A DNA stretch of 58,939 nt, from assembly GCA_041663665.1 (NCBI GenBank), contig JBAYMG010000007.1:1-58939 (forward strand). The letters are read 5' to 3'. Each line of letters begins with the position of its first letter. Positions within the stretch are counted from its first letter, which is position 1. Source of the DNA: Candidatus Omnitrophota bacterium (lineage in GTDB: Bacteria; Omnitrophota; Gorgyraeia; Gygaellales; Profunditerraquicolaceae). The notes beneath the pieces are model-generated. The model searched no databases. It was given only the letters and a program-made list of their open reading frames with translations, and was not told the origin of the DNA. This document shows positions 1 to 58,939 of the stretch, piece after piece. Position numbers and translations under genes: made by a program.

Positions 1-2
1 AA

Positions 3-683
3 GGTTATCCTTCAACAATTGCAGCCTGCCTGAAAATCATTTTGCCTCAAGCATGGTCATTGTGGGTTTTTCAGTGGATGGACGGCTGGATTACGGTTAA
101 TCAGATCCTGGAGCGGCTTCCAAAAAAGAATAATCGAAGCAATCCTGTACAAAGAGCATTGAGCGAAGCTCTTTATTTTGCCTGGAAACTAGGGACCATT
201 GGGATTATGCCTGCCGTAATTACCGGCAGGGGGTTAATGGAGTCCTGCCGGGATTCCATTTTGGTTGTTAAAACCAAATTTATTGATACTGCTAAACTAA
301 GAATCGGGTATTCTGTTTTATGCTGGATTATCGGCATTAGTGCGTATATAGGAACGATTATATTTTTTATTCACGGACGTTTTATTCCGGCGCATTCTGA
401 GATTTATGGTTTTGTTTATACATTTTATTTTTGGGCAGGCATTCCATTGTTAGTGGCAGTTGCTTTAATTGAATTATTCTTAAGGCCGGCATATATTGTT
501 GGATCCTGCGAACTTTACGCCCAGCATTTAACTGAGCAGAATAAGACTGTTATGCTGCCCCAACCGCCTGCTAGAGGCATTTCAGCTTTTGTTTTCTTTA
601 TTATTTTGTGCGTATTAGTGGCAGTTGTTTTTCTCTATCGCGGCCCATTAGGTATTAATGCTGCGCTGTCGGTGCCTTATTAA
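3..683 (+). CDS. Multi-pass membrane protein of unknown function, 5'-truncated by the window edge
   Basis: Frame is open from position 3 (GYPSTIAACLKIILPQAW...) to TAA at 681-683; several hydrophobic segments; no family recognised. Confidence 0.75.
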   Translation, partial: GYPSTIAACLKIILPQAWSLWVFQWMDGWITVNQILERLPKKNNRSNPVQRALSEALYFAWKLGTIGIMPAVITGRGLMESCRDSILVVKTKFIDTAKLRIGYSVLCWIIGISAYIGTIIFFIHGRFIPAHSEIYGFVYTFYFWAGIPLLVAVALIELFLRPAYIVGSCELYAQHLTEQNKTVMLPQPPARGISAFVFFIILCVLVAVVFLYRGPLGINAALSVPY

Positions 684-717
684 AAGGTTAGTTCTATCTA
701 GATTTTAAAAGTAAGGA

Positions 718-726
718 TGGTATAAT
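718..726 (+). promoter_or_regulatory. Extended -10 promoter element (TGnTATAAT) upstream of the kinase gene
   Basis: TGGTATAAT at 718-726, about 50 nt before ATG 775. Confidence 0.45.
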
Positions 727-774
727 AAAAACACAAAAATAGGATAGTTTCTCAGTTTAGTTAAACAGCCAAAT

Positions 775-3522
775 ATGAATTCAGAAAAAATCATTTGTGT
801 TACAGTGTTATCCGGCCCTTTAAAAGACCGTAAATTCCTCATTAAGCCGGGTTATCCGCCGATATTAATCGGCAGGGGTGAAGAGGCGGAGATTAGGGTT
901 AATTATGATGATTATTGCTCGAGAAATCACGCCAATATCTATTGGGAGAATAATGCTTGTTTTGTTGAAGATTTAAATAGCTCAAAAGGAACATTTATAA
1001 ATGATGTCCGTATCCGCGGAAAAAATGAATTAAAAGATAAAGATGTTATCGGGTTAGGCGCTACCAAGCTGGTTGTGGCAATAGTTGATCCTTTGGATGA
1101 TTCCCCGGGAGAAGAAATTAATGTGCCAGGTTTTGCTAATAAAATTAAGGTCGGAGATTCTATATATGGGCGTTACGAAGTACATCATATTTTGGCAGGC
1201 GCTATAGGGCTTGCTTATGCTTGTTATGATAATTTAAACCGCACCCCTTGTGTTTTAAAGACTCTCCATCGAAAATATTTTACTTCTGCGCAGAACCAAG
1301 CCTATTTTGAAAGAGAAACAGCCACTTGGATAGGATTAGGTAAATATCCTTATATTGTCAGCGCCAGTTTACTTGTGCGCATAGAAAATTGCCCCTTTGT
1401 TGTCCTTGACTATGTTGCTCCGGATGAAAATGGGAGAAATACATTATGCCATTACCTGAGTAATTTGACTTTGCCTGAAATTCTTAAGTATGCAATAGAG
1501 TTTTGTTATGGCATGGAATATGCTTATGCAAAAATGATTATTGCCCATGGAGATATAAAACCAAATAATATTATAATTACTTCAGATAAAACCGTAAGGA
1601 TAACTGATTTCGGGTTAGCAAAATTTTCGCAAAAGATGGAACTTAGCGAGCGTATTCCGGAAAAGATAGATTCGGATTTATATATTTTTAAGAGTAAGTC
1701 CGGCAAAGCCTCCGGGACACTTCCGTATATGGCTCCTGAGCAATTTGATGGCCAAATGAATCAATCGAGTGATATCTATTCTTTTGGTATTGTTCTTTAC
1801 CAAATGGCAGCAAATGGGGTGTTGCCTTTTGCCGGCAAGAATTTATTGGAATATGAGGAGTTGCATAAAAACGCCGCAGTTGCGCATCTTGATTCTCCGC
1901 TTTTTGCGGTTATTGCGAAATGTTTGGAAAAAGACCCTAATAAAAGATATGTAGATTTTGCAACAGTAAGAGTAGAATTGGAAGGTTTGTTTTTAAGAGA
2001 AACCGGAAAAAAGATGGCTCAGCTGGAAGGTATAAAGTTAGATGCCTGGGAAATGTTGAATAAGGGCGTTTCTTTGTATTATCTTGGCCGGCATGAAGAA
2101 GGGATTGCGTTTTATAACCGGGCTATAGATATCAATCCCAAAGATCCGGATACCTATTACAATCGCGGGAACGCTTATTACGCTAAGGGTAATCTTGAGC
2201 AAGCTGTTTTTGACTATAATAAAGCTATAGAAATTAATCCGGTATATTTTAAAGCTTACTACAACCGTGGAGTCTTTCATCATGCCAAAGGCAATTTTGA
2301 GCAAGCTATTTCTGATTACAATAAAGCTATAGAGATTAACCCTAAATTTTTAGATATTTATTACAAACGCGGGAATGCTTATCATGCTAAAGGCGACCTT
2401 GAGCAAGCCATCGCTGATTACAATAAAGCTATAGAGATTAACCCTCAAGATCCCAATGCTTACTATAACCGGGGAGCTATTTATAATGCTCGAGGTAAAC
2501 TTGCGCAAGCCATCTTTGATTATAGTAAAGTTATCGAGATTAGCCCTGCATATCCTAAGGTTTATTACAACCGGGGAATTGCTTATTACGCTAAAGGCAA
2601 TTTTGAGCAAGCTATAGCTGATTATAATAAAGCCATTGAAACCAGCCCTAAAGATTTCGATATCTATTACAACCGGGGAAGTGCTTATCATGCTCAAGGC
2701 GACCTTGACCAAGCCATCGCTGATTACAATAAAGCTATAGAAATTAACCCTAAAGATTTTGATATTTATCACAAACGCGGGGATGCTTATAATGCAAAAG
2801 GTGACGTTGACCAAGCTATCTCTGATTATGATCGGGCTATAGAAATTAACCCTAAAGACCCGGATACCTATTACAGCCGGGGGAATATTCATCATGCTAA
2901 AGGTGATTTTGAGCAAGCTATTTCCGATTACAGTAAGGCCATCGCAATTAACCCGGTATATTTTAAAGCCTATTACAATCGGGGAGTTTTTTATCATACT
3001 AAAGGCAGCCTTAGTAAAGCTATCGCTGATTACAATAAAGCTATAGAAATTAACCCCAAAGATCCTAATGTTTATTACAACCGGGGAATCGCTTATTATG
3101 CTAAAGGCGACCTTGACCAAGCTATTTCCGATTACAATAATGTTGTAGAAATCAATTCTGTATATCCTAAGATTTATTACAGCTTGGGAATTGCTTATTA
3201 TGCGAAAGGCGACCTTGAGCAAGCCATCTTTGACTATGATAAGGCTATAGCGGTTAATCCTAAGGATCCGGATGTCTATTATAAGCGAGGAATTGCTTAT
3301 TACGCTAAGGGTAAACTTGATCAAGCTATTTCCGATTACAGTAAGGCTATAGAAATTAATCCTGAGCATTCCAAGGCTTATACTAACCGGGCTACCGCCT
3401 ATTTTTTAAAAAAGAATTATGATAAAAGCTGGCAAGATGTCCATAAGGTAGAAGAATTAGGGCATGAAATTTTGCCTGGTTTCATTAATGATTTGAAGAG
3501 GGCCTCTGGCAGAAGGCATTGA
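775..3522 (+). CDS. FHA domain - Hanks-type Ser/Thr kinase - TPR repeat protein
   Basis: FHA motifs IGRG..SRNHA..DLNSSKGTFIN; kinase motifs VLK, HGDIKPNN, TDFG, GTLPYMAPE, DIYSFG; 14 C-terminal TPRs. Confidence 0.92.
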   Translation: MNSEKIICVTVLSGPLKDRKFLIKPGYPPILIGRGEEAEIRVNYDDYCSRNHANIYWENNACFVEDLNSSKGTFINDVRIRGKNELKDKDVIGLGATKLVVAIVDPLDDSPGEEINVPGFANKIKVGDSIYGRYEVHHILAGAIGLAYACYDNLNRTPCVLKTLHRKYFTSAQNQAYFERETATWIGLGKYPYIVSASLLVRIENCPFVVLDYVAPDENGRNTLCHYLSNLTLPEILKYAIEFCYGMEYAYAKMIIAHGDIKPNNIIITSDKTVRITDFGLAKFSQKMELSERIPEKIDSDLYIFKSKSGKASGTLPYMAPEQFDGQMNQSSDIYSFGIVLYQMAANGVLPFAGKNLLEYEELHKNAAVAHLDSPLFAVIAKCLEKDPNKRYVDFATVRVELEGLFLRETGKKMAQLEGIKLDAWEMLNKGVSLYYLGRHEEGIAFYNRAIDINPKDPDTYYNRGNAYYAKGNLEQAVFDYNKAIEINPVYFKAYYNRGVFHHAKGNFEQAISDYNKAIEINPKFLDIYYKRGNAYHAKGDLEQAIADYNKAIEINPQDPNAYYNRGAIYNARGKLAQAIFDYSKVIEISPAYPKVYYNRGIAYYAKGNFEQAIADYNKAIETSPKDFDIYYNRGSAYHAQGDLDQAIADYNKAIEINPKDFDIYHKRGDAYNAKGDVDQAISDYDRAIEINPKDPDTYYSRGNIHHAKGDFEQAISDYSKAIAINPVYFKAYYNRGVFYHTKGSLSKAIADYNKAIEINPKDPNVYYNRGIAYYAKGDLDQAISDYNNVVEINSVYPKIYYSLGIAYYAKGDLEQAIFDYDKAIAVNPKDPDVYYKRGIAYYAKGKLDQAISDYSKAIEINPEHSKAYTNRATAYFLKKNYDKSWQDVHKVEELGHEILPGFINDLKRASGRRH
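2044..3471 (+). repeat. Tandem array of 14 x 102 bp TPR-coding repeats
   Basis: 34-aa period (xxxYYNRGxAYxAKGxxxQAIxDYNKAIEINP); the DNA-level similarity is visible, e.g. gattacaataaagctatagaRattaaccc recurs. Confidence 0.9.
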
Positions 3523-3555
3523 GGATTTTTAAGGTTTTCAACCAAGGAGGGGAAT

Positions 3556-4449
3556 ATGGAAAATTTAGCAGGTAGCACAGCGCAAAAATCAACTATACCA
3601 TGGCAAGAGAGGCGAAGTTTAGGTTTCTTTAGAGCGAGCTGGGAAACGATAAAATATGTTCTTCTGCGGCCAGGAGAGTTTTTTGATAATTTAGAAATAA
3701 AGAATTCTATTAAAGAACCGTATTTGTTTTATCTTTTAGTGACTTTAGTTACGAGTATTATTTCTTTAGTTGTTGAGATATTTATTAAACAGGGGCTAAA
3801 TTTTTCAGGTTTTGTCCCCGCAAGCACTATAATTTTATTATTCGTTCTAGTCGGAATTTTCGTTGGTTCAGCCTTGTTGCATTTGGCCGTTATGCTTTTA
3901 GGAGGCAAAGGCGGATTTAAAGGGACGTTTAATGTTTTAGCTTACAATGCTTCAAGCGGGATTTTTTCTGTAATTCCTTTTGTCGGAGTTATTATCGGTG
4001 GAATTTGGGGCATAGTTGTCGGGGTTAAAGGTTTTAAGCGAGTGCATAATTTTAGCACTACCCGGGCAGTAATTGCCTACCTTGGCCTATTTTTTATTGT
4101 GGCGATTATTGGCTTACTTGCGGCAATAGCTGTGCCAAATCTCTTAAGGGCGAGATTGGCTGCTAATGAAGCTCAAACAAGGGCAACGGTTAAAATGATA
4201 TCTACAGCGATAGAAACTTATGTTGTTGCAAATAACGGGCAATTTCCGTTAAGTGAAGCTGACCTTAAAAAAGAAAATTATCTGTCTGAAAATTATGGTG
4301 GAAGTACAAAGAGTGGCTATGATTACTCTGTAAGTTTTAAACAGGATAGCTATAAAATTATTGCTGCACCTAGGGCCTGCGGGACTACAGGAGTAAAAGT
4401 TTTTATGACTCAAACAGGCGAGGCTTTAACCGAGAAAAATTGTAAATAA
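3556..4449 (+). CDS. Yip1-domain membrane protein fused to a type IV pilin-like C-terminal domain
   Basis: N-term IPWQERRSLGFFRASWETIKYVLLRPGEFF and about 5 TM segments (Yip1-like); then IVAIIGLLAAIAVPNLLRAR..ANEA..ISTAIETY pilin alpha-helix and a C-terminal Cys pair. Confidence 0.75.
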   Translation: MENLAGSTAQKSTIPWQERRSLGFFRASWETIKYVLLRPGEFFDNLEIKNSIKEPYLFYLLVTLVTSIISLVVEIFIKQGLNFSGFVPASTIILLFVLVGIFVGSALLHLAVMLLGGKGGFKGTFNVLAYNASSGIFSVIPFVGVIIGGIWGIVVGVKGFKRVHNFSTTRAVIAYLGLFFIVAIIGLLAAIAVPNLLRARLAANEAQTRATVKMISTAIETYVVANNGQFPLSEADLKKENYLSENYGGSTKSGYDYSVSFKQDSYKIIAAPRACGTTGVKVFMTQTGEALTEKNCK

Positions 4450-4506
4450 CTTTATTCAAAATTAATTGTATTTAGTTAGAGTGGAAAAGGAGTAATTTAA
4501 GCAAGA

Positions 4507-5196
4507 ATGGCAACCTTGATAGCATCTTTTCTATTTGTGGTGTTAGCTGAGATGGGTGATAAAACTCAGCTTTTGGCAATGGCTTTTGCCACAAGATACA
4601 GTGTTTATAAAGTATTAATAGCTGTTTTTTTGGCAACCCTGATTAATCATGGATTAGCTGTGCTGACCGGGCATTTTTTAACTACGGTTATCCCAATAGA
4701 TATCATTTCTTTGATAGCGGCAGTTTCCTTTATTATTTTTGGCTTATGGACTATTCGCGGCGATCAGCTTGAAGGAGAGGATAAGAGAGAAAGCCGGTTT
4801 GGGCCTATTCTCACGGTTAGTATTGCTTTTTTTCTTGCCGAGATGGGGGATAAGACGCAGCTTGCTACAATAAGTTTGGCTGTTGAATATCAGAGCATGA
4901 TTAATGTGCTTATGGGTACTACGCTGGGAATGGTGGTTGCCGATGCCTTGGGTATAGTTATTGGTATTGTGATGCGTAGGCATATCCCTGGTAAGATGAT
5001 AAAATGGATAGCAGCAGTTATTTTTATATTATTTGGGCTCAATGGTATATACAGGATTTTGTCAGGCCGTTTAAATGCGGCGTATGTGTGGGGAATAATT
5101 ATAATAATTAGCCTGTTTACAATTTCCTTGGGGCGCTATTTTTCAAAGCCAAGAAGGATGTTTAATGTTTTACCTGTTAAAGAGGGAAACGGATAA
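4507..5196 (+). CDS. TMEM165/GDT1 (UPF0016) family Mn2+/Ca2+ transporter
   Basis: Two copies of the family motif LAEMGDKTQL. Confidence 0.93.
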   Translation: MATLIASFLFVVLAEMGDKTQLLAMAFATRYSVYKVLIAVFLATLINHGLAVLTGHFLTTVIPIDIISLIAAVSFIIFGLWTIRGDQLEGEDKRESRFGPILTVSIAFFLAEMGDKTQLATISLAVEYQSMINVLMGTTLGMVVADALGIVIGIVMRRHIPGKMIKWIAAVIFILFGLNGIYRILSGRLNAAYVWGIIIIISLFTISLGRYFSKPRRMFNVLPVKEGNG

Positions 5197-5243
5197 TGTT
5201 TAAACCTACTATTGATTGGGTAGTCTATGATTTAGTTAAAATG

Positions 5244-5285
5244 CAAAAAGGAAGGCTTCTTTTGGAAGCGGTAAGCCTCTTTTTG
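5244..5285. terminator. Bidirectional intrinsic terminator-like hairpin
   Basis: CAAAAAG-GA-AGGCTT...AAGCCT-CTTTTTG; A-tract and T-tract flank the stem downstream of the UPF0016 gene. Confidence 0.55.
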
Positions 5286-5375
5286 TATGACACGATCAAG
5301 ATATTTTTGCTTCGGTTGTCGGCATGGGGATTATTATTACAGGATATTTATTCAATATTATATTAAGGTAAGGTT

Positions 5376-6266
5376 ATGCATAATGAAATCGGGCATTCCA
5401 AAGAGAAGCGTTTGATCATATCGGCGGTTCTTAATTTTACTACTACTGTGGCGCAGATCATCGGAGGAATTCTTTCAGGCAGCCTTTCGCTGATTTCTGA
5501 TTCTTTGCACAATTTAACTGATAGCGTAGCTTTAGTAATCAGTTTCTTTGCTGTGCGATTAGCGAAAAGGAAAAATACTGAAGCCCAGACGTTTGGGTTT
5601 AAGCGCGCCGAAATCCTGGCAGCTCTTTTTAACGCCTGCGTATTGGTAATAGTCTCAGTGTTTCTCTTTAAGGAAGCATTGGTTAGATTTGCTCATCCAT
5701 ATGCGGTCAACAGCCTGCTCATGCTGTCAGTTGCCTCAATCGGGTTAATTGCGAATATTGTTTCCGTGTTTCTCCTTAAAACACATGCGCATGAAGACCT
5801 AAATATAAGGGCTGCCTATGTGCATCTTTTTTCGGATTTTCTTTCTTCAATTGCAGTGATTATCGGAGCAATAGCGATTTTTATTTTCAAGGCATATTGG
5901 ATTGACCCTTTGTTGACAATTCTTATTGGAATATATGTATTAAGGGAAGGATATAAGATTATCGAAGAAAGCACGCATATCCTTATGCAGCATGTTCCCA
6001 AGGGGATAAATTTAAGGGAGATCCAGGCGCAGATTGAAGGCATTGCCGGGGTAAAAGACATTCACCACGCGCATCTCTGGGCAGTAACTGGGCGGGATAT
6101 TCATTTTGAGGCGCATATTAATGTGTCGCGCGATATGCCGGTGAGTGAAACTTGTCTTTTGGTTAAGCAGACAGAAGGTATACTTAAGGATCGTTTTGCA
6201 ATTACCCATGTAACATTACAAATAGAATTTAATTCCTGTAAGGGTGTGGCTTTGGTTAAGGCGTAA
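5376..6266 (+). CDS. Cation diffusion facilitator (CzcD/ZitB-like Zn/Co/Cd exporter)
   Basis: SLSLISDSLHNLTD, TFGFKRAEILAA, NIRAAYVHLFSD, DIHHAHLW, HVTLQIE. Confidence 0.93.
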   Translation: MHNEIGHSKEKRLIISAVLNFTTTVAQIIGGILSGSLSLISDSLHNLTDSVALVISFFAVRLAKRKNTEAQTFGFKRAEILAALFNACVLVIVSVFLFKEALVRFAHPYAVNSLLMLSVASIGLIANIVSVFLLKTHAHEDLNIRAAYVHLFSDFLSSIAVIIGAIAIFIFKAYWIDPLLTILIGIYVLREGYKIIEESTHILMQHVPKGINLREIQAQIEGIAGVKDIHHAHLWAVTGRDIHFEAHINVSRDMPVSETCLLVKQTEGILKDRFAITHVTLQIEFNSCKGVALVKA

Positions 6267-6353
6267 AGCAGTAAAAAAAGAGTTGATTTTAGCTTGTAAT
6301 GGCAGGATAATATTTTATAAAGAATTTGAGTTTAAAGTAACGAGGAGAACTGA

Positions 6354-6848
6354 ATGAAAAGAAAAACGATAGTGTTATTGGGCATAGTTGTTGCGGGTTT
6401 AATTGCCGGTTTTTTTCTAGTAAAAGCAGGATTAAAAGGAGTTGAGTCTTTTAAGTCAAACTATCCGGATGGCCAGTTAAGAGAAGCAGGCGCTACCAAG
6501 GATGGTAAATTGAACGGTTCATTTAAGTCTTATTATCCGGGCGGACAGTTGAAATTGGAATGGACTTACGTTGATGGCAAGAAAGAAGGATCGGCTAAAT
6601 TTTATTTTGAAAGCGGTAAATTGCAGGCCAAGGTAAACTATAAAGATGATTTATCGGATGGAACATCCCGGTTTTATTTTGAAAATGGTAAATTGCAGGC
6701 AGAAATGAATTATAAGGCTGGCAAGTTGGATGGGGTATCTAAAACATATAAATCTTCCGGAGAGATTATTTATGTCGATATCTATAAGAATGGTGAATTG
6801 CAAGCCCGGAAGCCGTATAATGATATAGAAAAATTTGTACTCAAATAA
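6354..6848 (+). CDS. Membrane-anchored MORN-variant repeat protein (YwqK-like)
   Basis: N-terminal hydrophobic anchor, then repeats Y(Y/F)xxGxLxxExxYxxGKxxG. Confidence 0.85.
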   Translation: MKRKTIVLLGIVVAGLIAGFFLVKAGLKGVESFKSNYPDGQLREAGATKDGKLNGSFKSYYPGGQLKLEWTYVDGKKEGSAKFYFESGKLQAKVNYKDDLSDGTSRFYFENGKLQAEMNYKAGKLDGVSKTYKSSGEIIYVDIYKNGELQARKPYNDIEKFVLK

Positions 6849-6918
6849 ATTTTTAAAATTATGGGGTGAAAGTGACCCGGATCGATAAGAGCAGGCGCCC
6901 ATAGATGATTTTAACTTG

Positions 6919-6966
6919 AAACTCAAACTTAGTTTACTCTAAAAATGTAAGCTGATTTGAGTTTTT
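6919..6966 (+). terminator. Long hairpin + U-tract between the MORN gene and the sensor gene
   Basis: AAACTCAAA-C-TTAGTTTAC / GTAAGCTGA-TTTGAGTTT, then TT; 9 nt loop. Confidence 0.5.
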
Positions 6967-6987
6967 TATTTATTTAAGGTAATTATT

Positions 6988-9642
6988 ATGAGAATTCGTA
7001 CAAAATTTATTATCCAGACCTGCGGAGTAGTTTTAATAGGTTCGATTTTGTTTTTTACCTATGCCAGATTGGAATTTAAACGCAATACGGTTTTGTTCCA
7101 GAGCCAAAGAAGCGATATTGAGAAAACTTTTAGCAGGATTTTAGAGCTCAAAGCAAAACCATTGGAAACATTAGCTTTAGATTATACTTATTGGGATGAA
7201 ATGGTTGATTATGTTAAAAATCCTAATAAAATTTGGGCTAGCCTGAATTTAAAACCCGCTATTTTTACTTATAGTGTTGACTTGTTGGCAGTTTATAATC
7301 GAGATTTCTTACCAGTTTCTCATTTTACCTCAGAGGACAACGAGGTTCTGTATGAGCAATTTAGCCTGAATGTGATCTTGAATAAAGTTTTTGAAAAAAA
7401 GAAGGTAAATCATTTTTTCGTTTATACCCCAAAAGGATTATTGGAAGTTTTCGGCGCTTCAATTCATTCGACCGATGACCCGGAGAGAAAGAACCCGCCG
7501 CAGGGTTATTTTTTTACCGCCAAGTTATGGAATAGAGAATATGTTGATGAAATTTCTAAAATTATTGATTGTAATTTAGTGATAATTTATCCGTATAATA
7601 AAACAACTTATGTGAATAAAGCTGAATATCGGGAAGAGGCAATACAATTTTTAAAAATTTTAATGGATTGGGAGGGTAATCCGGATGCCAGAATAGACGC
7701 AACCCGGATATCATCAAGCATTGTTGAGCTTAAATCTATGTCAACTCAAGGGCCTGTCCTTATTATGCTTTTTGTTTTATTTATAGCTGTAATCTATATT
7801 ATATTTATTTTACGCTGGGTGCAAAAGCCCTTGGTCCTCATCTCTAAAGCCCTTAAGGAAAATAATCTTCAATATATTTTTAAAATGCAGAAAGGGAATA
7901 ATGAATTTGCTGAGATATCCAGGCTTATGTTTAGATTTTCTAAAAACGAAGTCCAGCTTGCCAAAGAAATAAAATTACTTAAAGAAACAGAAGAAAAGCT
8001 GGAGAAAGAACGAGATCGGGTCCAGGAATATCTGGATATTGCGGATGTTATGATCATGATTTTAGATATCGAAGGAAATATTAGTATGCTTAACAAGAAA
8101 GGGTGTTTAATTTTAGGGTATGAAGAGCAGGAAATAATGGGTAAGAATTGGTTTGAATCCTTTTTGCCAGAAGAAACTAAAGGCCAGATGCGCGAGGTCA
8201 ATAAAAAATTAATTTCGGGAAACGAGACGGTTAAATATTATGAAAATCTGATTTTAAGAAAAGACGGTACCCGGCGTATTATGGGTTTTCATATTTCTCC
8301 GCTTAGAAATCAAGCCTCTCAGATTATTGGTGTCTTGATCTCAGGAGAGGATATTACTGAGCGTAAAGAAGCAGAAAAAGAGGTGAAGAGAATTTCCGAT
8401 GAGCTGCATACGATAGTTGATTCTTCCCGGGTTATGATTTTTTATAAAGATAAAACCGGCCGTTTTATTTTTACAAACAAAGCTTTTATGGAAGTAGTGG
8501 GTTTACCTAAAGAAAAAATTGAAGGTAAAACTGCTAATGAACTTTTTCCTGAGTATGCAGAAGAATACTGGAATGATGATTTGGAGGTAATCAAAACAAA
8601 TTTGCCAAAATTAAATATTTTTGAGCCGGTAATGACGAAGCGTGGATTGATGTGGCTTTTGACAGATAAGATCCCATATCGGGATGAAAGCGGTAATGTT
8701 ATCGGCGTAATTGGATTTTCTTTAGATATTACCCAGCAGAAAAAAGCGGAAGAAATGCTCTTGGGCAGCGAAGAAAAATACCGCAGCATTGTAGATAATA
8801 TCGGCATTGGTATTGCGATGCTTAATCCGAATATGGAAATATTATCTATAAATAACCAGATGAAGAAATGGTGCCCGGCTGTTGATTTAAAACAGAGGCA
8901 TCTTTGCTATGCTACCTTTAATGATCCGCCGAGAGAAGGGGTTTGCTCTTATTGTCCGGTTGTTAAGACATTTAAAGATGGCAAGGTCCACGAAGCTATT
9001 ACGGAAACCCCGATGCATGGTGCCATATCTAATTATAGGATTGTTTCTTCTCCGGTAAAAGATAAAAACGGGAAAATTGTTGCGGTCATTGAAATGGTTG
9101 AAGATATTACTAAGAGTAAAATAATCGAGGAAGAATTGAAGCGCAAGACAAATCTGCTTGAAGCTGAAAAAGAAGCTTCAGTTGATGGGGTGCTGGTTGT
9201 CGATGAAAATAAGCAGAGAGTTTTGATTAACAAGCGATTGCTTGATTTATGGAAGATACCGCAATACATTGCTGAAGACAAAAATGACCAAGCACTTTTG
9301 CAGTATGTAGTAACCAAAATAAAAGATCCGCAGAATTTTTTGGATAAGGTAGAGTATCTTTATAATCATAAAGATGAAAAAAGTCGTGATGAGGTAGAGT
9401 TTAATGATGGAAGGACTTTTGATAGATATTCGGCTCCTGTCATTAATAAAGATGGTGCGTATTTCGGGCGTATCTGGACCTTCCGTGATATTACTGAGCT
9501 TAAACAAGCAGAACAGAAGTTAAAGAAAGACCTGCATGAGTTGGAGGTGTTTTATAAGGCCAGTATCGGCAGGGAAGAACGGATATTGGAACTTAAGCGG
9601 CGGATAAAAGAACTTGAACAGAAATCGAATAATATTGGATAG
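6988..9642 (+). CDS. CHASE4 + four PAS/PAC sensor protein without an output domain
   Basis: TM-DYTYWDEMVDYV(CHASE4)-TM, four PAS/PAC units ending in DITER/DITQQ/DITKS/DITEL, then a short coiled-coil tail. Confidence 0.85.
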   Translation: MRIRTKFIIQTCGVVLIGSILFFTYARLEFKRNTVLFQSQRSDIEKTFSRILELKAKPLETLALDYTYWDEMVDYVKNPNKIWASLNLKPAIFTYSVDLLAVYNRDFLPVSHFTSEDNEVLYEQFSLNVILNKVFEKKKVNHFFVYTPKGLLEVFGASIHSTDDPERKNPPQGYFFTAKLWNREYVDEISKIIDCNLVIIYPYNKTTYVNKAEYREEAIQFLKILMDWEGNPDARIDATRISSSIVELKSMSTQGPVLIMLFVLFIAVIYIIFILRWVQKPLVLISKALKENNLQYIFKMQKGNNEFAEISRLMFRFSKNEVQLAKEIKLLKETEEKLEKERDRVQEYLDIADVMIMILDIEGNISMLNKKGCLILGYEEQEIMGKNWFESFLPEETKGQMREVNKKLISGNETVKYYENLILRKDGTRRIMGFHISPLRNQASQIIGVLISGEDITERKEAEKEVKRISDELHTIVDSSRVMIFYKDKTGRFIFTNKAFMEVVGLPKEKIEGKTANELFPEYAEEYWNDDLEVIKTNLPKLNIFEPVMTKRGLMWLLTDKIPYRDESGNVIGVIGFSLDITQQKKAEEMLLGSEEKYRSIVDNIGIGIAMLNPNMEILSINNQMKKWCPAVDLKQRHLCYATFNDPPREGVCSYCPVVKTFKDGKVHEAITETPMHGAISNYRIVSSPVKDKNGKIVAVIEMVEDITKSKIIEEELKRKTNLLEAEKEASVDGVLVVDENKQRVLINKRLLDLWKIPQYIAEDKNDQALLQYVVTKIKDPQNFLDKVEYLYNHKDEKSRDEVEFNDGRTFDRYSAPVINKDGAYFGRIWTFRDITELKQAEQKLKKDLHELEVFYKASIGREERILELKRRIKELEQKSNNIG

Positions 9643-9664
9643 ATTTAAAATTTAGGAGAAGTAA

Positions 9665-12553
9665 ATGGTAAGTGTGCTATTTTTTTACGGCCTGGCATTT
9701 ATTTTTTTGGGTATTATTTTGATGCCTATCCGCGGGAAAGAGGATTTTCTTGGCGTATTAAATAATTTTTGGGCGCTTGCCTTTTTTGCATTTATTCATG
9801 GAATTAACGAATGGGTTGATATGTTTATTCTAAGCGGCAAGCCGCTTGACGTTAGGATGCTTATTATTATAGGAAATATTCTCCTTCCTGTTTCTTTTAT
9901 TTTTATAGTTTTATTTGCAGTACTTAATATTAATCAACGGTATCCGAAACATAAATGGCCGAGTTTTATACCGGTTGTCTGTTTATTGCCGTGGTGTTTA
10001 GCTCTTATCATGGGTAAGGGGCATTTAACTGCCGGGATAATGGCACGTTATTTTATATGCTTTCCTGGGCTTATTTTGATTATAATTGATATGGTAAGCC
10101 GCCTGATTTTATATAAAAAAGAATTGCCAAGGCTGGTTTCGGTAGGCGTAATTGTTTTTATCTCTGCATGTAGCATATATGCTGTTGTTTCGGGGCTTAT
10201 CGTACCGAAAGCTGATTTCTTCCCTGCGTCGATAATCAACTATATTACTTTTAATAAGGTATTTGGTTTTCCGGTACAGATTCTTAGGATGCTCTGTGCC
10301 ATAGTTATGTTGGTAGGGGCTTTTGGAATTATGGGAGTTTATTATAAAAAAACAGGTAAGGTGCGGTTAGTCGGGGGACTGGCGCGTAAATTCTTGTTTT
10401 TTACTCTGATCTTTAGTTCAATTTTGATTATTTCCAGTGTTTTGATGTCATATCTTTCAGGAATATTTATGCTGCGGAAAGTTATTTCTAACCAGCAACA
10501 AGCTATTGTGCAAGTAATGGCTAATTCTATGGGGGAAATGGTTGGATCTGAGGTAAAGGAGCTAGAAAATTATGTAGCAAATCCAAGTATCTGGGGGGCG
10601 GTTATTATGAATGCTAACCTCAGGTATTCTGCTATGCCGGTTAAGAATATGCCGGAATATTTTGCAGCAAAAGATAAGGAGTGGTTGCGTTCTGCTATTG
10701 ATAGTGCTCTTGTTAGAGAGTATCTCGGTACGATGCTTAGTCTGCGTCTTAAGAAATTCTCTGAGGCAAAAGGTAATATTGCTGAGATATTTCTTACTGA
10801 TAGGTATGGCGGGTTGGTAACGGCATCGGATAAGACAAGTGATTATTACCAGGCTGACGAGTTATGGTGGCAAAAAACTTTTAATGGAGGTAAAGGGAGC
10901 ATTTTTATCGGTGAAATGGAATTTGATGAGTCTACTGGTATCTGGTCGATTACTATAGCGGTTCCGGTATATAATAAAGATGCAGAAGTAATTGGCGTGT
11001 GTAAGGCAGTTTATAATACTCTAAAGTTTTCTGATACAATTTCCAGGTTTGAGATAGGATCATCTGGCAGGGCTATTTTGTTTGATAATAACGGTGAGCT
11101 TATATGTCGAAGCAGACATAAGCTTGCTAAAATTGAAAGCTCAGCTTTACCGGAATGGAATGCTATTAAGAAAGCGCAATCAAAAAAATCTTTTTTATCG
11201 TCTTCCTATGTTTATTATGATACCGGTGAAGTTTTTCTAATTTCTTGGGAGATGGTGCCGGATAAAGACTTATTACAGCAAGGTATAAAATGGACTGCTT
11301 GTGTTGAACAGAATACCAAAGAAATATTTGCCAGCCAGGAACTTACGCTTTTATTATATTCTATTGTGCTGTTTGTGGTATTGATGGTTTTATCGATGTG
11401 TTTTAGTTTTATGTTTGTGCGGTTATTGATCCAGCCGATTGAGAAGATGCGTTTAGGAATGCGTGAAATTGCCGGAGGAAACCTTAATTACTATTTAAGT
11501 TTAAGAAGCGGGGATGAGCTTGAAGATCTTGCTGATTCCTTTAATCTGATGATTGATACACTGCGTAAGACCCTAGTTTCAAAGGAGGTATTAATTGCGG
11601 AAGTCGCTGAGCGTAAACAGGCGGAATCTTTGCTTGAGGAGTCAAAAGAGAAATTAGAGAAACAGGCTCAAGAATTAAATATTCAACTTAAAGAAACGGA
11701 AAAATCTCATGAAATAATGATCAGCATGTTAGAAGATAATAATTTCATCAGGGATGAGTTGGAGAAGAGCCTGGCGGGAGTACAACAAGCTCAGGAGATG
11801 ATGATTCAGGTGGCCAAACTTAGTGCGGTAGGCCAGTTGGCCAGCGGAGTAGCCCATGAGGTTAAAAATCCGTTGGGGATAATTCTGCAAGGAATAAATT
11901 ATTTGGAGCATAAACTTTCCGGTCGAGAGAAAGATACCGGGGAAGTTTTAGAGATGATGAAGGATGGCATTACCCGGGCAGATAAAATTATTAATGGCCT
12001 GCTTGATTTTTCTAAATCTTCAAAATTGGATTTAAAACTGGAAGATGTGAATTCTGTCCTGGAGAGTTCGGTAAATTTAGCGCAGGTTTCCTCTAGTTTT
12101 GTTGGTGTGCAGATTACCAGGGAAATGAGCAAACATATTCCCAAAATACGAATTGATAAGAATAAGATTCAGCAGGTTTTTATTAATCTTTTGGTAAATG
12201 CAGTTCAGGCAATGAATAATCAGGGCAGCATTGTTATCCGCAGTTATGTGAAAAAATTAGAGAAGCCGGCAAAATCAAAGATTAACAAAGAGGTGGATTA
12301 TTTTGCCGCAGGAGATGAGGCTGTAGTAGTTGAGATTGAGGATACAGGGATAGGGATATCCGAAGAAAACTTAAAGAAAATATTTGACGCGTTTTTTTCC
12401 ACGAAAGGCCCCAAGGGAGGCGCAGGTCTAGGTTTAGGAATTTGCCTGAGCATAATTGATATGCATAAGGGGTTAATTGAAGTAACCAGCCAGGAAGGGA
12501 AAGGTACTAAGGTAACCGTTATCTTCCAAGCTAGCCAGGAAAAAGTAATTTAA
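9665..12553 (+). CDS. Sensor histidine kinase (multi-TM N-domain + Cache-like + HAMP + HisKA/HATPase)
   Basis: H-box VAHEVKNPL, N-box NLLVNAVQA, DTGIG, FFSTK, GAGLGL; HAMP DELEDLADSFN. Confidence 0.93.
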   Translation: MVSVLFFYGLAFIFLGIILMPIRGKEDFLGVLNNFWALAFFAFIHGINEWVDMFILSGKPLDVRMLIIIGNILLPVSFIFIVLFAVLNINQRYPKHKWPSFIPVVCLLPWCLALIMGKGHLTAGIMARYFICFPGLILIIIDMVSRLILYKKELPRLVSVGVIVFISACSIYAVVSGLIVPKADFFPASIINYITFNKVFGFPVQILRMLCAIVMLVGAFGIMGVYYKKTGKVRLVGGLARKFLFFTLIFSSILIISSVLMSYLSGIFMLRKVISNQQQAIVQVMANSMGEMVGSEVKELENYVANPSIWGAVIMNANLRYSAMPVKNMPEYFAAKDKEWLRSAIDSALVREYLGTMLSLRLKKFSEAKGNIAEIFLTDRYGGLVTASDKTSDYYQADELWWQKTFNGGKGSIFIGEMEFDESTGIWSITIAVPVYNKDAEVIGVCKAVYNTLKFSDTISRFEIGSSGRAILFDNNGELICRSRHKLAKIESSALPEWNAIKKAQSKKSFLSSSYVYYDTGEVFLISWEMVPDKDLLQQGIKWTACVEQNTKEIFASQELTLLLYSIVLFVVLMVLSMCFSFMFVRLLIQPIEKMRLGMREIAGGNLNYYLSLRSGDELEDLADSFNLMIDTLRKTLVSKEVLIAEVAERKQAESLLEESKEKLEKQAQELNIQLKETEKSHEIMISMLEDNNFIRDELEKSLAGVQQAQEMMIQVAKLSAVGQLASGVAHEVKNPLGIILQGINYLEHKLSGREKDTGEVLEMMKDGITRADKIINGLLDFSKSSKLDLKLEDVNSVLESSVNLAQVSSSFVGVQITREMSKHIPKIRIDKNKIQQVFINLLVNAVQAMNNQGSIVIRSYVKKLEKPAKSKINKEVDYFAAGDEAVVVEIEDTGIGISEENLKKIFDAFFSTKGPKGGAGLGLGICLSIIDMHKGLIEVTSQEGKGTKVTVIFQASQEKVI

Positions 12554-12611
12554 GGTAATTCAGGGTGAATAAGACATATTTAGGAAATATTTGGAAGGAG
12601 CGCACTTAAGC

Positions 12612-13034
12612 ATGGTCAAGAAAAAGATATTGATTATCGATGATGAGAAGAATCTTTGTATTTTGCTAAAATCAAATTTAGAAAATACCGGAGAATATGA
12701 AGTGACTACTGCTTTTTCCGGTGAAGAAGGCCTGCAGAAAGCCAAAGATGTAAATTATGATTTAGTGATTACAGATTTTAAGATGCCGGGATTGAATGGC
12801 CGGCAGGTATTGAATGCTCTTAAAGATATGCGGCCTGATTCTCCGGTAGTGCTTTGTTCTGTTTATCACGATGATCCAAGTACAGTTACAGCTTTAGATA
12901 TAGCCAGGGCCGATGGGATAATTACCAAGCCGTTTGAACATAAGCAGCTTTATAAGACTATTAAAGATATCTTATCCGGTAATGTCAAAGCTGGAAAAAC
13001 TAAGGTTAAAAAGGAGATAGGCAATGGTAAATAA
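12612..13034 (+). CDS. Single-domain response regulator receiver
   Basis: LIIDDE, DLVITDFKMPG, TKPF; ATG 12612 preferred over the upstream start in the ORF track. Confidence 0.9.
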   Translation: MVKKKILIIDDEKNLCILLKSNLENTGEYEVTTAFSGEEGLQKAKDVNYDLVITDFKMPGLNGRQVLNALKDMRPDSPVVLCSVYHDDPSTVTALDIARADGIITKPFEHKQLYKTIKDILSGNVKAGKTKVKKEIGNGK

Positions 13035-13404
13035 GGTTTTAATTGTTGATGATGAGGTTGATTTTACTAAGCTGATAAAATTTAATCTTGAACAAACCGG
13101 TAAATATGAGGTGTTGGCTCTACCTGATGCGAAAGATATTATATCTCAGGTCCACGCGTTTAAACCGGATATAATCCTGCTTGATATTATTATGCCCGGG
13201 ATAATGGGGATTGAAGTTTGTGAGATGTTAAATAAGGATTCAATCGGGAAAGGTATCCCAATTATTATACTTTCAGCGTTGGCTAAAGATGCCGACAAAT
13301 ATAAGGCTTATAAGGTTGGGGTAGTGGATTATATGGCTAAACCGATAGATATAACGCGGTTGACTGTAAAAATAGAAAAATACATTCAATTTAAAAAAGG
13401 ATAG
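13024..13404 (+). CDS. Single-domain response regulator receiver
   Basis: LIVDDE, DIILLDIIMPG, AKPI. Confidence 0.92.
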   Translation: MVNKVLIVDDEVDFTKLIKFNLEQTGKYEVLALPDAKDIISQVHAFKPDIILLDIIMPGIMGIEVCEMLNKDSIGKGIPIIILSALAKDADKYKAYKVGVVDYMAKPIDITRLTVKIEKYIQFKKG

Positions 13405-13507
13405 AATTCCCGCCTAATTTTATTCTGAAATTCTGCCAAATTTTTTATTGACAAAATATTTAAAAAGTTATAAATATATTTATATAATTTTTTAAAAGGA
13501 GGAAGAT

Positions 13508-14500
13508 ATGAATACGGGTTTAACGGCTATTAATGAGAAAGTTCAAAAAGAAAGTTTGTTTGTACAGAGCTTGACTGCTGAAATCGAAAAAGTTATCGTT
13601 GGCCAGAAGCATTTAATTCAAGCGTTGTTGGTTGGCTTGCTAGGCAATGGACATATTTTAGTTGAAGGCGTTCCCGGACTAGCCAAAACTCTTTCGATTA
13701 AAACATTAGCTCAGGCAATTAATACTAAATTTCAAAGAATACAGTTTACTCCTGACCTTCTGCCTGCGGATTTAATCGGTACGCTGATTTATAATCCAAA
13801 AGACGGTGTATTCTCAATTAAAAAGGGCCCGATATTTGCCAATATCATTTTAGCTGACGAGATAAACCGTGCGCCGGCAAAAGTTCAGAGCGCATTATTG
13901 GAAGCGATGCAGGAAAGGCAGGTTACTATCGGTGAAAATACTTATAAATTAGATGATCCATTTTTGGTTATGGCTACTCAGAATCCTATCGAGCAGGAAG
14001 GTACCTACCCGCTTCCTGAAGCGCAGATTGACAGGTTTATGCTTAAAGTTAATATTACTTATCCGGACATTGAAGAAGAGCATAAGATTTTAAAGCGTAT
14101 GGGCTTCACTGATAAAAAGTATGAAGCAAAACCAGTCATTCAGCCGCTGGATATTGCCCGGGCCCGCAGCGTTGTTGATGAGGTTTATCTGGATGAAAAA
14201 ATTGAAAAATATATTCTGGATATAGTTTTTGCTACCAGAGATCCGAAGAAATATAAACTTGATGAGCTCTCCGGGCTTATTCAATACGGTGCCTCTCCCA
14301 GGGCCAGTATCTATTTAATGCTGGCAGCTAAAGCTTATGCCTTTATTCAGGGAAGAGGCTATGTTACTCCGCAGGATATTAAATCTATCGGCCCGGATGT
14401 ATTACGGCACAGGGTAATTGTGAGTTATGAAGCCGAAGCTGAAGAAAAAACTTCAGATGACATAATTAAAAAGATATTTACTGATATCGAGGTTCCTTAA
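13508..14500 (+). CDS. moxR: MoxR-family AAA+ ATPase
   Basis: EGVPGLAKT, RIQFTPDLLPAD, LADEINRAPAKVQSALLEAMQE, ATQNPIEQEGTYPLPEAQ. Confidence 0.96.
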   Translation: MNTGLTAINEKVQKESLFVQSLTAEIEKVIVGQKHLIQALLVGLLGNGHILVEGVPGLAKTLSIKTLAQAINTKFQRIQFTPDLLPADLIGTLIYNPKDGVFSIKKGPIFANIILADEINRAPAKVQSALLEAMQERQVTIGENTYKLDDPFLVMATQNPIEQEGTYPLPEAQIDRFMLKVNITYPDIEEEHKILKRMGFTDKKYEAKPVIQPLDIARARSVVDEVYLDEKIEKYILDIVFATRDPKKYKLDELSGLIQYGASPRASIYLMLAAKAYAFIQGRGYVTPQDIKSIGPDVLRHRVIVSYEAEAEEKTSDDIIKKIFTDIEVP

Positions 14501-14508
14501 AAACCGAT

Positions 14509-15393
14509 ATGATTTCTAAAGAGGTCCTAAAAAATATCCGCCGCATTCAGATAACTACATCGCGCATGGTTACTGATGTTTTTGCCGGCCAGTACCAGAG
14601 CGTGTTTAAGGGCAAAGGCATGGAATTTGAGGAGGTGCGCGAGTATCAGCCTGGAGATGAGATTCGTTCAATCGACTGGAATGTTACTGCCCGGATGGGA
14701 AGCCCGTATATTAAGAAGTTTGTGGAAGAAAGGGAGTTAACGGTGATGTTGATTTTGGATATGTCCTCTTCCTCCTTTTTTGGCACGAGAAATCAGCAAA
14801 AAATGCGCTTAGCCGCGGAAGTATGTTCGGTTTTAGCCTTCGCTGCCATAAAGAATAATGATAAAGTAGGATTTATTGCGTTTACGGATAAAATTGAGAA
14901 ATTTATCCCGGCACGTAAAGGGCTGCGCCATGTTTTACGCATCATAAGCGAGGCTTTATATTTTAAGCCCCTAGGTAAAGGGACTGATATTAACGGCGCC
15001 TTGGAATACCTGAATAAAATTACTAACCGCAAGACAGTTACTTTTATTATTTCCGACTTTTACGCAGCTGATTTTAAAAAGATGCTGGCAATAAGCAATA
15101 AACGCCATGATATTGTTGCCATAACTGTAACTGACCCGAGGGAGATGGAGTTAACAGATGCGGGAATAGTGAAATTAGAGGATTTAGAGAGCGGAAAGAC
15201 TTTTGTGGTTGATACTTCGGATCGTAGTGTGCGTAAAAAATATGCTCAGGATGCCCTCAAAAGGCATCGGGACAGGGGGATGTTATTTTCTTCGGTCAAT
15301 GTGGATAATATTGATCTGCGAACGGATATGCCTTATGCACAGAGTTTATTGAGATTTTTTAAAACTAGAGAGAGGAGATTGAGAATAAAATGA
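14509..15393 (+). CDS. DUF58 (vWA-like) MoxR partner
   Basis: GMEFEEVREYQPGDEIRSIDWNVTAR, EERELTV, DMSSS. Confidence 0.93.
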   Translation: MISKEVLKNIRRIQITTSRMVTDVFAGQYQSVFKGKGMEFEEVREYQPGDEIRSIDWNVTARMGSPYIKKFVEERELTVMLILDMSSSSFFGTRNQQKMRLAAEVCSVLAFAAIKNNDKVGFIAFTDKIEKFIPARKGLRHVLRIISEALYFKPLGKGTDINGALEYLNKITNRKTVTFIISDFYAADFKKMLAISNKRHDIVAITVTDPREMELTDAGIVKLEDLESGKTFVVDTSDRSVRKKYAQDALKRHRDRGMLFSSVNVDNIDLRTDMPYAQSLLRFFKTRERRLRIK

Positions 15394-16595
15394 AAAAGAA
15401 TGTTATTGTAACTATAGGTGTAATTATTCTACTGGTTATCGTAAATTTATTTATTACAAAAAAAGTTTCTAATTATACAAATTGCAGCCAGCAACCTGCC
15501 TGGACGGATAAGCTGCAGCTGGAATATGCCAACACTTTGCTCTCTAAGGGGCTAAATACTAACGCCGCGCAGGCTTTTGAGGTTTATATAGAAAGAACCC
15601 ATGCGAATAATAAAGATTTGGCCGGCATTTGTAATAAACTGGGGGATATTTATTTGGATTTAAAGGAGTATGAAAAAGCTCTGGCTAATTTTTATAAGAG
15701 CGAATTACTCGACCCTAATTCCGATGACAAACAGGATATGAATCAAAAGATAGTCAGTGCTTTAGAAAACTCGGGGTTAAGCCAGCAGGCTCAGTATGAA
15801 TTGGAAAGCCGGACTGCGGTTAAGCCGGGTGCGCCAAAAAGTAAAAATGTTGCAATTAGAATCGGGAAAAGAGAGATAACTATTGAAGAGATTGATGGGG
15901 TGATTAATAATTTTCCCGAGTCGGTAAGGAAGGAATTAAGTAATGATGATGCTAAATTAAGATTTATCCGGGAGTATGCGGCCAGCGAAGTTCTTTATGA
16001 AAAAGGGAAAAAACTGGGGTTGGATAAACTTAATAGTGTCCGGATAATGATTGAAGATTTTAAGAAAAAACTTATTTTACAAGAGCTGTTGCGCAATGAA
16101 GTGGATAAGGAATTAAAAATTACGCCCGATGATATTTCTTTGTATTATCAGGCTAATCAAAAAAGGTACCGTACTCCGGAGCGAGCCAAGGTAGCGTTTC
16201 TGGAATTAAGTGATTTAGCCAAAAATAATGAGATAGCCTCTAAGCTTAAGCAGGGTAAAGGCGAAAAAATAGAAGAGTGGATAGAAAAAGGTTCAGTTTA
16301 TCTGCCGAATAATCTTGGAGAATCAAAGGAAGCAGTAGAAAATATTTTTAAACAACAAAAAGGCGGAATAGTTGATCCGGTTAAAATTAAAGGTAAATTG
16401 TATATGTTTATAGTCAATGATAAGCAGCCGTCGACGCAGCAGGGTTTTGAAGAAGTTAAGCAGCAGGTCGAAGGTGAATACCGTATGCAAAAACAGCAGC
16501 AGATAGTTAAATCTTTTGTGGATAGAGCGATGGAGCAGCAGGAAGTAGCTATTTTGTTCCAGCCGAAGAAAACAGATGAAAAAGTTTCAAAATAA
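15390..16595 (+). CDS. Exported TPR + SurA/PpiC-like chaperone (peptidyl-prolyl isomerase family)
   Basis: N-term TM, TPR-like segment, ITIEEID..., ITPDDISLYYQANQKRYRTPERAKV, FEEVKQQV foldase-type motifs. Confidence 0.7.
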   Translation: MKKNVIVTIGVIILLVIVNLFITKKVSNYTNCSQQPAWTDKLQLEYANTLLSKGLNTNAAQAFEVYIERTHANNKDLAGICNKLGDIYLDLKEYEKALANFYKSELLDPNSDDKQDMNQKIVSALENSGLSQQAQYELESRTAVKPGAPKSKNVAIRIGKREITIEEIDGVINNFPESVRKELSNDDAKLRFIREYAASEVLYEKGKKLGLDKLNSVRIMIEDFKKKLILQELLRNEVDKELKITPDDISLYYQANQKRYRTPERAKVAFLELSDLAKNNEIASKLKQGKGEKIEEWIEKGSVYLPNNLGESKEAVENIFKQQKGGIVDPVKIKGKLYMFIVNDKQPSTQQGFEEVKQQVEGEYRMQKQQQIVKSFVDRAMEQQEVAILFQPKKTDEKVSK

Positions 16596-17523
16596 AATAT
16601 TATTTTCTAGCTTAGTTTTTTTCTTGGCAGCTTTGGCTTCTGTTTGTTTTGCTCAAGATAAAAAAGAGCCGGCTTCGCCGATTACGGTTGAGGCTAAGGT
16701 AGATAAAAAAGTTGCGGCTATCGGTGACAAAATAAAATACACCATTCTTATTCAAAAAGATAAGGATATTGAAATTCAACCTTTTGTTTTTGGGGAGAAT
16801 TTAGGTAATTTTGCGATTAAGGATTTTGGTTCAAAGCGAAGCGTATTTTTGAATAAAGAAAAAATTTCTGAATGGTACATTTTGGATACATATATAACCG
16901 GAAAAACCACTATACCTAAGGTAGTTCTTAAATATAAGTTAAAGAAAGATAAAGACTGGAGCCAGGTTGAAGCCGGAGAGATTACGCTTGAGATAAAAAG
17001 TGTTTTGGATAAAACCGGGCTAGATATCCAGATGCGGGATGTAAAAGGCCCGGTAGGATTGCCTTCGGGAATAAACAAGTATCTCATTTTCACAATTCTA
17101 TTTATTGCAGTGATTTTAGGCAGTTTAGCCGTATGTTTTTTAAAAAGAAATAAAGAGGTGTCTATGCCAACAAGGCCTGCCTGGGAAATAGCTTATGAGC
17201 AGCTTGAGCTTTTGCGTTTAAAGGATTACGTCGGACAGGGGAAGATCAAAGAATATTATACGGAAGCCTCGGATATTATCAGGCATTATCTTGAGAATCA
17301 ATTTAAGCTTAGGGCCCCTGAGATGACTACCGAAGAATTTTTGATTAGCGTAAGGGATTCTTCGGGATTAATTAATGAGCATAAAAATCTCCTGAAAGAG
17401 TTCTTGCTTTGTTGTGATTTGGTAAAATTTGCCAGATATTCGCCTCCTGCAGATGAAATAAATTCTGTTTTAGATTCAGCAAAACATTTTATTAGCCAGA
17501 CAAAAGAAAATGATCCTGCATAA
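16576..17523 (+). CDS. Bat-operon accessory membrane protein (BatD-like N-domain, DUF4381-like)
   Basis: Signal peptide, AKVDKKVAAIGDKIKY, RDVKGP, TM, YYTEASDIIRHYLE..APEMTTEEF, DLVKFARY. Confidence 0.75.
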   Translation: MKKFQNKILFSSLVFFLAALASVCFAQDKKEPASPITVEAKVDKKVAAIGDKIKYTILIQKDKDIEIQPFVFGENLGNFAIKDFGSKRSVFLNKEKISEWYILDTYITGKTTIPKVVLKYKLKKDKDWSQVEAGEITLEIKSVLDKTGLDIQMRDVKGPVGLPSGINKYLIFTILFIAVILGSLAVCFLKRNKEVSMPTRPAWEIAYEQLELLRLKDYVGQGKIKEYYTEASDIIRHYLENQFKLRAPEMTTEEFLISVRDSSGLINEHKNLLKEFLLCCDLVKFARYSPPADEINSVLDSAKHFISQTKENDPA

Positions 17524-18508
17524 TCCGTTTGTCCTGATCCTTATTCCGCTAGCCGTAATGCTTTTTTTATACAAAGAGAAAAAGCCGAAAACTGTGTCGG
17601 CTTTTAAGTTCTCATCAGGTGAATTAGTGGGGGGGGTGAAAAGTTCTTTTAAGCTTAAGCTAAGCCAAAAAATGATTTTTTTGAGAATTTTGGCTGTAAT
17701 ATTAATAATTTTTGCTTTGTCCAGGCCGCAGTCGCCAGTTGCTGATTCTAAGATACAGTCAGAAGGTATCGATATTGTCCTGGCGATTGATTGTTCTACT
17801 AGTATGCTTGCTGAGGATTTTAAACTGGGAGGGCAAAGGCAAAGCCGGGTTGAAGTTGTTAAAAGCGCGGTTAAAGATTTTATTGCCGGCAGAAAGAATG
17901 ACCGTATTGCTATTGTAGCTTTTGCTGCCCGGGCGTATACAGTTTGCCCGTTAACCCTGGATTATGGCTGGTTGTTGGATAATTTGGAAAGAGTTAAAAC
18001 GGGTTTAATCGAAGATGGAACAGCAATCGGCTCCGGGATAGCCACTTCTTTAAATCGATTGAAGGAAGCTAAGGCAAAAAGTAAAGTCGTTATTTTGCTT
18101 ACTGATGGCCGTAATAATACAGGTAAGATCTCTCCAATGACCGCTGCGGAAGCAGCTAAGGCTTTAAAAATTAAGATTTATACTATTGGTGCCGGTTCAA
18201 AAGGCCCGGTACCTTATCCGGTGAAAGATTTTTTTGGTAATACGGTATATCAGCCTGTTCAGATAGATATTGATGAGGATACTTTAATTAAAATCGCGGA
18301 TTCCACCGGGGGAAAATATTTTCGGGCGCAAGATACCGAAGGCCTGCGTAAGATATATAAAGAAATAGATGGGTTGGAAAAGACGATAATCGAGGATAAA
18401 GGTTATTTAGAATATAATGAATTATTTACGGTGTTTCTAATTTTGGGTTTAGCAGTTTTATTATTGGATATTATTCTGTCTAATACTATTTTAAGAAAAA
18501 TACCATGA
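17510..18508 (+). CDS. batA: BatA vWA-domain protein
   Basis: MIDAS DCSTSM, DGTAIGSGI, ILLTDGRNN, KIYTIG; position in the MoxR/Bat operon. Confidence 0.9.
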   Translation: MILHNPFVLILIPLAVMLFLYKEKKPKTVSAFKFSSGELVGGVKSSFKLKLSQKMIFLRILAVILIIFALSRPQSPVADSKIQSEGIDIVLAIDCSTSMLAEDFKLGGQRQSRVEVVKSAVKDFIAGRKNDRIAIVAFAARAYTVCPLTLDYGWLLDNLERVKTGLIEDGTAIGSGIATSLNRLKEAKAKSKVVILLTDGRNNTGKISPMTAAEAAKALKIKIYTIGAGSKGPVPYPVKDFFGNTVYQPVQIDIDEDTLIKIADSTGGKYFRAQDTEGLRKIYKEIDGLEKTIIEDKGYLEYNELFTVFLILGLAVLLLDIILSNTILRKIP

Positions 18509-19518
18509 GATTTGCCGCGGTAAATTTTATTTTGGGATTTTTTGTCATCTTTATTTTGGTATTATTTTATTTCTGGGCTGCCCGAGCCCGTAAGGCTGCT
18601 CTTGAGAAATTTGCCCAAAAAGAACTCTTGGGTGATTTGTTAGTTGCTATTGACTATCGAAAGAGATTCTTAAAAATCTTCCTAATAATTTTAGCCATTG
18701 CGTTTTGTCTTTTTGCTTTGATGCGGCCGCAATGGGGATTTCATTGGGAGGAAGTAAAGCGCAGCGGTGTGGATATTTTGATTGCTTTGGATACTTCAAA
18801 AAGCATGCTTGCTGAAGATGTTAAACCCGATAGGTTCCAGCGTTCAAAATTAGCAATCAAAGACCTGGTGCATAATCTCAAAGGAGATAGGATTGGTTTA
18901 ATTGCTTTTTCCGGAAGCGCATTTTTACAATGCCCTCTTACTGTGGATTACGGAGGATTTTTACTTGCACTCGATAATATTGGTATAGATACTATTCCTA
19001 AGGGCGGGACATCGATAACCAGCGCAATAAAAGAAGCTTTAAGAAGCTATGAGGGCGGGCAGAAGAAATATAAGGTGCTGATTATTATTACCGATGGCGA
19101 AGACCATGAAGGTAACCCCGTTCAAGAAGCTTTAGAGGCTAGAAAAGAAGGAATCAGTATATTTTGTGTTGGTATAGGTACCCGGGAAGGGGATCTTATC
19201 CCGGTTGAAGATGAATCTGGGCAGAAAGTGTTTTTAAAGGATAGGCAGGGCAATGTTATTAAATCTCGCCTTGACGAGAGCAGCCTGCAGAAGATTGCTT
19301 TAACTACCGGGGGCGTATACGTAAGAGCTACTAATACCGAATTCGGCTTAGATTTGATTTACCGGGAAAAGGTTTCTAAGATGGAAAAGAGGGAACTGCA
19401 GTCTAAAATGAATAAGCATTATGAAGAGAGGTTCCAGATATTTTTATGGCTGGCGTTATTGTTATTAATGTTGGAGCCTTTCATTGGCGATAAAAAGAAT
19501 ATAAGGAAGATTTTTTAA
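18505..19518 (+). CDS. batB: BatB vWA-domain protein
   Basis: RPQWG, ALDTSKSMLAEDVKPDR, PLTVDY, IITDGEDHEG. Confidence 0.9.
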   Translation: MRFAAVNFILGFFVIFILVLFYFWAARARKAALEKFAQKELLGDLLVAIDYRKRFLKIFLIILAIAFCLFALMRPQWGFHWEEVKRSGVDILIALDTSKSMLAEDVKPDRFQRSKLAIKDLVHNLKGDRIGLIAFSGSAFLQCPLTVDYGGFLLALDNIGIDTIPKGGTSITSAIKEALRSYEGGQKKYKVLIIITDGEDHEGNPVQEALEARKEGISIFCVGIGTREGDLIPVEDESGQKVFLKDRQGNVIKSRLDESSLQKIALTTGGVYVRATNTEFGLDLIYREKVSKMEKRELQSKMNKHYEERFQIFLWLALLLLMLEPFIGDKKNIRKIF

Positions 19519-19519
19519 A

Positions 19520-20341
19520 ATGAGAAAGCTAGTGTTTATTATTCTTCAGGTTGTAATTATGTCGGGAAGTTTTTGCCTGCTTTCATTTGCCGAGGATAGT
19601 GCTAAAATAGTGGGCCAGGCAAACAGCCTGTATAAACAGGGAAAGTATGACGAGGCGATTAAATTATACAATCAGGCACAAATAAAATCTCCGGATTCTT
19701 CGGAGATTAATTATAATATAGGTATAGCTGAGTACAAAAAAAGCGATTATAATCAAGCAATCAGCTTTTTTGAAAAAGCAACTTCTTCTCAAGACAAGAT
19801 TTTAGAATCTAAGGCAAATTTCAATATCGCCAATTCAAAATATAGGCTGGGTAAACTTAAGGAAAATACAGAATTAAAAGAAACTGTAAGTTTAATGCGT
19901 CAAGCGTTGGATTATTACAAAAGGGCAATAGAGTTAAATTCTAAAGATCAGGATGCAAAAATAAACCATGAGCTGGTTGAAAAAGAATTAAAGATCCTTT
20001 TGGATAAATTAAAACAAGAGCAGGATAAGCAAAAAGGTCAATCCGGGCAAGAAAAAGAAGGGCAGGATGATAAGAAGGAGCAGGCAGCTTTAGGCCAGGA
20101 TCAAAAGGCGAAAGAACAAAAGAAAGAAGAGCCTAAAGAAGGCCAGGAGATTAAGCAGGCTGAAGAGCAGCAGGGAAGCCAGGATAAGGAATCTGCTAAC
20201 CAGGCTTCTGGCGAGGCAAAGGATATGTCTAAGGAAGAAGCGAATATGCTCTTAGAGGGGTATAGGCAGGAAGAGAATTCTGCCGGAAAATTAGAAGATA
20301 ATAAAAAAGGTAATGCCGGTGAAGTATCGAAGGATTGGTAA
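19520..20341 (+). CDS. batC: BatC TPR protein
   Basis: TPRs, Q/E/K-rich linker, C-terminal KDW typical of BatC. Confidence 0.85.
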   Translation: MRKLVFIILQVVIMSGSFCLLSFAEDSAKIVGQANSLYKQGKYDEAIKLYNQAQIKSPDSSEINYNIGIAEYKKSDYNQAISFFEKATSSQDKILESKANFNIANSKYRLGKLKENTELKETVSLMRQALDYYKRAIELNSKDQDAKINHELVEKELKILLDKLKQEQDKQKGQSGQEKEGQDDKKEQAALGQDQKAKEQKKEEPKEGQEIKQAEEQQGSQDKESANQASGEAKDMSKEEANMLLEGYRQEENSAGKLEDNKKGNAGEVSKDW

Positions 20342-22176
20342 TGTCTAGGTTAAAAAATAAAACTATAAATTTTAAGCTTTTAATTTTATGCTTAAGCCTT
20401 GCGTTTAATGCCTTAAGTTCTGCGGGTATTTGTTTTGCCAAAGAATTTAACTTTGAAGCCACGGTTGATAGGAACAAGCTGTCTTTGGGTAGTTCTCTGC
20501 AGTTAGCTCTGGCATTTGATGACGTACAAAACATGCCAGTTCCGGAATTACCGGCAATTGATGGATTCCAAGCGCGTTATTTGGGCCCTTCAACGATGAT
20601 GTCTATAGTTAATGGAAAGTCATCAAGTTCGATAACGCATAATTACCTGCTTCTTTCGACGAAAGTGGGTAATTTTAAGATTGGGCCTTTTAAAATAGAA
20701 CATAGTGGAGATAGATATACTTCTAATCAACTTAGTGTCGAGGTCTTGGCCGGGCAGGTTGAAAATACTTCTCAACCCGGCAATCAGGCGGAACCGTTGA
20801 TCAAGGATTTAAACGACAGGTTGTTTTTGATAATTCAAACAAAGAAGAAGAGCGCCTATTTAAATGAGATTATTCCGCTAACCATTAAATTGTATATAAA
20901 TAATTTAGGCGTAAGAGATATTCAATATCCGGAGTTCAGCCATGAAGGTTTTTCAGTTGGAAGGTTTGATAAGCCTAACCAGTATCAGGAGGTTTATAAA
21001 GGGGTGAATTTCGATGTCTTGGAATTCAATACTTCAATTTTCGGCTTAAGGCCGGGAGAATTTAAATTGGGGCCGTCTAATATCAAATGTAATTTGATTA
21101 TACAGAAGCAGCCAAGAGGCAGGTCTACTTTTAATTCGAATATCTTTGATGATTTTTTCGGCAGGCAGGAAATCTATCCTGTAAATTTGCAATCCGGGTA
21201 TATCGCGCTTACTGTTTTGCCGCTGCCGGCAGAGAATCGGCCGGAGGATTTTTCAGGTACTTTGGGTAATTTTAATCTTGAAGTGTCAGTTTCTCCTCTA
21301 GAGGTTAAGGTAGGAGATCCGATTACTCTTACTATGGTTGTTAGCGGGGAAGGTAATCTCGATACTGTCGGAGCCCCGAAGCTTAAATCTGAAGCAGGTT
21401 TTAAAATTTACGAGCCCCAAATAAAACAAGCAGGTAACCAAAAGAGTTTCGAGCAAATTATTATGCCAATGAGCGCTCAGGTTAAGGAAGTTCCGATGAT
21501 CTCGCTCGCTTTTTTTAATATTCAGTCCGGGGAGTATAAAACTATAACCCGCGGGCCTTTTCCGATAGTTATCGTTAAGCCTGAAAAAGAAGAAGAGTCC
21601 AAAGTAGTAGAAAATAAACTGCCTGCTGTTGTTCCGGCTGTTCAAGAGGAGAAATTAGGCAGGGATATTATTTATATTAAAGAAAATTGCGGGCATTTAG
21701 CAAGGAAGGGTGAGTATCTTTATAAAAATAGAATATTTTTAGGATTACAGGTTATTCCTTTATTAATTTATTTGTTAACATTTATAATTTATAAAAGGCA
21801 AAGAAGATTTAAAACAGACTTGAAATACGCCAGGCAGCTTTTAGCTCCACGCAAGGCCAGGACAGGGATTTATCAAGCCAAAAAGTATTTAGATAAAGCT
21901 GATGTTGATAAATTTTATGATACTTTATTTGATACCATGCAGGAATATCTGGGAGATAGGTTGCATTTGCCTTCAAAAGGTATAACCATCAGTGTTATCG
22001 ATGAGCATTTAGGCAATAATGTTGTAGACGCCCAGGTACTGGTTAAGCTGAGAGATATCTTCCGGGACTGTGATATGGTTAGGTATGCTTCTTCGCAGCT
22101 AACTGGTGAGAATATGCGCGATTCTTTAAAAAAATTAGAAGAAGTTATTGATTATCTTCAAAGACAAAAAATATGA
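20335..22176 (+). CDS. batD: BatD family protein
   Basis: EATVDRNK, SIVNGKSSSSIT, VKVGDPITL, GEGNL repeated Ig-like modules. Confidence 0.88.
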   Translation: MVMSRLKNKTINFKLLILCLSLAFNALSSAGICFAKEFNFEATVDRNKLSLGSSLQLALAFDDVQNMPVPELPAIDGFQARYLGPSTMMSIVNGKSSSSITHNYLLLSTKVGNFKIGPFKIEHSGDRYTSNQLSVEVLAGQVENTSQPGNQAEPLIKDLNDRLFLIIQTKKKSAYLNEIIPLTIKLYINNLGVRDIQYPEFSHEGFSVGRFDKPNQYQEVYKGVNFDVLEFNTSIFGLRPGEFKLGPSNIKCNLIIQKQPRGRSTFNSNIFDDFFGRQEIYPVNLQSGYIALTVLPLPAENRPEDFSGTLGNFNLEVSVSPLEVKVGDPITLTMVVSGEGNLDTVGAPKLKSEAGFKIYEPQIKQAGNQKSFEQIIMPMSAQVKEVPMISLAFFNIQSGEYKTITRGPFPIVIVKPEKEEESKVVENKLPAVVPAVQEEKLGRDIIYIKENCGHLARKGEYLYKNRIFLGLQVIPLLIYLLTFIIYKRQRRFKTDLKYARQLLAPRKARTGIYQAKKYLDKADVDKFYDTLFDTMQEYLGDRLHLPSKGITISVIDEHLGNNVVDAQVLVKLRDIFRDCDMVRYASSQLTGENMRDSLKKLEEVIDYLQRQKI

Positions 22177-22955
22177 AAATAAAAAGTTTGACTAGTTTAT
22201 TAGTTTTATTTATAGTTTTAAGTTTTCATAGTGTATTTGCGCAAGAGGCAGCGCCTAATGCGCAAGGATCGCTTTTTTATCAGGCAAATGCTTATTACCG
22301 GGAAGGAAAATATAATGTAGCTATCAAGGACTATAAAAAACTTATTGATTCCGGCCTAGAAAGCGGGAATTTGTATTATAATTTGGGGAATAGCTACTTT
22401 AAGCAAGGCCAGCTTGGGCTGGCCCTCTTAAATTATGAAAGGGCTAAGTTTTTTATTCCCCAGGATAGTGATTTGAGATCTAACTTTGAGTATACCCTGC
22501 ATACGTTAAATTTAGAGCCGCAGTCTTTTGGTAGCCGGGCGCAGAGGTTAGTTTATAAATTATTTGAAGCTATGACGCTTGATTTTTTAACTGTTTTTCT
22601 ATCTATTGTGTATGTTATTTTAATTTTATTCTTTATTTTGAATTTATTTTCCAGCGGAATAAAAAAGGTTTTCGGAGTAGCTGTCTCTATATTGCTGACG
22701 TTATTTATTCTATCGGCCGTTGCTTTGGATGGAAGAATAAACTATCTTAATAAAAGTGCTATTGTTGTAAGTAAAGAAGCCGATGTTAAATTTGAGCCCT
22801 TTGCCGGGGCGACTACTTATTTTAAGCTAAATGAAGGCAGCAGGGTAGAAGTAACAGATAAGGCTGAGAGTTGGTATAAATTGAAGCGATTTGATGGAAA
22901 AACAGGCTGGGTAGATAAAGGCGCCTTAGTTTTAATTTCCGGTAATCCCCGATAA
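22173..22955 (+). CDS. batE: BatE TPR + SH3b protein
   Basis: LYYNLGNSYFKQGQLGLALLNYERA; C-terminal LNEGSRV..W....GKTGWV SH3b. Confidence 0.88.
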   Translation: MKIKSLTSLLVLFIVLSFHSVFAQEAAPNAQGSLFYQANAYYREGKYNVAIKDYKKLIDSGLESGNLYYNLGNSYFKQGQLGLALLNYERAKFFIPQDSDLRSNFEYTLHTLNLEPQSFGSRAQRLVYKLFEAMTLDFLTVFLSIVYVILILFFILNLFSSGIKKVFGVAVSILLTLFILSAVALDGRINYLNKSAIVVSKEADVKFEPFAGATTYFKLNEGSRVEVTDKAESWYKLKRFDGKTGWVDKGALVLISGNPR

Positions 22956-23049
22956 TAATATTATTCCTGATCAACTGTTAATGAGCTATTCCCGCGACTA
23001 TTTTTATACAGCTGGTTTCTCGCTGGCTGGGAAAAATAGAAAAAAGTAC

Positions 23050-23100
23050 TTGTTAAGTTGTACTTGAAATAAATAATATATGTTAAATGATACTTGACAA
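23050..23100. promoter_or_regulatory. Two imperfect palindromic operators (TTGTYAAG-N5-CTTRAMAA-like) overlapping the XRE promoter
   Basis: ttgttaag-ttgta-cttgaaat (23050-23070) and atgttaaa-tgata-cttgacaa (23080-23100), exactly 30 bp apart. Confidence 0.55.
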
Positions 23101-23122
23101 GGATAGCTTTTTAGTTTATATT
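23094..23122 (+). promoter_or_regulatory. Sigma70-type promoter of the XRE-cupin gene
   Basis: TTGACA-N17-TATATT; GGAGG RBS before ATG 23144. Confidence 0.7.
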
Positions 23123-23143
23123 CTTACTGGAGGCGCATAAAAA

Positions 23144-23695
23144 ATGAAGATCGTTGGCGTGAATATAAAAAGGTTAAGAGAAGATAAGGGGATGACGCTT
23201 AGGGCTTTTGGCAAGCAGCTAGGGGTTAGTGCCAGTTTTATATCACAGGTAGAAACCGGTAAGGCTTCTCCGTCGCTTTCTACTTTAAAAAATATTGCTG
23301 ATACTCTCTCGACAACTGTCGGTAATTTGATCGGGGAGGGGCAAAAAGCCAGTGATAATCCTGTGGTTAAAGCCAGCCAGCGGAAATATTTACAACAGGT
23401 AGGTAAGGGGGTTAATATTTATCTTTTGACTTCCCAAGACATAAATAAGCAAATGGAACCTATGTTGTTTAAATTAAGCGAGAAGGCTAATTCCGGCGAG
23501 GCTTCTTATAAGCATTTTGGACAGGAGTTTGTTTTGGTCCTTAGGGGGGAAATAGAAATTACACTAAATGATACGATATATATTTTAAAAAAGGGAGATA
23601 GTATTTATTTTAATTCCAGTGTTCCACACGCGTTTAAGAATATCGGCAAGGAAGAAGCAGAAGCTGTTTGGGTGGTCACGCCGCCTACTTTTTAA
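23144..23695 (+). CDS. XRE-family HTH + cupin transcriptional regulator
   Basis: IKRLREDKGMTLRAFGKQLGVSASFISQVETGKASPSLSTL; cupin HFGQEFVLVLRG..GDSIYFNSSVPH. Confidence 0.93.
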   Translation: MKIVGVNIKRLREDKGMTLRAFGKQLGVSASFISQVETGKASPSLSTLKNIADTLSTTVGNLIGEGQKASDNPVVKASQRKYLQQVGKGVNIYLLTSQDINKQMEPMLFKLSEKANSGEASYKHFGQEFVLVLRGEIEITLNDTIYILKKGDSIYFNSSVPHAFKNIGKEEAEAVWVVTPPTF

Positions 23696-23719
23696 AAGGA
23701 AGGATTTTTTTTGGAGTAA

Positions 23720-23740
23720 TTGTTAAGTATAGTTTAATAA
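23720..23740. promoter_or_regulatory. Third copy of the putative XRE operator upstream of the M20/ack genes
   Basis: ttgttaag-tatag-tttaataa; a weaker copy follows at 23740-23760. Confidence 0.45.
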
Positions 23741-23770
23741 TGTTAACTAATATAAAACAGGAGGAACAAA

Positions 23771-24985
23771 ATGAAAGATTTAATTAAGGCTAAGGCAAAA
23801 GGATTGAATGAATCACTGGTTAAGTTTTCCCGCAGAATTGCTGATTGTAATTCTACCGGCACTACGTCAGAATTTACTAAATTAATCTCTGAGGAGATGA
23901 AAAGCTTGAATTTTGATAAAGTGACTAACGATAAGTCAGGTAATCTGATCGGAGTTATTAAGGGATACGAAAATAAAGATGCGCTGGTGGTTATTTCGCA
24001 CCTGGATATTCTGTCGCCGCAAGAACAGAGAACAGAGGCTTGCCTTAAAAGCGGGGTAGTTAAATATAAAGGGGGAATAGTTTCCAGTGTGTACTCCGGG
24101 GCGCTTGTAAAAAGAACATTGTTGCCGTTAACCGGGGATTTAATTGTTTGCTGTATACCCAGGCATGAGTGTTGCGACTCAGGCATAAAGTATCTTTTTG
24201 AGAATTATTTAAAACCAAAGCTTAAAAAAATACGCGGAGTTATTCTTTGCGAGCCGACTGATTTTAATATTCATCTCGGGCACAAAGGAAGAATGGAATA
24301 TGAAATAATTGTTAAAGGCAGGCTGAACCGGAACTTTTTAGAAAATAAAAGCATGAACATGCTGGGGGCAATGTTCCCCTTAATCAGCGAATTGGAAAAA
24401 GCTTCAAAACAATTACCCAGTGATTCTAACTTGGGATATTCTAATCTCAGGATTAAGGATGTCAGATATAGCGGATATCATCCGGAAGATGAACTTAATG
24501 AGTTCAGGGTAGTTGTTGACCGGGTGTTTATTCCTGAGGAAAATCTTAGCGGTATTCTGGATAAAGCAAAGACTATTGCTAAGAATGTGTACAAGGGGGA
24601 GTTGGATATAACTATTAATACCGCTTTGGCCAGGGAAAAAGTAAAAACCTATACCGGTTTAGAGCTTGTTTCGGAGAAGGAATTTAAGCCCTGGGTAATG
24701 GAAAGCCATCATCCTTTTGCGTTAGAGTCACTTAAAAGCCTGGTGGATAACGGTTTTAAATCTTCCTTTGGGTATTGGAAGAAGATTATCACTGAAGGTT
24801 CATATACTTGCGCGGAATTAAATATACCTACGATTGGTTTCGGTGCCGGCTTAGAGGATACAATAGATTCAGACACTGAATCGCTGAGTATGGATAAATT
24901 AGAAAGAGCAGTATACGGGCAAGCGTTGATTATCCAAAGGAATATTGGGGTACCGACATTTGGCTGGAGTTCAGATGAAATATAA
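23771..24985 (+). CDS. M20/DapE-family (YgeY-like) hydrolase homologue with degenerate metal site
   Basis: EEMKSLNFDKV..DKSGNLIG, SHLD, CEPT, GHKGRMEY, IPTIGFGAG match the YgeY/M20 layout; GRGxxD and the C-terminal His ligand are not recognisable. Confidence 0.75.
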   Translation: MKDLIKAKAKGLNESLVKFSRRIADCNSTGTTSEFTKLISEEMKSLNFDKVTNDKSGNLIGVIKGYENKDALVVISHLDILSPQEQRTEACLKSGVVKYKGGIVSSVYSGALVKRTLLPLTGDLIVCCIPRHECCDSGIKYLFENYLKPKLKKIRGVILCEPTDFNIHLGHKGRMEYEIIVKGRLNRNFLENKSMNMLGAMFPLISELEKASKQLPSDSNLGYSNLRIKDVRYSGYHPEDELNEFRVVVDRVFIPEENLSGILDKAKTIAKNVYKGELDITINTALAREKVKTYTGLELVSEKEFKPWVMESHHPFALESLKSLVDNGFKSSFGYWKKIITEGSYTCAELNIPTIGFGAGLEDTIDSDTESLSMDKLERAVYGQALIIQRNIGVPTFGWSSDEI

Positions 24986-26210
24986 AAAAACAAAGATCAA
25001 TATTTTAACCTTGAATTGCGGCAGTTCTTCTTTGAAATACAGGATAATTAGGATGCCGGAGGAGAAATGCCTGGTTCAGGGGGAAGCTGAAAGAGTGGGA
25101 ATTAAAACCCAGGGGGATTCTGTAATTACTCATTCGGTTTTAGGTAAAACCAGAGTTATTAAACTTAAGCTTAAGGATCACGCTGAGGCGTTGAATAAAA
25201 TTTTAAGCTTGATAGCTAACGATGCGCGAGAGAATAAAGAAATAATTTTTGATATTTTTGCGCACCGCTATGTTCATCCCGGTAATTTTTTTACTAAGCC
25301 TGTAAAAGTGAATAAAATTGTTTTAGGTAAGTTGAAAGAAACTTTAAGTTTAGCAGCAATTCATAATCCCATCATCTATAATTTAATTGAATTCTGTAAC
25401 CGAAAATACAAAGCAGTTGAGCAATACGTTGTGTTCGATACCGCGTTTCATAAAACTATACCCGCTGAATTCTCCACCTACGCCCTTCCGGTGAAATTAT
25501 CCAAGAAATATGGCTTAAAGAAAATCGGTTTTCATGGTATATCGCATCAGTATGTAATGGAGGAGGCTTGCAGATTTTTAAAACGGGATCCTAAATTGCA
25601 GAAGGTAATCAGCTGCCATTTGGGCACAGGAGGATCCAGTATTTGTGCAATCAATCGGGGTAAATCATTTAACACTTCTATGGGGTTCACGCCTTTAGAA
25701 GGCTTGGTTATGAATACCCGCTGCGGGGACCTGGATTTAGGAGTTATTTTTTACATAATGTTCAAAGAGAATTTCTCCCCGGTAGAGGCTGAAAATATCC
25801 TTAATAAGAAAAGCGGGATTTTAGGCCTGTTCAGTTCCTCCTCGGATCTAAGGGATGTGGTTGGCAACATTGATACCGATCAAAAGGCAAAAATGGCATT
25901 TGATATGTATGTGCAGAGGGTAAAGGCATATTTAAGTTTTTACGTTTTAATCCTTAAAAAAGCGGATATTTTAATTTTCACAGATTCATTGGGTACCGGA
26001 GTCCCTTTATTGCGCCAGAGTATTTGCGCTAACCTGGATTTTTTAGGGATTAGTTTAGATAAAGATAAAAATCAGGCTTATCAGGATGGAATAGCCCAGC
26101 TAGGGTCTGCGCAGAGCCAAACAAAGATACTGGTTGTTCCGACCAATGAAGAACTTATGATTGCCAAAGAAACTTATAAGGAGTTAATAAAAAATGATAC
26201 TCGTAATTGA
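24975..26210 (+). CDS. ackA: Acetate kinase family protein with atypical nucleotide-binding loops
   Basis: LNCGSSSLKY, HRYVH, FDTAFH, GFHGISH, CHLGTGGSS, TSMGFTPLEG..TRCGD, SDLR, FTDSLG, PTNEE; ATG 24975 preferred. Confidence 0.9.
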   Translation: MKYKKTKINILTLNCGSSSLKYRIIRMPEEKCLVQGEAERVGIKTQGDSVITHSVLGKTRVIKLKLKDHAEALNKILSLIANDARENKEIIFDIFAHRYVHPGNFFTKPVKVNKIVLGKLKETLSLAAIHNPIIYNLIEFCNRKYKAVEQYVVFDTAFHKTIPAEFSTYALPVKLSKKYGLKKIGFHGISHQYVMEEACRFLKRDPKLQKVISCHLGTGGSSICAINRGKSFNTSMGFTPLEGLVMNTRCGDLDLGVIFYIMFKENFSPVEAENILNKKSGILGLFSSSSDLRDVVGNIDTDQKAKMAFDMYVQRVKAYLSFYVLILKKADILIFTDSLGTGVPLLRQSICANLDFLGISLDKDKNQAYQDGIAQLGSAQSQTKILVVPTNEELMIAKETYKELIKNDTRN

Positions 26211-27288
26211 AATGAATCTGAAGGATGTTAAATTTTGGATTTATAAACAAAAAAATATGGGGCTGTCGCATTTTTTTGTAAAGGATATAGAAGAAGTCAG
26301 AACGAGCAAAACACTTAAAAATGATATTCTTAATTTTACCGGCAGCAGCAAGATCGAGGCGATCTCATTCAGGATTTTATTCGGGGGGGATTTTTTTGAT
26401 AAAACCACAGTAATTAATCAACAGTTTTTTACTAAATTCAGCAAGCTGACTGAATTTTTCCCTTTTTATATACCTTTAATATTGGATATGCTGAAAATAT
26501 TTTACCGTGATTTTAAAGATATTCCGCAAATTGCTTTTTTTGAAACCTCTTTTTTTTCCAAGCTGCCGGAAGAAGAAAAATATTATGCGATTCCGCAGGA
26601 GTTCCATAAGGATAATAAAATAAAAAAATGGGGTTTCCATGGGATATACCATGAAGCTAACTCGGGCATGTTCCCCCAGGGGCGAAAATGTATTTCTATA
26701 GTTTTTGATAAACAAACTACAGTTTGCGCGATTAAAGATAGCAAGCCATTAATGATCAGCCTCGGGTTTACACCGTTAGAAGGTGTCATGTCCCGGACCA
26801 GCTGCGGAGACCTGGATCCGGGAATAGTCTTTTATCTGGTAAATGTTCATAAATTTTCAATTTATAAAATCGATGATATCTTAAAAAATGAAAGCGGGTT
26901 TTTGGGGCTTACGGGTTATGATTTAGAGCTAAATGAATTATTAAAATTTTATGGTAAAGACCCCAAGGTGAACGTGGCTTTTGATGTGTATCAGGCGCAA
27001 ATATTAAAATACATTGGAGAAGGTATTTCTGTTTTAGGCGGGCTGGATCAGATTGTATTCTCAGGCAGCCAGGTTGATGCGTTTAATCCGATCATCTACA
27101 GCCTGATTAAAAAGATTTCATTTCTAGGTATTAATACTATAAGATTGCCTTGGGCTAATGATAAGAAAACATTTCAGATTACCTCTGTGGATTCTGAGAT
27201 CAAAGTGCATCTTAACCGGGTTAATCTAGCTGAAACTATTTTTTACGGGACCGAGAAACTTTTACATAAAAAATCATCGAAACTATAA
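26194..27288 (+). CDS. Degenerate second acetate-kinase-fold protein (probable pseudoenzyme)
   Basis: Retains GFHG and LGFTPLEG..SCGDLDPG; lacks GSSSLK, HRxVH, DTAFH, HLGxG, the catalytic Arg of TRxG and PTNEE. Confidence 0.8.
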   Translation: MILVIEMNLKDVKFWIYKQKNMGLSHFFVKDIEEVRTSKTLKNDILNFTGSSKIEAISFRILFGGDFFDKTTVINQQFFTKFSKLTEFFPFYIPLILDMLKIFYRDFKDIPQIAFFETSFFSKLPEEEKYYAIPQEFHKDNKIKKWGFHGIYHEANSGMFPQGRKCISIVFDKQTTVCAIKDSKPLMISLGFTPLEGVMSRTSCGDLDPGIVFYLVNVHKFSIYKIDDILKNESGFLGLTGYDLELNELLKFYGKDPKVNVAFDVYQAQILKYIGEGISVLGGLDQIVFSGSQVDAFNPIIYSLIKKISFLGINTIRLPWANDKKTFQITSVDSEIKVHLNRVNLAETIFYGTEKLLHKKSSKL

Positions 27289-27438
27289 TTTTTAAGATAC
27301 CAGTCTGCCGATTAAACGGTATTTAATCCTAAATGGGGAGTAGGGCTCCTTTAAAACCTCTATATTTTAATAGAAATACACTCCTTTTTTATCCTAAATA
27401 AAGCCTAAAGGCGCTAAATATACGAAGAGTATAATCCA

Positions 27439-27466
27439 TTGACATTAAAAGTATTAGTTTTATAAT
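27439..27466 (+). promoter_or_regulatory. Consensus sigma70 promoter upstream of the RRM gene
   Basis: TTGACA-N16-TATAAT. Confidence 0.7.
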
Positions 27467-27477
27467 AGTTTGTTACG

Positions 27478-27520
27478 ACAAGAGCAGGGAGCGTACCGGA
27501 AAGAATCCCTGTTTTTTTGT
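27478..27520 (+). terminator. Terminator/attenuator-like hairpin in the 5' leader of the RRM gene
   Basis: ACAAGAGCAGGGA / TCCCTGTTTTTTTGT stem with a 15 nt loop, starting about 12 nt after the -10 box. Confidence 0.5.
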
Positions 27521-27580
27521 TTAATCCCTGGAATAACATGTAGTCCCAATAGAGTTACCGTTTAACTATAATAAATAAAA

Positions 27581-28108
27581 ATGAATATCTTCGTCGGAAA
27601 TTTATCTTTTGAGGCTAAAGAATCGGATGTTTTAAGGGCTTTTGCTCATTTTGGCCAGGTTGAGAGCGTGGTAATTGTTATGGACAAAAATGGCAAGAAA
27701 TCCCGGGGTTTTGGGTTTGTCGAGATGCCGGATGAGCAAGAAGCACTGGCGGCAATTACTGCTTTACAGGACAAAGAAATATTGGGCAGGCAGATTAACG
27801 TTATGACCGCTTTGTCCAAGAAACATGAGAGCGAGCCGGAGGATTATAAAAAAAGTGAACCCGAGGATCCTCTTGTTTATAAGCATACAGGCAAGTTTAA
27901 AGAGGGCAGGCGTACGATTAGTTATTTAAAACGCCAAGTGAAGTCCGGGGCTGTTATTTCTGCGCTTGAGCCTAAATTCAAAGCTAATCCGATGCGTTGG
28001 CGTAAGAAATCAAAATGGGCTACTCCTTACCAAAAACCAGAAGGCGAAGCTAAGGCGCTTAAAGCCCGCGCAACAACGAACAGAGGCTTCGTAAAGCATA
28101 AACAATGA
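27581..28108 (+). CDS. RRM RNA-binding protein with a basic C-terminal extension
   Basis: RNP2 IFVGNL, RNP1 RGFGFVEM; K/R-rich tail. Confidence 0.92.
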   Translation: MNIFVGNLSFEAKESDVLRAFAHFGQVESVVIVMDKNGKKSRGFGFVEMPDEQEALAAITALQDKEILGRQINVMTALSKKHESEPEDYKKSEPEDPLVYKHTGKFKEGRRTISYLKRQVKSGAVISALEPKFKANPMRWRKKSKWATPYQKPEGEAKALKARATTNRGFVKHKQ

Positions 28109-28350
28109 AATTAAAACTTAATCTTTTTCCGGTAATTCCGGATATGGAAGTTAAGATGGCTGAGATTATCCAAGAGGCGGTTGACGGCCGTGCCAGCTTG
28201 GTTGAAATTGCTTACGGCCCTGCTGCCGAGAGCGTGAAAAAACGTATACTTAATTTTTTAAATAAGAAAGAGATCCGTCAACTTTATACAAGGCTGGAAA
28301 AGACGGAAAAGGGATGGGGAAGAGTTTATTTGCATTTTAGGTGGAGATAG
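28105..28350 (+). CDS. Stand-alone Smr/MutS2-C-like small protein (degenerate)
   Basis: EIIQEAVDGRASLVEIAYG...VKKRILNFL...KGWGRVYLHF resembles short Smr proteins, but IHGKG is replaced. Confidence 0.6.
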   Translation: MKLKLNLFPVIPDMEVKMAEIIQEAVDGRASLVEIAYGPAAESVKKRILNFLNKKEIRQLYTRLEKTEKGWGRVYLHFRWR

Positions 28351-28358
28351 GGCTACTG

Positions 28359-30368
28359 ATGACTAAAGATAATTTGGTTGATGAATTTTATTCACTGGTT
28401 GATGTCGATGACCGTGATGGCAATTATATTTTAGATATAAAAAACGACAGCTATTTTGGCATGCCATTAAAAAGTATTGTTAACGCGGAGAAACGCCTGC
28501 GTTCTACCGCAAAAGGCGGGATTGCTTATTTCTCTATGGAGTATGGATTAGCCACCAGCTGTTATAATAAGTTATCCAGCCAGCTGCCATTGAATTCAAA
28601 AAATAAACTTCCGGAGAATGCGGTTTTTTCAAATTTCCGTGTGGCGGATTATTTTTTTGCTTTGCATCAGGATAATATTATCGACCTGCCTATTTATAGC
28701 GGCGGCTTAGGTATCTTAGCCGGGGATACAGTTAAGACTATGGCTGATTATAATCTTCCTGTAGCCGGCATTGGAATACTTTGGAATTCAGGTTATTTCC
28801 GGCAGAAGTTCTGGTTTAAATATGGCCAGGCTCCTGAAAAAATGCATTGGGATCCTTACAGCTATCCTGGGTTAATCCCTTTAAAAAATAAAATCAAAAT
28901 TTCCCTTAAATCTGAAGACGTTTATCTTAAACTCTGGAAGTATTATGTTTATAGCCAGAAGCATGATGCAGTTGTGCCGTTGATATTGCTTGATTCTAAT
29001 ATTGAATCGAATAGCCCGCGCGGTAAAGAATTAACTGACCAGCTTTATCGCAGCGATAATGTATTCCTAAAGCTGTTGCAAAGAGTGGTGCTTGGTTTCG
29101 GCGGAATAAGCGCGCTGGATGAATTAGGGTATAATATTGATACTTATCATCTTAATGAGGGGCATGCTGTGTTTGCTTTTGTTGCTAAAGCCAGAGGCTT
29201 AGCCGATGAGGAGCTAAATAAACTAAAACGCAAATTTGTCTATACTTGCCATACTCCGGTTGAAGCCGGACATGACCGTTTTTCTTTTGACGATTTAAAT
29301 AAAGTTCTTAAAAGAGAAGATACAGATATAATTGAGAAATTTGGTAAAGAGCGTTCAGGGGTGGCCAATCTTACTTTACTTTCTATGAATGTTTCCTCGG
29401 AGATAAACGCGGTTTCTCATAATCATCAGAAGGTAATGCATATTCAATTTCCTGCTTATAAGGATCAGATACAATATGTAACTAATGGTGTGCATCCGCA
29501 TACCTGGATTTCACCGGCTTTCAGTGACCTTTTTGAAAAATTTCAGGCAACCTTCCATGATTTTAAAAGTAACCCCATGATCTTGTCCAAGGCAGATGAA
29601 TTAAAAAATAATTTTGATTTTCGTGCTCAATTATGGCAGGCGCATCAATTAAATAAGGTTAATCTTTGTAATCTTTTGGAAAAATGGTCGCTGGATAAAG
29701 ATGTATTTACTATTTGCTGGGCGAGAAGAATGGCTGCTTATAAGCGCCCAAGCCTGATTTTGCATGATATAAGCAGGTTGGTGCGTATTGCCCGCGATGT
29801 TGGGCCTTTGCAAATTATTCTAGCCGGCAAGGCTCACCCTAACGACAATCTGGGTTTTACCTATATTAATGAGATGTTGGATAAGGTCGACCGGTTGGAT
29901 GTAGATTATAAGAAACTAAAAATAATTGTTTTAGAGAATTATGATATTTCTTTGGCTAAAATGTTAACCTCCGGAGTGGATGTTTGGTTAAATAATCCTT
30001 TGCCGCCTTTTGAGGCCAGCGGAACAAGCGGAATGAAGGCGATTTTAAACGGTATCTTGCAAATGACTACGGTTGACGGCTGGGTAGCCGAAGTAACTGA
30101 TAAAAAAATCGGTGCGTTTTTTGGTTATATAAACAGCGAAGGAAGCGTAGGTAATGAGTCTGACTTACACATGAATGATGATTCTGAAGAATTGTACCAT
30201 GCCTTAGAAGGATTAATGAGTTTGTATTATGAAACTAATCAGTCAGGCAAGGTAAATACTTCTTCACAATGGATAGATATGATGATTGAGTGTCTCTGCG
30301 TTTCTGCAAGGTTCAATACTTATCGCATGCTTGATCAGTATAAAGAAAATATCTGGCATATTTCTTAA
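28359..30368 (+). CDS. glgP: Alpha-glucan (glycogen/maltodextrin) phosphorylase
   Basis: YFSMEYGL, YSGGLG.LAGD, HLNEGH, VTNGVH, WARRMAAYKR, AGKAHP, PLP motif EASGTSGMKA; start could be GTG 28341. Confidence 0.93.
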   Translation: MTKDNLVDEFYSLVDVDDRDGNYILDIKNDSYFGMPLKSIVNAEKRLRSTAKGGIAYFSMEYGLATSCYNKLSSQLPLNSKNKLPENAVFSNFRVADYFFALHQDNIIDLPIYSGGLGILAGDTVKTMADYNLPVAGIGILWNSGYFRQKFWFKYGQAPEKMHWDPYSYPGLIPLKNKIKISLKSEDVYLKLWKYYVYSQKHDAVVPLILLDSNIESNSPRGKELTDQLYRSDNVFLKLLQRVVLGFGGISALDELGYNIDTYHLNEGHAVFAFVAKARGLADEELNKLKRKFVYTCHTPVEAGHDRFSFDDLNKVLKREDTDIIEKFGKERSGVANLTLLSMNVSSEINAVSHNHQKVMHIQFPAYKDQIQYVTNGVHPHTWISPAFSDLFEKFQATFHDFKSNPMILSKADELKNNFDFRAQLWQAHQLNKVNLCNLLEKWSLDKDVFTICWARRMAAYKRPSLILHDISRLVRIARDVGPLQIILAGKAHPNDNLGFTYINEMLDKVDRLDVDYKKLKIIVLENYDISLAKMLTSGVDVWLNNPLPPFEASGTSGMKAILNGILQMTTVDGWVAEVTDKKIGAFFGYINSEGSVGNESDLHMNDDSEELYHALEGLMSLYYETNQSGKVNTSSQWIDMMIECLCVSARFNTYRMLDQYKENIWHIS

Positions 30369-30418
30369 ATAAGCGTATAGATTTATTCTTTCCGGTATGG
30401 TAAAATACTCAAACATTT

Positions 30419-30492
30419 GCGCCCATAGCTCAACTGGATAGAGCACCAGCCTACGGAGCTGGTTGTTGCTGGTTCGACCCCAGCTGGGCGCA
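30419..30492 (+). tRNA. tRNA-Arg (ACG)
   Basis: Cloverleaf: GCGCCCA/TGGGCGC acceptor, CCAGC-CTACGGA-GCTGG anticodon arm, GCTGG-TTCGACC-CCAGC T arm; no encoded CCA. Confidence 0.95.
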
Positions 30493-30500
30493 CTTTTATC

Positions 30501-31007
30501 GTGATTAAAAAACAAATTACATATATGCAAGAGGCCTTGAAAGAAGCCCAGCGGGCTGCTTGCGAAGATGAAGTCCCTGTTGGTGCGGTAATTGTCTACA
30601 AAGATAAGATTATCGCCCGCGGCTATAATCAGATTGAGCGCCTGAAAGACCCCACAGCTCATGCTGAAATAATCGCCATAACTAGTGCGGCAAATTACCT
30701 GGGGACAAAGTGGTTGAATGAGGCCAGCCTCTATGTTACAATTGAACCTTGCAGCATGTGTGCCGGGGCATTGGTCTTAGCGAGAATAAAGAATCTATAT
30801 TTTGGCGCAAGCGATCCAAAAACCGGAGCTTGCGGCTCGGTAGTTAATATTGTAAATCATAAAAAATTAAATCACCGCATTAAAGTAGTTAGAGGTATTT
30901 TGAAGGAAGAATGCGGGTCATTGCTTAAAGATTTTTTTAAGAAAAAAAGAAATAAAGTTAAAAGTTCTGGAGAGGTGGCTGAGTGGTCGAAAGCAACTCA
31001 CTGCTAA
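30501..31007 (+). CDS. tadA: tRNA adenosine(34) deaminase
   Basis: EVPVGAV, HAE, TIEPCSMCAGA, DPKTGACGS, LNH. Confidence 0.95.
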   Translation: MIKKQITYMQEALKEAQRAACEDEVPVGAVIVYKDKIIARGYNQIERLKDPTAHAEIIAITSAANYLGTKWLNEASLYVTIEPCSMCAGALVLARIKNLYFGASDPKTGACGSVVNIVNHKKLNHRIKVVRGILKEECGSLLKDFFKKKRNKVKSSGEVAEWSKATHC

Positions 31008-31057
31008 TGAGTTGACCTGAGCAATCGGGTCCCTGGGTTCAAATCCCAGCCTCTCCG
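30969..31057 (+). tRNA. tRNA-Ser (GCT)
   Basis: GGAGAGG/CCTCTCC acceptor, G73, ACTCA-CTGCTAA-TGAGT anticodon arm, long variable arm, CTGGG-TTCAAAT-CCCAG T arm. Confidence 0.95.
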
Positions 31058-31077
31058 TTTTAATTGGATAAAATTTT

Positions 31078-31590
31078 ATGAAGAAGAAATTTTTTGTTAT
31101 TTTTCTGTTTAGCGTTACTTTGTGTTTTTGGGCTAACGTCCATGCTGCAGAAAAGATTAAGCCTTTATTCGATGATCGAGTTTGGAAATTAGGCTGGTCG
31201 CAGAATGAAAAAGGTGCTGTGTATGAGGAGTATGTACTTGATGGGGAGGTTGTTGAAAACTGGTCCGAGCTTGTTACTATCCAGTTTTTCCCCGGATTAA
31301 ATAAAAATGTAAGCTTGGATACTTTTATATCTCTCCAAAAGAAAGCTATGTTTGCAGAGTATCCTTTAATGAAATGGGAATCTTTATATGAATCCGAAGA
31401 TGAACGTATATGGAAGTGGACTATTCCGGGTGAAAAGAACCAAGCAGGAGAGTCGGAAATCGCCAGGTTAAAAAGAACTGACGAAGGGTTTCATATATGG
31501 CATTATGCTATAAAAAAATCTCCGCTTCCTCCCGAAAAGGCAAAAGTTTGGTTAGAAAAACTTAAGGCAATTGAAGTTTCTAAGATCTAA
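31078..31590 (+). CDS. Exported hypothetical protein
   Basis: Signal peptide ending VHA; Trp-rich body; no family recognised. Confidence 0.75.
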   Translation: MKKKFFVIFLFSVTLCFWANVHAAEKIKPLFDDRVWKLGWSQNEKGAVYEEYVLDGEVVENWSELVTIQFFPGLNKNVSLDTFISLQKKAMFAEYPLMKWESLYESEDERIWKWTIPGEKNQAGESEIARLKRTDEGFHIWHYAIKKSPLPPEKAKVWLEKLKAIEVSKI

Positions 31591-31637
31591 CCCCTTAACC
31601 TTAAATGGTAAGGGCATTAACTTAAGGAGCATAATAA

Positions 31638-31871
31638 ATGAATATGTCCATCGGATTGACCTTCCCGGGTGCACTGCAAGATGAATCTATAATTTGTTAT
31701 ATTTGTAAAAAATTTGATGTTAATTTAAATATTATTGAAGCATCTTTTTCCATGGATGCCGGTTGGTCAATTCTGCAGATAGAAGGCCTTGATGAAGAAG
31801 TTAAGCGTGTCTTTGAATACTTGGCAGGAAAAGGCGTAAAAGTTCAGCAAATCCAGATTAATAAAAAATAA
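31638..31871 (+). CDS. Stand-alone NIL-domain protein
   Basis: LTFPG..QDESII...KKFDVNLNIIEAS.....GWSILQIEG...YL...GV.V; AAGGAG RBS. Confidence 0.75.
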   Translation: MNMSIGLTFPGALQDESIICYICKKFDVNLNIIEASFSMDAGWSILQIEGLDEEVKRVFEYLAGKGVKVQQIQINKK

Positions 31872-31889
31872 CAGTTTTTCTATTTCCTT

Positions 31890-33470
31890 ATGTCATATAC
31901 CGTCTTTGCTTTAAAATGGCGCCCGCAGGATTTTGAAAGTATTATTGGCCAAGACCATATTGTCGGTACTTTGAAAAATGCAATTCAGAAGGGCCGGCTT
32001 GCTCATGCCTATCTTTTTACCGGGCCAAGAGGAGTGGGTAAGACCTCAACCGCAAGAATTCTTGCCAAAGCGCTTAATTGTAAGGAAGGCCCTACTTTAA
32101 AACCCTGCCAAAAATGTTCCTCTTGCCTTGAGATTAATCAGGGCAGAGCCTTGGATGTTATCGAGATAGATGGCGCTTCGAACCGTGGTATCGATGAGAT
32201 CAGGGCATTGCGTGAAAATGTCAAATTTTCACCAACCAATGGTAAATATAAAATTTACATTATTGATGAAGTCCACCAGATAACTGCCGACGGGTTTAAC
32301 GCTTTGCTTAAAACCTTAGAAGAGCCTCCGGAGTTTGTCAAGTTCATCTTTGCTACGACTCATCCGCAAAAAGTTATCCCGACAATTATTTCCCGTTGCC
32401 AGCGTATGGATTTCCGCAGGATTACTGTAATTGAAATTATTTCCCAGCTTGAGAAAATTATCAGCCAGGAGAAAATTGCAGTAGATAAGGAAGTGCTTTT
32501 TGCGGTTGCCAAAAGCAGTGATGGTTCCCTGAGAGATGCGGAATCAGTTTTGGATCAGTTAGTTTCTTTTTCAAAAGGTAAAGTATCTTTAAAAGATGCT
32601 ATCTCTGTTTTGGGCATGGTTGAGCAGGATGTTTTATTTAATCTTACCGACATGATCATACAGAAAGATCCGGCGCAGGCTTTAAAGCTTTTCAACGATA
32701 TTATCGATGATGGGAAAGATCCCGGGGTATTTTTGGTTAATCTGATCGAACATTTTCGTAATTTAATGGTCGCTAAAGTTTCCAAGGCTGATTCAAAATT
32801 AGTTGATTTGCCGCAAGAGATCTGTGATCGATTATTTAAACAGAGCCAGTCACTTAGCCTGGAGGAGATTTTTACTGCTTTTAATGTTTTAGTTGCCACT
32901 CAGGAGATGACCAAGCGGCTGGATTCTCAGCGTATACCGCTTGAGATAAGTTTAGTCAGGCTGGCGTATAAAAATCAATTAAATTCATCTAATAGTCCGC
33001 TGCCCGAGATTAAATCTACACCTATTGTTGAAACAAAACCAGCGGCTATGCCGGTTAAAAAAGACAAGCTTCCGGTAGCGCAAGAGCAGCCAACGCAGCA
33101 ATCAGTTCAGCAGCCGGCGGTAGTTGTTTCTTTAGAGACTGTCAAAAATGTTTGGAGTAATATTGTAAATAATTTAGCCAAGATTAAAATGTCAGTATCT
33201 ACTTATTTAAGTGAAGGCCAGCCGACCAAAGTGCATGGTGATTTGATAACTGTGGCATTCCCGAAGAGTTGTTCTTTGTATAAAGAATCCCTGGAGAGTA
33301 AAGATAATAAAACAATGGTTGAGAAAGCTGCTTCGGAATTATGTAATGCGGACTTGAGGGTAAATTTTATTTTGGTAGCTGAAATGCAGCAAGAAACTGA
33401 CACGCGCAGCAATCCATTTGTTAAATCTGCTTTGGATATGTTTGGAGGAAGAGTAATTAAAGAAGACTAA
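31890..33470 (+). CDS. dnaX: DNA polymerase III subunit gamma/tau
   Basis: KWRPQ, GPRGVGKTS, Zn motif C..C..C, EIDGASNRG, IIDEVH, KTLEEPP, SRCQ. Confidence 0.97.
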   Translation: MSYTVFALKWRPQDFESIIGQDHIVGTLKNAIQKGRLAHAYLFTGPRGVGKTSTARILAKALNCKEGPTLKPCQKCSSCLEINQGRALDVIEIDGASNRGIDEIRALRENVKFSPTNGKYKIYIIDEVHQITADGFNALLKTLEEPPEFVKFIFATTHPQKVIPTIISRCQRMDFRRITVIEIISQLEKIISQEKIAVDKEVLFAVAKSSDGSLRDAESVLDQLVSFSKGKVSLKDAISVLGMVEQDVLFNLTDMIIQKDPAQALKLFNDIIDDGKDPGVFLVNLIEHFRNLMVAKVSKADSKLVDLPQEICDRLFKQSQSLSLEEIFTAFNVLVATQEMTKRLDSQRIPLEISLVRLAYKNQLNSSNSPLPEIKSTPIVETKPAAMPVKKDKLPVAQEQPTQQSVQQPAVVVSLETVKNVWSNIVNNLAKIKMSVSTYLSEGQPTKVHGDLITVAFPKSCSLYKESLESKDNKTMVEKAASELCNADLRVNFILVAEMQQETDTRSNPFVKSALDMFGGRVIKED

Positions 33471-34070
33471 ATGGCAAATTATACCGCTTCAATAGAAAAA
33501 TTAATTGAGTGTTTGATTAAATTACCCGGAGTTGGCCGGCGTAGCGCTGAGCGTATTGTCGCACATGTTCTAGGCGCTTCCAAAGATGAAATTAAGATTT
33601 TATCTGAGGCTTTGGATAAAGTGAAGAGCAGTGTCCGTTCATGCCAGATTTGCAATAATTTAAGCGAAGAGGATACTTGTAAAATTTGCCAGGATATTAG
33701 GAGGCAGAAGGATATAGTTTGTGTAGTTGAGAAGCCAAGCGATGTTACGGCGATTGAAAAAGCAGGTGCTTTTCACGGCCTTTATCATGTTTTGCTTGGT
33801 TCGATATCTCCTCTTGAAGGAAGAGGCCCGAGCGATTTAAAAATTGAAGGGCTTATTCAGAGGATAAAGCAGGGAAATATTAAAGAAATAATTATTGCCA
33901 CCGATGCGGATACTGAAGGCGAAACTACGGCTATGTATCTTACTAAAATACTTAAGCCATCAGGCGTGCATTTGAGCCGTATTGGTTTAGGAATTCCAGT
34001 TGGTTCGAATCTGGAATATGCTGATGCTACCACCCTTTCGAAGTCTTTAGAATCTCGCCGCGCTATCTAA
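33471..34070 (+). CDS. recR: Recombination mediator RecR
   Basis: LPGVGRRSAER, CQIC..C.IC, YHVL.G.ISPL, TOPRIM EGETTA. Confidence 0.97.
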   Translation: MANYTASIEKLIECLIKLPGVGRRSAERIVAHVLGASKDEIKILSEALDKVKSSVRSCQICNNLSEEDTCKICQDIRRQKDIVCVVEKPSDVTAIEKAGAFHGLYHVLLGSISPLEGRGPSDLKIEGLIQRIKQGNIKEIIIATDADTEGETTAMYLTKILKPSGVHLSRIGLGIPVGSNLEYADATTLSKSLESRRAI

Positions 34071-34075
34071 CTGTT

Positions 34076-36001
34076 ATGATTAATATTAATAATCTCTCTA
34101 AAAACTATGGAAGTAAGGTCCTTTTCGAGGACATTTCTCTTAATATAAATGAAGGAGAAAAAATCGGCCTTATCGGACCAAATGGTACAGGCAAGAGTAC
34201 TTTATTTTCTTTAATTTTAGGAGAACTTGAATCTACTAAAGGTGAAGTAAGATTAAATAAAGGCGTGCATGTTGGCTATCTTCCCCAGGAGGCGAGTTTT
34301 AAATCTGAACAAACTGTGCTTGCGGAGTTAACTGAAGGCGATGAGAGGATCATGCGCTTTAAGAAAGAAAAAGAAGCTTTGGAATCTAAAAATGAAGCCG
34401 GATCAAAGCGTTACGGCGAGGTTTTGCATGAATTGGAGACTTTAGGTTTTTTTGAGCTTGAGCATAAAGCTGAGAAAATTCTTTCGGGCCTGGGTTTTAA
34501 GGAAAAAGATTTTAACCGGAAAATCGTGCAGTTAAGCGGAGGCTGGCAGATGCGCGCTCTTTTAGCGAAACTGCTTACTTATCAGTATGATCTTTTGCTG
34601 CTTGATGAACCGACTAACTATTTAGATTTAAATGCTGCGCTATGGCTTAAAGATTATCTGGCGAGTTTCAGGGGAACATTTATTATGATTTCACACGACC
34701 GGGCATTTTTAACCGACGTTACCAACTATACCTTGATTTTAGAACATGGTTCGATTTTTAAGGTCCAGGGAAATTATGAGCATTATGAGGAAATAAAAGC
34801 GCAAAGGCTTATTCATTTAGTTAAACAGTCTAAGGAACAGGATAAAAAAATAGAGCAGCTAGAGAAATTTGTGGCAAGGTTCCATGCCCAACCGAATAAG
34901 GCTGCTTCAGTGCGTGCTAAGCGGCGTGTTCTGGAAAAAATGGAAGAAGATAAAGTTGTTTTACCTGCTGACCCGCGCCAGAGTATCAGCAGTTTTACTT
35001 TTCCGCAGACCCGTCGATCCGGGCACCGGGTAGTTAATTTGGAAAAAATTTCAAAAGCTTATGGAGATATTCAGGTTTATAAGGATTTAGATTTTGAAAT
35101 AGCCCAAGGGGAGAAAGCGGTTTTAGCCGGAGAAAATGGAGTCGGGAAATCCACTCTGTTAAAGATTCTGGCTGGAATTGTAGGAATAGATAGCGGGAAT
35201 AGGGCTATCGGACACAATGTGGACATCGGATATTTTTCGCAGACTCGTACTGATGTTTTGAATATCGAAAATACTGTTTTGCAGGAAGCTTATTCGGCAG
35301 CTCCCGGTTATATGGCGGAAGAAGCGGTCAGGACTATTTTGGGTGCGTTTTTATTTAGCGGTGACGATGCTGAGAAAAAAGTTAAGGTGTTGTCCGGAGG
35401 GGAGAAAAGCCGGCTTATTTTAGCTAAGCTTTTGATTAATCCGCCGAACTTTTTACTTTTAGATGAACCGACCACTCACCTTGATGTGGATGCGGTTGAT
35501 GCTTTAGTCCGGGCGCTAAAAAATTATGAAGGCACAATTGTTTTTATCAGCCATGATATTTATTTTGTTAGTTCGGTAGCAAATATTGTTTTTGAGGTTA
35601 AGTCCGGCAGGATCAGGAAGTTCCCCGGGACATTTGATTATTACCTTGAGAAGCGCGATACTTTGACTGATTCGGCAGAAAATCAAAGATCAAAATCTGT
35701 TTCTCATAAACCAATCGATGAAGTAAAAGAGAAAGCTAAAGAAGAAGAGCGTTTGGTTAAAATCGATGAGAAAAAACGTAAGACCAATAATTCTGTAATC
35801 CGTGATAAAATTAATAAGCTGGTGAAAAAAATAGAAGAACTGCAATTGGAGAGTTATGCTAAAGCGCGTGCTTTGTCCAGCCCGCATTTTTACCGCGACG
35901 AAGAAACAGCTAAAGAGTATGGCCGTCGGATGAAAGAGATTGAAAAGCTGATTTTAGAGATTCAAGGCCAGATAAAAGCGCTTGAAAATCAGATTATTTA
36001 G
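34076..36001 (+). CDS. ABC-F family ATPase
   Basis: Two ABC domains (GPNGTGKST/LSGGW/LLDEPTN and GENGVGKST/LSGGEK/LLDEPTTH), no TM segments, coiled-coil tail. Confidence 0.95.
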   Translation: MININNLSKNYGSKVLFEDISLNINEGEKIGLIGPNGTGKSTLFSLILGELESTKGEVRLNKGVHVGYLPQEASFKSEQTVLAELTEGDERIMRFKKEKEALESKNEAGSKRYGEVLHELETLGFFELEHKAEKILSGLGFKEKDFNRKIVQLSGGWQMRALLAKLLTYQYDLLLLDEPTNYLDLNAALWLKDYLASFRGTFIMISHDRAFLTDVTNYTLILEHGSIFKVQGNYEHYEEIKAQRLIHLVKQSKEQDKKIEQLEKFVARFHAQPNKAASVRAKRRVLEKMEEDKVVLPADPRQSISSFTFPQTRRSGHRVVNLEKISKAYGDIQVYKDLDFEIAQGEKAVLAGENGVGKSTLLKILAGIVGIDSGNRAIGHNVDIGYFSQTRTDVLNIENTVLQEAYSAAPGYMAEEAVRTILGAFLFSGDDAEKKVKVLSGGEKSRLILAKLLINPPNFLLLDEPTTHLDVDAVDALVRALKNYEGTIVFISHDIYFVSSVANIVFEVKSGRIRKFPGTFDYYLEKRDTLTDSAENQRSKSVSHKPIDEVKEKAKEEERLVKIDEKKRKTNNSVIRDKINKLVKKIEELQLESYAKARALSSPHFYRDEETAKEYGRRMKEIEKLILEIQGQIKALENQII

Positions 36002-36030
36002 TGATAAAATGCACCACAATTAGATTTTAT

Positions 36031-36106
36031 TCCCCCTTAGCTCAGTTGGTAGAGCGAGAGACTGTTAATCTCCAGGTCCTAGGTTCGAGTCCTAGAGGGG
36101 GAGCCA
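36031..36106 (+). tRNA. tRNA-Asn (GTT)
   Basis: TCCCCCT/AGGGGGA acceptor, G73 + CCA, loop CTGTTAA, CTAGG-TTCGAGT-CCTAG T arm. Confidence 0.95.
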
Positions 36107-36111
36107 ATCTT

Positions 36112-36144
36112 AAACGCCCAAGTAAATGCTTGGGCGTTTTTTTT
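36112..36144 (+). terminator. Intrinsic terminator after tRNA-Asn
   Basis: AAACGCCCAAG-TAAATG-CTTGGGCGTTT followed by a T-run. Confidence 0.85.
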
Positions 36145-36424
36145 GCCTTTGGTTCCTCGAGAATACTCGAACCAAAGGGGTGTGAGGTAAAATTCACCTC
36201 GTACTTAGGGTAGAATAGCGTTAAGGGGTGGTGCTCTCTACTAAAGATCGACGAATTGTTTTTAAATAAACTTAAAGACATTCTTTAGTTTGCGATTCTC
36301 TGTTAATGTGTTAGAATATTATTAAGAAAATGCGTTGATAGGAGTCTGGTTTGGGGTATAAAAAGGATAACAATCAGGTAAAAGTGGTATGTTTGAATGG
36401 TGAATCTGCCACTATAATATAATC

Positions 36425-36459
36425 AAACCTTCGCTCGGATAGGGCGGAGGTTTTTTGTT
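36425..36459 (+). terminator. Intrinsic terminator-like hairpin
   Basis: AAACCTTCGCTC-GGATA-GGGCGGAGGTTT followed by TTTG. Confidence 0.55.
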
Positions 36460-36484
36460 TCAGGATGCAATACAAAGGTTAATT

Positions 36485-36631
36485 ATGTCTAGAGTCAAGA
36501 AATCCGATAGTAAAACAAAAAAATAGAACCATTTGAAGCCACGCTGTGGCAATCGGCGAAATAAGTTGCGCAAGAATATAGATGCGGGAGAATATAAACA
36601 TATATTGCTCGGATTAATTTTTTTGCGAATA
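36485..36631 (+). pseudogene. hsdM: 5' stub of a type I R-M methyltransferase gene, frameshifted and truncated
   Basis: Across two 1-nt shifts in A-runs it reads MSRVKKSDSKTKK/IEPFEATLWQSA/NKLRKNIDAGEYKHILLGLIFLR, the HsdM N-terminal pattern; similarity ends at repeat E1. Confidence 0.75.
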
Positions 36632-36749
36632 GTAGACAGTCTATGTAACTTGTTATGAGTGGTAAATTTATGAAACAAATATTTGGAATAGGCTATGTGC
36701 ATTTGTTTTGTTAGTGTTAGGATATTAAGCGGTTATGTAAACTGTTTAC
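36632..36749. repeat. Repeat E1: 118 bp element with 18 bp imperfect terminal inverted repeats
   Basis: GTAGACAGTCTATGTAAC ... GTTATGTAAACTGTTTAC (14/18 complementary); aligns with E2 and E3. Confidence 0.8.
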
Positions 36750-36769
36750 ATCCCGGAGCGTGAAGGAAG

Positions 36770-37129
36770 ATGGAAAAAAGTTTCGCGGTAGATTTTGCCA
36801 ATGATTGGATTAGTGCTTGGAATAGCCATGATCTGATAAGGATTCTTTCTCATTATAGTGATGATTTTGAGATGGCTTCGCCGATGATCGTGGAGATTAT
36901 GGCTAATTCTTCCGGAGTTTTGAAGGGGAAGGATGCGGTTGGCGCTTATTGGGCTAAGGCATTGCAAATGGTTCCCAATCTGCGTTTTGAGCTAATGATG
37001 GTTTGTGCGGGAGTAAACAGTATTACAATCCAGTATCGGGGTGTTGGCGGAAGGATTGCCGTTGAAGTTTTCTCTTTTGGCCTTGATCGCAAGGTCACCA
37101 AGGCGCATGCGCATTATGAGGAAAAGTAG
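36770..37129 (+). CDS. SnoaL/NTF2-like family protein
   Basis: FANDWISAWNSHDLIRILSHYSDDFEMASP...GKDAVGAYW. Confidence 0.88.
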   Translation: MEKSFAVDFANDWISAWNSHDLIRILSHYSDDFEMASPMIVEIMANSSGVLKGKDAVGAYWAKALQMVPNLRFELMMVCAGVNSITIQYRGVGGRIAVEVFSFGLDRKVTKAHAHYEEK

Positions 37130-37170
37130 CGTTTTTGTTTTTATGATTAACGATAAAGATAAGAAAGGTT

Positions 37171-37770
37171 GTGACGGGATTGAATAAAATCCTTATTTTA
37201 AACGGCAGTCCGAAGAAGAACGGCAATACCACCAAGCTTGTCTCCTGGTTCAGCGCGGAGGCGCGCGCAAAGGGCGCAAGCGTCAAGATTGTGTGTGCGG
37301 CGTCTTTGGTATCTAAGGTAAACGGATGTACCTCCTGCCGGGCCTGTCAGAAAAGCGCAAAGTATGAATGCGTGATAAAAGATGACGTCAATGATGTCTT
37401 AAAAGAGATGCAGAAGGCGGATGTGATCGTTTTTGCCACACCGCTTTATTTCTACGGGCCGAGCGCCCAACTTAAGTTGATTATCGACCGGATGTTTTCG
37501 CTTTATAAGTGGGATAATAAGACTAATACTTTTACTTCTCCGATGAGAGGAAAGGCGATGGGCCTTATCTTAAGCGCTTATGAAGATACCGGGTTGGATA
37601 TAGTCGAGAAGTCTTTTAAGCTTATCGCGGATTACAGTGATATGAGATTTAGTTCTCTCCTGGTGCCTGACGCGCGAGAGTCGGGAGAAGTTCAGGATAC
37701 AAGAGGAATTCGCGGCAAGGTCAAGAAGTTTGCGCAAAGTCTAAAATTAGGAGATGCTTCAGGGGTTTGA
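37171..37770 (+). CDS. Flavodoxin family / iron-sulfur flavoprotein-like protein
   Basis: LNGSPKKNGNT, CTSCRACQK...C, ATPLYF, LKLIIDR; GTG start with AGAAAGG RBS. Confidence 0.88.
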   Translation: MTGLNKILILNGSPKKNGNTTKLVSWFSAEARAKGASVKIVCAASLVSKVNGCTSCRACQKSAKYECVIKDDVNDVLKEMQKADVIVFATPLYFYGPSAQLKLIIDRMFSLYKWDNKTNTFTSPMRGKAMGLILSAYEDTGLDIVEKSFKLIADYSDMRFSSLLVPDARESGEVQDTRGIRGKVKKFAQSLKLGDASGV

Positions 37771-37786
37771 ATTGGAGATGTTTTAG

Positions 37787-38209
37787 ATGTTGGATTGGAA
37801 GATATTCGCGATTGGGTCGGCGGTGTTCGCGGGAATGACCGCGGTTTTAGCTAAGGTTGGAGTAAAGAATATTTCCTCAAATCTGGCTACTTTAATACGT
37901 ACGGTGGTGATTATTTTATTTTTAGGGATATTAGTTGTTATCCGCAAGGAATGGCAAAATCCTTTTGAGATTAATCGCCGCAGTTTGATATTCCTGGTTT
38001 TGTCCGCGATTACAACCGGGCTATCCTGGATATGCTATTACCGGGCCCTGCAGACAGGACCGGCTTCTTTGGTTGCCCCGATTGATAAATTAAGTGTGGT
38101 ATTTGCGGTATTCTTGGCGCTTTTATTCTTGGGTGAACGCCCGGGAATATATGAGTGGGTTGGAATCGGGCTTATTGTTAGTGGGACGTTAATAATTATT
38201 TTAAAATAA
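37787..38209 (+). CDS. EamA/DMT-family small transporter
   Basis: SAVFAGMTAVLAKVG, ATLIRT, TGLSWICYYRAL, VAPIDKLS. Confidence 0.9.
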   Translation: MLDWKIFAIGSAVFAGMTAVLAKVGVKNISSNLATLIRTVVIILFLGILVVIRKEWQNPFEINRRSLIFLVLSAITTGLSWICYYRALQTGPASLVAPIDKLSVVFAVFLALLFLGERPGIYEWVGIGLIVSGTLIIILK

Positions 38210-38256
38210 GGTTAAGTGATGTTAAGGTAGGGAGGCCGGGGAAGCCTGGATCATAT

Positions 38257-38328
38257 ATGAAAAGATTTATTTGTTGCGCGGTAATGGTATTGTTATCTAC
38301 CGGATTACTTTTTGCTCAAGAAAAATAA
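38257..38328 (+). pseudogene. Signal-peptide-only gene stub next to repeat E2
   Basis: MKRFICCAVMVLLSTGLLFAQEK* ends 12 bp before E2. Confidence 0.45.
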
Positions 38329-38340
38329 CATAGTAGAAAT

Positions 38341-38460
38341 GTAGACAGTCTATGTAATTTATTGCAACCAATAGTGTTATATAACAAATATTTTAACTTA
38401 AGATTATCTGTATTTCTTTTGTAATTCTTTTAGTTTTAAATAGTTGCATACACTGTCTAC
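38341..38460. repeat. Repeat E2: 120 bp element with 18 bp terminal inverted repeats
   Basis: GTAGACAGTCTATGTAAT ... GTTGCATACACTGTCTAC (15/18). Confidence 0.85.
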
Positions 38461-38506
38461 TTCTTACTTCTTAAGCGAGGTGTATTTGTGTAAAAAGGAG
38501 GTTGGT

Positions 38507-39601
38507 ATGGTAAAAAGGTATTTAGCGGTTGTTTTGGTTGCAACGGGGATTTTCTTTACGCTGGCAAGAGGTTCATCTTTTGCTTGCACGGATTTTCAGG
38601 TGAAGGCTAAAGACGGCACGGTGGTGATCGGCCGCTCTATGGAATTTCCCGTGGATTTACATTCTAAGGCGATTATCGTGCCAATCGGTGAACAGTTTGT
38701 TAGCATAAATAACAAGGGGGCCAAGGGAATAACCTGGACGAATAAATACGGTTTTCTGGGAATAGATGCTTATAATCTTAAAAATTGCTATGTGGAGGGT
38801 TTTAATGAGGAAGGCTTGGCTTTTGACGCCTTAATGTTTACCGGGGCGGAATATCAGGAGGCAGTCCCAGGGAAATTCGTAACGGTTAACGATTTTGGGT
38901 CCTGGATTATGGGAAATTTCGCAACCGTTGAAGAGGTAAAAGGAGCTTTATCTAAAATGAATGTTGCGGGAAATAACTTGAAAGAAACAGGCGGAGAATT
39001 GTACATGCATGTTGCTGTACATGATGCTCTGGGGAAGAACCTGGTGATTGAGTTTATCGGTGGGAAGGTGAAAGTTTATGATAATCCGTTAGGCGTAATG
39101 ACTAATCGCCCGGATTTTGAGTGGCAGATTAATAACTTAAGAAATTATATTAATCTGGAGGCGCAAGATAAAAAAACCCGGATGCTTAACGGCTTAAAAT
39201 TAGAGCCCACCGGAGTTGGCAGCGGCCTGCTGGGGTTACCCGGTGACTGGACTCCTCCGTCAAGGTTTGTGCGCGTCGCGTTTTCTTTAGACGCCTCTCT
39301 GTCGGCAAAAGATGCCCTTGAGGCCGTAAATCTGGCGGAACATCTTTTAAACGTGGTGGATATTCCTAAAGGGGTGATTGAGGAGAATCCTGCTCCTTTA
39401 GTGCATATGCAAGGTTATGCCCAATGGGTGGTGATTAAAGATTTGACGAACCGTATTTTGTATTATAAAACTTACGAAAATACCGCGTGGAAGATGATCG
39501 ACTTAAAGAAATTCAGCTTTGAGCCGGGATCCGCCAAAAAATCCATAGTCATAGATGATCAGCAGCAAAATTTTATCGATCTAACTGACCAACTAAAATA
39601 A
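38507..39601 (+). CDS. Exported linear amide C-N hydrolase (choloylglycine hydrolase/penicillin V acylase family)
   Basis: AAGGAGG RBS + ATG 38507, signal peptide then SFA|CT Ntn nucleophile, GRSMEF, NEEG, LPGDWTPPSRF. Confidence 0.92.
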   Translation: MVKRYLAVVLVATGIFFTLARGSSFACTDFQVKAKDGTVVIGRSMEFPVDLHSKAIIVPIGEQFVSINNKGAKGITWTNKYGFLGIDAYNLKNCYVEGFNEEGLAFDALMFTGAEYQEAVPGKFVTVNDFGSWIMGNFATVEEVKGALSKMNVAGNNLKETGGELYMHVAVHDALGKNLVIEFIGGKVKVYDNPLGVMTNRPDFEWQINNLRNYINLEAQDKKTRMLNGLKLEPTGVGSGLLGLPGDWTPPSRFVRVAFSLDASLSAKDALEAVNLAEHLLNVVDIPKGVIEENPAPLVHMQGYAQWVVIKDLTNRILYYKTYENTAWKMIDLKKFSFEPGSAKKSIVIDDQQQNFIDLTDQLK

Positions 39602-39707
39602 AAGTAGTCCGCAGCGGTAAGTTGTTGCGTAAAAGGAAGGTTTTGATTCAATCAACTAAGGAATCGGGATGATTAATGGTAAATAAAAATAAGATTGCGA
39701 GGGAAAA

Positions 39708-40334
39708 ATGAAAAAACTTCTGCATATTATTGCTTCACCGCGTAAAGAAGAATCACGTACACTACGGGTCTCAGCGGTTTTTCTTAAGACGTTTAAGGAA
39801 AGTCATCCGGATTGGGTGGTTGAGGAGTTGGATCTTACTCAGGAACAGCTGCCTTTGCTTAGCGCTAGGCGCCTGGACGGTAAATATGTACTTTTAGGGG
39901 GTAAAGATCTTCCCGAGGAGCTAAAAGAAGCCTGGAAGGAAATCATTGCGCATATCGAGCGGTTTAAGTCCGCGGATGCTTATCTTGTCAGCACTCCGAT
40001 GTGGAATTTCAGTATTCCGTATACATTAAAGCATTATCTGGATGTTATTTTACAACCGAGATACCTGTTTCGATATACGGCTACCGGAGTCGAAGGATTG
40101 ATAAAAAATAAGCCGGTGATTGTGATTACCAGCCGTGGCGGGGATTATACTGTTCCTGAGAGGCGCGCGGGGGATTTTCAAGAGCCGTATCTGCGTTTTG
40201 TATTCGGGCTCATTGGTGTCACGGATCTTAGTTTTATTAACGCCCAACCCATGGATATGGGCGGGGATCTTCAGACTCAGAAAATAAATGAAGCTCAAGC
40301 TAAAGCAAAAGAGCTTGCTGCGCGATTAGGGTAA
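39708..40334 (+). CDS. azoR: FMN-dependent NADH-azoreductase (AzoR/AcpD family)
   Basis: IIASPR, STPMWNFSIPYTLKHYLD, ITSRGG, QEPYLR..FG.IG. Confidence 0.92.
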   Translation: MKKLLHIIASPRKEESRTLRVSAVFLKTFKESHPDWVVEELDLTQEQLPLLSARRLDGKYVLLGGKDLPEELKEAWKEIIAHIERFKSADAYLVSTPMWNFSIPYTLKHYLDVILQPRYLFRYTATGVEGLIKNKPVIVITSRGGDYTVPERRAGDFQEPYLRFVFGLIGVTDLSFINAQPMDMGGDLQTQKINEAQAKAKELAARLG

Positions 40335-40342
40335 GAAGATCG

Positions 40343-40462
40343 GTAGACAGTTTATGTAACCCGTTATAAATTATATTGTTATGTAACAAATATATTAGAG
40401 ATAATTATTGCGTATTTCTTCTGTAATATCAAGAATCGCATATAGTTACATACACTGTCTAC
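40343..40462. repeat. Repeat E3: 120 bp element with 18 bp terminal inverted repeats
   Basis: GTAGACAGTTTATGTAAC ... GTTACATACACTGTCTAC (17/18). Confidence 0.85.
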
Positions 40463-40541
40463 ATTACTAAAGATAGAGAGTGTGTTTAGTATATTGTTTG
40501 CAGGGTTTTTTGTTTAGGCTATAATAAATTTAAGTTACACT

Positions 40542-40712
40542 AAATCAGCGGCAAAGAAATATCAAAAGACAATACCGGCAGCTCCGGATGAAGAATATTA
40601 TATCTTGAGTTTTAATACAGTTTTTGGAAATAAAGCATCTGCTATAGAAACAGTTACTGTCATGAAGGATCAGGATGGTCAGTGGCGTTTGGCAGGATAT
40701 TTTGTAAGATAA
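40542..40712 (+). pseudogene. 3' remnant of a DUF4019-like gene
   Basis: KSAAKKYQKTIPAAPDEEYYILSFNTVFGNKASAIETVTVMKDQDGQWRLAGYFVR*; in-frame TAG at 40515-40517 and no ATG after it before this segment. Confidence 0.65.
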
Positions 40713-40746
40713 TTCTATATGCACTTTTGGTTGTCAGGCGGATAAA

Positions 40747-42555
40747 ATGTATATATTAGGAATCTCTTGTTTCTATCATGATAGCGCGGCGTGTATAGTT
40801 TGCGATGGCAAGATTATCGCTGCTGTCCAGGAAGAGCGCTTTACCCGCAAAAAGCATGATGCCGGTTTTCCGATCAATTCTATAAATTATTGCCTAGAAA
40901 AGTCAGGGATTGGCGGCAAGGATTTAAATTTTGTTGTATTCTACGAAAAACCGTTTATTAAGTTTGAGCGTATTTTGGAAACCGCGCTTAGTTATGCTCC
41001 AAGCGGAATAAGCCAATTCATTGAAGCAGTACCTGTTTGGCTTAAGCAAAAGCTTTGGGTTACTGAGATAATCAGGGCTCGCCTGGGTTTTAACGGGAAA
41101 GTTCTTTATACCGGGCATCATGAGTCGCATGCCGCAAGTGCGTTTTATCCTTCGCCTTTTAAAGAGGCCGCATTTTTAACAATAGACGGAGTTGGAGAAT
41201 GGGAGACGGCAAGTTTTGGCCTTGGTCAAGACAACAACTTAACTATTCAACAGTATCTCGAATTCCCTAATTCTCTAGGCTTGTTGTATTCGGCGTTTAC
41301 TTATTATATCGGTTTTAGGGTTAATTCCGGAGAGTACAAGCTTATGGGGCTGGCTCCTTATGGCCGGCCGATATATAAAGATATAATTTTTAAAGAACTG
41401 ATTGATCTAAAAGATGACGGTTCATTTAAGATTAATATGAGATATTTCGGGTATTGTAATAGCCTGCGGATGACAAATTGGCGTTTTAATCGTCTTTTTG
41501 GCGGTAACCCGAGAAAGCCTGAAACTAAAATTACTCAGAAACATATGGATCTAGCCGCTTCTATCCAGGCAGTAACGGAAGAAATTATGCTTAAGATGGT
41601 TAAGCATGTTCATAAGGTTACTGGACAGAATAAGCTTTGCCTTGCCGGAGGAGTGGCGTTGAATTGCGTAGGTAATGGAAGAATTTCCCGTGAAGGCCTG
41701 TTTAAAGAGATTTGGGTGCAACCGGCAAGCGGGGATGCGGGGGGCGCGTTAGGTGCGGCACTTTTAGTTTGGTATAAATATTTAGGTAATATGCGTAGTG
41801 TAGACGGGGCTAATAATTTACAGAAAGCTTCATTGTTGGGCCCTGCTTATAGTGATGAAGATATCGAGGACTTTCTTAAAAAAAGCAAGATTCCTTATGT
41901 CCGTTTGGGGTATGCTGATATAGTAGAAAAAGTTTCCGATTTGATTGTTGATGGCATGGTTGTTGGCTGGTTTCAGGGGAGAATAGAATTTGGCCCTAGA
42001 GCTCTTGGGGCAAGAAGTATTTTGGGGGATGCCCGTAATCCGGGTATGCAGTCTAAGATGAATCTCAAGATCAAACATCGTGAATCTTTTCGCCCTTTCG
42101 CGTCTGCTGTTTTAAAGGAGGATGCTTCGGAATGGTTTGAGTTAGGCCAAGAAAGCCCCTATATGCTTTTGGTGTCCCCGGTAAAAAGCGATAAAAGGTT
42201 AGAGGTAAAATCAGATTTAAGCGGATTTGATAAATTAAAGATAATACGTTCTTTGGTCCCTGCAGTAACGCATGTGGATTATTCTTCCCGGATCCAGACA
42301 GTTAATAAAGATGATAACCCTCTTTATTATGACCTGATTGCTAAGTTTTGCAGTAAAACCGGATGTCCGGTTATAATCAATACATCTTTTAATGTCAGAG
42401 GAGAGCCGCTAGTTTTAACTTACGAAGATGCTTTTAAATGTTTTATGCGCACGGAAATTGATTATTTAATGCTGGGTAGTTTTCTGTTGAATAAGAAAGA
42501 TCAGGAGCCTATTGTCGAAGATGCAAACCGGCGAAAGGAATTTGAATTAGATTAA
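40747..42555 (+). CDS. O-carbamoyltransferase (NodU/CmcH/SxtI family)
   Basis: LGISCFYHDSAA, QEERFTRKKH, HHESHAASAF, DGVGEW, EYKLMGLAPYG, AGGVALNC, GDAGG, EFGPRALG, LNTSFN-like INTSFN. Confidence 0.95.
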   Translation: MYILGISCFYHDSAACIVCDGKIIAAVQEERFTRKKHDAGFPINSINYCLEKSGIGGKDLNFVVFYEKPFIKFERILETALSYAPSGISQFIEAVPVWLKQKLWVTEIIRARLGFNGKVLYTGHHESHAASAFYPSPFKEAAFLTIDGVGEWETASFGLGQDNNLTIQQYLEFPNSLGLLYSAFTYYIGFRVNSGEYKLMGLAPYGRPIYKDIIFKELIDLKDDGSFKINMRYFGYCNSLRMTNWRFNRLFGGNPRKPETKITQKHMDLAASIQAVTEEIMLKMVKHVHKVTGQNKLCLAGGVALNCVGNGRISREGLFKEIWVQPASGDAGGALGAALLVWYKYLGNMRSVDGANNLQKASLLGPAYSDEDIEDFLKKSKIPYVRLGYADIVEKVSDLIVDGMVVGWFQGRIEFGPRALGARSILGDARNPGMQSKMNLKIKHRESFRPFASAVLKEDASEWFELGQESPYMLLVSPVKSDKRLEVKSDLSGFDKLKIIRSLVPAVTHVDYSSRIQTVNKDDNPLYYDLIAKFCSKTGCPVIINTSFNVRGEPLVLTYEDAFKCFMRTEIDYLMLGSFLLNKKDQEPIVEDANRRKEFELD

Positions 42556-42556
42556 A

Positions 42557-42949
42557 ATGGAAAAACTTAATTTGGATAAAAAAACATTTAAAAAATTCGG
42601 GATAACCTTTGGTTTAATTTTTTTAGTTATCTCAAGTTTACTTTTCTTCCGGCATAAATATGCCGGTGCGCAGTTTAGCCTTGTAATTTCGGGCATATTC
42701 GCGGCTGCGGGATTGTTTTTACCTGCTTTTTTAAAGCCGGCGTATATAATTTGGATGCGTTTTGTTTTTATTTTAGGTTGGATTAATACCCGGCTTATTC
42801 TAATTGTTATGTTTTATGCAATTTTTGCTCCGTTAGGCTTGTTTATGAAATTATTCAGAATTGATTTATTGGGGCGGAGGAAAACAGGAGACACATATTG
42901 GAACAAAAAGATAGAGCCTAACCCCTTGGATTATGAAAGGAGATTCTAG
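42557..42949 (+). CDS. SxtJ-family membrane protein
   Basis: FKKFGITFG, WMRF..ILGWINTRLIL..FY..FAPLGL. Confidence 0.85.
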   Translation: MEKLNLDKKTFKKFGITFGLIFLVISSLLFFRHKYAGAQFSLVISGIFAAAGLFLPAFLKPAYIIWMRFVFILGWINTRLILIVMFYAIFAPLGLFMKLFRIDLLGRRKTGDTYWNKKIEPNPLDYERRF

Positions 42950-42953
42950 CTTT

Positions 42954-43112
42954 ATGAAGAATCTAGGCATTTTAAAGGAATTTTGGGATTTTTTAAAAAC
43001 CAGGAAGAAATGGTGGTTGACGCCGATAATTATAATGCTTTTATTGCTTGGCATGCTTATATTTTTTACGCAGAGTAGTACGGTTGCTCCTTTTATTTAT
43101 ACGTTATTTTGA
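42954..43112 (+). CDS. DUF5989 (SxtK-like) small membrane protein, missing from the ORF track
   Basis: 52 aa MKNLGILKEFWDFLKTRKKWWLTPIIIMLLLLGMLIFFTQSSTVAPFIYTLF; RKKWWL.P and APFIYTLF signatures. Confidence 0.88.
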   Translation: MKNLGILKEFWDFLKTRKKWWLTPIIIMLLLLGMLIFFTQSSTVAPFIYTLF

Positions 43113-43164
43113 CAATATTTAATTTATAGTTAACTATTTTTTCTCGATTCGAAAGGAGGAAGAT

Positions 43165-43656
43165 TTGAAAAAGTTCATTGTTTTTTGTGCCTTATTTTTT
43201 GCATTAAATACAGCTGTTTATTGTGCACAGTTAAGCAAAATTGAATTATCTGATGGCAGTGTAATTAATGGCGAGATAGTTTCTTATCTAAACGGTATTT
43301 ATACTATAAATACCACGACAGTCGGAGAAATGAAGGTAGGATCGGAGAAGATTTCTAAGATTGAATCCGTAAAGAGTGCTCCATCCGGTATACCTGCCAG
43401 CCCTATCCTTCAGGGGAATAATCCGAATCAATCCCAAGTTAATGCTTATGGCCAGGCGTTAATGCAAAATCCAGAAAACGCAGCCGTACTTATAAGCTTA
43501 ACGAGTAACCCCGAACTTCAGGCCATGGCTAGTGATCCTGAGATCATTGAAGCCGCAAAAACAAATAATATTCAGGCTTTGATGAAAAACCCCAGATTTA
43601 TGAATATGGTAAACAGCCCGGAGATGCAGGAAGCCGTTAAGAAATTAAAGAAATAG
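43165..43656 (+). CDS. Exported hypothetical protein
   Basis: TTG start after GGAGG; signal peptide; IELSDGSVINGEI beta-motif; helical Asn/Pro/Met-rich (STI1-like) tail. Confidence 0.7.
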   Translation: MKKFIVFCALFFALNTAVYCAQLSKIELSDGSVINGEIVSYLNGIYTINTTTVGEMKVGSEKISKIESVKSAPSGIPASPILQGNNPNQSQVNAYGQALMQNPENAAVLISLTSNPELQAMASDPEIIEAAKTNNIQALMKNPRFMNMVNSPEMQEAVKKLKK

Positions 43657-43677
43657 TTATGTAAAAATAAGGACAGT

Positions 43678-44157
43678 TTGATGAATGCAAAAATAGGGGT
43701 TAATTTTGTTATTTTTTGGTCAGTTTACAATGGCCAGCCTAAAGTATTGCGCATTATTTTATCCAAAAATTTTAAAACATTCCCAAATCCGGTTATTTTA
43801 TCCTGTTCAAAAATCAATAAGTTGGCTAATCAGGTCACGGCAGTTCTGGCTGGCAAAAATATCCGATTTGCCTTAGGCATGCTGCGTTTTGACCTTTGTC
43901 CGGTTTTTCAACAAAAAGTTTTACGTGCTGCAGCCGCAATTCCGCGGGGGAAAGTGCGGAGCTATCAATTTATTGCCAAGTATATCGGGAAACCTAAAGC
44001 TGCCCGGGCTGTTGGAAGGGCACTGGCAAATAATCCTTTCCCAATAGTTATTCCTTGCCATCGCGTTATCCGTTCCGATGGCGCATTGGGTGGTTACCAG
44101 GGAGGGCTAAAGATGAAAAAATATTTGCTGAATAGCGAGCTTGAGCAGTTGAATTAA
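43678..44157 (+). CDS. ogt: Methylated-DNA--protein-cysteine methyltransferase
   Basis: IPRGKVRSY, ARAVG.A...NP, IPCHRVI, GGY.GG..MK. Confidence 0.92.
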   Translation: MMNAKIGVNFVIFWSVYNGQPKVLRIILSKNFKTFPNPVILSCSKINKLANQVTAVLAGKNIRFALGMLRFDLCPVFQQKVLRAAAAIPRGKVRSYQFIAKYIGKPKAARAVGRALANNPFPIVIPCHRVIRSDGALGGYQGGLKMKKYLLNSELEQLN

Positions 44158-44252
44158 CTTAAGAAAAAAGTAGAATTGGCTGCTAGATAAATTTATGATA
44201 TTAAGGTATAATACTTTTATTCTGATAAAAGTTTAGCAGGCAGGGAGGTTAT

Positions 44253-45095
44253 ATGCGTACATATGTTTTATTGTTACAATGCCGGGATCAAAAAGGTATC
44301 ATTGCTAAGATCTCTGATTTTATTTTAAAGCATGAAGGAAATATTGTTACCGCTGACCAGCATAGCACAGATCCGGAAGGCGGGCATTTTTTTATACGGG
44401 TTGAGTTTATTTTAACTAAAGAACAGCATACTAAGGATGAATTGACTTCGGAATTTTCACCTGTTGGAAAAGAGTTTAATGCCGATTGGAATCTTTATGA
44501 TAAGTCAGATTCTTTGCGTATGGGCGTGTTTGTGTCTGAACCGGATCATTGCCTGGTCGACTTGTTGTATTTGTGGAGTTCCGGAGAATTGAAAATCAAG
44601 ATACCTTTTGTTTTAAGTAATTATGAAAAGCATCGTAAATTAGTTTCCGGATATGACATACCATTTTATTATGTGCCTGCGGATAAAGACAATCGCCGCG
44701 AATCAGAGCTTTTGTCTTACGTTTTAACCTCAACGGATTTTTTAGTTTTAGCGCGCTACATGCTTGTACTTTCACCGGATTTTTTGCAAAAGTATCATAA
44801 GGATGTCATTAATATTCATCATGGTTTTCTGCCATTTTTTAAAGGCGCTGACCCGGCAGGCAGAGCGCTTGTTGAAGGGGTTAAGGTTATCGGTTCAACT
44901 GCGCATTTTGTCAATAATGAACTTGATGAAGGCCCGATTATTGCTCAGGAAGTTGAAAATGTATCGCATAAGGATAATCGCCAGGATTTAATAAGAAAAG
45001 GTAAAAATTTAGAGAAAAAAGCCTTGGCGAAAGCAATATCCAGTTATATTGATTACCGGATTATTAAGCACGAAAATAAAACAATAGTTTTTTAG
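44253..45095 (+). CDS. purU: Formyltetrahydrofolate deformylase
   Basis: ACT N-domain CRDQKGIIA, LARYM, INIHHGFLP.FKGA, GVK.IG.TAHFV, LDEGPII.Q. Confidence 0.93.
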   Translation: MRTYVLLLQCRDQKGIIAKISDFILKHEGNIVTADQHSTDPEGGHFFIRVEFILTKEQHTKDELTSEFSPVGKEFNADWNLYDKSDSLRMGVFVSEPDHCLVDLLYLWSSGELKIKIPFVLSNYEKHRKLVSGYDIPFYYVPADKDNRRESELLSYVLTSTDFLVLARYMLVLSPDFLQKYHKDVINIHHGFLPFFKGADPAGRALVEGVKVIGSTAHFVNNELDEGPIIAQEVENVSHKDNRQDLIRKGKNLEKKALAKAISSYIDYRIIKHENKTIVF

Positions 45096-45159
45096 GGCAC
45101 CGAAGCTAACTGTATTTAGCCTAGGGTGGATGCATGTTTGTAAACAAAAGGAGGAAGTT

Positions 45160-45534
45160 ATGGCAAAGTTAAGTGTAAAAGCTTTAGGAATTGCTTGCGG
45201 CCTTGTTACAGCCGGCCTTACTTTGGTTGTCGGCACATTGAATATATTTTTTTATTGGGAGAGTGGATTAAGTAAAACCATGGAGTTAGTTTATATGGGG
45301 TATAGGCCGACACTGGCTGGTGTGTTAATAAATTCTATGTGGGGTTTTTCTTTTGCATTTTGCGTAGGAGCGCTAATTGCCTGGCTCTATAATAGAATTG
45401 TTGAAGAAAGCAAAGCAGAGCTTGATGAAAAAATTAAGTCAGTTGCCCGCTCTATCTGGGAAAGTAAAGGTAAACCGGAAGGCACTTCGGCGAATGATTG
45501 GAGAGAGGCAGAGAGAATGGTAAGGGGGCTATAG
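45160..45534 (+). CDS. Small membrane protein with a C-terminal DUF2934-like domain
   Basis: GGAGG RBS + ATG 45160 (MAKLSVKALG...); TM region, then ARSIWESKGKPEGTSANDWREAE. Confidence 0.7.
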   Translation: MAKLSVKALGIACGLVTAGLTLVVGTLNIFFYWESGLSKTMELVYMGYRPTLAGVLINSMWGFSFAFCVGALIAWLYNRIVEESKAELDEKIKSVARSIWESKGKPEGTSANDWREAERMVRGL

Positions 45535-45537
45535 GAT

Positions 45538-46983
45538 TTGGCTAAAAAAGTTGTCATAGTTGGTGCCGGAGTCGGCGGTTTAGCTACTGCTTGCCGCTTG
45601 TCTCAGGATGGGTGCGAAGTAGAAATTTACGAAAAATTAGGATATTGCGGAGGGCGCAATAATATAATTCAGGACCGGGGTTTTAAGTTTGACACCGGTC
45701 CTTCGTTTGTGCTCATGCCGGATTTTTTTGCCGAAGTTTTTGCTTATTGCAACCGGGAGATCAAGGATTATTTGGATTTGCGCGTTATTGACCCAAGCTA
45801 TAAGATTTTTTATGCTGATGGTGAAACTCTTAGTGTTTATCAGGATAGCCGGCGTACTAAGCAGGAACTGGAGCGTATCGAGAAAGGTGCAGCTCGGCAA
45901 TTTGATAAGTTTATTCAAGAAACTACCAGGCTGTATGATATTGTTAAACCGCTGCTTTATAAATGCGTAACCTATAAGTCGTTAGCTAATCCTTATTACT
46001 GGAGTTTAATCGGAAAAATCCGCGCTTTTCAGTCATATTGGCAGTTGGCGCGCAAATATTTTAAAAGCGATAAGCTTTGCTACGCTTTTACGTTTGAAGC
46101 AATGTTTATGGGGGTCTCGCCGTATCAAGCTCCGGCTTTTTATAGTATAATTTCTTATGCTGACCATGTGCAGAAAATCTCTCATCCGATGGGGGGAATG
46201 TACCAAATACCTCTAGCGTTAGAAAAATTAGCTAAGCAGCTTGGTGTAAAAATAAATTATAATTCCGAAATAAATAATATCAAGCAGGGGCAAGGGAAGA
46301 TTTTATTGCAAGGAAATCAAAAGCACGCCGAAGCTGATTACGCGGTAATTAACGCCGATTATCCTTATGCCCAGACAGATTTGTTAAAACGTAAAATACC
46401 GCATTTTAAATATTCCTGTTCGACCTATTTAATTTATTTAGGGATTAACAAAAAACTCAAAAATCTGGCGCACCATAACTTATTTTTTGCCCGGGATCTG
46501 AATAGAAACTTAGACGAAATATTTAAAGCCAAAATCAATCCTGAGGATCCATCTTTTTATGTGCATCTGCCAACGGTAACCGACCAATCTTTAGCTCCTG
46601 AGGGTAAGGATATAGTCTATTTATTAATTCCAATCCCGAATCTAGAAAATAACCAGGATGTTTTGAAAAATCATGAATTACGTTTAAGAAAGTTAATTTT
46701 TGATAAGATCGATAAGGTTTGTGGTTGCAATCTCGAAGAATTAATTGAGGTTGAACATCATTTTTATCCTGAGGATTTTGTCAGCCGATATAATATCAAG
46801 TTTGGGGCAACTTTCGGCTTGGCGCATAATTTAACTCAGAGTGCGTTTTTTCGCCCGGCTAATTTCGATGCTAAAATCAAGAATTTATATTATGTCGGAG
46901 CCAGTACTCAGCCTGGAGGGGGGTTGCCGGTAGTTTTGGCTAGTTCACGGATTGTAGCGGATTTAATTAAACAGAACAAATAG
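45538..46983 (+). CDS. crtI: Phytoene desaturase family (CrtI/CrtN-like)
   Basis: VGAGVGGL, FDTGPSFVLM, HPMGGMY, HHNLFF, FGLAHNLTQS, VGASTQPGGGLP. Confidence 0.92.
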   Translation: MAKKVVIVGAGVGGLATACRLSQDGCEVEIYEKLGYCGGRNNIIQDRGFKFDTGPSFVLMPDFFAEVFAYCNREIKDYLDLRVIDPSYKIFYADGETLSVYQDSRRTKQELERIEKGAARQFDKFIQETTRLYDIVKPLLYKCVTYKSLANPYYWSLIGKIRAFQSYWQLARKYFKSDKLCYAFTFEAMFMGVSPYQAPAFYSIISYADHVQKISHPMGGMYQIPLALEKLAKQLGVKINYNSEINNIKQGQGKILLQGNQKHAEADYAVINADYPYAQTDLLKRKIPHFKYSCSTYLIYLGINKKLKNLAHHNLFFARDLNRNLDEIFKAKINPEDPSFYVHLPTVTDQSLAPEGKDIVYLLIPIPNLENNQDVLKNHELRLRKLIFDKIDKVCGCNLEELIEVEHHFYPEDFVSRYNIKFGATFGLAHNLTQSAFFRPANFDAKIKNLYYVGASTQPGGGLPVVLASSRIVADLIKQNK

Positions 46984-47812
46984 TTTTAATTTTTTGAATA
47001 ACCTGGTTAATGGTTGCCTCCGGAGTGGAAGCTCCGGCAGTTATTCCCACGCTTCGGACATCTTTTACCCAAAATTTTTTTATTTCCTCGCAAGAATTAA
47101 TCCAGTAGCTTTTTTTGTTTAAAGATTTTGCTATTTCATAAATCCTTTTAGTGTTAGCGCTTGATTTTGAGCCGATAATAATCATTATATCATTCTGGAG
47201 CGGCATGGTTTTGGTTTCGTTCTGCTTAGCTTTGGTAGGGTTGCAGATTGTATTGTAAAATTTTACCTGAGGAATGTATTTACGCAGCAGGTCAACAATT
47301 TTTTCTACATTATCCAGATTTTGAGTTGATTGGATGACCACGCCGGCTTTTTTGATATTTCTAATTATTCCTAAAGGGACATTTTCAAGTTTATCAATAA
47401 CAATGGCTTTGGATTTAAGCTGTCCGACAATTCCTTTGACTTCATTGTGGAGTTTATCTCCGATTACAATTACCCGGTAATCGTCATGTTCTATTTTTTT
47501 AACAATTTTATGGATTTCTTTGACCATCGGGCATGTGGCATCGATAATTGTATAACCTGATTTTAATGCTTGTTTCAAGGTGCTAATCGAGCAGCCATGC
47601 GCCCGGATGAGCAATGTTTTGCCCCGGCCGCAAGTTAACCGGTTGATTTTTTTAATTCCCGAGGCTTGAATTTGCTTAACTACATCTTCGTTGTGCACAA
47701 TATCTCCGAGCATGACTACCGGATTTTTTGTTTTTGTTGCTGCCAGGGCGATAGTAATTGCTCTTCTGACTCCGAAACAAAATCCTGCCGAATTTGCTAA
47801 ATTTATTTTCAT
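46967..47812 (-). CDS. ispH: 4-hydroxy-3-methylbut-2-enyl diphosphate reductase
   Basis: GFCFGV, IVHN, IRAHG, DATCP, H.EV.G, TICN.T, S.S.ANT, ITAGASTP. Confidence 0.95.
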   Translation of the reverse strand: MKINLANSAGFCFGVRRAITIALAATKTKNPVVMLGDIVHNEDVVKQIQASGIKKINRLTCGRGKTLLIRAHGCSISTLKQALKSGYTIIDATCPMVKEIHKIVKKIEHDDYRVIVIGDKLHNEVKGIVGQLKSKAIVIDKLENVPLGIIRNIKKAGVVIQSTQNLDNVEKIVDLLRKYIPQVKFYNTICNPTKAKQNETKTMPLQNDIMIIIGSKSSANTKRIYEIAKSLNKKSYWINSCEEIKKFWVKDVRSVGITAGASTPEATINQVIQKIKTICSV

Positions 47813-48666
47813 AAATATTTTCTCTCCAGTAATATCTTAAAAATAATAATTATTTTCTTAAAACCGGGAACAAATGCGCGTTTAGTAATGTCATAGTTGT
47901 TATTCTGAATTTCGTCAAGTATCGCGCAGTAGTTTTCTTGCATAACTAGAATTACAAATCTGGAGAGCCGATTTTCGATCAGAGGGATTCCCGATGATGA
48001 ATCATTGTAAAATTTCCGGCACCTTCCAATTTGAAAACGCAGCAGATTTTTGGATTTATCATCGTTTAACCCCTGAGATATCTGGTTTTCCGAAACATTA
48101 TATTCAAGCATTTCATTCTGCGGAAGGTAGATTCTGTTACGGTTGAAATCTTCTTTAATATCCCGCAGAATATTGGTTAACTGCATTGCAACTCCGAGTT
48201 TTATGGCGTAATTTTCTGCTGTTTTATCCCGGTAACCAAAAATCTTTAACATGATTAAACCGACAACGCCGGCTACTCGATAGCAGTATTGATAAAGGGG
48301 CTCAAAATCCGGATAACGTTTTAATTCCAGGTCCATGTACATGCCTTTAATTAGTTCGTCGAAATATTCCTTAGGTATTTGATAATTACTTATCGTTTTC
48401 TGGAAAGCAGCTAATAATGGTTCATTGATTTTATTTTTTGAATAGGCATCAGTTATTTTTAGTTCTAGTTTTTGCAGTTTATCGGCGTGGTTGTTGCAAG
48501 TTAAATCATCAACTGCTTCATCGCTTAAACGGCAGATAGCGTATATTGCATAGCTGGCTAAGCGTTTTTCTTTAGGCAAGAATAGCGATGCTAAGTAAAA
48601 GGTTTTGGCAAATTTCTTGGTAATTTTTTTAGCTTCTTTAAATCCCCGAAGTAATTCTTTAGGCAT
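47809..48666 (-). CDS. crtB: Phytoene/squalene synthase
   Basis: AKTFY.AS, YAICR.SDE.VD, YCYRVAG.VG, LG.AMQLTNILRDI.ED. Confidence 0.93.
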   Translation of the reverse strand: MPKELLRGFKEAKKITKKFAKTFYLASLFLPKEKRLASYAIYAICRLSDEAVDDLTCNNHADKLQKLELKITDAYSKNKINEPLLAAFQKTISNYQIPKEYFDELIKGMYMDLELKRYPDFEPLYQYCYRVAGVVGLIMLKIFGYRDKTAENYAIKLGVAMQLTNILRDIKEDFNRNRIYLPQNEMLEYNVSENQISQGLNDDKSKNLLRFQIGRCRKFYNDSSSGIPLIENRLSRFVILVMQENYCAILDEIQNNNYDITKRAFVPGFKKIIIIFKILLERKYL

Positions 48667-48758
48667 AGTCCTATTCTAAATCAAATAATTTAAAAACCAA
48701 GTGAAAAAATGTGGCGAATCTGATTGATAAAATGGCAAATTAGTAATAGAATAAATCC

Positions 48759-49067
48759 ATGTCTAGTTATATGCTGGTTTTAATTTTATCTGGCATTTTC
48801 CCGCTAGTACTTAGTTTTTATCCCCCACTTAAATTCTGGCGTAATTCTAAGGCATTGATTTTAACCTTAAGCATTTTGGTTATATTTTTCGGGGCTTGGG
48901 ATGTTTTTGCTGTCTGGCGTACTCATTGGTATTTTAATCCGCAAGGTATTATCGGCTTAAGAATAATTAATTTACCGCTCGAAGAGTGGTTATTTTTTAT
49001 CGTTATTCCTTTCTGCTGCATATTTACCTGGGAAGCGCTTAAATTTATCAGAGGGAAGGCGAAATGA
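48759..49067 (+). CDS. Lycopene cyclase domain protein (CrtYc-like subunit)
   Basis: WDVFAV, W.FNP, LPLEEWLFFIV. Confidence 0.85.
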   Translation: MSSYMLVLILSGIFPLVLSFYPPLKFWRNSKALILTLSILVIFFGAWDVFAVWRTHWYFNPQGIIGLRIINLPLEEWLFFIVIPFCCIFTWEALKFIRGKAK

Positions 49068-49357
49068 AAGAGTACACTATGATTGCTCTCGGGTCAGTAA
49101 TTTTGACTATTCTGGCTGATAGGACTACTAAGGTTAATATTCTCAAGAAAAAAGAATTTTATTGGTTTCTTGCGGTTATTCTGGGGTTTAAATTTTTGGT
49201 AAACGGGTACCTTACCAAGACCAATATAGTTATGTATAATTCTAAATATTTTCTAGGGGTACGCGCAGGCAGTATTCCTCTTGAGGATTTTATTTTTGGC
49301 TTCAGTATGGTTTCTTTGGGGATTATTTTATGGGAGTTTTTTAAAAAAAGAGCATGA
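49064..49357 (+). CDS. Lycopene cyclase domain protein (CrtYd-like subunit)
   Basis: VNGYLT...IVMYN, LG.RAGSIPLEDF.FGFSM; ATGA overlap with the previous gene. Confidence 0.85.
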   Translation: MKEYTMIALGSVILTILADRTTKVNILKKKEFYWFLAVILGFKFLVNGYLTKTNIVMYNSKYFLGVRAGSIPLEDFIFGFSMVSLGIILWEFFKKRA

Positions 49358-50238
49358 ACAAAAAACTGGCACTATTGATTTTGATCTTTTTCTCCGGTTT
49401 ATCTATTGTTTATTCTTTTGATTTGAAATATTTACATGAGCAAGCGGATAAAATATCTTTGCCGGAAGCCAAGGATGCCGCAGCTAAAAATATTAATTCA
49501 GCTTCTGATCAATATGTTTTAGGTTTAGCTTACCTTAATCTGCATCAGGATCAAGCTGCGTACCAAGTTTTTAGTAATCTTTTAATGAATAACCCCGGCA
49601 TGATTGAAGCGAAGTGGGGCCAGGCTGAGTCTGCCCGGCGCCTGCATTATCTACGAAGAGCTGAAATTTTGTTAAATGAAGTGATCAGCCAGGATGCGCG
49701 GTTTGCCCCGGCATTGATAAGTTTAGCCTATATAAAATATTTTAAAATGGATTTTACCGGTTCTGTGCGCCTGGCTTCCAGAGTTATTCAGGCAGGTAGA
49801 GATAATGTGGATTTAAGTAATTATGCCCGCGCATATGCGATATATGCCGGTTCAAAAGGGATGCTGGCGCATTATGGAGGGTTGTTCTCTAAGGCAATAG
49901 ACGGGTTGGCAGTTAAAACTAATTTAGATAAGGCTGAAAAGCTGCAGCCGAATTCACCGGCAGTCTTGTTTGGTTTAGGTTCTTATTATCTTTTGGCGCC
50001 AGTAATCGCCGGAGGCAACAAATCCAAAGCCGAGGAATATTTTAATAAAGCGATTAAGGTTGACCCATTATTTGCGGATGTTTACGTACGTTTTGCGCAG
50101 TTAGCCAAGATTAAAGGGGATAAAGAAAAATATAAATTCTATATGGATAAAGCTTTGGAAATTGATCCGAAGAATGAATTGGCCCTGGATACTTTAAGCG
50201 GGAATTGCAAATTTATTTGTGTTGGGGGAAAAGAGTAA
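49354..50238 (+). CDS. Exported TPR protein
   Basis: Signal peptide and several TPR-like units (YVLGLAYL, AEEYFNKAIKVDP, KALEIDP). Confidence 0.8.
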   Translation: MNKKLALLILIFFSGLSIVYSFDLKYLHEQADKISLPEAKDAAAKNINSASDQYVLGLAYLNLHQDQAAYQVFSNLLMNNPGMIEAKWGQAESARRLHYLRRAEILLNEVISQDARFAPALISLAYIKYFKMDFTGSVRLASRVIQAGRDNVDLSNYARAYAIYAGSKGMLAHYGGLFSKAIDGLAVKTNLDKAEKLQPNSPAVLFGLGSYYLLAPVIAGGNKSKAEEYFNKAIKVDPLFADVYVRFAQLAKIKGDKEKYKFYMDKALEIDPKNELALDTLSGNCKFICVGGKE

Positions 50239-51279
50239 TTATATTTTAAGAATCTTTTGGGAGAAGCTGTTTAACGTATTTCGGTATTGATCGTCAATAT
50301 TCAGATGATTAATTTGATCTATTGCTTTTGAGTGCAGGAGTTTTATTTGATTTTCGGCATAAGCCAGTGAGCCGGTTTTAATAATAATCTTACGTATTTT
50401 AAGCAGTTCGGTATTCCGGGTTAATTTGCCTTCCATAATTTTCTTAATTAGTAATTGATCCTTTTTGTTTGCTTGGTGGAAGGCCCTCCAGATAAGTAAG
50501 GTTCTTTTGGCTTCTTTAATATCCGTAAGATTCGATTTACCGATTTCCTTTTTTTCTCCAAAGGTCCCGATGATGTCATCTTTAATTTGAAACGCTTTTC
50601 CTAAGAGCATGCCATAAGAGTGCAATTTTTTAATTTCACCGGTTTTTGCTCCGGCCAGGGTAGCTCCGATTGTAAGCGGGGAAGCGAAAGTATAATTTGC
50701 AGTTTTATAATCATAAATTTTATAGATATTTTTTTGGGTAACTTTTTCAAAAGGTTTGATTCCCAATAACAGTTCAATGAATTCTCCGCTTCCGGTATAC
50801 AGTGCTGCTTGAATAAGTATCTTTAAGGCCGCTTCTTTGCATTTCAGGTTTTCCTTAACCGACAGGAAAGCGTCTAGCGCCATTGCGTACATCACATCTC
50901 CGGCAACTATTGCTAAATCCTCTCCGCTAAATTTAGCATTTTTGTTTTTGCCAAGAGACTGTTTTAATAAAGTATGCATGGCAGGTTTACCGCGGCGCAT
51001 ATCGGATTTATCAATAATATCGTCATGGACAAGCATAAAATCATGCAGGAGTTCTAAGGATAGGGCCGAGCGGTAAAGTCCCGCAGGAATTTTTTTAGAG
51101 AAACTTGAATAACCGATGCAAAATAATATCGGCCTTATTCTTTTTCCATCGCGCAGGAGAAATTCTTTGATATTTTTAAAAAGAATAGGAGAAAGTTTAT
51201 TCAGCGAGTATAATTTATCTATCGAGCGTGCATAGCAGGACAGTTCTTTTTCCAGCTGTTTTTTTATTTTTAAAAACAT
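50239..51279 (-). CDS. crtE: Polyprenyl (GGPP) synthase
   Basis: GKRIRP, ELLHDFMLVHDDIID.SD.RRG, GD, KTA.YT, G.AFQIKDD. Confidence 0.9.
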   Translation of the reverse strand: MFLKIKKQLEKELSCYARSIDKLYSLNKLSPILFKNIKEFLLRDGKRIRPILFCIGYSSFSKKIPAGLYRSALSLELLHDFMLVHDDIIDKSDMRRGKPAMHTLLKQSLGKNKNAKFSGEDLAIVAGDVMYAMALDAFLSVKENLKCKEAALKILIQAALYTGSGEFIELLLGIKPFEKVTQKNIYKIYDYKTANYTFASPLTIGATLAGAKTGEIKKLHSYGMLLGKAFQIKDDIIGTFGEKKEIGKSNLTDIKEAKRTLLIWRAFHQANKKDQLLIKKIMEGKLTRNTELLKIRKIIIKTGSLAYAENQIKLLHSKAIDQINHLNIDDQYRNTLNSFSQKILKI

Positions 51280-51303
51280 AAGATTATGTTAACATATAAG
51301 GCA

Positions 51304-51354
51304 GTATTGTGCAATTACAATACCCTATTATATCGTTGCATTATATAATGTAAC
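51304..51354. promoter_or_regulatory. Two 20 bp palindromes in the divergent crtE/ccdA intergenic region
   Basis: GTATTGT-GCAATT-ACAATAC (51304-51323); GTTGCATTAT|ATAATGTAAC (51335-51354), which carries TATAAT on both strands. Confidence 0.5.
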
Positions 51355-51490
51355 TTCTCGTTTAAAAGAAGACAGTTAATGTCAGGCTGGGTGCTTATAG
51401 CCCATGGCCTGCAAAAAGCTTTCGGTTTGCGGGGAATGAAGTATTATTTTTTGTATTGATTACTGAATCTATTGTGGCATATTTGTCCCT

Positions 51491-52666
51491 ATGTTTAAAA
51501 TAATTAGAAACATCCCTATTTTTTTATTACTGGTCTTGTTCCTGCCATCAGGATTATTGGCGGCTAATAAGCAAGATTTGCCTAAGTTGGTTATTTTCCA
51601 TTCTCTTAGCTGCCATAAATGTACTGAGGTAAAACAGGAGGTGCTGCCTAAGATCGAAAATGAATTCAAGGATAAAGTTGTTTTTGAGTACCGGGATGTT
51701 GGGGATATAGAGAATTATAAAATGCTTATGGGGTTAATACAAAAATATAAACCAGGTAGTACTTTTTATGTACCGGTTTTTTATTTCGGGAATAAATTTT
51801 TAACTGCCCAGGGAGCAGTGGAAGAAAACTTGCATAATTTCATTTCTGAAGGATTAAAGAATCGCCACACGCAAGTATTGTCTGCTCCGGGGGATTTGAC
51901 AGGGTATTTCAAGGGGTTTGTCCCGGCAGCAATTATTATTGCCGGGCTTCAGGATGGGATTAATCCCTGTGCTTTTACGGTAATCGTATTTTTCATATCT
52001 TTTCTTGCTTTACAAGGATACCGTAAAAAAGAGCTTGTTCTTATTGGTGCGGCGTTTATTTTTTCCGTATTTCTTACCTATCTGTGTATCGGGCTGGGGA
52101 TCTTTAATTTCTTCTACCAGTTTAAAGGTTTCTGGATAATTTTTCGCTTATTTAATGTGGTCATCGGGTGTTTGAGTATTCTGTTTGGAATTTTCGCGGT
52201 GTATGATTTTATAAAATTTAAAAAAACAGGATCAACTGATCAGCTGGTTTTGCAGCTGCCTAAATCGATAAAAGCAAGGATTCACAAAGTGGTGGGATTT
52301 TTCTACCGGCTGACTCCCGATGAGAAACAGAACAATACGCGCCCGAAATTATTGAAGCTTGTTTTTAGTGCTTTGGTCACCGGATTTTTAGTTTCACTTT
52401 TGGAAGCAGTGTGTACGGGCCAAGTGTATTTGCCGACAATATCCTTTGTTTTAAAAACCACTGCTCTTAAACTTCAAGCTTTAGGGTATCTTTTGTTGTA
52501 TAATATCATGTTTGTAATTCCCTTGATTGTGATTTTTATTTTTGCGCTTTTTGGCACAAGTAGTGTTCAGTTTTCCAGCTTTTTAAAAAGGCATTTAGGG
52601 CTAATAAAAATTTTTATGGCACTTCTGTTTTTTAGTTTGGGGGTATTTTTAATTTGGGTTATCTAA
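51491..52666 (+). CDS. Thioredoxin-like (CxxC) domain fused to a CcdA/DsbD-type TM domain
   Basis: CHKC; DGINPCAF; LEAVCTGQVYLP; multi-TM C-terminus. Confidence 0.85.
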   Translation: MFKIIRNIPIFLLLVLFLPSGLLAANKQDLPKLVIFHSLSCHKCTEVKQEVLPKIENEFKDKVVFEYRDVGDIENYKMLMGLIQKYKPGSTFYVPVFYFGNKFLTAQGAVEENLHNFISEGLKNRHTQVLSAPGDLTGYFKGFVPAAIIIAGLQDGINPCAFTVIVFFISFLALQGYRKKELVLIGAAFIFSVFLTYLCIGLGIFNFFYQFKGFWIIFRLFNVVIGCLSILFGIFAVYDFIKFKKTGSTDQLVLQLPKSIKARIHKVVGFFYRLTPDEKQNNTRPKLLKLVFSALVTGFLVSLLEAVCTGQVYLPTISFVLKTTALKLQALGYLLLYNIMFVIPLIVIFIFALFGTSSVQFSSFLKRHLGLIKIFMALLFFSLGVFLIWVI

Positions 52667-53037
52667 TGCGCAAAATTATACTTATATTCTTATTTGGTTT
52701 TCTAATTTTTCAAGCTATTTATGCCGATGATAGTGCTTTAAGCCCTAAGGAATGGGATTTTGGTAAAGTTAAACAGGGGGAAATCCTAAAGCATGATTTT
52801 CTTTTTAAGAATGAAACCAGGGATATAATAAATATAAGCGGTTTGAATACATCCTGCGGCTGCACAGTTTCAAAATTAGACAAAAAAATATTAAAACCGC
52901 AGGAGTTTACGACAATCAATGTAAGTTTTGATTCTCATGGTTATTTTGGGGAAGTGAAACAGTTTATATATTTGAATACTGATAGCGTTGTTGTTCCGCT
53001 GGTAAAATTCACGATTAAAGTACAGGTAAATAAATAA
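52666..53037 (+). CDS. DUF1573-domain exported protein
   Basis: WDFGKVKQGE...HDF.FKN...TSCGCT; ATG 52666 overlaps the previous stop. Confidence 0.85.
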   Translation: MRKIILIFLFGFLIFQAIYADDSALSPKEWDFGKVKQGEILKHDFLFKNETRDIINISGLNTSCGCTVSKLDKKILKPQEFTTINVSFDSHGYFGEVKQFIYLNTDSVVVPLVKFTIKVQVNK

Positions 53038-53144
53038 TGAGGAATGTTTCCGCTTCAAATTATTCGGTGGGATAAATTCGCGCATAAACTTATGTCGTAC
53101 TTCGTGCTCCGTAAGTTGAGCGCTCATTTAAAGGAGGAATTAAG

Positions 53145-54107
53145 ATGTGGTCATTGCAGCTAAGGATGTGGTTATTGGTAACTCTTTTGTTCGGGATTGT
53201 TTATGCTTTATTGGTTGTTGTCGGTAGAGGTTTTTTGCATACCGGGGGTTTTAGCTTTTATTTGTTTCTTTCTTTAGCTATGATGCTGATTCAGTATTTG
53301 CTGGGGCCTAAAATTGTAGAATGGAGTATGCATGTAAAATATATTAAAAGAGAAGAGAATCCCCGTTTATATCAAATGATCGAGGTTATGAGTGTGCAGG
53401 CAAATATCCCGATGCCAAGAATTGGTATTGCCCAAATTGATATTCCAAATGCCTTTGCTTTTGGGCGTTCACTCAAAGACGGAAGAGTTTGCGTAACTGC
53501 CGGAATTTTAAACCTGCTTAATGACGAGGAATTAAGGGCAGTGTTGGGCCATGAATTAAGCCACTTAAAGAATCGCGATGTATTGACTATTACGTTGCTT
53601 TCGGTAATTCCGATGATTATGTACCGCATTGCTTGGCAGTTTTTATTCTACGGCCGCCGGCGTGATGAACGGGGAGGAAATACGGTATTAATCGGAGTGG
53701 TGGCATTTTTGTTTTATTTTATAACCAATCTTTTAGTGCTTTATGCTTCGCGTATCCGGGAGTATTTTGCCGATAAAGGTAGTATGCTTTTAGGCAATCA
53801 ACCTAAAGCCTTGGCTTCCAGCCTTTATAAGTTAGCTTATGGTTCAGCTAAATTAAACAAGGAATCTTTAAAACAAACAGAAGGATTAAAAGCCTTTTTT
53901 ATTAATGATCCATCCCAGGGCCGCAAGGAAGTTTTAGAGCTAGCGCAGTTGGATTTGGATAAAAACGGCACTATTGATTCTGCTGAGCTTGATTTACTTA
54001 AAAAATCAAAGATACGTTTAAAGTTAGGGGATAAAATGCTTGAGCTTTTAAGTACACATCCTAATATGCTTAAACGTATTAAAAGGCTTTCAGAATACCG
54101 GGTTTAA
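53145..54107 (+). CDS. htpX: HtpX-like M48 zinc metalloprotease
   Basis: PNAFAFG, LGHELSH, SR.REY.AD, STHP..KRI. Confidence 0.93.
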   Translation: MWSLQLRMWLLVTLLFGIVYALLVVVGRGFLHTGGFSFYLFLSLAMMLIQYLLGPKIVEWSMHVKYIKREENPRLYQMIEVMSVQANIPMPRIGIAQIDIPNAFAFGRSLKDGRVCVTAGILNLLNDEELRAVLGHELSHLKNRDVLTITLLSVIPMIMYRIAWQFLFYGRRRDERGGNTVLIGVVAFLFYFITNLLVLYASRIREYFADKGSMLLGNQPKALASSLYKLAYGSAKLNKESLKQTEGLKAFFINDPSQGRKEVLELAQLDLDKNGTIDSAELDLLKKSKIRLKLGDKMLELLSTHPNMLKRIKRLSEYRV

Positions 54108-54121
54108 TCGGATGCACTAAA

Positions 54122-54167
54122 GGGGACGCTCCTATTTGTTTTAATTGAAACAAATAGGAGCGTCCCC
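54122..54167. repeat. Perfect 20 bp inverted repeat (REP-like palindrome)
   Basis: GGGGACGCTCCTATTTGTTT-TAATTG-AAACAAATAGGAGCGTCCCC. Confidence 0.85.
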
Positions 54168-54188
54168 ACTTTTATGCTCCTTTTTGTT

Positions 54189-54217
54189 TTGACATAACCC
54201 CAAATATACTATATAAT
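54189..54217 (+). promoter_or_regulatory. Perfect sigma70 promoter immediately upstream of lysS
   Basis: TTGACA-N17-TATAAT ending 9 nt before ATG 54227. Confidence 0.8.
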
Positions 54218-54226
54218 TACTAAACT

Positions 54227-55729
54227 ATGGACATTAATGAGATTGTGCAACAAAGAATCGCAAAATTAGGGGTGCTCGGCGCTAAAAATGTAGCTTTATA
54301 TCCAGCTAGAGTGCCTGCGCATAGTACTATCAGCCAGGCTTTGGCCGGCTTTGAAGAGGGCAAAAAAGTTACTCTTTGCGGCAGAATTATGGCTATCCGC
54401 GGGCATGGAAAGGTCAGTTTTATGGACCTTCGGGATACAACCGGTAAAATTCAGCTTTATGTTAAGCGGGATGTTATTGGGGAAGAAAAGGCAGGATTAC
54501 TTGAACAATTGGATATTGCTGATATTGTAACTGTAAGCGGCGAGCTTTTTAAAACGCATACTGGGGAATTTACGCTTAAGGTTTTAGATTTGGCTATATT
54601 ATCTAAAGCCCTGCGGCCTTTACCTGAGAAGTGGCACGGCCTAAAAGATGTGGAACTGCGTTATCGGCAGCGTTATTTAGATTTACTTTCTAATGAAGAT
54701 GTAAAAAAAGTATTTGTATTGCGATCTAAAATTATTCAGGCTATTCGTAGTTTTCTCGATGCTCGCGGTTTTCTGGAAGTTGAAACTCCGATGATGCATG
54801 ATATCGCAGGCGGGGCAGCCGGCAGGCCGTTTAAGACATTCCATAATGAATATAGTATGGATCTATTTTTAAGGATTGCCCCGGAGTTATATTTAAAGCG
54901 CCTTTTAGTCGGCGGCCTTGACCGGGTATATGAGATTAACCGGTCTTTCCGTAACGAAGGTGTGTCTACACGGCATAATCCGGAGTTTACTATGCTTGAA
55001 GTTTATCAGGCTTATTCCGATTATGAGGATATGGTTAATTTAACGCAAGATCTGGTTTGCCATATTGCCAAGGAGGTTTTAGGCAAGGAGGAACTAAATT
55101 ATCAGGGTAAAATTATCAGCCTCAAAACTCCCTGGAGCAGGCAATCCTTTGCCGGTATGGTTAAGGATAAATTTGGTATTGAGCCGCAAGATGATGCTGC
55201 CCTGATGCTTAAGAAGTTACAGGATAAAGGGTTGGCTAAAGATAAAAATCGTTTGAGCCGTTCTCAGATAAATAAAATTGTTGAGGATGCCCTGGAACAG
55301 GATTTGCAGACTAACCCGACATTTATTACGGATTTTTTTAGCAGCCTTTGTCCTTTAGCTAAGAATAAGAAAGATAACCCATTGATTTCAGAAAGGTTTG
55401 AGCTCTATGTGGCAGGCATGGAGATTGCTAATGCTTATTCTGAGTTAAATGATCCTTTGGAGCAGCGCAGGCGCTTTGAGGAAGAAATTAAAGATTTAAA
55501 CGAAGAAGAAAATAAGTCAGGAAACAGCGGTTTGCCTTCCAATAGGCAAAGCCAAAAGAATGTAGATGATGAGTATATTTTAGCCTTAGAGCACGGTATG
55601 CCTCCGGCAGGAGGGGTGGGCATAGGTATTGACAGATTGGTTATGCTGCTTACGGATCAGCCATCAATAAGAGATGTAATTCTATTCCCGCTTCTGCGCA
55701 CGGTTGAGCAGGAAGAGGATAAAGTTTAA
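54227..55729 (+). CDS. lysS: Lysine--tRNA ligase (class II)
   Basis: OB domain GRIMAIRGHGK, LRYRQRYLDL, LRIAPELYLKRL, FRNEG, HNPEF, ERFE, G.GIGIDRL. Confidence 0.97.
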   Translation: MDINEIVQQRIAKLGVLGAKNVALYPARVPAHSTISQALAGFEEGKKVTLCGRIMAIRGHGKVSFMDLRDTTGKIQLYVKRDVIGEEKAGLLEQLDIADIVTVSGELFKTHTGEFTLKVLDLAILSKALRPLPEKWHGLKDVELRYRQRYLDLLSNEDVKKVFVLRSKIIQAIRSFLDARGFLEVETPMMHDIAGGAAGRPFKTFHNEYSMDLFLRIAPELYLKRLLVGGLDRVYEINRSFRNEGVSTRHNPEFTMLEVYQAYSDYEDMVNLTQDLVCHIAKEVLGKEELNYQGKIISLKTPWSRQSFAGMVKDKFGIEPQDDAALMLKKLQDKGLAKDKNRLSRSQINKIVEDALEQDLQTNPTFITDFFSSLCPLAKNKKDNPLISERFELYVAGMEIANAYSELNDPLEQRRRFEEEIKDLNEEENKSGNSGLPSNRQSQKNVDDEYILALEHGMPPAGGVGIGIDRLVMLLTDQPSIRDVILFPLLRTVEQEEDKV

Positions 55730-55730
55730 T

Positions 55731-56942
55731 ATGTTTTCTGAATTATGGCTTAGCCAGAGATATCTTAGGGCAGGAAAAAAAGAAAAAATAATTTCCATTA
55801 CTGCTTTAATTTCGATAATTGGTATCGGTATCGGGGTGATGGTGTTAATTGTGGTTATCTCGGTGATGAGCGGATTTGACAGGTTCCTTGAGGATAAGAT
55901 GGTCGGCACTAATGCCCACTTGTCGCTGGAATTTTACGGCGGTTTAAAAGACCCTTACCCGGTGATTGATAAACTGAAAACTTTCTCTTATGTAAAAGGC
56001 GCCACTCCTTTTATTGATGGCCAGGCATTGGTAAAAAATGATAAATCTATTTTTGGAGTTGAGATTCGCGGGATTGATCCAAAGCTGCAGGCAGAAACAT
56101 CCAAGATCGACGAATATTTAAAATTAGGCAGCTATGATTTAGTGGGTAATGAAGTTGCTGTCGGCCAGGAGTTAGCCTTGCGTTTAGGTGCCGCTATCGG
56201 AGATACCGTAACCTTAATTTCTCCGGTTACTTTGGGAAAGACCAATTTTCTTGTCCGGGGTATTTTTAATAGCGGGATGTACCTTTATGATTCAAGCCTT
56301 ATCTTAACTAGTATCAAAGGTGCGCAAGATTTTTATAAAATTACGGATAAGGTAACGGGTATTGCGGTCAAAGTGGATAATGTTTATAAAGTTGACAGGA
56401 TAAAAGAAAATTTATATCGAGATTTGAAAGGGTTTGGAGCTTACCAAGTACGTACTTGGGTAGATGCAAATAAAAATTTTCTTGAAGCTTTAAAACTTGA
56501 AAAGATAGTTATGTTTATTGTGGTAACCATGACTACGGTAGTGGCTGCGTTTGGTATTGTAAGCACTTTGATTATGTCGGTGATGAGCAGGATTAAGGAT
56601 ATCGGTATCTTGCGCTCGATTGGCGCTAAAACGAAAAGTATTTTACAGATTTTTATTTTTCAGGGCATGGTTATCGGCATCATCGGTATTTTTTTAGGAG
56701 TTACCGCCGGAGTGTCGCTGGCGCTTTCTTTAGACCGAGTAGTAGATTTGATAAGTAAAATAATCGGGCGAAAACTTATTCCACAGGATATTTATTATTT
56801 TGACCGGATTCCGGTAAATATTAATGCCGGTGATATTAGTTTGATTTTAATTTCCGCGCTAGTGATAATTCTGCTGGCGAGTATTTATCCGGCATATTAT
56901 GCAACAAAGATAATTCCCAGCGAGGCTGTCCGGCATGAATAG
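55731..56942 (+). CDS. LolC/LolE-family ABC permease (lipoprotein release)
   Basis: IGIGVMVLIVVISVMSGF, IGILRSIGA, SIYPA..A; paired with lolD; ATG 55731 preferred. Confidence 0.9.
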   Translation: MFSELWLSQRYLRAGKKEKIISITALISIIGIGIGVMVLIVVISVMSGFDRFLEDKMVGTNAHLSLEFYGGLKDPYPVIDKLKTFSYVKGATPFIDGQALVKNDKSIFGVEIRGIDPKLQAETSKIDEYLKLGSYDLVGNEVAVGQELALRLGAAIGDTVTLISPVTLGKTNFLVRGIFNSGMYLYDSSLILTSIKGAQDFYKITDKVTGIAVKVDNVYKVDRIKENLYRDLKGFGAYQVRTWVDANKNFLEALKLEKIVMFIVVTMTTVVAAFGIVSTLIMSVMSRIKDIGILRSIGAKTKSILQIFIFQGMVIGIIGIFLGVTAGVSLALSLDRVVDLISKIIGRKLIPQDIYYFDRIPVNINAGDISLILISALVIILLASIYPAYYATKIIPSEAVRHE

Positions 56943-57615
56943 CGAAGTGGTTAAAGTTGAGGCAATTTGTAAAAATTACCGGGATAATATAAGTAATCTC
57001 CAGGTGCTAAAAAATATAAATTTTACTGTTCAACAGGGCGAATTTCTGGTAATCCAGGGGCCTTCGGGAGCAGGTAAATCTACCCTGTTGCATATTTTAG
57101 GCGGGCTGGATAATCCAACCGGAGGAAAAGTTTATTTTAAAGGAGCGGATATTTATAAATTAGATGAGAGCTTTCGCTCTGATTTTCGTAACCGCAAGGT
57201 AGGTTTTGTTTTTCAGTTTTTCCATCTTTTACCGGAGTTAAATGCTTTAGAAAATGTTTTGCTTCCGGGTATTTTAAAATCCTGGTGGGATAAAAAGAAA
57301 AATTTAGCTCAAGCCACAGCACTTTTAGAAAGATTAGGATTGAAGGATAGGTTGAGGCATCGGCCGAACGCTTTAAGCGGCGGAGAGCAACAGAGAGTAG
57401 CTATTGCCCGGGCATTGATTAATCAGCCCCAGCTTTTACTTTGTGATGAGCCAACCGGAAACCTCGATTCTGAAAATGGGCAGAATATTTTAAAGCTTTT
57501 GGGTGAATTAAATATCCAGCAGCAAATAACAATTATCATGGTTACTCATGATAAGGATATTGCTAGTGTCGCAGGAAGAATACTGCATTTGCGCGACGGA
57601 GTTATTTTGCAGTAA
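56935..57615 (+). CDS. lolD: LolD-type ABC ATPase
   Basis: GPSGAGKST, FQFFHLLPEL, LSGGEQQR, CDEPTGNLD, VTHD. Confidence 0.9.
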   Translation: MNSEVVKVEAICKNYRDNISNLQVLKNINFTVQQGEFLVIQGPSGAGKSTLLHILGGLDNPTGGKVYFKGADIYKLDESFRSDFRNRKVGFVFQFFHLLPELNALENVLLPGILKSWWDKKKNLAQATALLERLGLKDRLRHRPNALSGGEQQRVAIARALINQPQLLLCDEPTGNLDSENGQNILKLLGELNIQQQITIIMVTHDKDIASVAGRILHLRDGVILQ

Positions 57616-57794
57616 GACACCTGTCCCAGGGCGGAATTGGGCCAGTGTCGCCCGTGGCGAATACTGCATTTAAGAGATGGAATTTTTTAAATTAGTACCT
57701 CGCGCTAAGTAAATACCCGGCGTTTATTTGAATTGCGCCGGTATTCTCTAACCGGGAAATTGCGCGGTGTCTTCTTAATGAGGGAAGGAGAAAA

Positions 57795-58664
57795 ATGAAG
57801 ATTTATATTAATGGAAAATTTTATGATAAAGAAAATGCCAAAATCTCTGTTTTTGATCACGGTTTACTTTATGGGGATGGTGTTTTTGAGGGCATCCGTT
57901 CATATAACCGGCGGGTGTTTAAATTAAAGGAACACATCGACCGGCTTTATGAATCTGCTCAGAGCATTATGTTGAAAATTACTTTAACTAAAGAGCAGAT
58001 GATCAAGGCTACGATTGATACGATCAGAGCTAATAAACTGGATAATTCTTATATCCGTTTGGTGGTTAGCCGCGGTGAAGGGGACTTGGGTCTTGATCCG
58101 CGTAAATGTTGTAAGGGGCCAACGGTTATTATTATTGCCGACAAAATTGCTTTGTATCCGGAAAAGTTATATCGCGAAGGCCTGTCTATTGTTACTGTGC
58201 CTACGGTGCGTAATTTGCCTGAGGCGCTTAATCCTCAGATCAAGTCTTTGAATTACTTAAATAATATTTTAGCTAAAATCGAGGCAGCTAATGCCGGATG
58301 CGATGAAGCAATTATGCTTGATTCTTTGGGATATGTTGCTGAATGTACTGGAGATAATATTTTTGTGGTCAAGAATAATCATCTTTATACTCCTCCCCAG
58401 TGCATGGGCACTTTGCGCGGGATTACTCGGGACGCTATTCTTGAAATTGCCCGTAAGAATAAGATTAGTGCGCATGAGCATGTAATTACCCGTCATGAAG
58501 TTTATATTTCTGATGAATGTTTTCTTACCGGAACAGCCGCGGAGATTGTTCCGGTAGTTAAGGTTGACGGCCGGATTATCGGTGCAGGTAAACCGGGAAA
58601 ACTTACAACGTCGTTAATTAAGAAATTTAAAGAATTGACTACTAGAGATGGAGTGAAGTACTAA
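57795..58664 (+). CDS. ilvE: Branched-chain amino acid aminotransferase (class IV)
   Basis: DHGLLYGDGVFEGIR, YIRLVVSRG, IKSLNYLNNILAK, ECTGDN, L.GITR, TGTAAE. Confidence 0.95.
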   Translation: MKIYINGKFYDKENAKISVFDHGLLYGDGVFEGIRSYNRRVFKLKEHIDRLYESAQSIMLKITLTKEQMIKATIDTIRANKLDNSYIRLVVSRGEGDLGLDPRKCCKGPTVIIIADKIALYPEKLYREGLSIVTVPTVRNLPEALNPQIKSLNYLNNILAKIEAANAGCDEAIMLDSLGYVAECTGDNIFVVKNNHLYTPPQCMGTLRGITRDAILEIARKNKISAHEHVITRHEVYISDECFLTGTAAEIVPVVKVDGRIIGAGKPGKLTTSLIKKFKELTTRDGVKY

Positions 58665-58665
58665 T

Positions 58666-58939
58666 ATGCTTTGTGATGTCTGTGGGAAAAATCCGGCAAC
58701 AGTGCACCTGACTGAGATTATCGATGAGCAGATGAATGAGCTGCATTTATGTGAGGATTGCGCACGAACTAAAAGTGCCGCTATGGAACAGCAATTTGGC
58801 TTAAGTGATTTGCTGGCTGGTATGGTTGATTTTGAAAAGCCAACTGCCCAAAAAGAAGAAGCAGTTACTATTAAGTGCCCTAATTGTGGATTGACTTATG
58901 CTGATTTTAAAAAGATCGGGCGGCTTGGCTGTGGAGAAT
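58666..58939 (+). CDS. mcsA: McsA (protein-arginine kinase activator), 3'-truncated by the window edge
   Basis: MLCDVCGKNPATVHLTEII...LHLCEDCA...KCPNCGLTYADFKKIGRLGC. Confidence 0.9.
   Translation, partial: MLCDVCGKNPATVHLTEIIDEQMNELHLCEDCARTKSAAMEQQFGLSDLLAGMVDFEKPTAQKEEAVTIKCPNCGLTYADFKKIGRLGCGE

Follow-up and report, generated by a model that had tools for sequence, protein, structure and literature searches.

Organization and distribution of the gene cassette

The window, that is, the whole analysed stretch of 58,939 nucleotides (Candidatus Omnitrophota bacterium, assembly GCA_041663665.1, contig JBAYMG010000007.1), carries on its forward strand four consecutive open reading frames, all found where the initial annotation had placed them. 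The first, REG (positions 23144–23695), encodes an XRE-family regulator of 183 aa with HTH (HTH_3, E = 5.5e-13) and cupin (Cupin_2, E = 1.9e-17) domains. It is followed by a gene for an M20-like protein of 404 aa (23771–24985), by ACK1, encoding an acetate kinase of 411 aa (24975–26210), and by ACK2, encoding an acetate kinase paralogue of 364 aa (26194–27288). The most likely start of ACK1 is the ATG at 24975, not the TTG at 24945; with this correction, the three downstream genes overlap in series, as initially described. The overlap of the M20-like gene with ACK1 amounts to 11 nt and is kept in most orthologous loci, and that of ACK1 with ACK2 amounts to 17 nt in the window and to 17 nt or the 4-nt ATGA in orthologues. 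These conserved overlaps show translational coupling of the three downstream genes.

The order and orientation REG–M20-like–ACK1–ACK2 are identical in all 46 species-level GTDB loci, as far as the contigs reach, and the hosts represent at least four phyla (Omnitrophota, Elusimicrobiota, Raymondbacteria, and, with one isolate, Bacteroidota). Among 401 sampled Omnitrophota genomes, those with an orthologue of the M20-like gene and those with an orthologue of ACK2 are exactly the same 13, and the cassette is present in 4 of 18 genomes of the window's own genus. The initial annotation had made its proposal of a module dependent on such synteny in other genomes, and the proposal stands. The flanks of the loci are unrelated: no flanking gene is conserved across them, and their comparison revealed no conserved transporter or further catabolic gene nearby. 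Identity across phyla reaches 58–84% for REG and 40–83% for the M20-like protein and ACK2, and strong purifying selection acts on all four genes (dN/dS 0.03–0.18). The cassette is self-contained and patchily distributed, and it is probably horizontally mobile. No description of the REG/M20-like/ACK1/ACK2 gene set was found in the literature, in agreement with the earlier statement that no described pathway of this composition was known to its author.

The regulator and its candidate operators

REG resembles PuuR-type XRE-cupin repressors, which respond to catabolic substrates, in its N-terminal HTH_3 and C-terminal cupin domains, its length (~185 aa), its end-to-end alignment to the model, and its position as a local regulator adjoining the genes probably under its control. 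PuuR is also its best NCBIfam match; however, REG scores only 78.8 bits where 211 are required and so is not a PuuR orthologue, and its candidate operator, unlike that of PuuR, is built of TGTTAA boxes. The gene is strongly constrained (dN/dS 0.03–0.07), and the invariant residues of the cupin domain include E105, H124, Q127, E128, D152, H162, and N166.

Two candidate operator boxes were read from the forward-strand sequence upstream of REG, TTGTTAAGTTGTACTTGAA (23050–23068) and ATGTTAAATGATAC (23080–23093). The second abuts the −35 hexamer of a sigma-70-type promoter (23094–23122, forward strand; TTGACA-17 nt-TATATT, 11 of 12 consensus matches). The TTGACA and TAnnnT hexamers are conserved upstream of REG in orthologous loci, and the complete arrangement GTTAA-N6-9-TTGACW-N16-18-TAnnnT was found in 35 of 40. 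At the end of REG, a palindrome scan detected an AT-rich palindrome covering the stop codon and followed by a T8 run (23684–23719, forward strand), possibly a weak terminator or spacer element, while a consensus scan gave one terminator-like site (stem 23669–23687, tail to 23697). A run of 6–9 T comes after the REG stop codon in almost every orthologous locus.

The spacer between REG and the M20-like gene contains a further candidate operator, TTGTTAAGTATAGTTTAATAATGTTAACTAATA (23720–23752, forward strand), in which three (G/T)TTAA boxes are spaced by about one helical turn. A strict regular expression recovered this pattern in 23 loci, and most others have it in relaxed forms. The PWM score of the site is the highest in the window's genome (25.3 bits; next best 18.0), where high scores are confined to the cassette's own site. 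The density of GTTAA per kb is 26.5 in the REG–M20 spacer and 15.4 upstream of REG, compared to 1.27 in the rest of the loci, which is a 12- to 21-fold enrichment in the two promoter regions. The operator proposed in the initial annotation to be common to the regulator and the downstream genes is thus conserved in both, far above chance. REG is predicted to be a local, autoregulated repressor, which would bind the TGTTAA-type boxes beside its own −35 hexamer and in the 75-nt spacer before the M20-like gene, and would leave the DNA once its cupin domain binds a small molecule.

The acetate kinase ACK1

ACK1 matches PF00871 with 362 bits and passes the TIGR00016 cut-off (366.6 vs 293.4 bits). 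All 38 orthologues share N7, S10, S12, R91, H123, D148, H180, R241, R285, and E384 without variation, position 14 is Lys in 37 and Arg in one, and the acetate pocket (V93, I/L122, F179, P232) is kept. Judged by these residues, ACK1 is a catalytically complete acetate kinase. Its likely phosphoryl donor is suggested by a comparison with EhACK, the Pi/PPi-dependent acetate kinase of Entamoeba histolytica (EC 2.7.2.12, PDB 4H0O), whose hallmarks have been described (PMC5517563; PMC5931981). Both share the acetate-kinase fold with its full catalytic set, an extended PHOSPHATE2 loop with an extra Gly (HLGTGG, within the nearly identical CHLGTGGSS.C.I..GKSF.TSMG), Thr or Ser at the T201 position (Thr in the window), Asp at D322 of the ADENOSINE motif (FTD), and a replacement of Gly331, which is completely conserved in ATP-dependent ACKs (PMC5517563). 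Among ACK1 orthologues, HLG[TSA]GG is present in 37 of 38 and FTD in all 38, and position Gly331 is Ser, Thr, or Asp in every one. The match to the signature is nevertheless partial, being limited to T201, D322, and the extra Gly: Gln323-Met324 of EhACK correspond to Ser/Thr-Leu in ACK1, and the E327 position is occupied by Gly in the window, with Glu present in no more than 8 of the 38 orthologues. In the phylogenetic tree, cassette ACK1 proteins form a separate clade, not nested in that of EhACK. ACK1 differs also in its setting: its gene is always accompanied by those of a dead paralogue, of an M20-like protein, and of a dedicated repressor, and no such partner has been described for EhACK.

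The nucleotide pocket of ACK1 is remodelled as in EhACK, which leads to the prediction that Pi/PPi is used rather than ADP/ATP; ACK1 is an Entamoeba-type, probably phosphate/pyrophosphate-linked enzyme. The gene initially described as an atypical Ack carries Pi/PPi-ACK signatures, and with them the acyl-phosphate/PPi link suggested at that time is reasonable. However, swaps of signature residues failed to turn ATP-ACKs to PPi use, or the reverse (PMC5517563; PMC5931981), so the signatures are no proof of donor specificity. Dang and Ingram-Smith, who in 2017 flagged putative PPi-ACKs in Anaerolineaceae, considered that bacterial enzymes of this kind might depend on neither ATP nor PPi (PMC5517563). 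The failed swaps and the TIGR00016 score would also fit another reading, in which ACK1 is an ordinary ATP- or NTP-dependent acetate/propionate kinase, the second of this genome, with unrelated genes as neighbours, and the "module" is a mere conserved neighbourhood. We consider this improbable in view of the perfect synteny over four phyla between unrelated flanks, the joint occurrence of the M20-like gene and ACK2 (13 of 13 genomes), the conserved coupling overlaps, the operator common to both promoter regions, and the replacement of Gly331 in all 38 orthologues.

ACK2 and the M20-like protein

ACK2 is recognized by PF00871 (170 bits) and falls under the TIGR00016 cut-off (169.7 vs 293.4 bits). 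It has lost N7, S10, S12, H123, D148, N211, R241, and E384 (M. thermophila numbering), but the replacements are themselves conserved (Y123 in 37, E148 in 36, and D210 in 37 of 38 orthologues), and K/R211 and Q212 are also near-invariant in the orthologue alignment, which points to a retained binding site. A full ACK fold is predicted (TM 0.72–0.81 to solved ACK structures), and dN/dS is 0.13–0.14. By sequence, ACK2 is a non-catalytic acetate-kinase paralogue; it is predicted to be a partner protomer of ACK1.

The M20-like protein falls just below the Pfam M20 cut-off (24.0 vs 24.6 bits) and well below that of NCBIfam YgeY (154.6 vs 321). The YgeY family (NF009555/TIGR03526) contains its nearest relatives outside the cassette and has the same two-domain fold; its sequence indicates that the protein arose within M20 from the YgeY branch. 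It differs from YgeY by a 12-residue deletion ahead of the bridging-Asp position, a new conserved C-terminal tail (RNIGxPTFGWSSDEI), and the absence of selenium- or purine-catabolism neighbours. Mapping of the five metal ligands against YgeY members and DapE showed that E161 is kept, H77 mostly, and E133 partly. The bridging Asp and the last (C-terminal) His ligand have been lost, as have the lid His and the Glu that serves as general base. The initial view of both proteins as pseudoenzymes thus agrees with the loss of the canonical di-metal site and general base here and of the catalytic residues in ACK2.

Lost catalytic residues in both proteins, and an in-frame TAA in one ACK2 orthologue, might be taken as signs of decaying pseudogenes. 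This is hardly credible and is refuted by the conservation data: almost all of the roughly 40 species have open frames, dN/dS (0.06–0.18, the range of the M20-like gene) equals that of catalytically intact ACK1, 40–83% identity is kept across phyla, and confident full-length folds are predicted for both.

Retention of H77 and E161, together with a near-invariant Cys135, makes a non-canonical metal site or activity possible. The M20-like protein could then still be a hydrolase, acting on an N-acyl compound sensed by REG and freeing its acetate or other short carboxylate, which ACK1, aided by ACK2, would turn into the acyl-phosphate. Such a two-step catabolic or salvage route would suit the hydrolase-then-kinase gene order and the likeness of REG to regulators of the PuuR type, and the M20 fold is intact (AF2 model pLDDT 86; TM about 0.7 to the deacylases DapE, ArgE, and LysK, with DapE 7uoi as the top Foldseek match, E 2e-21, TM 0.69–0.72). 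We regard it as unlikely, given the missing general base, bridging Asp, last His, and lid His, the lack of a conserved transporter or catabolic gene nearby, and the strong preference of EhACK for the acetate-forming direction (PMC5931981). For the M20-like protein, we instead predict an accessory or ligand-binding role as a non-hydrolytic subunit.

The wider ACK1–ACK2 pair

The pairing of an EhACK-type kinase with a dead paralogue is not limited to the cassette. Among the best 120 matches to EhACK, all 120 contain HLGTGG, and the ADENOSINE motif is FTD[DQTE] in 115 and FSSD in two, with no motif match in three. An ACK2-like gene adjoins the kinase gene in all seven genomic contexts inspected, in one only as a fragment. 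One of these is the context of the Ornatilinea (Anaerolineae) enzyme named in PMC5517563, where the paralogue is not mentioned. All ACK2 proteins form one clade, and the branching of the ACK1 subtree is mirrored in that of ACK2; the pair is ancient, and its distribution extends far beyond that of the cassette.

In 5 of these 7 loci, which come from other phyla, the gene after ACK1–ACK2 is a very divergent FolE2-like one, in place of the M20-like gene. Hosts of this operon are Sedimentisphaerales, Sumerlaeota, Omnitrophota, a Brevinematales-like genome, and Bacteroidota. It shares with the cassette an EhACK-type kinase gene, an overlapping gene for a catalytically stripped ACK paralogue, and a third gene for a very divergent member of a metallo-hydrolase family. 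However, the third partner is of the FolE2/T-fold (62–75 bits vs a cut-off of 215) and lies downstream, whereas that of the cassette has the M20 fold and lies upstream; there is no adjacent XRE-cupin regulator, and the ADENOSINE motif is mostly FTDD, compared to FTDS in the cassette. The operon and the cassette were found together in none of 13 Omnitrophota genomes checked. An unrelated FolE2-like fold at the place of the M20-like protein is hard to square with one specific hydrolytic step, and this also counts against the two-step route.

Proposed function

The best explanation of these data, to which we give an even chance, is a repressor-controlled, heteromeric, non-ATP acetate kinase linking acetyl-phosphate to PPi. 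ACK1 would be its only catalytic component (acetyl-phosphate + Pi <-> acetate + PPi), as its signatures suggest, and ACK2, an ancient dead paralogue, would replace one protomer of the ACK dimer. The M20-like protein, devoid of a binuclear centre, would have an accessory or ligand-binding role, filled in the sister operons by the FolE2-like protein. EhACK is active without any partner (PMC5517563), so catalysis itself should require neither ACK2 nor the third protein. The window holds no pta or pdu/eut genes, as initially stated; the sole PTA_PTB gene of the genome lies on contig C9, and no BMC shell gene was detected in this genome. It encodes a housekeeping pta-ackA, a membrane H+-PPase, and PPDK. 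Pta could supply acetyl-phosphate, and PPDK together with the H+-PPase could consume PPi.

Acetyl-phosphate is a global acetyl and phosphoryl donor. It can also be considered that the cassette is a metabolite-sensing or regulatory device, in which the pseudoenzymes bind small molecules and gate ACK1, thereby setting the acetyl-phosphate level, or signal to other proteins. The near-invariant Y123, E148, D210, K/R211, and Q212 of ACK2, the exchange of the third partner between two ligand-binding folds, the accessory character of the cassette (found in 13 of the 401 Omnitrophota genomes and in 4 of the 18 from the genus), and the presence of pta-ackA in the genome are consistent with it. We find it doubtful, as ACK1, itself under strong purifying selection, still has all its catalytic residues and family-model searches found no signalling output domain in the four proteins; it also overlaps the proposal of a heteromeric PPi-linked kinase, and the two are not mutually exclusive.

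The module is well supported; its biochemistry is inferred. The cassette combines a predicted local repressor, an Entamoeba-type kinase, and two strongly conserved "dead-enzyme" partners, a combination that did not appear in the papers searched.

Organization and conservation of the cassette

The cassette lies on the forward strand and consists of genes for an XRE-cupin regulator (REG; 23144-23695, 183 aa), a protein of M20 fold (M20-like; 23771-24985, 404 aa), an acetate kinase (ACK1; open reading frame listed from a TTG at 24945 and ending at 26210), and an acetate-kinase paralogue (ACK2; 26194-27288, 364 aa). The ACK1 start conserved across orthologous loci is the ATG at 24975, placed within the last M20-like codons (GAT GAA ATA TAA). 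With this start, the M20-like and ACK1 genes of the window overlap by 11 nt and the ACK1 and ACK2 genes by 17 nt; overlap lengths recur among the orthologous loci (-11 nt in most; -17 or -4 nt). The initial annotation had proposed that the four genes form a new regulated module. When one genome per GTDB species was scanned with the M20-like alignment, 46 loci were obtained, and every one of them, as far as the contigs extend, has REG, M20-like, ACK1, and ACK2 in this order on one strand. The hosts include many Omnitrophota (some labelled Planctomycetia in their records), Elusimicrobiales, Endomicrobiales, Candidatus Raymondbacteria, and the isolate Geofilum sp. (Bacteroidota), and the host taxa were also recovered by a separate look-up. 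Identity to the window proteins across loci is 58-84% for REG, 41-83% for M20-like, 53-79% for ACK1, and 40-71% for ACK2. The M20-like gene is present in 13 of 401 sampled Omnitrophota genomes, and ACK2 orthologues (E < 1e-100) were found in the same 13. Within the window's genus, the cassette is present in only 4 of 18 genomes, and it therefore is an accessory, patchily inherited unit. No conserved flanking gene that could name a pathway was found, as each family is limited to at most 3 of ~34 loci; thus, the cassette is self-contained.

In close pairs, dN/dS is 0.03-0.07 for REG, 0.06-0.18 for M20-like, 0.09-0.14 for ACK1, and 0.13-0.14 for ACK2, so that the two "dead" genes, M20-like and ACK2, are as constrained as the live ACK1. 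These ratios, together with the conservation, rule out decaying pseudogenes. The comparison shows a conserved, co-inherited three-gene operon, translationally coupled by prediction, that shares an operator with its dedicated regulator and in which two putative pseudoenzymes are kept under selection. One ACK2 orthologue, in an Omnitrophota of the same genus (locus L021, G274:C20:8375-9463), has one in-frame TAA, which may reflect an error in sequencing or a gene that was inactivated recently. In Raymondbacteria (L006/L048:1-7291), the cassette is located directly 3' of an operon for a group-4 hydrogenase/Mrp-like membrane complex, and PhoU and a Pst phosphate transporter are encoded downstream; this neighbourhood is not conserved among the other cassette loci.

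ACK1 carries three signature features of the Entamoeba-type kinase

ACK1 scores 361.9 bits with PF00871 (cut-off 22) and 366.6 bits with TIGR00016 (cut-off 293.4), above both family thresholds. It was aligned with M. thermophila ACK (from the 1g99 alignment), whose numbering is used here, and with the canonical AckA encoded in the same genome. Residues N7, S10, S12, R91, H123, D148, H180, R241, R285, and E384 are invariant in 38 of 38 orthologues, and K14 is Lys in 37 and Arg in one. In the acetate pocket, all 38 sequences have V93 and P232, position 122 is occupied by Ile in 34 and by Leu in 4, and F179 is kept in 37 and replaced by Tyr in one. Changes specific to the family are A8C, N211 to Thr/Ser with one extra Gly (HLGTGG), G239N, A330D, G331 to Ser/Thr, and N335 to Gly/Glu.

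The Entamoeba Pi/PPi enzyme is defined by an extended PHOSPHATE2 loop with an extra Gly (Gly203) and by an Asp in the ADENOSINE motif, and the ATP-dependent ACKs without exception have Gly331 (PMC5517563); the residues occluding the ATP cleft are T201, D322, Q323, M324, and E327 (PMC5931981). The PHOSPHATE2 loop of ACK1 reads HLG[TSA]GG in 37 of 38 orthologues and so has the extra Gly of the E. histolytica enzyme (EhACK; EC 2.7.2.12; PDB 4H0O), with position 211 (T201 of EhACK) being Thr in 31, Ser in 5, and Ala in 2. The ADENOSINE motif is FTD, with D322, in all 38, and Gly331 is lost (Ser in 32, Thr in 5, Asp in one). At EhACK positions 323-324, ACK1 has Ser/Thr-Leu/Ile in place of Gln-Met, and position 327 is Gly in 26 of the 38, the window included, and Glu in only 8. 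In the pairwise alignment with EhACK (4h0o), the stretch CHLGTGGSS.C.I..GKSF.TSMG is nearly identical, and FTDSLG of ACK1 aligns with FTDQMG. These alignments therefore give ACK1 three signature features of EhACK and leave it without Q323-M324. An ordinary ATP kinase is a less likely rival reading here: the TIGR00016 score is compatible with it, and the lost Gly331, the synteny, and the shared operator speak against it. From its residues, ACK1 is shown to be one complete kinase of the predicted Entamoeba type.

ACK2 and the M20-like protein as putative pseudoenzymes

The ACK2 protein retains the acetate kinase domain (PF00871, 170 bits) and scores 169.7 bits with TIGR00016, below the cut-off of 293.4. 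Its P-loop and most catalytic residues are replaced, N7 by Asp/Glu, S10 by Leu, S12 by Glu, H123 by Tyr, D148 by Glu, N211 by Lys/Arg, R241 by Ser/Ala, and E384 by Leu, and the replacements are themselves conserved: Tyr at position 123 in 37/38, Glu at 148 in 36/38, Val at 208 and Asp at 210 in 37/38 each, Lys/Arg at 211 in 35/38, Gln at 212 in 34/38, and Leu at 384 in 25/38. R91, F179, H180, and P232 are retained. In the AF2 model (pLDDT 85.6), the two-domain ACK fold is complete, and the TM to solved ACKs, 4h0o among them, is 0.72-0.81.

The M20-like protein stays below the family scores, with 24.0 bits for Pfam M20 (cut-off 24.6) and 154.6 for YgeY NF009555 (cut-off 321). A single-sequence search of the PDB gave no match, and profile and fold searches were required. 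The AF2 model (pLDDT 86) has the two-domain M20 fold, and Foldseek matched it to DapE, 5-nitroanthranilate aminohydrolase, PahZ2, LysK, and CPG2 (E 1e-17 to 2e-21) as well as ArgE, at TM ~0.6-0.77 and 12-16% identity. When 1.84 billion representative proteins were searched with a profile, only about two dozen clusters, above ~240 bits, made up the family proper, and below them the matches drop to NCBIfam YgeY-family proteins. The metal ligands were mapped by alignment with the nearest YgeY proteins and DapE. The first His (H77) is mostly kept in the family, the second-site Glu (E133) is partly kept, and E161 (in CEPT) is kept; the bridging Asp is Phe/Tyr, after a 12-residue deletion, the general-base Glu is variable, and the lid His and the C-terminal His are lost. 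The canonical binuclear metal site with its general-base Glu is thus absent. Two features are specific to the family, Cys135, which is nearly invariant, and a new C-terminal tail with the conserved sequence RNIGxPTFGWSSDEI; the equation of this tail with the His385 motif of CPG2 was discarded as spurious, the alignment being weak (-3.6 bits). The rival in which a hydrolase acts first and the kinase second draws on the M20 fold and the retained H77 and E161, and is opposed by the lost ligands. Canonical hydrolysis by the M20-like protein appears unlikely from these residues, and a non-canonical site is conceivable.

The ACK1-ACK2 pair beyond the cassette

The EhACK query sequence was rebuilt from a printed alignment. 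Among its best 120 matches, Entamoeba species come first, followed, at 45-50% identity, by bacteria from many phyla; HLGTGG is present in 120/120 and FTD[DQTE] also in 115, with two of the others reading FSSD and three giving no motif match. A short second acetate-kinase gene is located 3' of the kinase gene in all seven contexts inspected, overlapping or abutting it in six; in one of the seven, it is only a fragment after a gap of ~390 nt. The next gene belongs to PF02649 in 5/7 contexts, at 62-75 bits vs the FolE2 cut-off of 215 (L057:6001-9148, L058:6001-9078, L074:5001-8065, L075:5001-8084, and L076:5001-8099). These five loci are labelled Sedimentisphaerales, Sumerlaeota, Omnitrophota, Brevinematales-like, and Bacteroidota, and the set of ACK1, ACK2, and PF02649 genes has the appearance of a sister operon in which another putatively "dead" protein is the third partner. 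None of the 13 cassette-bearing Omnitrophota genomes has a PF02649 gene; therefore, the M20-like and FolE2-like partners look like alternatives.

Ornatilinea apprima is among the organisms named as having a putative PPi-ACK (PMC5517563). At its locus (L056:3777-8191), one of the seven contexts above, a gene for an ADP-forming acetyl-CoA synthetase-like protein of 704 aa precedes the putative PPi-ACK, and an overlapping ACK2-like gene (330 aa) follows the kinase gene. This locus has no M20-like or FolE2-like neighbour, and a search for the M20-like gene elsewhere in the genome, which has the ACK1-ACK2 pair only, gave just generic M20 genes (E 3.5e-9).

A quick ML tree contains three well-supported clades, namely cassette ACK1, EhACK-like sequences including Entamoeba, and all ACK2; with two canonical ACKs as the only outgroup and a quick search, the three form a trichotomy. 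Some ACK2 branches are long. The ACK1 subtree is mirrored by that of ACK2. The ACK1-ACK2 pair is older than the cassette. In the same quick tree, the Entamoeba ACKs are placed within the bacterial HLGTGG/FTDx kinase clade (support 99), which spans many anaerobic phyla. This fits a putative bacterial origin of the Entamoeba gene.

Regulator and operator

REG combines HTH_3 and Cupin_2 domains in a family scan. The best NCBIfam match is the PuuR model (78.8 bits, cut-off 211): REG shares this kind of architecture without being an orthologue of PuuR. In its cupin half, E105, H124, Q127, E128, D152, H162, and N166 are invariant. The spacer between REG and the M20-like gene, 65-80 nt in most loci, holds the conserved pattern TGTTAAsT-N4-rTTAA-N3-4-TGTTAAsTAATA (window copy at 23720-23752). 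Similar boxes are present upstream of REG, where in the window the proximal one abuts the promoter (TTGACA-17-TATATT, 23094-23122), and this layout of box and promoter occurs in 35 of 40 loci. GTTAA is found 26.5 times per kb in the spacer and 15.4 times per kb upstream of REG, compared with 1.27 times per kb over the remainder of the loci. When the whole genome was scanned with the PWM for further regulon members, the cassette's own site scored 25.3 bits, and sites elsewhere scored ≤18 bits. Since the cassette's site is the only high-scoring one, REG is most simply seen as a dedicated, autoregulated local repressor with predicted DNA binding and a predicted ligand. A widespread regulator family was rejected, as 60 further genomes of the same taxonomic family, searched at E <= 1e-40, gave no homologue.

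The third-best PWM site, within a coding region on contig C14, was treated as chance. The second-best belongs to an orphan REG paralogue in the same genome (contig C91:497-1042, - strand; L077/L080), a protein of 183 aa with 64% identity. Promoter and operator are laid out here as in the cassette, and past the stop codon there is an operator-like site (18 bits). M20-like and ACK genes are missing downstream, where a membrane-protein gene preceded by a promoter of its own extends past the end of the 3.1-kb contig. The paralogue may have been left behind, as an orphan, by a second cassette, or the contig may come from a co-binned strain. The shared operator of Geofilum sp. (L005/L053:2100-2830) differs from that of the other cassettes: the palindrome TTCAGTATTCATTA...TAATGAATACTGAA is located upstream of REG and TTCAGTATTTATTAAC in the spacer. 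The boxes (TTCAGTATTCATTA) differ, yet again are common to both regions. This suggests co-evolution of regulator and operator after transfer. In an uncultured Elusimicrobiales (L042:620-921), the spacer is 302 nt vs ~70, being filled by repeats that are rich in GC and form hairpins. This insertion resembles a REP or miniature element, and in L035 a smaller GC-rich hairpin is inserted at this position. No riboswitch or other RNA was matched in or around the cassette (Rfam, 22000-28500, E <= 0.1). The 290-nt non-coding stretch 3' of ACK2 (27289-27580), also without an Rfam match, contains a perfect promoter (TTGACA-16-TATAAT, 27439-27466) ~110 nt upstream of a gene for an RRM-type RNA-binding protein (27581-28108).

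Proposed function

The only PTA_PTB gene of the window's genome, a 1.98-Mb Omnitrophota assembly, is on another contig beside the canonical ackA, forming a pta-ackA pair. The genome has no BMC domain genes for microcompartment shells; because of this, a pdu/eut (PduW, EutQ, EutP) or microcompartment context was rejected, and no phosphotransacylase gene is found beside the cassette kinase. In this genome, Pta can provide acetyl-phosphate, and an H+-PPase and PPDK can use PPi, with two PFK-family genes as further candidates.

Acetate kinases act as dimers, and the solved ones crystallise with two or more chains. In the proposed mechanism, ACK1 would interconvert acetyl-phosphate plus Pi and acetate plus PPi, ACK2 would replace the second protomer of the ACK dimer, the M20-like protein would be an accessory or sensor subunit, and a small molecule would release REG. 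The rival of a purely regulatory device can point to the conserved replacements in ACK2, the interchangeable third partner, the accessory nature of the cassette, and the housekeeping pta-ackA, and it has to accommodate the complete catalytic set of ACK1. Extending the proposed mechanism, we tentatively put forward, as an idea that is less probable than not, a bacterial class of heteromeric, non-ATP (Pi/PPi-linked) acetate kinase. It would consist of an Entamoeba-type catalytic subunit, an obligatory dead paralogue, and a dead metallo-hydrolase that can be exchanged (M20-like in this cassette, FolE2-like in the sister operons) and senses a ligand allosterically, and would turn acetyl-phosphate energy into pyrophosphate only on a metabolic signal, here also only upon release of the dedicated cupin repressor.

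Significance

PPi-dependent acetate kinase was described as "found only in Entamoeba histolytica" (PMC5931981), and a remark in 2017 concerned four Anaerolineaceae sequences as putative PPi-ACKs (PMC5517563). Literature text searches found the EhACK papers and this remark, and no tandem dead paralogue, no M20-like or FolE2-like partner, and no XRE-cupin regulator with such kinases. The cassette kinase is classed with the Entamoeba-type acetate kinases, and the cassette itself is undescribed in the literature found.

The enzyme has so far been treated as an Entamoeba curiosity, with its physiological role and donor-selection rules at issue. The signature enzyme of the HLGTGG type is widespread among uncultured anaerobic bacteria, where it is encoded beside a conserved dead copy (7/7 contexts inspected) and often a dead metallo-hydrolase, and in the cassette variant it is also under a predicted dedicated ligand-responsive repressor. 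The role of the partners in donor specificity or gating, the signal for PPi formation from acetyl-phosphate, and the source of the Entamoeba gene can now be addressed. The cassette is also a clear case from nature of pseudoenzymes on which purifying selection acts as strongly as on the active enzyme.

What the first reader, a model, noticed from the sequence alone, without database searches (positions are those of the whole stretch)
24975..26210. Bacterial acetate kinase with Entamoeba-type (PPi-dependent) signatures
Canonical ATP-dependent Acks read HLGNGAS and FTAGIGEN. This protein reads CHLGTGGSS (25614 on; Asn to Thr plus an extra Gly) and FTDSLGTG (25977-26000). From memory, the PPi/Pi-using Entamoeba histolytica ACK has CHLGTGGSS and FTDQMG at these loops, which were implicated in excluding ATP; this needs confirming by alignment. 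Acetyl-phosphate/acetate residues (HR, DTAFH, FHG, TRCG, NEE) are intact. Inference: a bacterial PPi-forming acetate kinase, which would bear on PPi-based energy metabolism and on the origin of the Entamoeba gene.
Basis: partly seen in the sequence, partly recalled or inferred. Interest (0 to 1): 0.8.

Follow-up and report, generated by a model that had tools for sequence, protein, structure and literature searches.

The report
Entamoeba-type acetate kinase with dead partner
The gene is a real bacterial acetate kinase whose ATP-binding loops carry the same rare changes as the pyrophosphate-using enzyme of Entamoeba. It always sits next to a catalytically dead copy of itself, so it probably works as a two-part enzyme that does not use ATP, though this has not been assayed.

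Summary
Observation confirmed. ORF 24975..26210 (+) is a full-length acetate kinase in an Omnitrophota contig from a landfill metagenome. It reads CHLGTGGSS and FTDSLGTG at the stated coordinates. The solved Entamoeba histolytica enzyme (4H0O) reads CHLGTGGSS and FTDQMGLE.

Interpretation partly supported. All acetate and acetyl-phosphate catalytic residues are kept. The nucleotide-site positions carry the changes found in the Entamoeba-type clan: an extra residue in PHOSPHATE2, Gly239 to Asn, Ala/Gly330 to Asp, and Gly331 to Ser. However, the Entamoeba residues proposed to block ATP (Gln323, Met324, Glu327) are Ser, Leu and Gly here. Entamoeba also falls in the sister branch, not with this gene. 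PPi use is inferred, not shown. Bacterial enzymes with these signatures were already flagged in 2017.

What I found no report of: in all 78 testable genome loci, spanning more than 12 phyla, this kinase type is followed at once by a catalytically dead acetate-kinase paralog. In the window this is 26194..27288. In the window's branch the kinase is also preceded by an M20-like protein (23771..24985), whose metal site is degenerate in the window's subclade. Entamoeba has no such paralog within 10 kb of its gene.

Most likely this is a heteromeric, non-ATP acetyl-phosphate phosphotransferase that forms PPi.

The parts
23094..23122 (+). Sigma-70-like promoter match (TTGACA-17-TATATT) upstream of the regulator gene
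   Evidence: Consensus scan, 11 of 12 matches. Weak evidence only.
23144..23695 (+). HTH_3 + Cupin_2 transcriptional regulator (183 aa), likely the local regulator of the module
   Evidence: Pfam match. The same 183-aa gene lies upstream on the same strand in 20 related loci.
23771..24985 (+). M20-like (distantly YgeY/ArgE/DapE-like) protein, 404 aa, with a degenerate metal site. It overlaps the kinase start by 11 nt.
   Evidence: Pfam M20 scores 24.0 bits, below the 24.6 cutoff. NCBIfam YgeY scores 154.6 bits against a cutoff of 321. H77, D79 and E161 are kept. Bridging Asp98 is Lys, Glu131-Glu132 are Arg-His, and His366 is Asp. The gene is adjacent upstream in 20 of 21 type-3 loci and 47 of 49 type-2 loci.
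24975..26210 (+). Entamoeba-type ('TGG/FTD') acetate kinase, 411 aa. This is the finding itself and the presumed catalytic subunit.
25011..25031 (+). PHOSPHATE1 motif LNCGSSS (equivalents of Asn7 and Ser10-12), intact
25614..25640 (+). PHOSPHATE2 motif CHLGTGGSS. It has Thr plus one extra residue where canonical enzymes have Asn211.
25707..25730 (+). LOOP3 VMNTRCGD. Asn occupies the Gly239 position (Ser in Entamoeba). Arg241 is intact.
25977..26003 (+). ADENOSINE motif FTDSLGTGV. Asp replaces Ala/Gly330, Ser replaces Gly331, Thr replaces Glu334 and Gly replaces Asn335.
26194..27288 (+). Ack', a catalytically dead acetate-kinase paralog (364 aa). It overlaps the kinase stop by 17 nt and is the presumed non-catalytic partner subunit.
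   Evidence: Pfam Acetate_kinase scores E=6e-50, but the protein scores 169.7 bits against the TIGR00016 cutoff of 293.4. It lacks PHOSPHATE1, His208, Arg241 and Glu384. It gives a confident full ACK-fold model. It lies downstream of the kinase in 78 of 80 genome loci.

Best explanation
ORF 24975..26210 is the catalytic subunit of a small, separately regulated operon. The operon is HTH-cupin regulator, degenerate M20-like protein, Entamoeba-type acetate kinase (Ack), and a dead acetate-kinase paralog (Ack'). The kinase keeps the full machinery for acetate/acetyl-phosphate chemistry. Its nucleotide site is remodelled in the way seen in the Entamoeba PPi/Pi-dependent enzyme.

The most likely reaction is acetyl-phosphate + Pi -> acetate + PPi. 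ATP/ADP would not be a substrate. The reverse reaction is thermodynamically poor. Because acetate kinases are obligate dimers, Ack most likely pairs with Ack' as a heterodimer with one active site. Ack' is co-translated with Ack, folds like an acetate kinase and co-evolves with Ack. The M20-like protein is a further accessory partner whose hydrolase site has decayed in this subclade.

Shown here: gene identity, motifs, clan membership, conserved gene order, and loss of catalytic residues in Ack' and the M20-like protein. Inferred: PPi/Pi specificity, reaction direction, heterodimer formation, and any role for the M20-like protein.
For: Identity and intact catalytic core. Asn7, Ser10-12, Arg91, Val93, His123, Asp148, Phe179, His180, His208, Pro232, Arg241 and Glu384-385 are all conserved.

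Nucleotide-site remodelling shared with EhACK and fixed across the clan: the insertion in PHOSPHATE2, Gly239 to Ser or Asn, Ala/Gly330 to Asp in 57 of 58 sequences, and Gly331 lost. In M. thermophila and E. coli ACKs, each of these substitutions lowers ATP-dependent activity. The reported effect is 15- to 200-fold in MtACK (PMC4390882, PMC5517563). The only characterised clan member uses Pi/PPi only (PMC5517563).

Positions 334-336, which are conserved in canonical enzymes (Glu 132 of 142, Asn or His 124 of 142), vary freely inside the window clade. This is as expected if adenosine is no longer bound.

Clan support: bootstrap is 0.65 with motifs masked and 0.87 unmasked.

Ack' evidence. It lies directly downstream in 78 of 80 genome loci; the other two loci are cut by contig ends. 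The median gap is -4 nt. Pairwise identities of Ack and Ack' correlate at r=0.91. Ack' forms one clade with bootstrap 0.95. It has lost PHOSPHATE1, His208, Arg241 and Glu384 in all three subtypes. It still gives a confident ACK-fold model, with pLDDT 85.7 and TM about 0.8.

Control: the nearest canonical Ack locus examined has neither Ack' nor M20.

Parallel from the literature: in PPi-PFK an Asp replacing a Gly at the donor site is thought to exclude ATP (PMC5931981).
Against: No enzymology exists for any bacterial member of this clan. The bulky EhACK residues thought to occlude the adenosine pocket (Gln323, Met324, Glu327) are Ser, Leu and Gly here. The pocket may therefore be less closed.

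Swapping these residues never switched specificity in either enzyme (PMC5517563), so the motifs do not prove specificity. The window clade keeps Lys14 of PHOSPHATE1, as ATP-dependent enzymes do, whereas Entamoeba and the FTDD type do not.

By overall similarity the protein is as close to canonical enzymes as to EhACK. It scores 316.7 bits to T. maritima against 257.4 bits to EhACK. The best fold match is MtACK.

EhACK is active as a homodimer and has no Ack' within 10 kb, so Ack' is not needed for PPi chemistry. No Pta, PPi-PFK, PPDK or membrane PPase lies in the window. Tight linkage to an M20-type protein and a dedicated regulator suggests a specialised pathway that the PPi model does not explain.
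Confidence: 0.5

Rival explanations
1. It is an acyl-phosphate phosphotransferase that uses neither ATP nor PPi. The phosphoryl partner would be another compound, such as polyphosphate or a metabolite linked to the M20-type protein. Alternatively, the acyl substrate is something other than acetate that the operon's pathway delivers.
For: Dang and Ingram-Smith (PMC5517563) raised this possibility for bacterial sequences whose residue at position 323 differs from Entamoeba. Position 331 differs by subtype: Asp, Ser/Thr or Gln. In types 2 and 3 the kinase sits in a tight operon with an M20-type protein. That protein has intact ligands in type 2. Each operon has a dedicated regulator, either sigma-54 XylR/V4R-type or HTH-cupin. 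This looks like an inducible pathway rather than central acetate formation.
Against: The acyl-pocket residues are acetate-type: Val93, Phe179 and Pro232 are kept, and Leu122 is Ile as in EhACK. No recurrent neighbour gene suggests a specific alternative substrate. The M20-like protein is catalytically degenerate in the window's own subclade.
Confidence: 0.2
2. It is an ordinary ATP-dependent acetate kinase. The loop differences are lineage-specific variation that still allows nucleotide binding, and the enzyme works with Pta to make ATP, as current Omnitrophota reconstructions assume.
For: It scores above the TIGR00016 cutoff. Overall it is as similar to T. maritima and M. thermophila enzymes as to EhACK. 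Ser and Leu at positions 331-332 are small. Asp283, Arg285 and Lys14 are kept. Published reconstructions annotate Omnitrophota Ack as ATP-yielding (PMC8542988, PMC10066038).
Against: Gly331 is present in 135 of 142 canonical sequences and in only 1 of 58 clan members. Asp330 appears only together with the insertion. The same substitutions strongly impair ATP use when placed in canonical enzymes (PMC4390882, PMC5517563). The adenosine-contact positions 334-336 are unconstrained in this clade. A universal dead partner subunit is not a feature of canonical ack loci.
Confidence: 0.15
3. The Ack/Ack' pair is mainly a sensor or regulator of acetyl-phosphate or acetate, or a scaffold with the M20-like protein, rather than a flux-carrying enzyme.
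For: Two of the three operon products in the window look like pseudoenzymes. EhACK knock-down did not change acetate output in Entamoeba (PMC9983610).
Against: Every catalytic residue of Ack is strictly conserved across more than 12 phyla. That implies selection for catalysis.
Confidence: 0.05

Closest known systems
Entamoeba histolytica PPi-forming acetate kinase (EhACK, EC 2.7.2.12; PDB 4H0O)
   Same: Same Pfam family and the same catalytic residues. It has an identical PHOSPHATE2 motif, CHLGTGGSS, with the extra Gly. It shares Asp at EhACK position 322, loss of Gly239 and Gly331, Ile in IHNP, and an aromatic residue at position 92. Both fall in the same clan in NJ trees.
   Different: It is only 36-39% identical. 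Gln323-Met324-Glu327 are Ser-Leu-Gly here. Lys14 is kept here. GFTPLEG is kept here, whereas Entamoeba has GNSTLAG. Entamoeba lies in the sister subclan with FTDD-type bacteria. Entamoeba has no Ack' or M20-like neighbour and is active as a homodimer.
Putative bacterial PPi-ACKs of Anaerolineaceae noted by Dang and Ingram-Smith 2017 (e.g. Ornatilinea apprima WP_075061087)
   Same: These are bacterial enzymes with the extra Gly in PHOSPHATE2 and a conserved Asp in ADENOSINE. They are uncharacterised biochemically. The O. apprima locus also carries Ack' directly downstream.
   Different: They are type 1 (FTDDIG), the subtype nearest to Entamoeba, and have no M20-like gene (0 of 8 loci). The window gene is type 3 (FTDSLG) and has a degenerate M20-like gene and an HTH-cupin regulator. 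The paper describes no partner paralog.
Canonical ATP-dependent acetate kinase (M. thermophila 1G99/1TUY, T. maritima 2IIR, E. coli AckA)
   Same: Same fold (TM 0.86 to 1g99). About 38-41% identity. The acetate/acetyl-phosphate and Mg2+ residues are identical.
   Different: The canonical HLGNG, Gly239 and [AG]-G-[IV]-G-E-N nucleotide-contact set is replaced. Canonical genes are usually paired with pta and work as homodimers. The canonical control locus examined has no Ack'.
PPi-dependent phosphofructokinase versus ATP-PFK
   Same: This is a functional analogy. A PPi-using kinase derives from an ATP-using family, and an Asp replaces a conserved Gly at the donor site (PMC5931981).
   Different: It belongs to an unrelated fold and family, so it is an analogy only.

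Membership tests
Acetate/propionate kinase family (Pfam PF00871, TIGR00016) | Profile score above the curated cutoffs over the full length | tested here: met
   PF00871 scores 362 bits (cutoff 22) and covers profile positions 2-392 of 392. TIGR00016 scores 366.7 bits against 293.4.
Acetate/propionate kinase family (Pfam PF00871, TIGR00016) | Catalytic and substrate residues in MtACK numbering: Asn7, Ser10-12, Arg91, His123, Asp148, Phe179, His180, His208, Arg241, Glu384 | tested here: met
   All are present in the window protein and invariant across the clan.
PPi/Pi-dependent acetate kinase (EhACK type, EC 2.7.2.12) | Uses Pi/PPi and not ADP/ATP as phosphoryl acceptor/donor | not testable with these tools
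   This needs enzyme assays. No bacterial member has been assayed in the literature searched.
PPi/Pi-dependent acetate kinase (EhACK type, EC 2.7.2.12) | Extended PHOSPHATE2 loop (extra Gly, EhACK Gly203) with Thr in place of Asn211 | tested here: met
   CHLGTGGSS is identical to EhACK.
PPi/Pi-dependent acetate kinase (EhACK type, EC 2.7.2.12) | Asp at EhACK position 322 in the ADENOSINE motif | tested here: met
   The motif reads FTD. Asp is present in 57 of 58 insertion-bearing sequences and 0 of 142 others.
PPi/Pi-dependent acetate kinase (EhACK type, EC 2.7.2.12) | Bulky residues proposed to occlude the adenosine pocket: Gln323, Met324 and Glu327 | tested here: not met
   The window has Ser, Leu and Gly at these positions. 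Gly331 is nevertheless lost.
PPi/Pi-dependent acetate kinase (EhACK type, EC 2.7.2.12) | Groups phylogenetically with the Entamoeba enzyme | tested here: inconclusive
   Both fall in the same clan, with bootstrap 0.65 masked and 0.87 unmasked. Entamoeba sits in the other subclan (0.945). The window gene sits in the type 2+3 subclan (0.97). These are NJ trees only.
PPi/Pi-dependent acetate kinase (EhACK type, EC 2.7.2.12) | Occluded adenosine pocket in the 3D structure | not testable with these tools
   The model gives no coordinates. Global fold search does not discriminate: 1g99 has TM 0.86 and 4h0o has TM 0.76. The loop at residues 243-254 has low confidence.
YgeY family M20 hydrolase (NF009555/TIGR03526), for the upstream gene | Score above the equivalog cutoff and the M20 metal-ligand set (His, Asp, Glu-Glu, Glu, His) | tested here: not met
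   It scores 154.6 bits against a cutoff of 321. Three of the ligand or base positions are replaced.
Ack' (dead acetate-kinase paralog; family defined here) | ACK fold, loss of PHOSPHATE1, His208, Arg241 and Glu384, and a position directly downstream of a TGG-type Ack | tested here: met

The most novel reading that the evidence does not exclude
The Entamoeba-type kinase of bacteria may be an obligate heteromer of Ack and dead Ack', plus an M20-type subunit in two of three subtypes. It may carry the acetyl-phosphate step in hundreds of anaerobic species across more than 12 phyla without making ATP. It would then make PPi, or phosphorylate a still unknown acceptor tied to the M20 partner. If so, the 'ATP-yielding Pta-Ack' step drawn in metabolic reconstructions of Omnitrophota, Planctomycetota, Kiritimatiellia, Myxococcota and others is mis-assigned. 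Entamoeba would have kept only the catalytic half of a two-gene bacterial unit.
Probability: 0.3. Interest if true: 0.8.

Novelty: new variant of a known kind. Interest (0 to 1): 0.62.

Why it matters
PPi-dependent acetate kinase is known biochemically from one genus, Entamoeba. There its determinants of specificity and its physiological role are both unresolved. This work shows that the same signature defines a large bacterial clan, with about 590 matches in species-representative genomes. The clan has three subtypes and some cultured carriers, including Pontiella sulfatireligans, Ornatilinea apprima and probably Geofilum sp. These give tractable systems to test PPi versus ATP use.

Natural variation at positions 323-327 can be used to ask which residues matter. 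If PPi is the product, the energy budgets of many fermenting and acetogenic uncultured lineages need revision. Many of these lineages carry PPi-driven pumps.

I found no report of the invariant pairing with a dead paralog. It suggests a pseudoenzyme-assisted acetate kinase. This would fit reports of half-of-sites behaviour in acetate kinase dimers, which I cite from memory.

Tried and rejected
- Global structure comparison of the AlphaFold model gives the ACK fold only. MtACK ranks first and EhACK sixteenth, so it says nothing about the pocket.
- I scored Ack' against canonical and clan HMMs to find its origin. The canonical HMM scored higher in 79 of 79 cases. That HMM is built from more diverse sequences, so the result is ambiguous. 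NJ places Ack' as one clade of unresolved position, which is probably a long-branch effect.
- I searched the window for Pta, PPi-PFK, PPDK and H+/Na+-PPase and found none.
- Neighbour clustering over 82 loci found nothing recurrent beyond Ack', the M20-like gene and the two regulator types.
- Expression data: only DNA runs hold the sequence (landfill metagenome), and no RNA runs were found.
- phmmer of the M20-like protein against PDB gave no hit.
- The look-up of P0259, which has the insertion but Gly at position 331, found no contig.
- Literature searches for an Ack/pseudo-Ack pair or a YgeY-Ack link found nothing relevant.
- The group labels were wrong because the gap column had shifted. 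That result is discarded, and replace it.
- The first tree lacked type-2 sequences and gave only 0.335 support for the clan. It is superseded.
Full report
**1. What is at the coordinates**

The ATG at 24975 opens a 411-aa ORF that ends at 26210 on the + strand. It matches Pfam Acetate_kinase end to end (E=4e-108). It also passes the NCBIfam acetate/propionate kinase subfamily cutoff, at 366.7 bits against 293.4. The best sequence matches among solved structures are T. maritima AckA (2iir, 316.7 bits), M. thermophila ACK (1g99, 282.5 bits), 6ioy, annotated as P. gingivalis ACK (275.2 bits), and E. histolytica ACK (4h0o, 257.4 bits).

CHLGTGGSS lies at nt 25614-25640 and FTDSLGTG(V) at nt 25977-26003. 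EhACK reads CHLGTGGSS and FTDQMGLEV. The ATP-dependent enzymes read CHLGNGSS or CHIGNGAS, and FTAGIGEN or FTAGVGEN.

The closest homologs (53-80% identity) are almost all from Candidatus Omnitrophota MAGs. The sequence itself is held by a landfill metagenome run.

**2. What the literature says these motifs mean**

EhACK is the only acetate kinase shown to use Pi/PPi instead of ADP/ATP. It strongly prefers acetyl-P + Pi -> acetate + PPi (PMC5517563). Several features were proposed to close the adenosine pocket. These are Gln323-Met324 in the ADENOSINE motif, an extra Gly203 that lengthens PHOSPHATE2, and a LOOP4 salt bridge. A wider list of five residues is also cited: T201, D322, Q323, M324 and E327 (PMC5931981).

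Reciprocal swaps between EhACK and MtACK, and EhACK-type substitutions in E. coli ACK, lowered activity but never switched specificity (PMC5517563). In MtACK, N211T, G239S and G331A/Q reduce ATP-dependent activity 15- to 200-fold. Gly331 contacts the alpha- and beta-phosphates (PMC4390882).

Importantly, Dang and Ingram-Smith (2017) already reported 'other possible PPi-dependent ACKs' in bacteria. They listed four Anaerolineaceae and some digester metagenome sequences. These share the extra Gly and the Asp but have Asp at position 323. The authors left open whether those enzymes use PPi, ATP or something else. I found no later biochemical test.

**3. Residue-by-residue comparison**

I aligned 200 sequences: 142 canonical, 31 FTDD-type bacterial, 6 Entamoeba and 21 from the window clade. 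In that alignment the window protein keeps Asn7, Ser10-12, Lys14, Arg91, Val93, His123, Asp148, Phe179, His180, His208, Pro232, Arg241, Asp283, Arg285 and Glu384-385.

The nucleotide-contact positions differ as a block between canonical enzymes and every sequence that has the PHOSPHATE2 insertion:

| MtACK position | Canonical | Entamoeba | FTDD-type bacteria | Window clade |
|---|---|---|---|---|
| 211 | Asn | Thr plus extra Gly | Thr plus extra Gly | Thr (or Ser) plus extra Gly |
| 239 | Gly | Ser | Ser | Asn |
| 330 | Ala or Gly | Asp | Asp | Asp |
| 331 | Gly (135 of 142) | Gln | Asp | Ser or Thr |
| 334 | Glu (132 of 142) | Leu | hydrophobic | variable, mostly hydrophobic |
| 335 | Asn or His | Glu | variable | variable |

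The insertion and the Asp are almost perfectly linked. Asp is present in 57 of 58 insertion-bearing sequences and 0 of 142 others. All 120 nearest homologs of the window protein carry an FTD-type ADENOSINE motif, and at least 112 of them matched the extended PHOSPHATE2 pattern used.

Three of the five EhACK 'occluding' residues are not shared by the window protein. Gln323 is Ser, Met324 is Leu, and Glu327 is Gly. Positions 334-336 vary freely even inside the window clade, whose members are at least 53% identical overall. This fits loss of constraint on adenosine contacts. It does not say what binds there instead.

**4. Phylogeny**

A search with EhACK shows that its nearest bacterial relatives are 45-50% identical. 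They all read CHLGTGG[SA]S and, where the ADENOSINE motif was read, almost all FTDDIG. They come from many phyla. At 50% clustering the window clade is a single representative. It is about equally distant (about 40% identity) from canonical and other insertion-type representatives.

I built NJ trees on 211 sequences with the three motif regions masked (349 columns, 200 bootstraps). Support values were:

- window clade: 1.0
- second insertion-type group, 'type 2' (FTD[ST]IGE, HLGSGGAS): 1.0
- type 2 plus window clade: 0.97
- Entamoeba plus FTDD-type bacteria: 0.945
- all insertion-type sequences as one clan: 0.65 masked, 0.87 with the motif columns included

The window gene therefore belongs to the Entamoeba-type clan. 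It lies on the branch that does not contain Entamoeba. These are distance trees. The deep node is only moderately supported by sequence, and additionally by the shared indel.

**5. The neighbours: the main new result**

The next ORF, 26194..27288, overlaps the kinase stop by 17 nt. It is a second acetate-kinase-family protein: Pfam E=6e-50, and 169.7 bits against the TIGR00016 cutoff of 293.4. I call it Ack'.

I scanned one genome per GTDB species with an alignment of 41 insertion-type kinases. These came from Omnitrophota, Planctomycetota, Verrucomicrobiota/Kiritimatiellia (including cultured Pontiella sulfatireligans F21), Myxococcota, Bacteroidota, Kryptoniota, Sumerlaeota, Elusimicrobia, Firestone-, Raymond-, Margulis- and Glass-bacteria, Spirochaetota, Auribacterota and others.

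In 78 of the 80 loci an Ack' ORF follows the kinase directly on the same strand. The other two loci end at the contig edge. The median distance from the Ack stop to the first possible Ack' start is -4 nt, and 93% of gaps are 30 nt or less. The same arrangement holds in the Ornatilinea apprima locus from the 2017 paper and in other FTDD-type loci.

As a control, a canonical Ack locus has no Ack'. The Entamoeba marina and E. invadens loci have no Ack' within 10 kb either.

Ack' has these properties:

- It has no PHOSPHATE1 motif in any of the three subtypes.
- It lacks His208 (Cys, Val or Tyr instead), Arg241 (Ser or Thr instead) and Glu384 in all three subtypes. It usually has Glu for Asp148.
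- It keeps GFTPLEG, CGDxDP and SGFxGL.
- It gives a confident full ACK-fold model, with pLDDT 85.7 and TM about 0.8 to mycobacterial AckA. It has three instead of five N-terminal strands.
- It is monophyletic, with bootstrap 0.95.
- It evolves faster than Ack. Median pairwise identity is 0.28 against 0.43.
- It tracks Ack closely, with r=0.91 between pairwise identities.
- NCBI names it 'hypothetical protein' and JGI names it 'acetate kinase'.

**6. The upstream gene and regulators**

The ORF 23771..24985 overlaps the kinase start by 11 nt. It is a distant M20 (YgeY/ArgE/DapE-like) protein that scores below all curated cutoffs.

An M20-like gene sits directly upstream of the kinase in 47 of 49 type-2 loci and 20 of 21 type-3 (window-clade) loci. 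It is absent from all 8 FTDD-type loci that have enough upstream sequence.

In type 2 the M20 metal-ligand set is intact (His, Asp, Asp, Glu-Glu, Glu, His). In the window clade it is not. The bridging Asp is lost, the Glu-Glu pair is Arg-X, and the C-terminal His is lost.

Type-2 loci usually carry a divergent sigma-54 activator with XylR_N and V4R sensor domains. Window-clade loci carry an HTH_3 + Cupin_2 regulator, which in the window is 23144..23695. No other neighbour recurs.

E. coli YgeY itself is an albizziin (3-ureido-2-aminopropionate) hydrolase in anaerobic urate degradation (PMC12507026). The proteins here are too distant from it to transfer that function.

**7. Interpretation**

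Shown:

- The gene is a genuine acetate kinase with an intact acyl-phosphate site.
- Its nucleotide site is systematically remodelled, as in Entamoeba.
- It is embedded in a conserved operon with a dead paralog.
- In this branch the operon also includes an M20-type protein.

Inferred:

- The phosphoryl partner is Pi/PPi.
- The direction is acetyl-P + Pi -> acetate + PPi. The reverse is uphill because acetyl-P hydrolysis is far more exergonic than PPi hydrolysis. EhACK runs about 1000-fold faster in this direction.
- Ack and Ack' form a heterodimer with one active site.

The heterodimer idea rests on four points: the obligate dimeric nature of acetate kinases, translational coupling, the retained fold, and co-evolution. 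It was not tested structurally.

The PPi idea rests on homology of the changed positions to the one characterised enzyme, and on mutational data showing that these changes harm ATP use. Three things argue for caution: the differences at positions 323, 324 and 327; the retained Lys14; and the dedicated regulator and M20 partner. A non-ATP, non-PPi acceptor remains a live alternative, as does an unrecognised pathway role.

No Pta or PPi-dependent enzyme is encoded in the window. Published Omnitrophota reconstructions assume an ATP-yielding Pta-Ack step and report Na+-PPases as common (PMC8542988, PMC10066038).

**8. Novelty and verdict**

The inference is reasonable, unproven and not new in principle, since it was raised in 2017. 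The link to the origin of the Entamoeba gene is weak for this particular gene.

The following appear not to have been described in the literature I could search:

- the breadth of the clan
- its three subtypes
- the invariant dead paralog
- the M20-type partner, intact in type 2 and degenerate in the window clade

I file the finding as a new variant of a known kind and rate its interest as moderately high.

Noticed in passing
window 13508-22955 (+): A complete Bat/MoxR-type 'aerotolerance' operon lies directly upstream of the kinase module. It runs MoxR AAA_3 ATPase, DUF58, a PPIC-type rotamase protein, an ORF with no Pfam hit, two VWA/BatA-like proteins, a TPR protein, BatD, and a TPR-SH3 protein.
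   Followed up: no
window 775-3522 (+): A 915-aa protein combines an FHA domain, a Ser/Thr protein kinase domain and at least 13 TPR repeats. It is followed further downstream by a CHASE4-PAS protein, a dCache-HAMP histidine kinase and two stand-alone receiver proteins (6988-13404).
   Followed up: no
window 45538-51279 (both strands): An isoprenoid or carotenoid-like cluster in an Omnitrophota contig. It holds an amine-oxidase/phytoene-desaturase-like flavoprotein (45538-46983), IspH/LytB (46967-47812, -), squalene/phytoene synthase (47809-48666, -), a lycopene-cyclase-domain protein (48759-49067) and polyprenyl synthetase (50239-51279, -). These are the only minus-strand genes in the window, and GC skew dips there.
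   Followed up: no
window 40747-42949 (+): A NodU/CmcH-type carbamoyltransferase (602 aa) is followed by a small SxtJ-like protein. This pairing is known from saxitoxin-type clusters. The context was not examined.
   Followed up: no
window 27581-28108 (+): A 175-aa bacterial protein with a eukaryote-type RRM_1 RNA-recognition motif. A perfect 12-of-12 sigma-70-like promoter match lies at 27439-27466.
   Followed up: no
window 1-58939: GC skew is strongly positive throughout (about +0.05 to +0.28 per 2 kb). Nearly all genes are on the + strand, which suggests the window lies on one leading-strand replichore.
   Followed up: no
L005:5777-7891 (Ornatilinea apprima): [quoted passage not shown] Entamoeba also combines ACD with its PPi-ACK (PMC9983610). 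This was seen in one locus only.
   Followed up: partly
L003:1-4056 (Omnitrophota GCA_028699255.1): Pyruvate formate-lyase, its activating enzyme and formate-tetrahydrofolate ligase lie just upstream of the regulator/M20-like/Ack/Ack' module. This suggests a link to formate and acetyl-CoA fermentation in that genome. It does not recur across loci.
   Followed up: partly
Ack' of type-2 loci (e.g. L068:7139-8347): The position equivalent to catalytic His208 is Cys in 47 of 47 type-2 Ack' proteins and Val in 24 of 24 type-3 proteins. The strict conservation of Cys hints that Ack' has a function of its own in type 2.
   Followed up: no

Follow-up and report, generated by a model that had tools for sequence, protein, structure and literature searches.

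What are the three related elements of about 120 bp, E1, E2 and E3, that stand among accessory genes in a 58.9-kb stretch of Omnitrophota DNA (hereafter the window, meaning that whole stretch)? An earlier note, made from the letters alone, described four symmetric sites in each element and proposed either an undescribed cassette-shuffling system or MITEs with multi-site transposon ends. The elements are present in the sequence, with their outer and inner sites, where the note had placed them (Table 1): the outer arms can pair at 14, 15 and 17 of their 18 positions, the inner conserved sites are recovered by alignment, and the intervals between elements measure 1591 and 1882 bp. The four sites are real, but they make up two bipartite ends of 52 nt.

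Table 1. Features around E1-E3, in window coordinates.
Feature	Position	Strand	Basis	Remark
tRNA-Asn(GTT)	36031..36106	+	ARAGORN and Rfam	
hsdM pseudogene fragment	36485..36631	+	Pfam HsdM_N, E 1.3e-8	N-terminal ~55 codons
E1	36632..36749	.	sequence + nhmmer	tip-out pair of two 52-nt ends
E1 left arm	36632-36683	+		
E1 right arm	36698-36749	-		degenerate
SnoaL_2 gene	36770-37129	+	Pfam	E1-E2 interval
FMN_red gene	37171-37770	+	Pfam	E1-E2 interval
EamA half-transporter	37787-38209	+	Pfam	E1-E2 interval
Signal-peptide-like ORF	38257..38328	+	sequence	23 codons; 12 bp left of E2
E2	38341..38460			tip-out pair
E2 arms	38341-38392; 38409-38460	+; -		
Tandem 7-nt duplication TACTTCT/TACTTCT	38458..38471	.		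straddles right tip of E2
Choloylglycine-hydrolase-family amidase (CBAH)	38507-39601	+	Pfam	E2-E3 interval
Flavodoxin_2/azoreductase-like gene	39708-40334	+	Pfam	E2-E3 interval
E3	40343..40462			tip-out pair
E3 arms	40343-40394; 40411-40462	+; -		
DUF4019 gene, C-terminal half	40545..40712	+	Pfam, E 2.4e-15	profile 55-104/104

An nhmmer model of 317 ends scored the arms at 38.3 (left) and 17.2 (right) in E1, 41.3 and 36.8 in E2, and 40.6 and 37.7 in E3. The 18-mer GTAGACAGTNTATGTAAC has six matches at three or fewer mismatches, confined to these six ends (0.06 expected from shuffles; 0 of 100 shuffles gave six), and a relaxed HMM search found no further family copies in the window. The core TATGTAAC, said to recur in the inner left site, does so in E3 and E2 but not family-wide. 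The claim that the elements lie in direct orientation carries little weight, because their mutual identity is 0.67-0.73 in direct alignment and nearly as high, 0.60-0.67, in inverted alignment. In single-strand folds, pairing is confined to the conserved outer 18 nt and the interior forms no hairpin. No target duplication is seen at E1, E2 or E3, the note having reported no consistent one; the final 3 nt of E2 fall within the first copy of the TACTTCT duplication.

On its left side, the accessory stretch with all three elements is bordered by the tRNA-Asn gene. Truncated genes do lie beside the elements: the hsdM fragment (profile positions 2-36 of 135, with two frameshifts) stops exactly at the left tip of E1, and the DUF4019 fragment, about 80 bp to the right of E3, has no N-terminal half. 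From its sequence, the short ORF before E2 may be a gene remnant. CBAH homologues of 78-80% amino acid identity adjoin family ends in five other loci, with different neighbours each time.

The family itself proved to be large; the earlier note had named a lack of other copies as grounds for refutation. Pattern scans found the unit in 92 metagenome loci (about 1 by chance, as estimated from the information content of the pattern) and in 116 genome loci, at least 113 of them from about 29 Omnitrophota MAGs; the copies number in the hundreds and occur as pairs, single copies and clusters. The 52-nt unit reads GTAGACAGTnTAYGTAAC, a spacer of about 19 nt, then TTAYRAAASAAATAY. Its box A (GTAGACAGTnTAYGTAA) has a GTAG head, and its box B (TTAYRAAASAAATAY, positions 37-51 from the tip) is the family-wide form of the inner site; the 19-nt spacing is fixed, whereas the spacer sequence is randomised. 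In the pairs, which span 109-159 bp, two ends point their tips outward with 5-55 bp between them. Alignment of 317 unique ends bounds the conserved unit sharply at 52 nt; conservation at pattern positions is inflated because every locus was retrieved by containing the pattern, and T23, A31, T37, T38, A39 and A50 are conserved outside it.

The unit is not a hairpin. In the candidate stem 11-18/36-43, 75.6% of cells pair, against 76.1% in column shuffles, and there is no covariation; RNAalifold predicted zero pairs for the unit. The two arms of one pair are no more alike (0.442) than random arms (0.454). Identity between non-orthologous pairs reaches 87% at most, with a median of 71%, and so does not demonstrate recent transposition.

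The earlier note had suggested that a recombinase or transposase might carry the same ends, and there is one. There are 20 loci, never more than one in a MAG, at which tip-out LE...RE pairs spanning about 844-1265 bp enclose a protein of 226-230 aa with a Pfam Y1_Tnp domain (E 5e-15, above cutoff). Its best NCBIfam model is REP_Tyr_transpos (E 1e-18), where it falls below the equivalog cutoff (67 vs 80 bits); against the IS200 model it reaches 21 bits (cutoff 55). The top fold match of its AF2 model (pLDDT 79), ahead of IS608 and ISDra2, is 4ER8, the structure of E. coli TnpAREP on a REP hairpin. Its motifs (NHYH, LWQGRFK and Y[IV]ERNP) and length (228 aa) fit TnpAY1 subclass 2.1/TIRYT (PMC6006769; PMC3733652), an assignment by motifs and length rather than by phylogeny. 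Residues of the E100/H101/R104 type, tied to GTAG recognition (PMC6006769), are absent from this RAYT, which retains WQ alone.

The RAYT gene is single-copy, vertically inherited and next to tyrS in related genomes, with the layout tyrS/END>RAYT<END/...SemiSWEET-rfbA in at least 11 MAGs. Ends and RAYT subgroup co-vary: around homologues of 55-60% identity the ends are of related but distinct sequence, GTAGACGCTTTAMYTAAC... or AAGACRCTnTT..TAAC.... No RAYT gene was found in the 58.9-kb window. In the landfill run, which is the same sample, a contig of matching depth (10.8x) bears tyrS and RAYT and, judged by that depth match only, is a candidate for the RAYT locus of the window's genome.

Because their 52-bp repeat also flanks a RAYT-type gene in relatives, we assign the elements to the REP/RAYT kind. 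The same two tip-out ends enclose that gene, and the pairs therefore resemble the transposase unit minus its gene. Since they have no hairpin, no target duplication and identities of at most 87%, E1-E3 are old, non-autonomous and REPIN/TIR-dimer-like, and they come from a RAYT ("TIRYT", subclass 2.1-like) system. With a probability of roughly 0.78, then, we read them as non-autonomous repeat pairs (REPIN/BIME/'TIR dimer'-like) of a REP/RAYT-type system native to Omnitrophota. An undescribed cassette-shuffling system is not supported as it was put forward, since the kind is known as REP/RAYT or TIRYT/TIRtron (PMC3733652, PMC6006769). The MITE proposal was right that the elements are non-autonomous, MITE-like and made of two ends of a longer unit; the gene enclosed by that unit is a RAYT-like Y1 HUH gene and not a DDE transposase of the IS21/Tn7 type.

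The tips of the ends are also places where genomes differ. Of the homology breakpoints between genomes, 19% fall at elements, against 2.7% for random positions, and several lie exactly at a tip. Microduplications of the kind seen at E2 span the tip at 25 of 315 ends (7.9%), compared with 0.18% of control positions. At the clean empty/filled site between nadD and rpe there is no target duplication. We propose that RAYT would recognise both boxes of an end and, in the manner of Y1 HUH enzymes, would break and reseal a single DNA strand at the GTAG tip or next to it, leaving no target duplication; both RAYT as the acting enzyme and the strand and position of cleavage are predicted. Such events would seed ends, single or paired, into intergenic DNA, and the elements may continue to move. 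Tips would become hot spots at which neighbouring DNA is deleted, inserted or replaced. The window holds three old, diverged pairs in an accessory stretch beside tRNA-Asn, where tip-associated rearrangement has truncated hsdM.

Ends persist at orthologous sites, and it is possible, if unlikely, that they are host-domesticated protein-binding sites with a putative regulatory, architectural or replication-related role, under selection at fixed intergenic positions, and that RAYT is a binding or maintenance protein and not an active transposase. Sites are shared by genomes with coding flanks of only about 77% identity (518 occupied vs 102 empty, a comparison inflated toward occupied sites because loci were retrieved by the pattern), near-identical copies at different sites are absent, and the end often supplies the stop codon of the upstream gene (47/80). 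The conserved boxes between randomised spacers, and a single-copy RAYT that keeps its locus and its conserved C-terminal domain, would also fit. Position and orientation relative to genes, however, are not fixed (71 single ends face one way and 66 the other), and no promoter or terminator signal was found in E1-E3. Empty sites and tip microduplications point instead to continuing DNA processing.

We are more doubtful that the ends are recombination sites of a working, RAYT-driven gene-cassette exchange system, in which a single-stranded circle made of an end or pair and the DNA as far as the following tip would be cut out and inserted again at the tip of a different end, with E1-cargo-E2-cargo-E3 as a two-cassette array. 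In relatives, 'cargo + END' blocks do differ by insertion or deletion between direct ends, with the junction exactly at a tip. As one example, [BrnT/BrnA + END] at RAYT<END/ is present in L180, L127, L168, L218 and L078 and missing from L175, L137 and L115. The layouts tyrS/END>[RelE/HTH TA]/END>RAYT in L036, with a related RelE/HTH module behind a different end in L068, and CBAH/END>nitroreductase/END> in L077 versus CBAH-symporter/END> in L214, point the same way. So do the varied CBAH neighbours beside ends in six genomes, the series of 3-5 ends in one orientation, spaced by 1-3 kb, in L187, L194 and L214, and the hsdM gene severed at the E1 tip. Yet no cassette was found unchanged in a second context: the copies of the TA module share only 71% identity, and the one in L068 has an end on one side only. 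Ends are mostly single or paired and lie in ordinary spaces between genes in about 29 MAGs, including housekeeping ones (nadD/rpe, the rfb operon), single ends face both ways, and deletion by plain recombination between the 18-bp box A direct repeats could explain the differences equally well. What survives of the cassette idea is that relatives gain or lose cargo with one repeat; there is no sign that the modules of the window move.

Three further readings fare worse. That the elements are transcription-factor operator arrays upstream of three downstream operons, a possibility raised in the earlier note, is very improbable: every element does precede a same-strand gene block, but in the case of E3 a mere gene fragment, promoter hits number 13 against 12.5 expected, and the 52-nt unit also lies downstream of genes and over stop codons, occurs in either orientation, and in at least 11 MAGs brackets the RAYT gene. 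MITEs of a DDE transposon with multi-site ends (IS21/Tn7-like) would account for inverted repeats at the termini and another conserved site further in, but are scarcely credible given that target duplication is absent at E1-E3 and at the clean filled/empty pair, that only the Y1 HUH transposase is repeatedly enclosed by ends, and that no end-flanked DDE transposase occurs in the loci whose gene maps were examined. To integron attC-like sites or Xer (pdif-like) module boundaries we give practically no credence: a size near 120 bp, imperfect symmetry, small accessory genes between sites and RYYYAAC/GTTRRRY-like cores (6/7 matches by eye) are suggestive, but there is no integrase among the Pfam-named genes at 33471-42949 or the L001 gene calls (window 23471-44070), the interior does not fold into a hairpin, covariation between the arms is absent, conservation runs 10 nt beyond the would-be R box, each module has 2-3 genes, and elements are scattered singly through genomes.

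Among known systems, integron attC sites share the imperfectly symmetric form of about 120 bp between small accessory genes, toxin-antitoxin cargo and an apparent gain/loss unit of 'cargo + one site', but the Omnitrophota elements lack IntI, a conserved bottom-strand hairpin and a single array by attI, and an HUH nuclease takes the place of a tyrosine recombinase as their associated enzyme. IS200/IS605 elements (IS608, ISDra2; 'peel and paste') share the Y1 HUH core and the lack of target duplication, and the single-strand cut-and-rejoin chemistry expected by this likeness would explain exact junctions at one defined nucleotide. Their ends, in contrast, are unlike left and right subterminal hairpins in direct orientation, whereas ours are inverted, and the IS200/IS605 elements are multi-copy, near-identical and often accompanied by tnpB, whereas our gene is single-copy and scores poorly as IS200.

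The REP/BIME/REPIN + RAYT (TnpAREP) systems of Escherichia, Pseudomonas and Stenotrophomonas (PMC2817692, PMC3116915, PMC3479197, PMC8266576) share the GTAG head, a single-copy, vertically inherited RAYT between its own inverted repeats, inverted doublets as the common non-autonomous form, extragenic placement mostly between co-directional genes, co-variation of ends with RAYT, and, in the E. coli enzyme, the best fold match. REPs, however, are palindromes of 20-40 nt read as single-strand hairpins. Because the 52-nt Omnitrophota unit is non-palindromic and has no covariation-supported stem, hairpin recognition as by E. coli TnpAREP cannot simply be assumed; the doublet arms are not kept complementary, the diverged copies form no population around a master sequence, and the GTAG-reading residues of the E. 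coli enzyme are only partly retained.

TIRYT/TIRtron (Di Nocera et al. 2013, PMC3733652), equivalent to TnpAY1 subclass 2.1 (Quentin et al. 2018, PMC6006769) and RAYT group 1 (Bertels et al. 2017, PMC5581495), has a comparable protein: RAYT-like, of the Y1 HUH type, some 230-240 aa long, extended at the C-terminus and bearing NH[YF]H, WQ and Y..NP motifs. Its low-copy gene is flanked by long terminal inverted repeats instead of hairpin REPs, and these repeats also form a moderately abundant genome family of singles, dimers and clusters. The published TIRs are described as unrelated to GTAG repeats, many having GGGGWSAS in common, whereas the Omnitrophota repeat has the REP-typical GTAG head and a second conserved box 19 nt inward, and its RAYT reads Y[IV]ERNP where the published proteins read YIELNP or Y[IV]HLNP. 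Omnitrophota is a new host phylum for a TIRYT-like system.

The earlier note had described three elements of about 120 bp in the window (E1, E2 and E3), and these elements do exist where it placed them. The outer 18-mer has six matches in the window against 0.06 expected, and all six fall at the ends of E1–E3; alignment of the elements, which are 67-73% identical to one another, shows conserved outer and inner blocks with diverged spacers in between. A sensitive HMM search of the 58.9-kb window detected no further copies. The "four sites" attributed to each element are also present, and their actual identity is that of box A and box B of two copies of a 52-nt repeat unit, which we call the end: its GTAG tip lies outermost, followed by box A and then box B. 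Two ends with their tips outward form a pair.

To describe this unit we built a model from 317 distinct ends stacked from the tip inwards, in which conservation breaks off sharply at position 52. Box A reads GTAGACAGTnTAYGTAA(C), a variable stretch follows in which T23 and A31 are conserved, and box B reads (G)TTAYRAAASAAATAY; several of the conserved positions were absent from the search pattern. Within the head, T2 and A3 are invariant, G4 is present in 314 of the 317 ends, and G1 in 289 (A in 28). This is the 5' GT[AG]G head of REP sequences, with the exception of the ends of two distant subgroups of the associated transposase (below), which begin with AAGAC. There are 72 distinct tip-outward pairs (109-159 bp, mode 119) and 169 distinct single ends, and clusters also occur. 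As one example of the latter, three like-oriented ends with 90-100-bp spacing are found in each of two loci fetched by end pattern or transposase homology (L016 631-875 and L056 80-324), a tandem arrangement that recalls BIME arrays. We considered helical phasing of the pair length classes (109/119/138/158) and abandoned the idea, as most of the 157-159 class comes from a single orthologous locus, nadD|rpe.

Searching metagenomes with a pattern that joins the outer site to the inner site, for which about one chance match is expected (an estimate from information content), we identified 92 loci. A somewhat looser pattern yielded at least 116 loci in species-representative genomes, at least 113 of them from about 29 Candidatus Omnitrophota MAGs. 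One listed locus, from a bin labelled Planctomycetales, carries genuine ends; matches in Nitrosomonadaceae and Calothrix were without HMM support and are due to chance. Among the matches listed, the family is confined to one phylum. A link to phage was rejected: a scan of viral contigs gave 11 single matches, which we attribute to chance because the family HMM finds no end in those loci. REP sequences are extragenic and typically number over 100 per genome; in the present family, ends are extragenic or overlap stop codons, and we counted at least 24 across the fetched parts of a 474-kb contig and 6 in the 59-kb window. A second, classical repeat family is present in the MAG C19_metabat.bin.11 as a perfect "double-foot" palindrome, GTAGGGTGGGTTTAAACCCACCCTAC. 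Five loci (L121 5929-5954; L109, L131, L174 and L220) hold six exact copies and a similar number of degenerate ones, and one copy has inserted 20 bp away from a family pair's tip.

The ends are linked to a gene. In 20 loci, two tip-outward ends 0.84-1.27 kb apart enclose a protein of 226-230 aa, which we call the RAYT; in most of these loci the gene has tip-outward ends on both sides, or on one side where the fetched stretch includes just one, with about 120 bp from the upstream tip to the start codon and about 36-45 bp from the stop to the downstream tip. The protein matches Pfam Y1_Tnp above the cutoff, and its best NCBIfam match is NF047646, the REP-associated tyrosine transposase, at 67 bits, which is below the 80-bit equivalog cutoff. 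A sequence search of the PDB gave no match, so a fold search was required; the best fold match of an AlphaFold model (pLDDT 79) was 4ER8 (E. coli TnpAREP on its REP hairpin), ranking above the IS608 and ISDra2 transposases. In an alignment of 32 homologues the HYH of NHYH is invariant, and LWQGRFK and RY.ERNP are found. The RAYT motifs are NHYH, LWQ and Y[IV]ERNP, followed by about 100 conserved C-terminal residues; no Pfam HTH was matched in this tail. In its motifs and length, compared with Table 1 of Quentin et al. (PMC6006769), the RAYT fits TnpAY1 subclass 2.1.

Homologues of the RAYT number more than 4,300; the nearest 120 share a length of about 228 aa and come from Omnitrophota wherever a source is named. 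The locus is conserved in at least 11 MAGs as tyrS, end, RAYT, end, (BrnT/BrnA plus end in some), SemiSWEET, rfbA, rfbD and rfbB, with the tyrS stop codon being the TAG within a GTAG head. None of the 11 MAGs showed more than one RAYT locus, and the RAYT is a resident, vertically inherited gene rather than an insertion sequence. The RAYT, tyrS and rfb genes are absent from the window; the landfill run from which the window derives contains a 2,989-bp contig with tyrS and a RAYT at a depth of 10.8x, equal to that of the window contigs. Homologues with 55-60% identity occur at other loci, where the flanking ends share the layout and differ in sequence (GTAGACGCTTTAMYTAAC...TTACAAAACAATTC, or AAGACRCTnTT..TAAC...GTTACGCAACAAATCC). 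RAYT subgroup and end variant co-vary, as expected of an enzyme and its substrate. In the MAG MEGAHIT-group-1.764, the RAYT homologue (L213 3427-4081) aligns as two pieces (residues 1-30 and 34-221; 50% identity) and is possibly a frameshifted or decaying copy.

REP units are hairpin-forming palindromes of 20-40 nt, and their doublets, REPINs, form long hairpins. The present family, with its 52-nt unit, lacks this defining feature because there is no hairpin in the unit and no long one in the pairs. A candidate stem would join the 3' half of box A to the 5' half of box B; complementarity between them reaches 75.6% of cells, compared with 76.1% after column shuffles, and the two variable pairs of this stem vary independently. 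A mutual-information scan, contingency tables and structure-pair counts identified no covariation-supported stem in the end, and RNAalifold predicted 0 pairs. Within pairs, arm-to-arm identity at variable positions is 0.442, versus 0.454 for random arms. When both strands of E1–E3 were folded as single strands, E2 and E3 paired through the conserved outer 18 nt only and E1 did not pair; an attC-type hairpin was rejected on this basis.

Single ends lie nearly always between co-directional genes, with no strand bias relative to those genes (71 versus 66). Of 80 cases, 47 have the upstream gene terminating inside the end; in 28 of them its stop is the TAG of GTAG. Comparison of orthologous sites, with coding flanks about 77% identical, gave 518 occupied, 102 empty and 54 unclear cases, a count in which pattern-based fetching favours the occupied state. 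At nadD|rpe, for instance, L024 is empty with 7 bp between the genes, and at least six genomes are filled by pairs of 119-158 bp; filled and empty sites show no target duplication there. Identity between pairs at unrelated sites does not exceed 87% (median 71%), and the copies are therefore old.

The tips themselves stand out in genome comparisons. Of the homology breakpoints between related contigs, 19% lie no more than 30 bp from an element, versus 2.7% for random positions, and several coincide exactly with the tip in both genomes. In three cases, genomes differ by a block of cargo plus one end, located between directly oriented ends. The blocks carry BrnT/BrnA following the RAYT (present in L180 and others, absent from L175), a RelE/HTH pair that separates tyrS from the RAYT (L036), and a nitroreductase gene after the gene for CBAH, a choloylglycine-hydrolase-family amidase (L077 versus L214). 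Tandem microduplications that combine 4-8 nt of flank with the end's first 3-9 nt extend across 25 of 315 tips (7.9%) compared with 0.18% of 39,981 control positions, a 44-fold enrichment; some have three copies. Sites include L195 3716/3809, L155 4285 and L038 734, and the variant ends of distant RAYTs show them as well (the RAYT flanks of L224 and L226). Our guess as to their origin is that the tip is nicked repeatedly and that fill-in or slippage follows.

The cargo that recurs beside the RAYT consists of toxin-antitoxin pairs: BrnT/BrnA in L127 (2397-2913), L168, L180, L218 and L078, in a block that starts with a conserved AT-rich palindrome (TATACATATAATTATATGTA), and RelE/HTH in L036 (829-1433) and L068 (10830-11434). 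The genes for CBAH and an unannotated protein of 183-188 aa adjoin in L077 (2512-4212) and L139 (1851-3514) in reversed order, which could reflect circular permutation or independent rearrangement.

The window is the terminal part of a 218.7-kb landfill-metagenome contig, and E1–E3 lie there in an accessory stretch.

Features of the accessory stretch that holds E1–E3
Feature	Position	Description
Accessory stretch		4.6 kb; borders are tRNA-Asn and a carbamoyltransferase gene
tRNA-Asn	36031-36106	border of the stretch
Terminator-like hairpins, two	36112-36139 and 36425-36453	between tRNA-Asn and the hsdM remnant
hsdM remnant	36485-36631	type I restriction-modification methylase; about 55 N-terminal codons, two frameshifts; stops exactly at the E1 tip
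E1	36632-36749	tip-outward pair
E2	38341-38460	tip-outward pair
Tandem microduplication	38458-38471	right tip of E2
E3	40343-40462	tip-outward pair
DUF4019 gene		C-terminal half; right of E3

The small genes between E1, E2 and E3 have redox, transport and amidase functions. Relatives of the amidase, CBAH, adjoin family ends in five other genomes, with different neighbours in each. We found no enrichment that would indicate promoter or terminator function for E1–E3, and at the gathering threshold Rfam identified three tRNAs in the window and nothing else. Among the loci fetched from other MAGs there was no orthologue of the stretch from tRNA-Asn to carbamoyltransferase; L189 has the carbamoyltransferase in another context, and an exact-protein look-up of this enzyme gave no record. 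In three public runs (Logan contigs) the E1–E3 arrangement is identical, at low depth and with no usable junctions. The stretch fits an accessory region reshaped by deletions and insertions at ends; this does not show that the two modules between E1, E2 and E3 are mobile. Elsewhere in the window (24945-27288), two neighbouring acetate-kinase-family genes overlap by 17 bp, each assigned to PF00871 by the precomputed calls.

Y1 HUH enzymes act on single strands, cutting and rejoining them via a 5'-phosphotyrosine, and do not duplicate their target. For E. coli TnpAREP, GTAG is required and cleavage occurs at a CT dinucleotide near the REP (PMC3479197). With the link between ends and RAYT, the junctions at tips and the lack of target duplication established, we infer that the Omnitrophota RAYT would bind box A and box B of the end and would nick at or beside the tip, which would account for both insertions and rearrangements.

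We consider it unlikely that the system goes further and acts as an HUH-nuclease-driven analogue of an integron. The RAYT would then act on "end plus cargo" units (toxin-antitoxin pairs and small genes for redox and transport functions), excising them from between tips on the same strand in the form of single-stranded circles and pasting them at other tips, E1–E3 beside tRNA-Asn would be a small cassette array, and the microduplications would be scars of nicking. The "cargo plus end" differences at exact tips leave this cassette-like reading a modest probability. An IS200/IS605 element was rejected: the RAYT scores 21 bits against the IS200 model (cutoff 55), the gene is single-copy, and the ends are inverted, alike and without hairpins. 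The earlier note was right to propose that E1–E3 are non-autonomous units made of two transposon ends, and wrong about the IS21/Tn7-like type of transposase; MITEs of a DDE transposon are rejected by the lack of target duplication and by the enclosed Y1 HUH gene. An integron is rejected, as no integrase is among the genes named around E1–E3 and there is no conserved hairpin.

To our knowledge, REP/RAYT systems have been studied almost solely in Proteobacteria, and the large RAYT group 1 / subclass 2.1 is reported to lack a REP-like partner or to have loosely described TIRs at most. An uncultured phylum here offers a clear, alignable partner sequence for a RAYT of the subclass 2.1 type, in more than 300 distinct copies. 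That partner has a REP-type GTAG head and no hairpin, and is a substrate for asking how a Y1 HUH enzyme reads non-hairpin ends. The tip junctions and the excess of microduplications can be tested as footprints of in vivo DNA processing and bear on RAYT function. For annotation of Omnitrophota MAGs, the 52-nt model flags intergenic repeats and hot spots of rearrangement.

The "undescribed cassette system" of the earlier note is not supported as stated; the kind is already known. We found no description of the bipartite 52-nt variant in the literature searched, and what is new here is a GTAG-headed, non-palindromic, bipartite end across a candidate phylum. As in REP/RAYT systems, a RAYT-clade Y1 HUH transposase is present (in related loci, not within the window), inverted cognate repeats flank it, and it is a single-copy, vertically inherited gene co-evolving with its repeats. 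TIRYT genes are RAYT-like and sit between long inverted repeats, which make up moderately abundant families of singles, dimers and clusters as well (Di Nocera et al., PMC3733652), and Quentin et al. (PMC6006769) equate TnpAY1 subclass 2.1 with them. The Omnitrophota RAYT has the features of the TIRYT protein (about 238 aa, NH[YF]H, W[EQ], Y..NP, C-terminal extension), and its ends, like the long non-hairpin TIRs of TIRtrons, surround the gene and also occur as singles, dimers and clusters. The end family behaves like a REP/RAYT system and is closer in form to a TIRtron.
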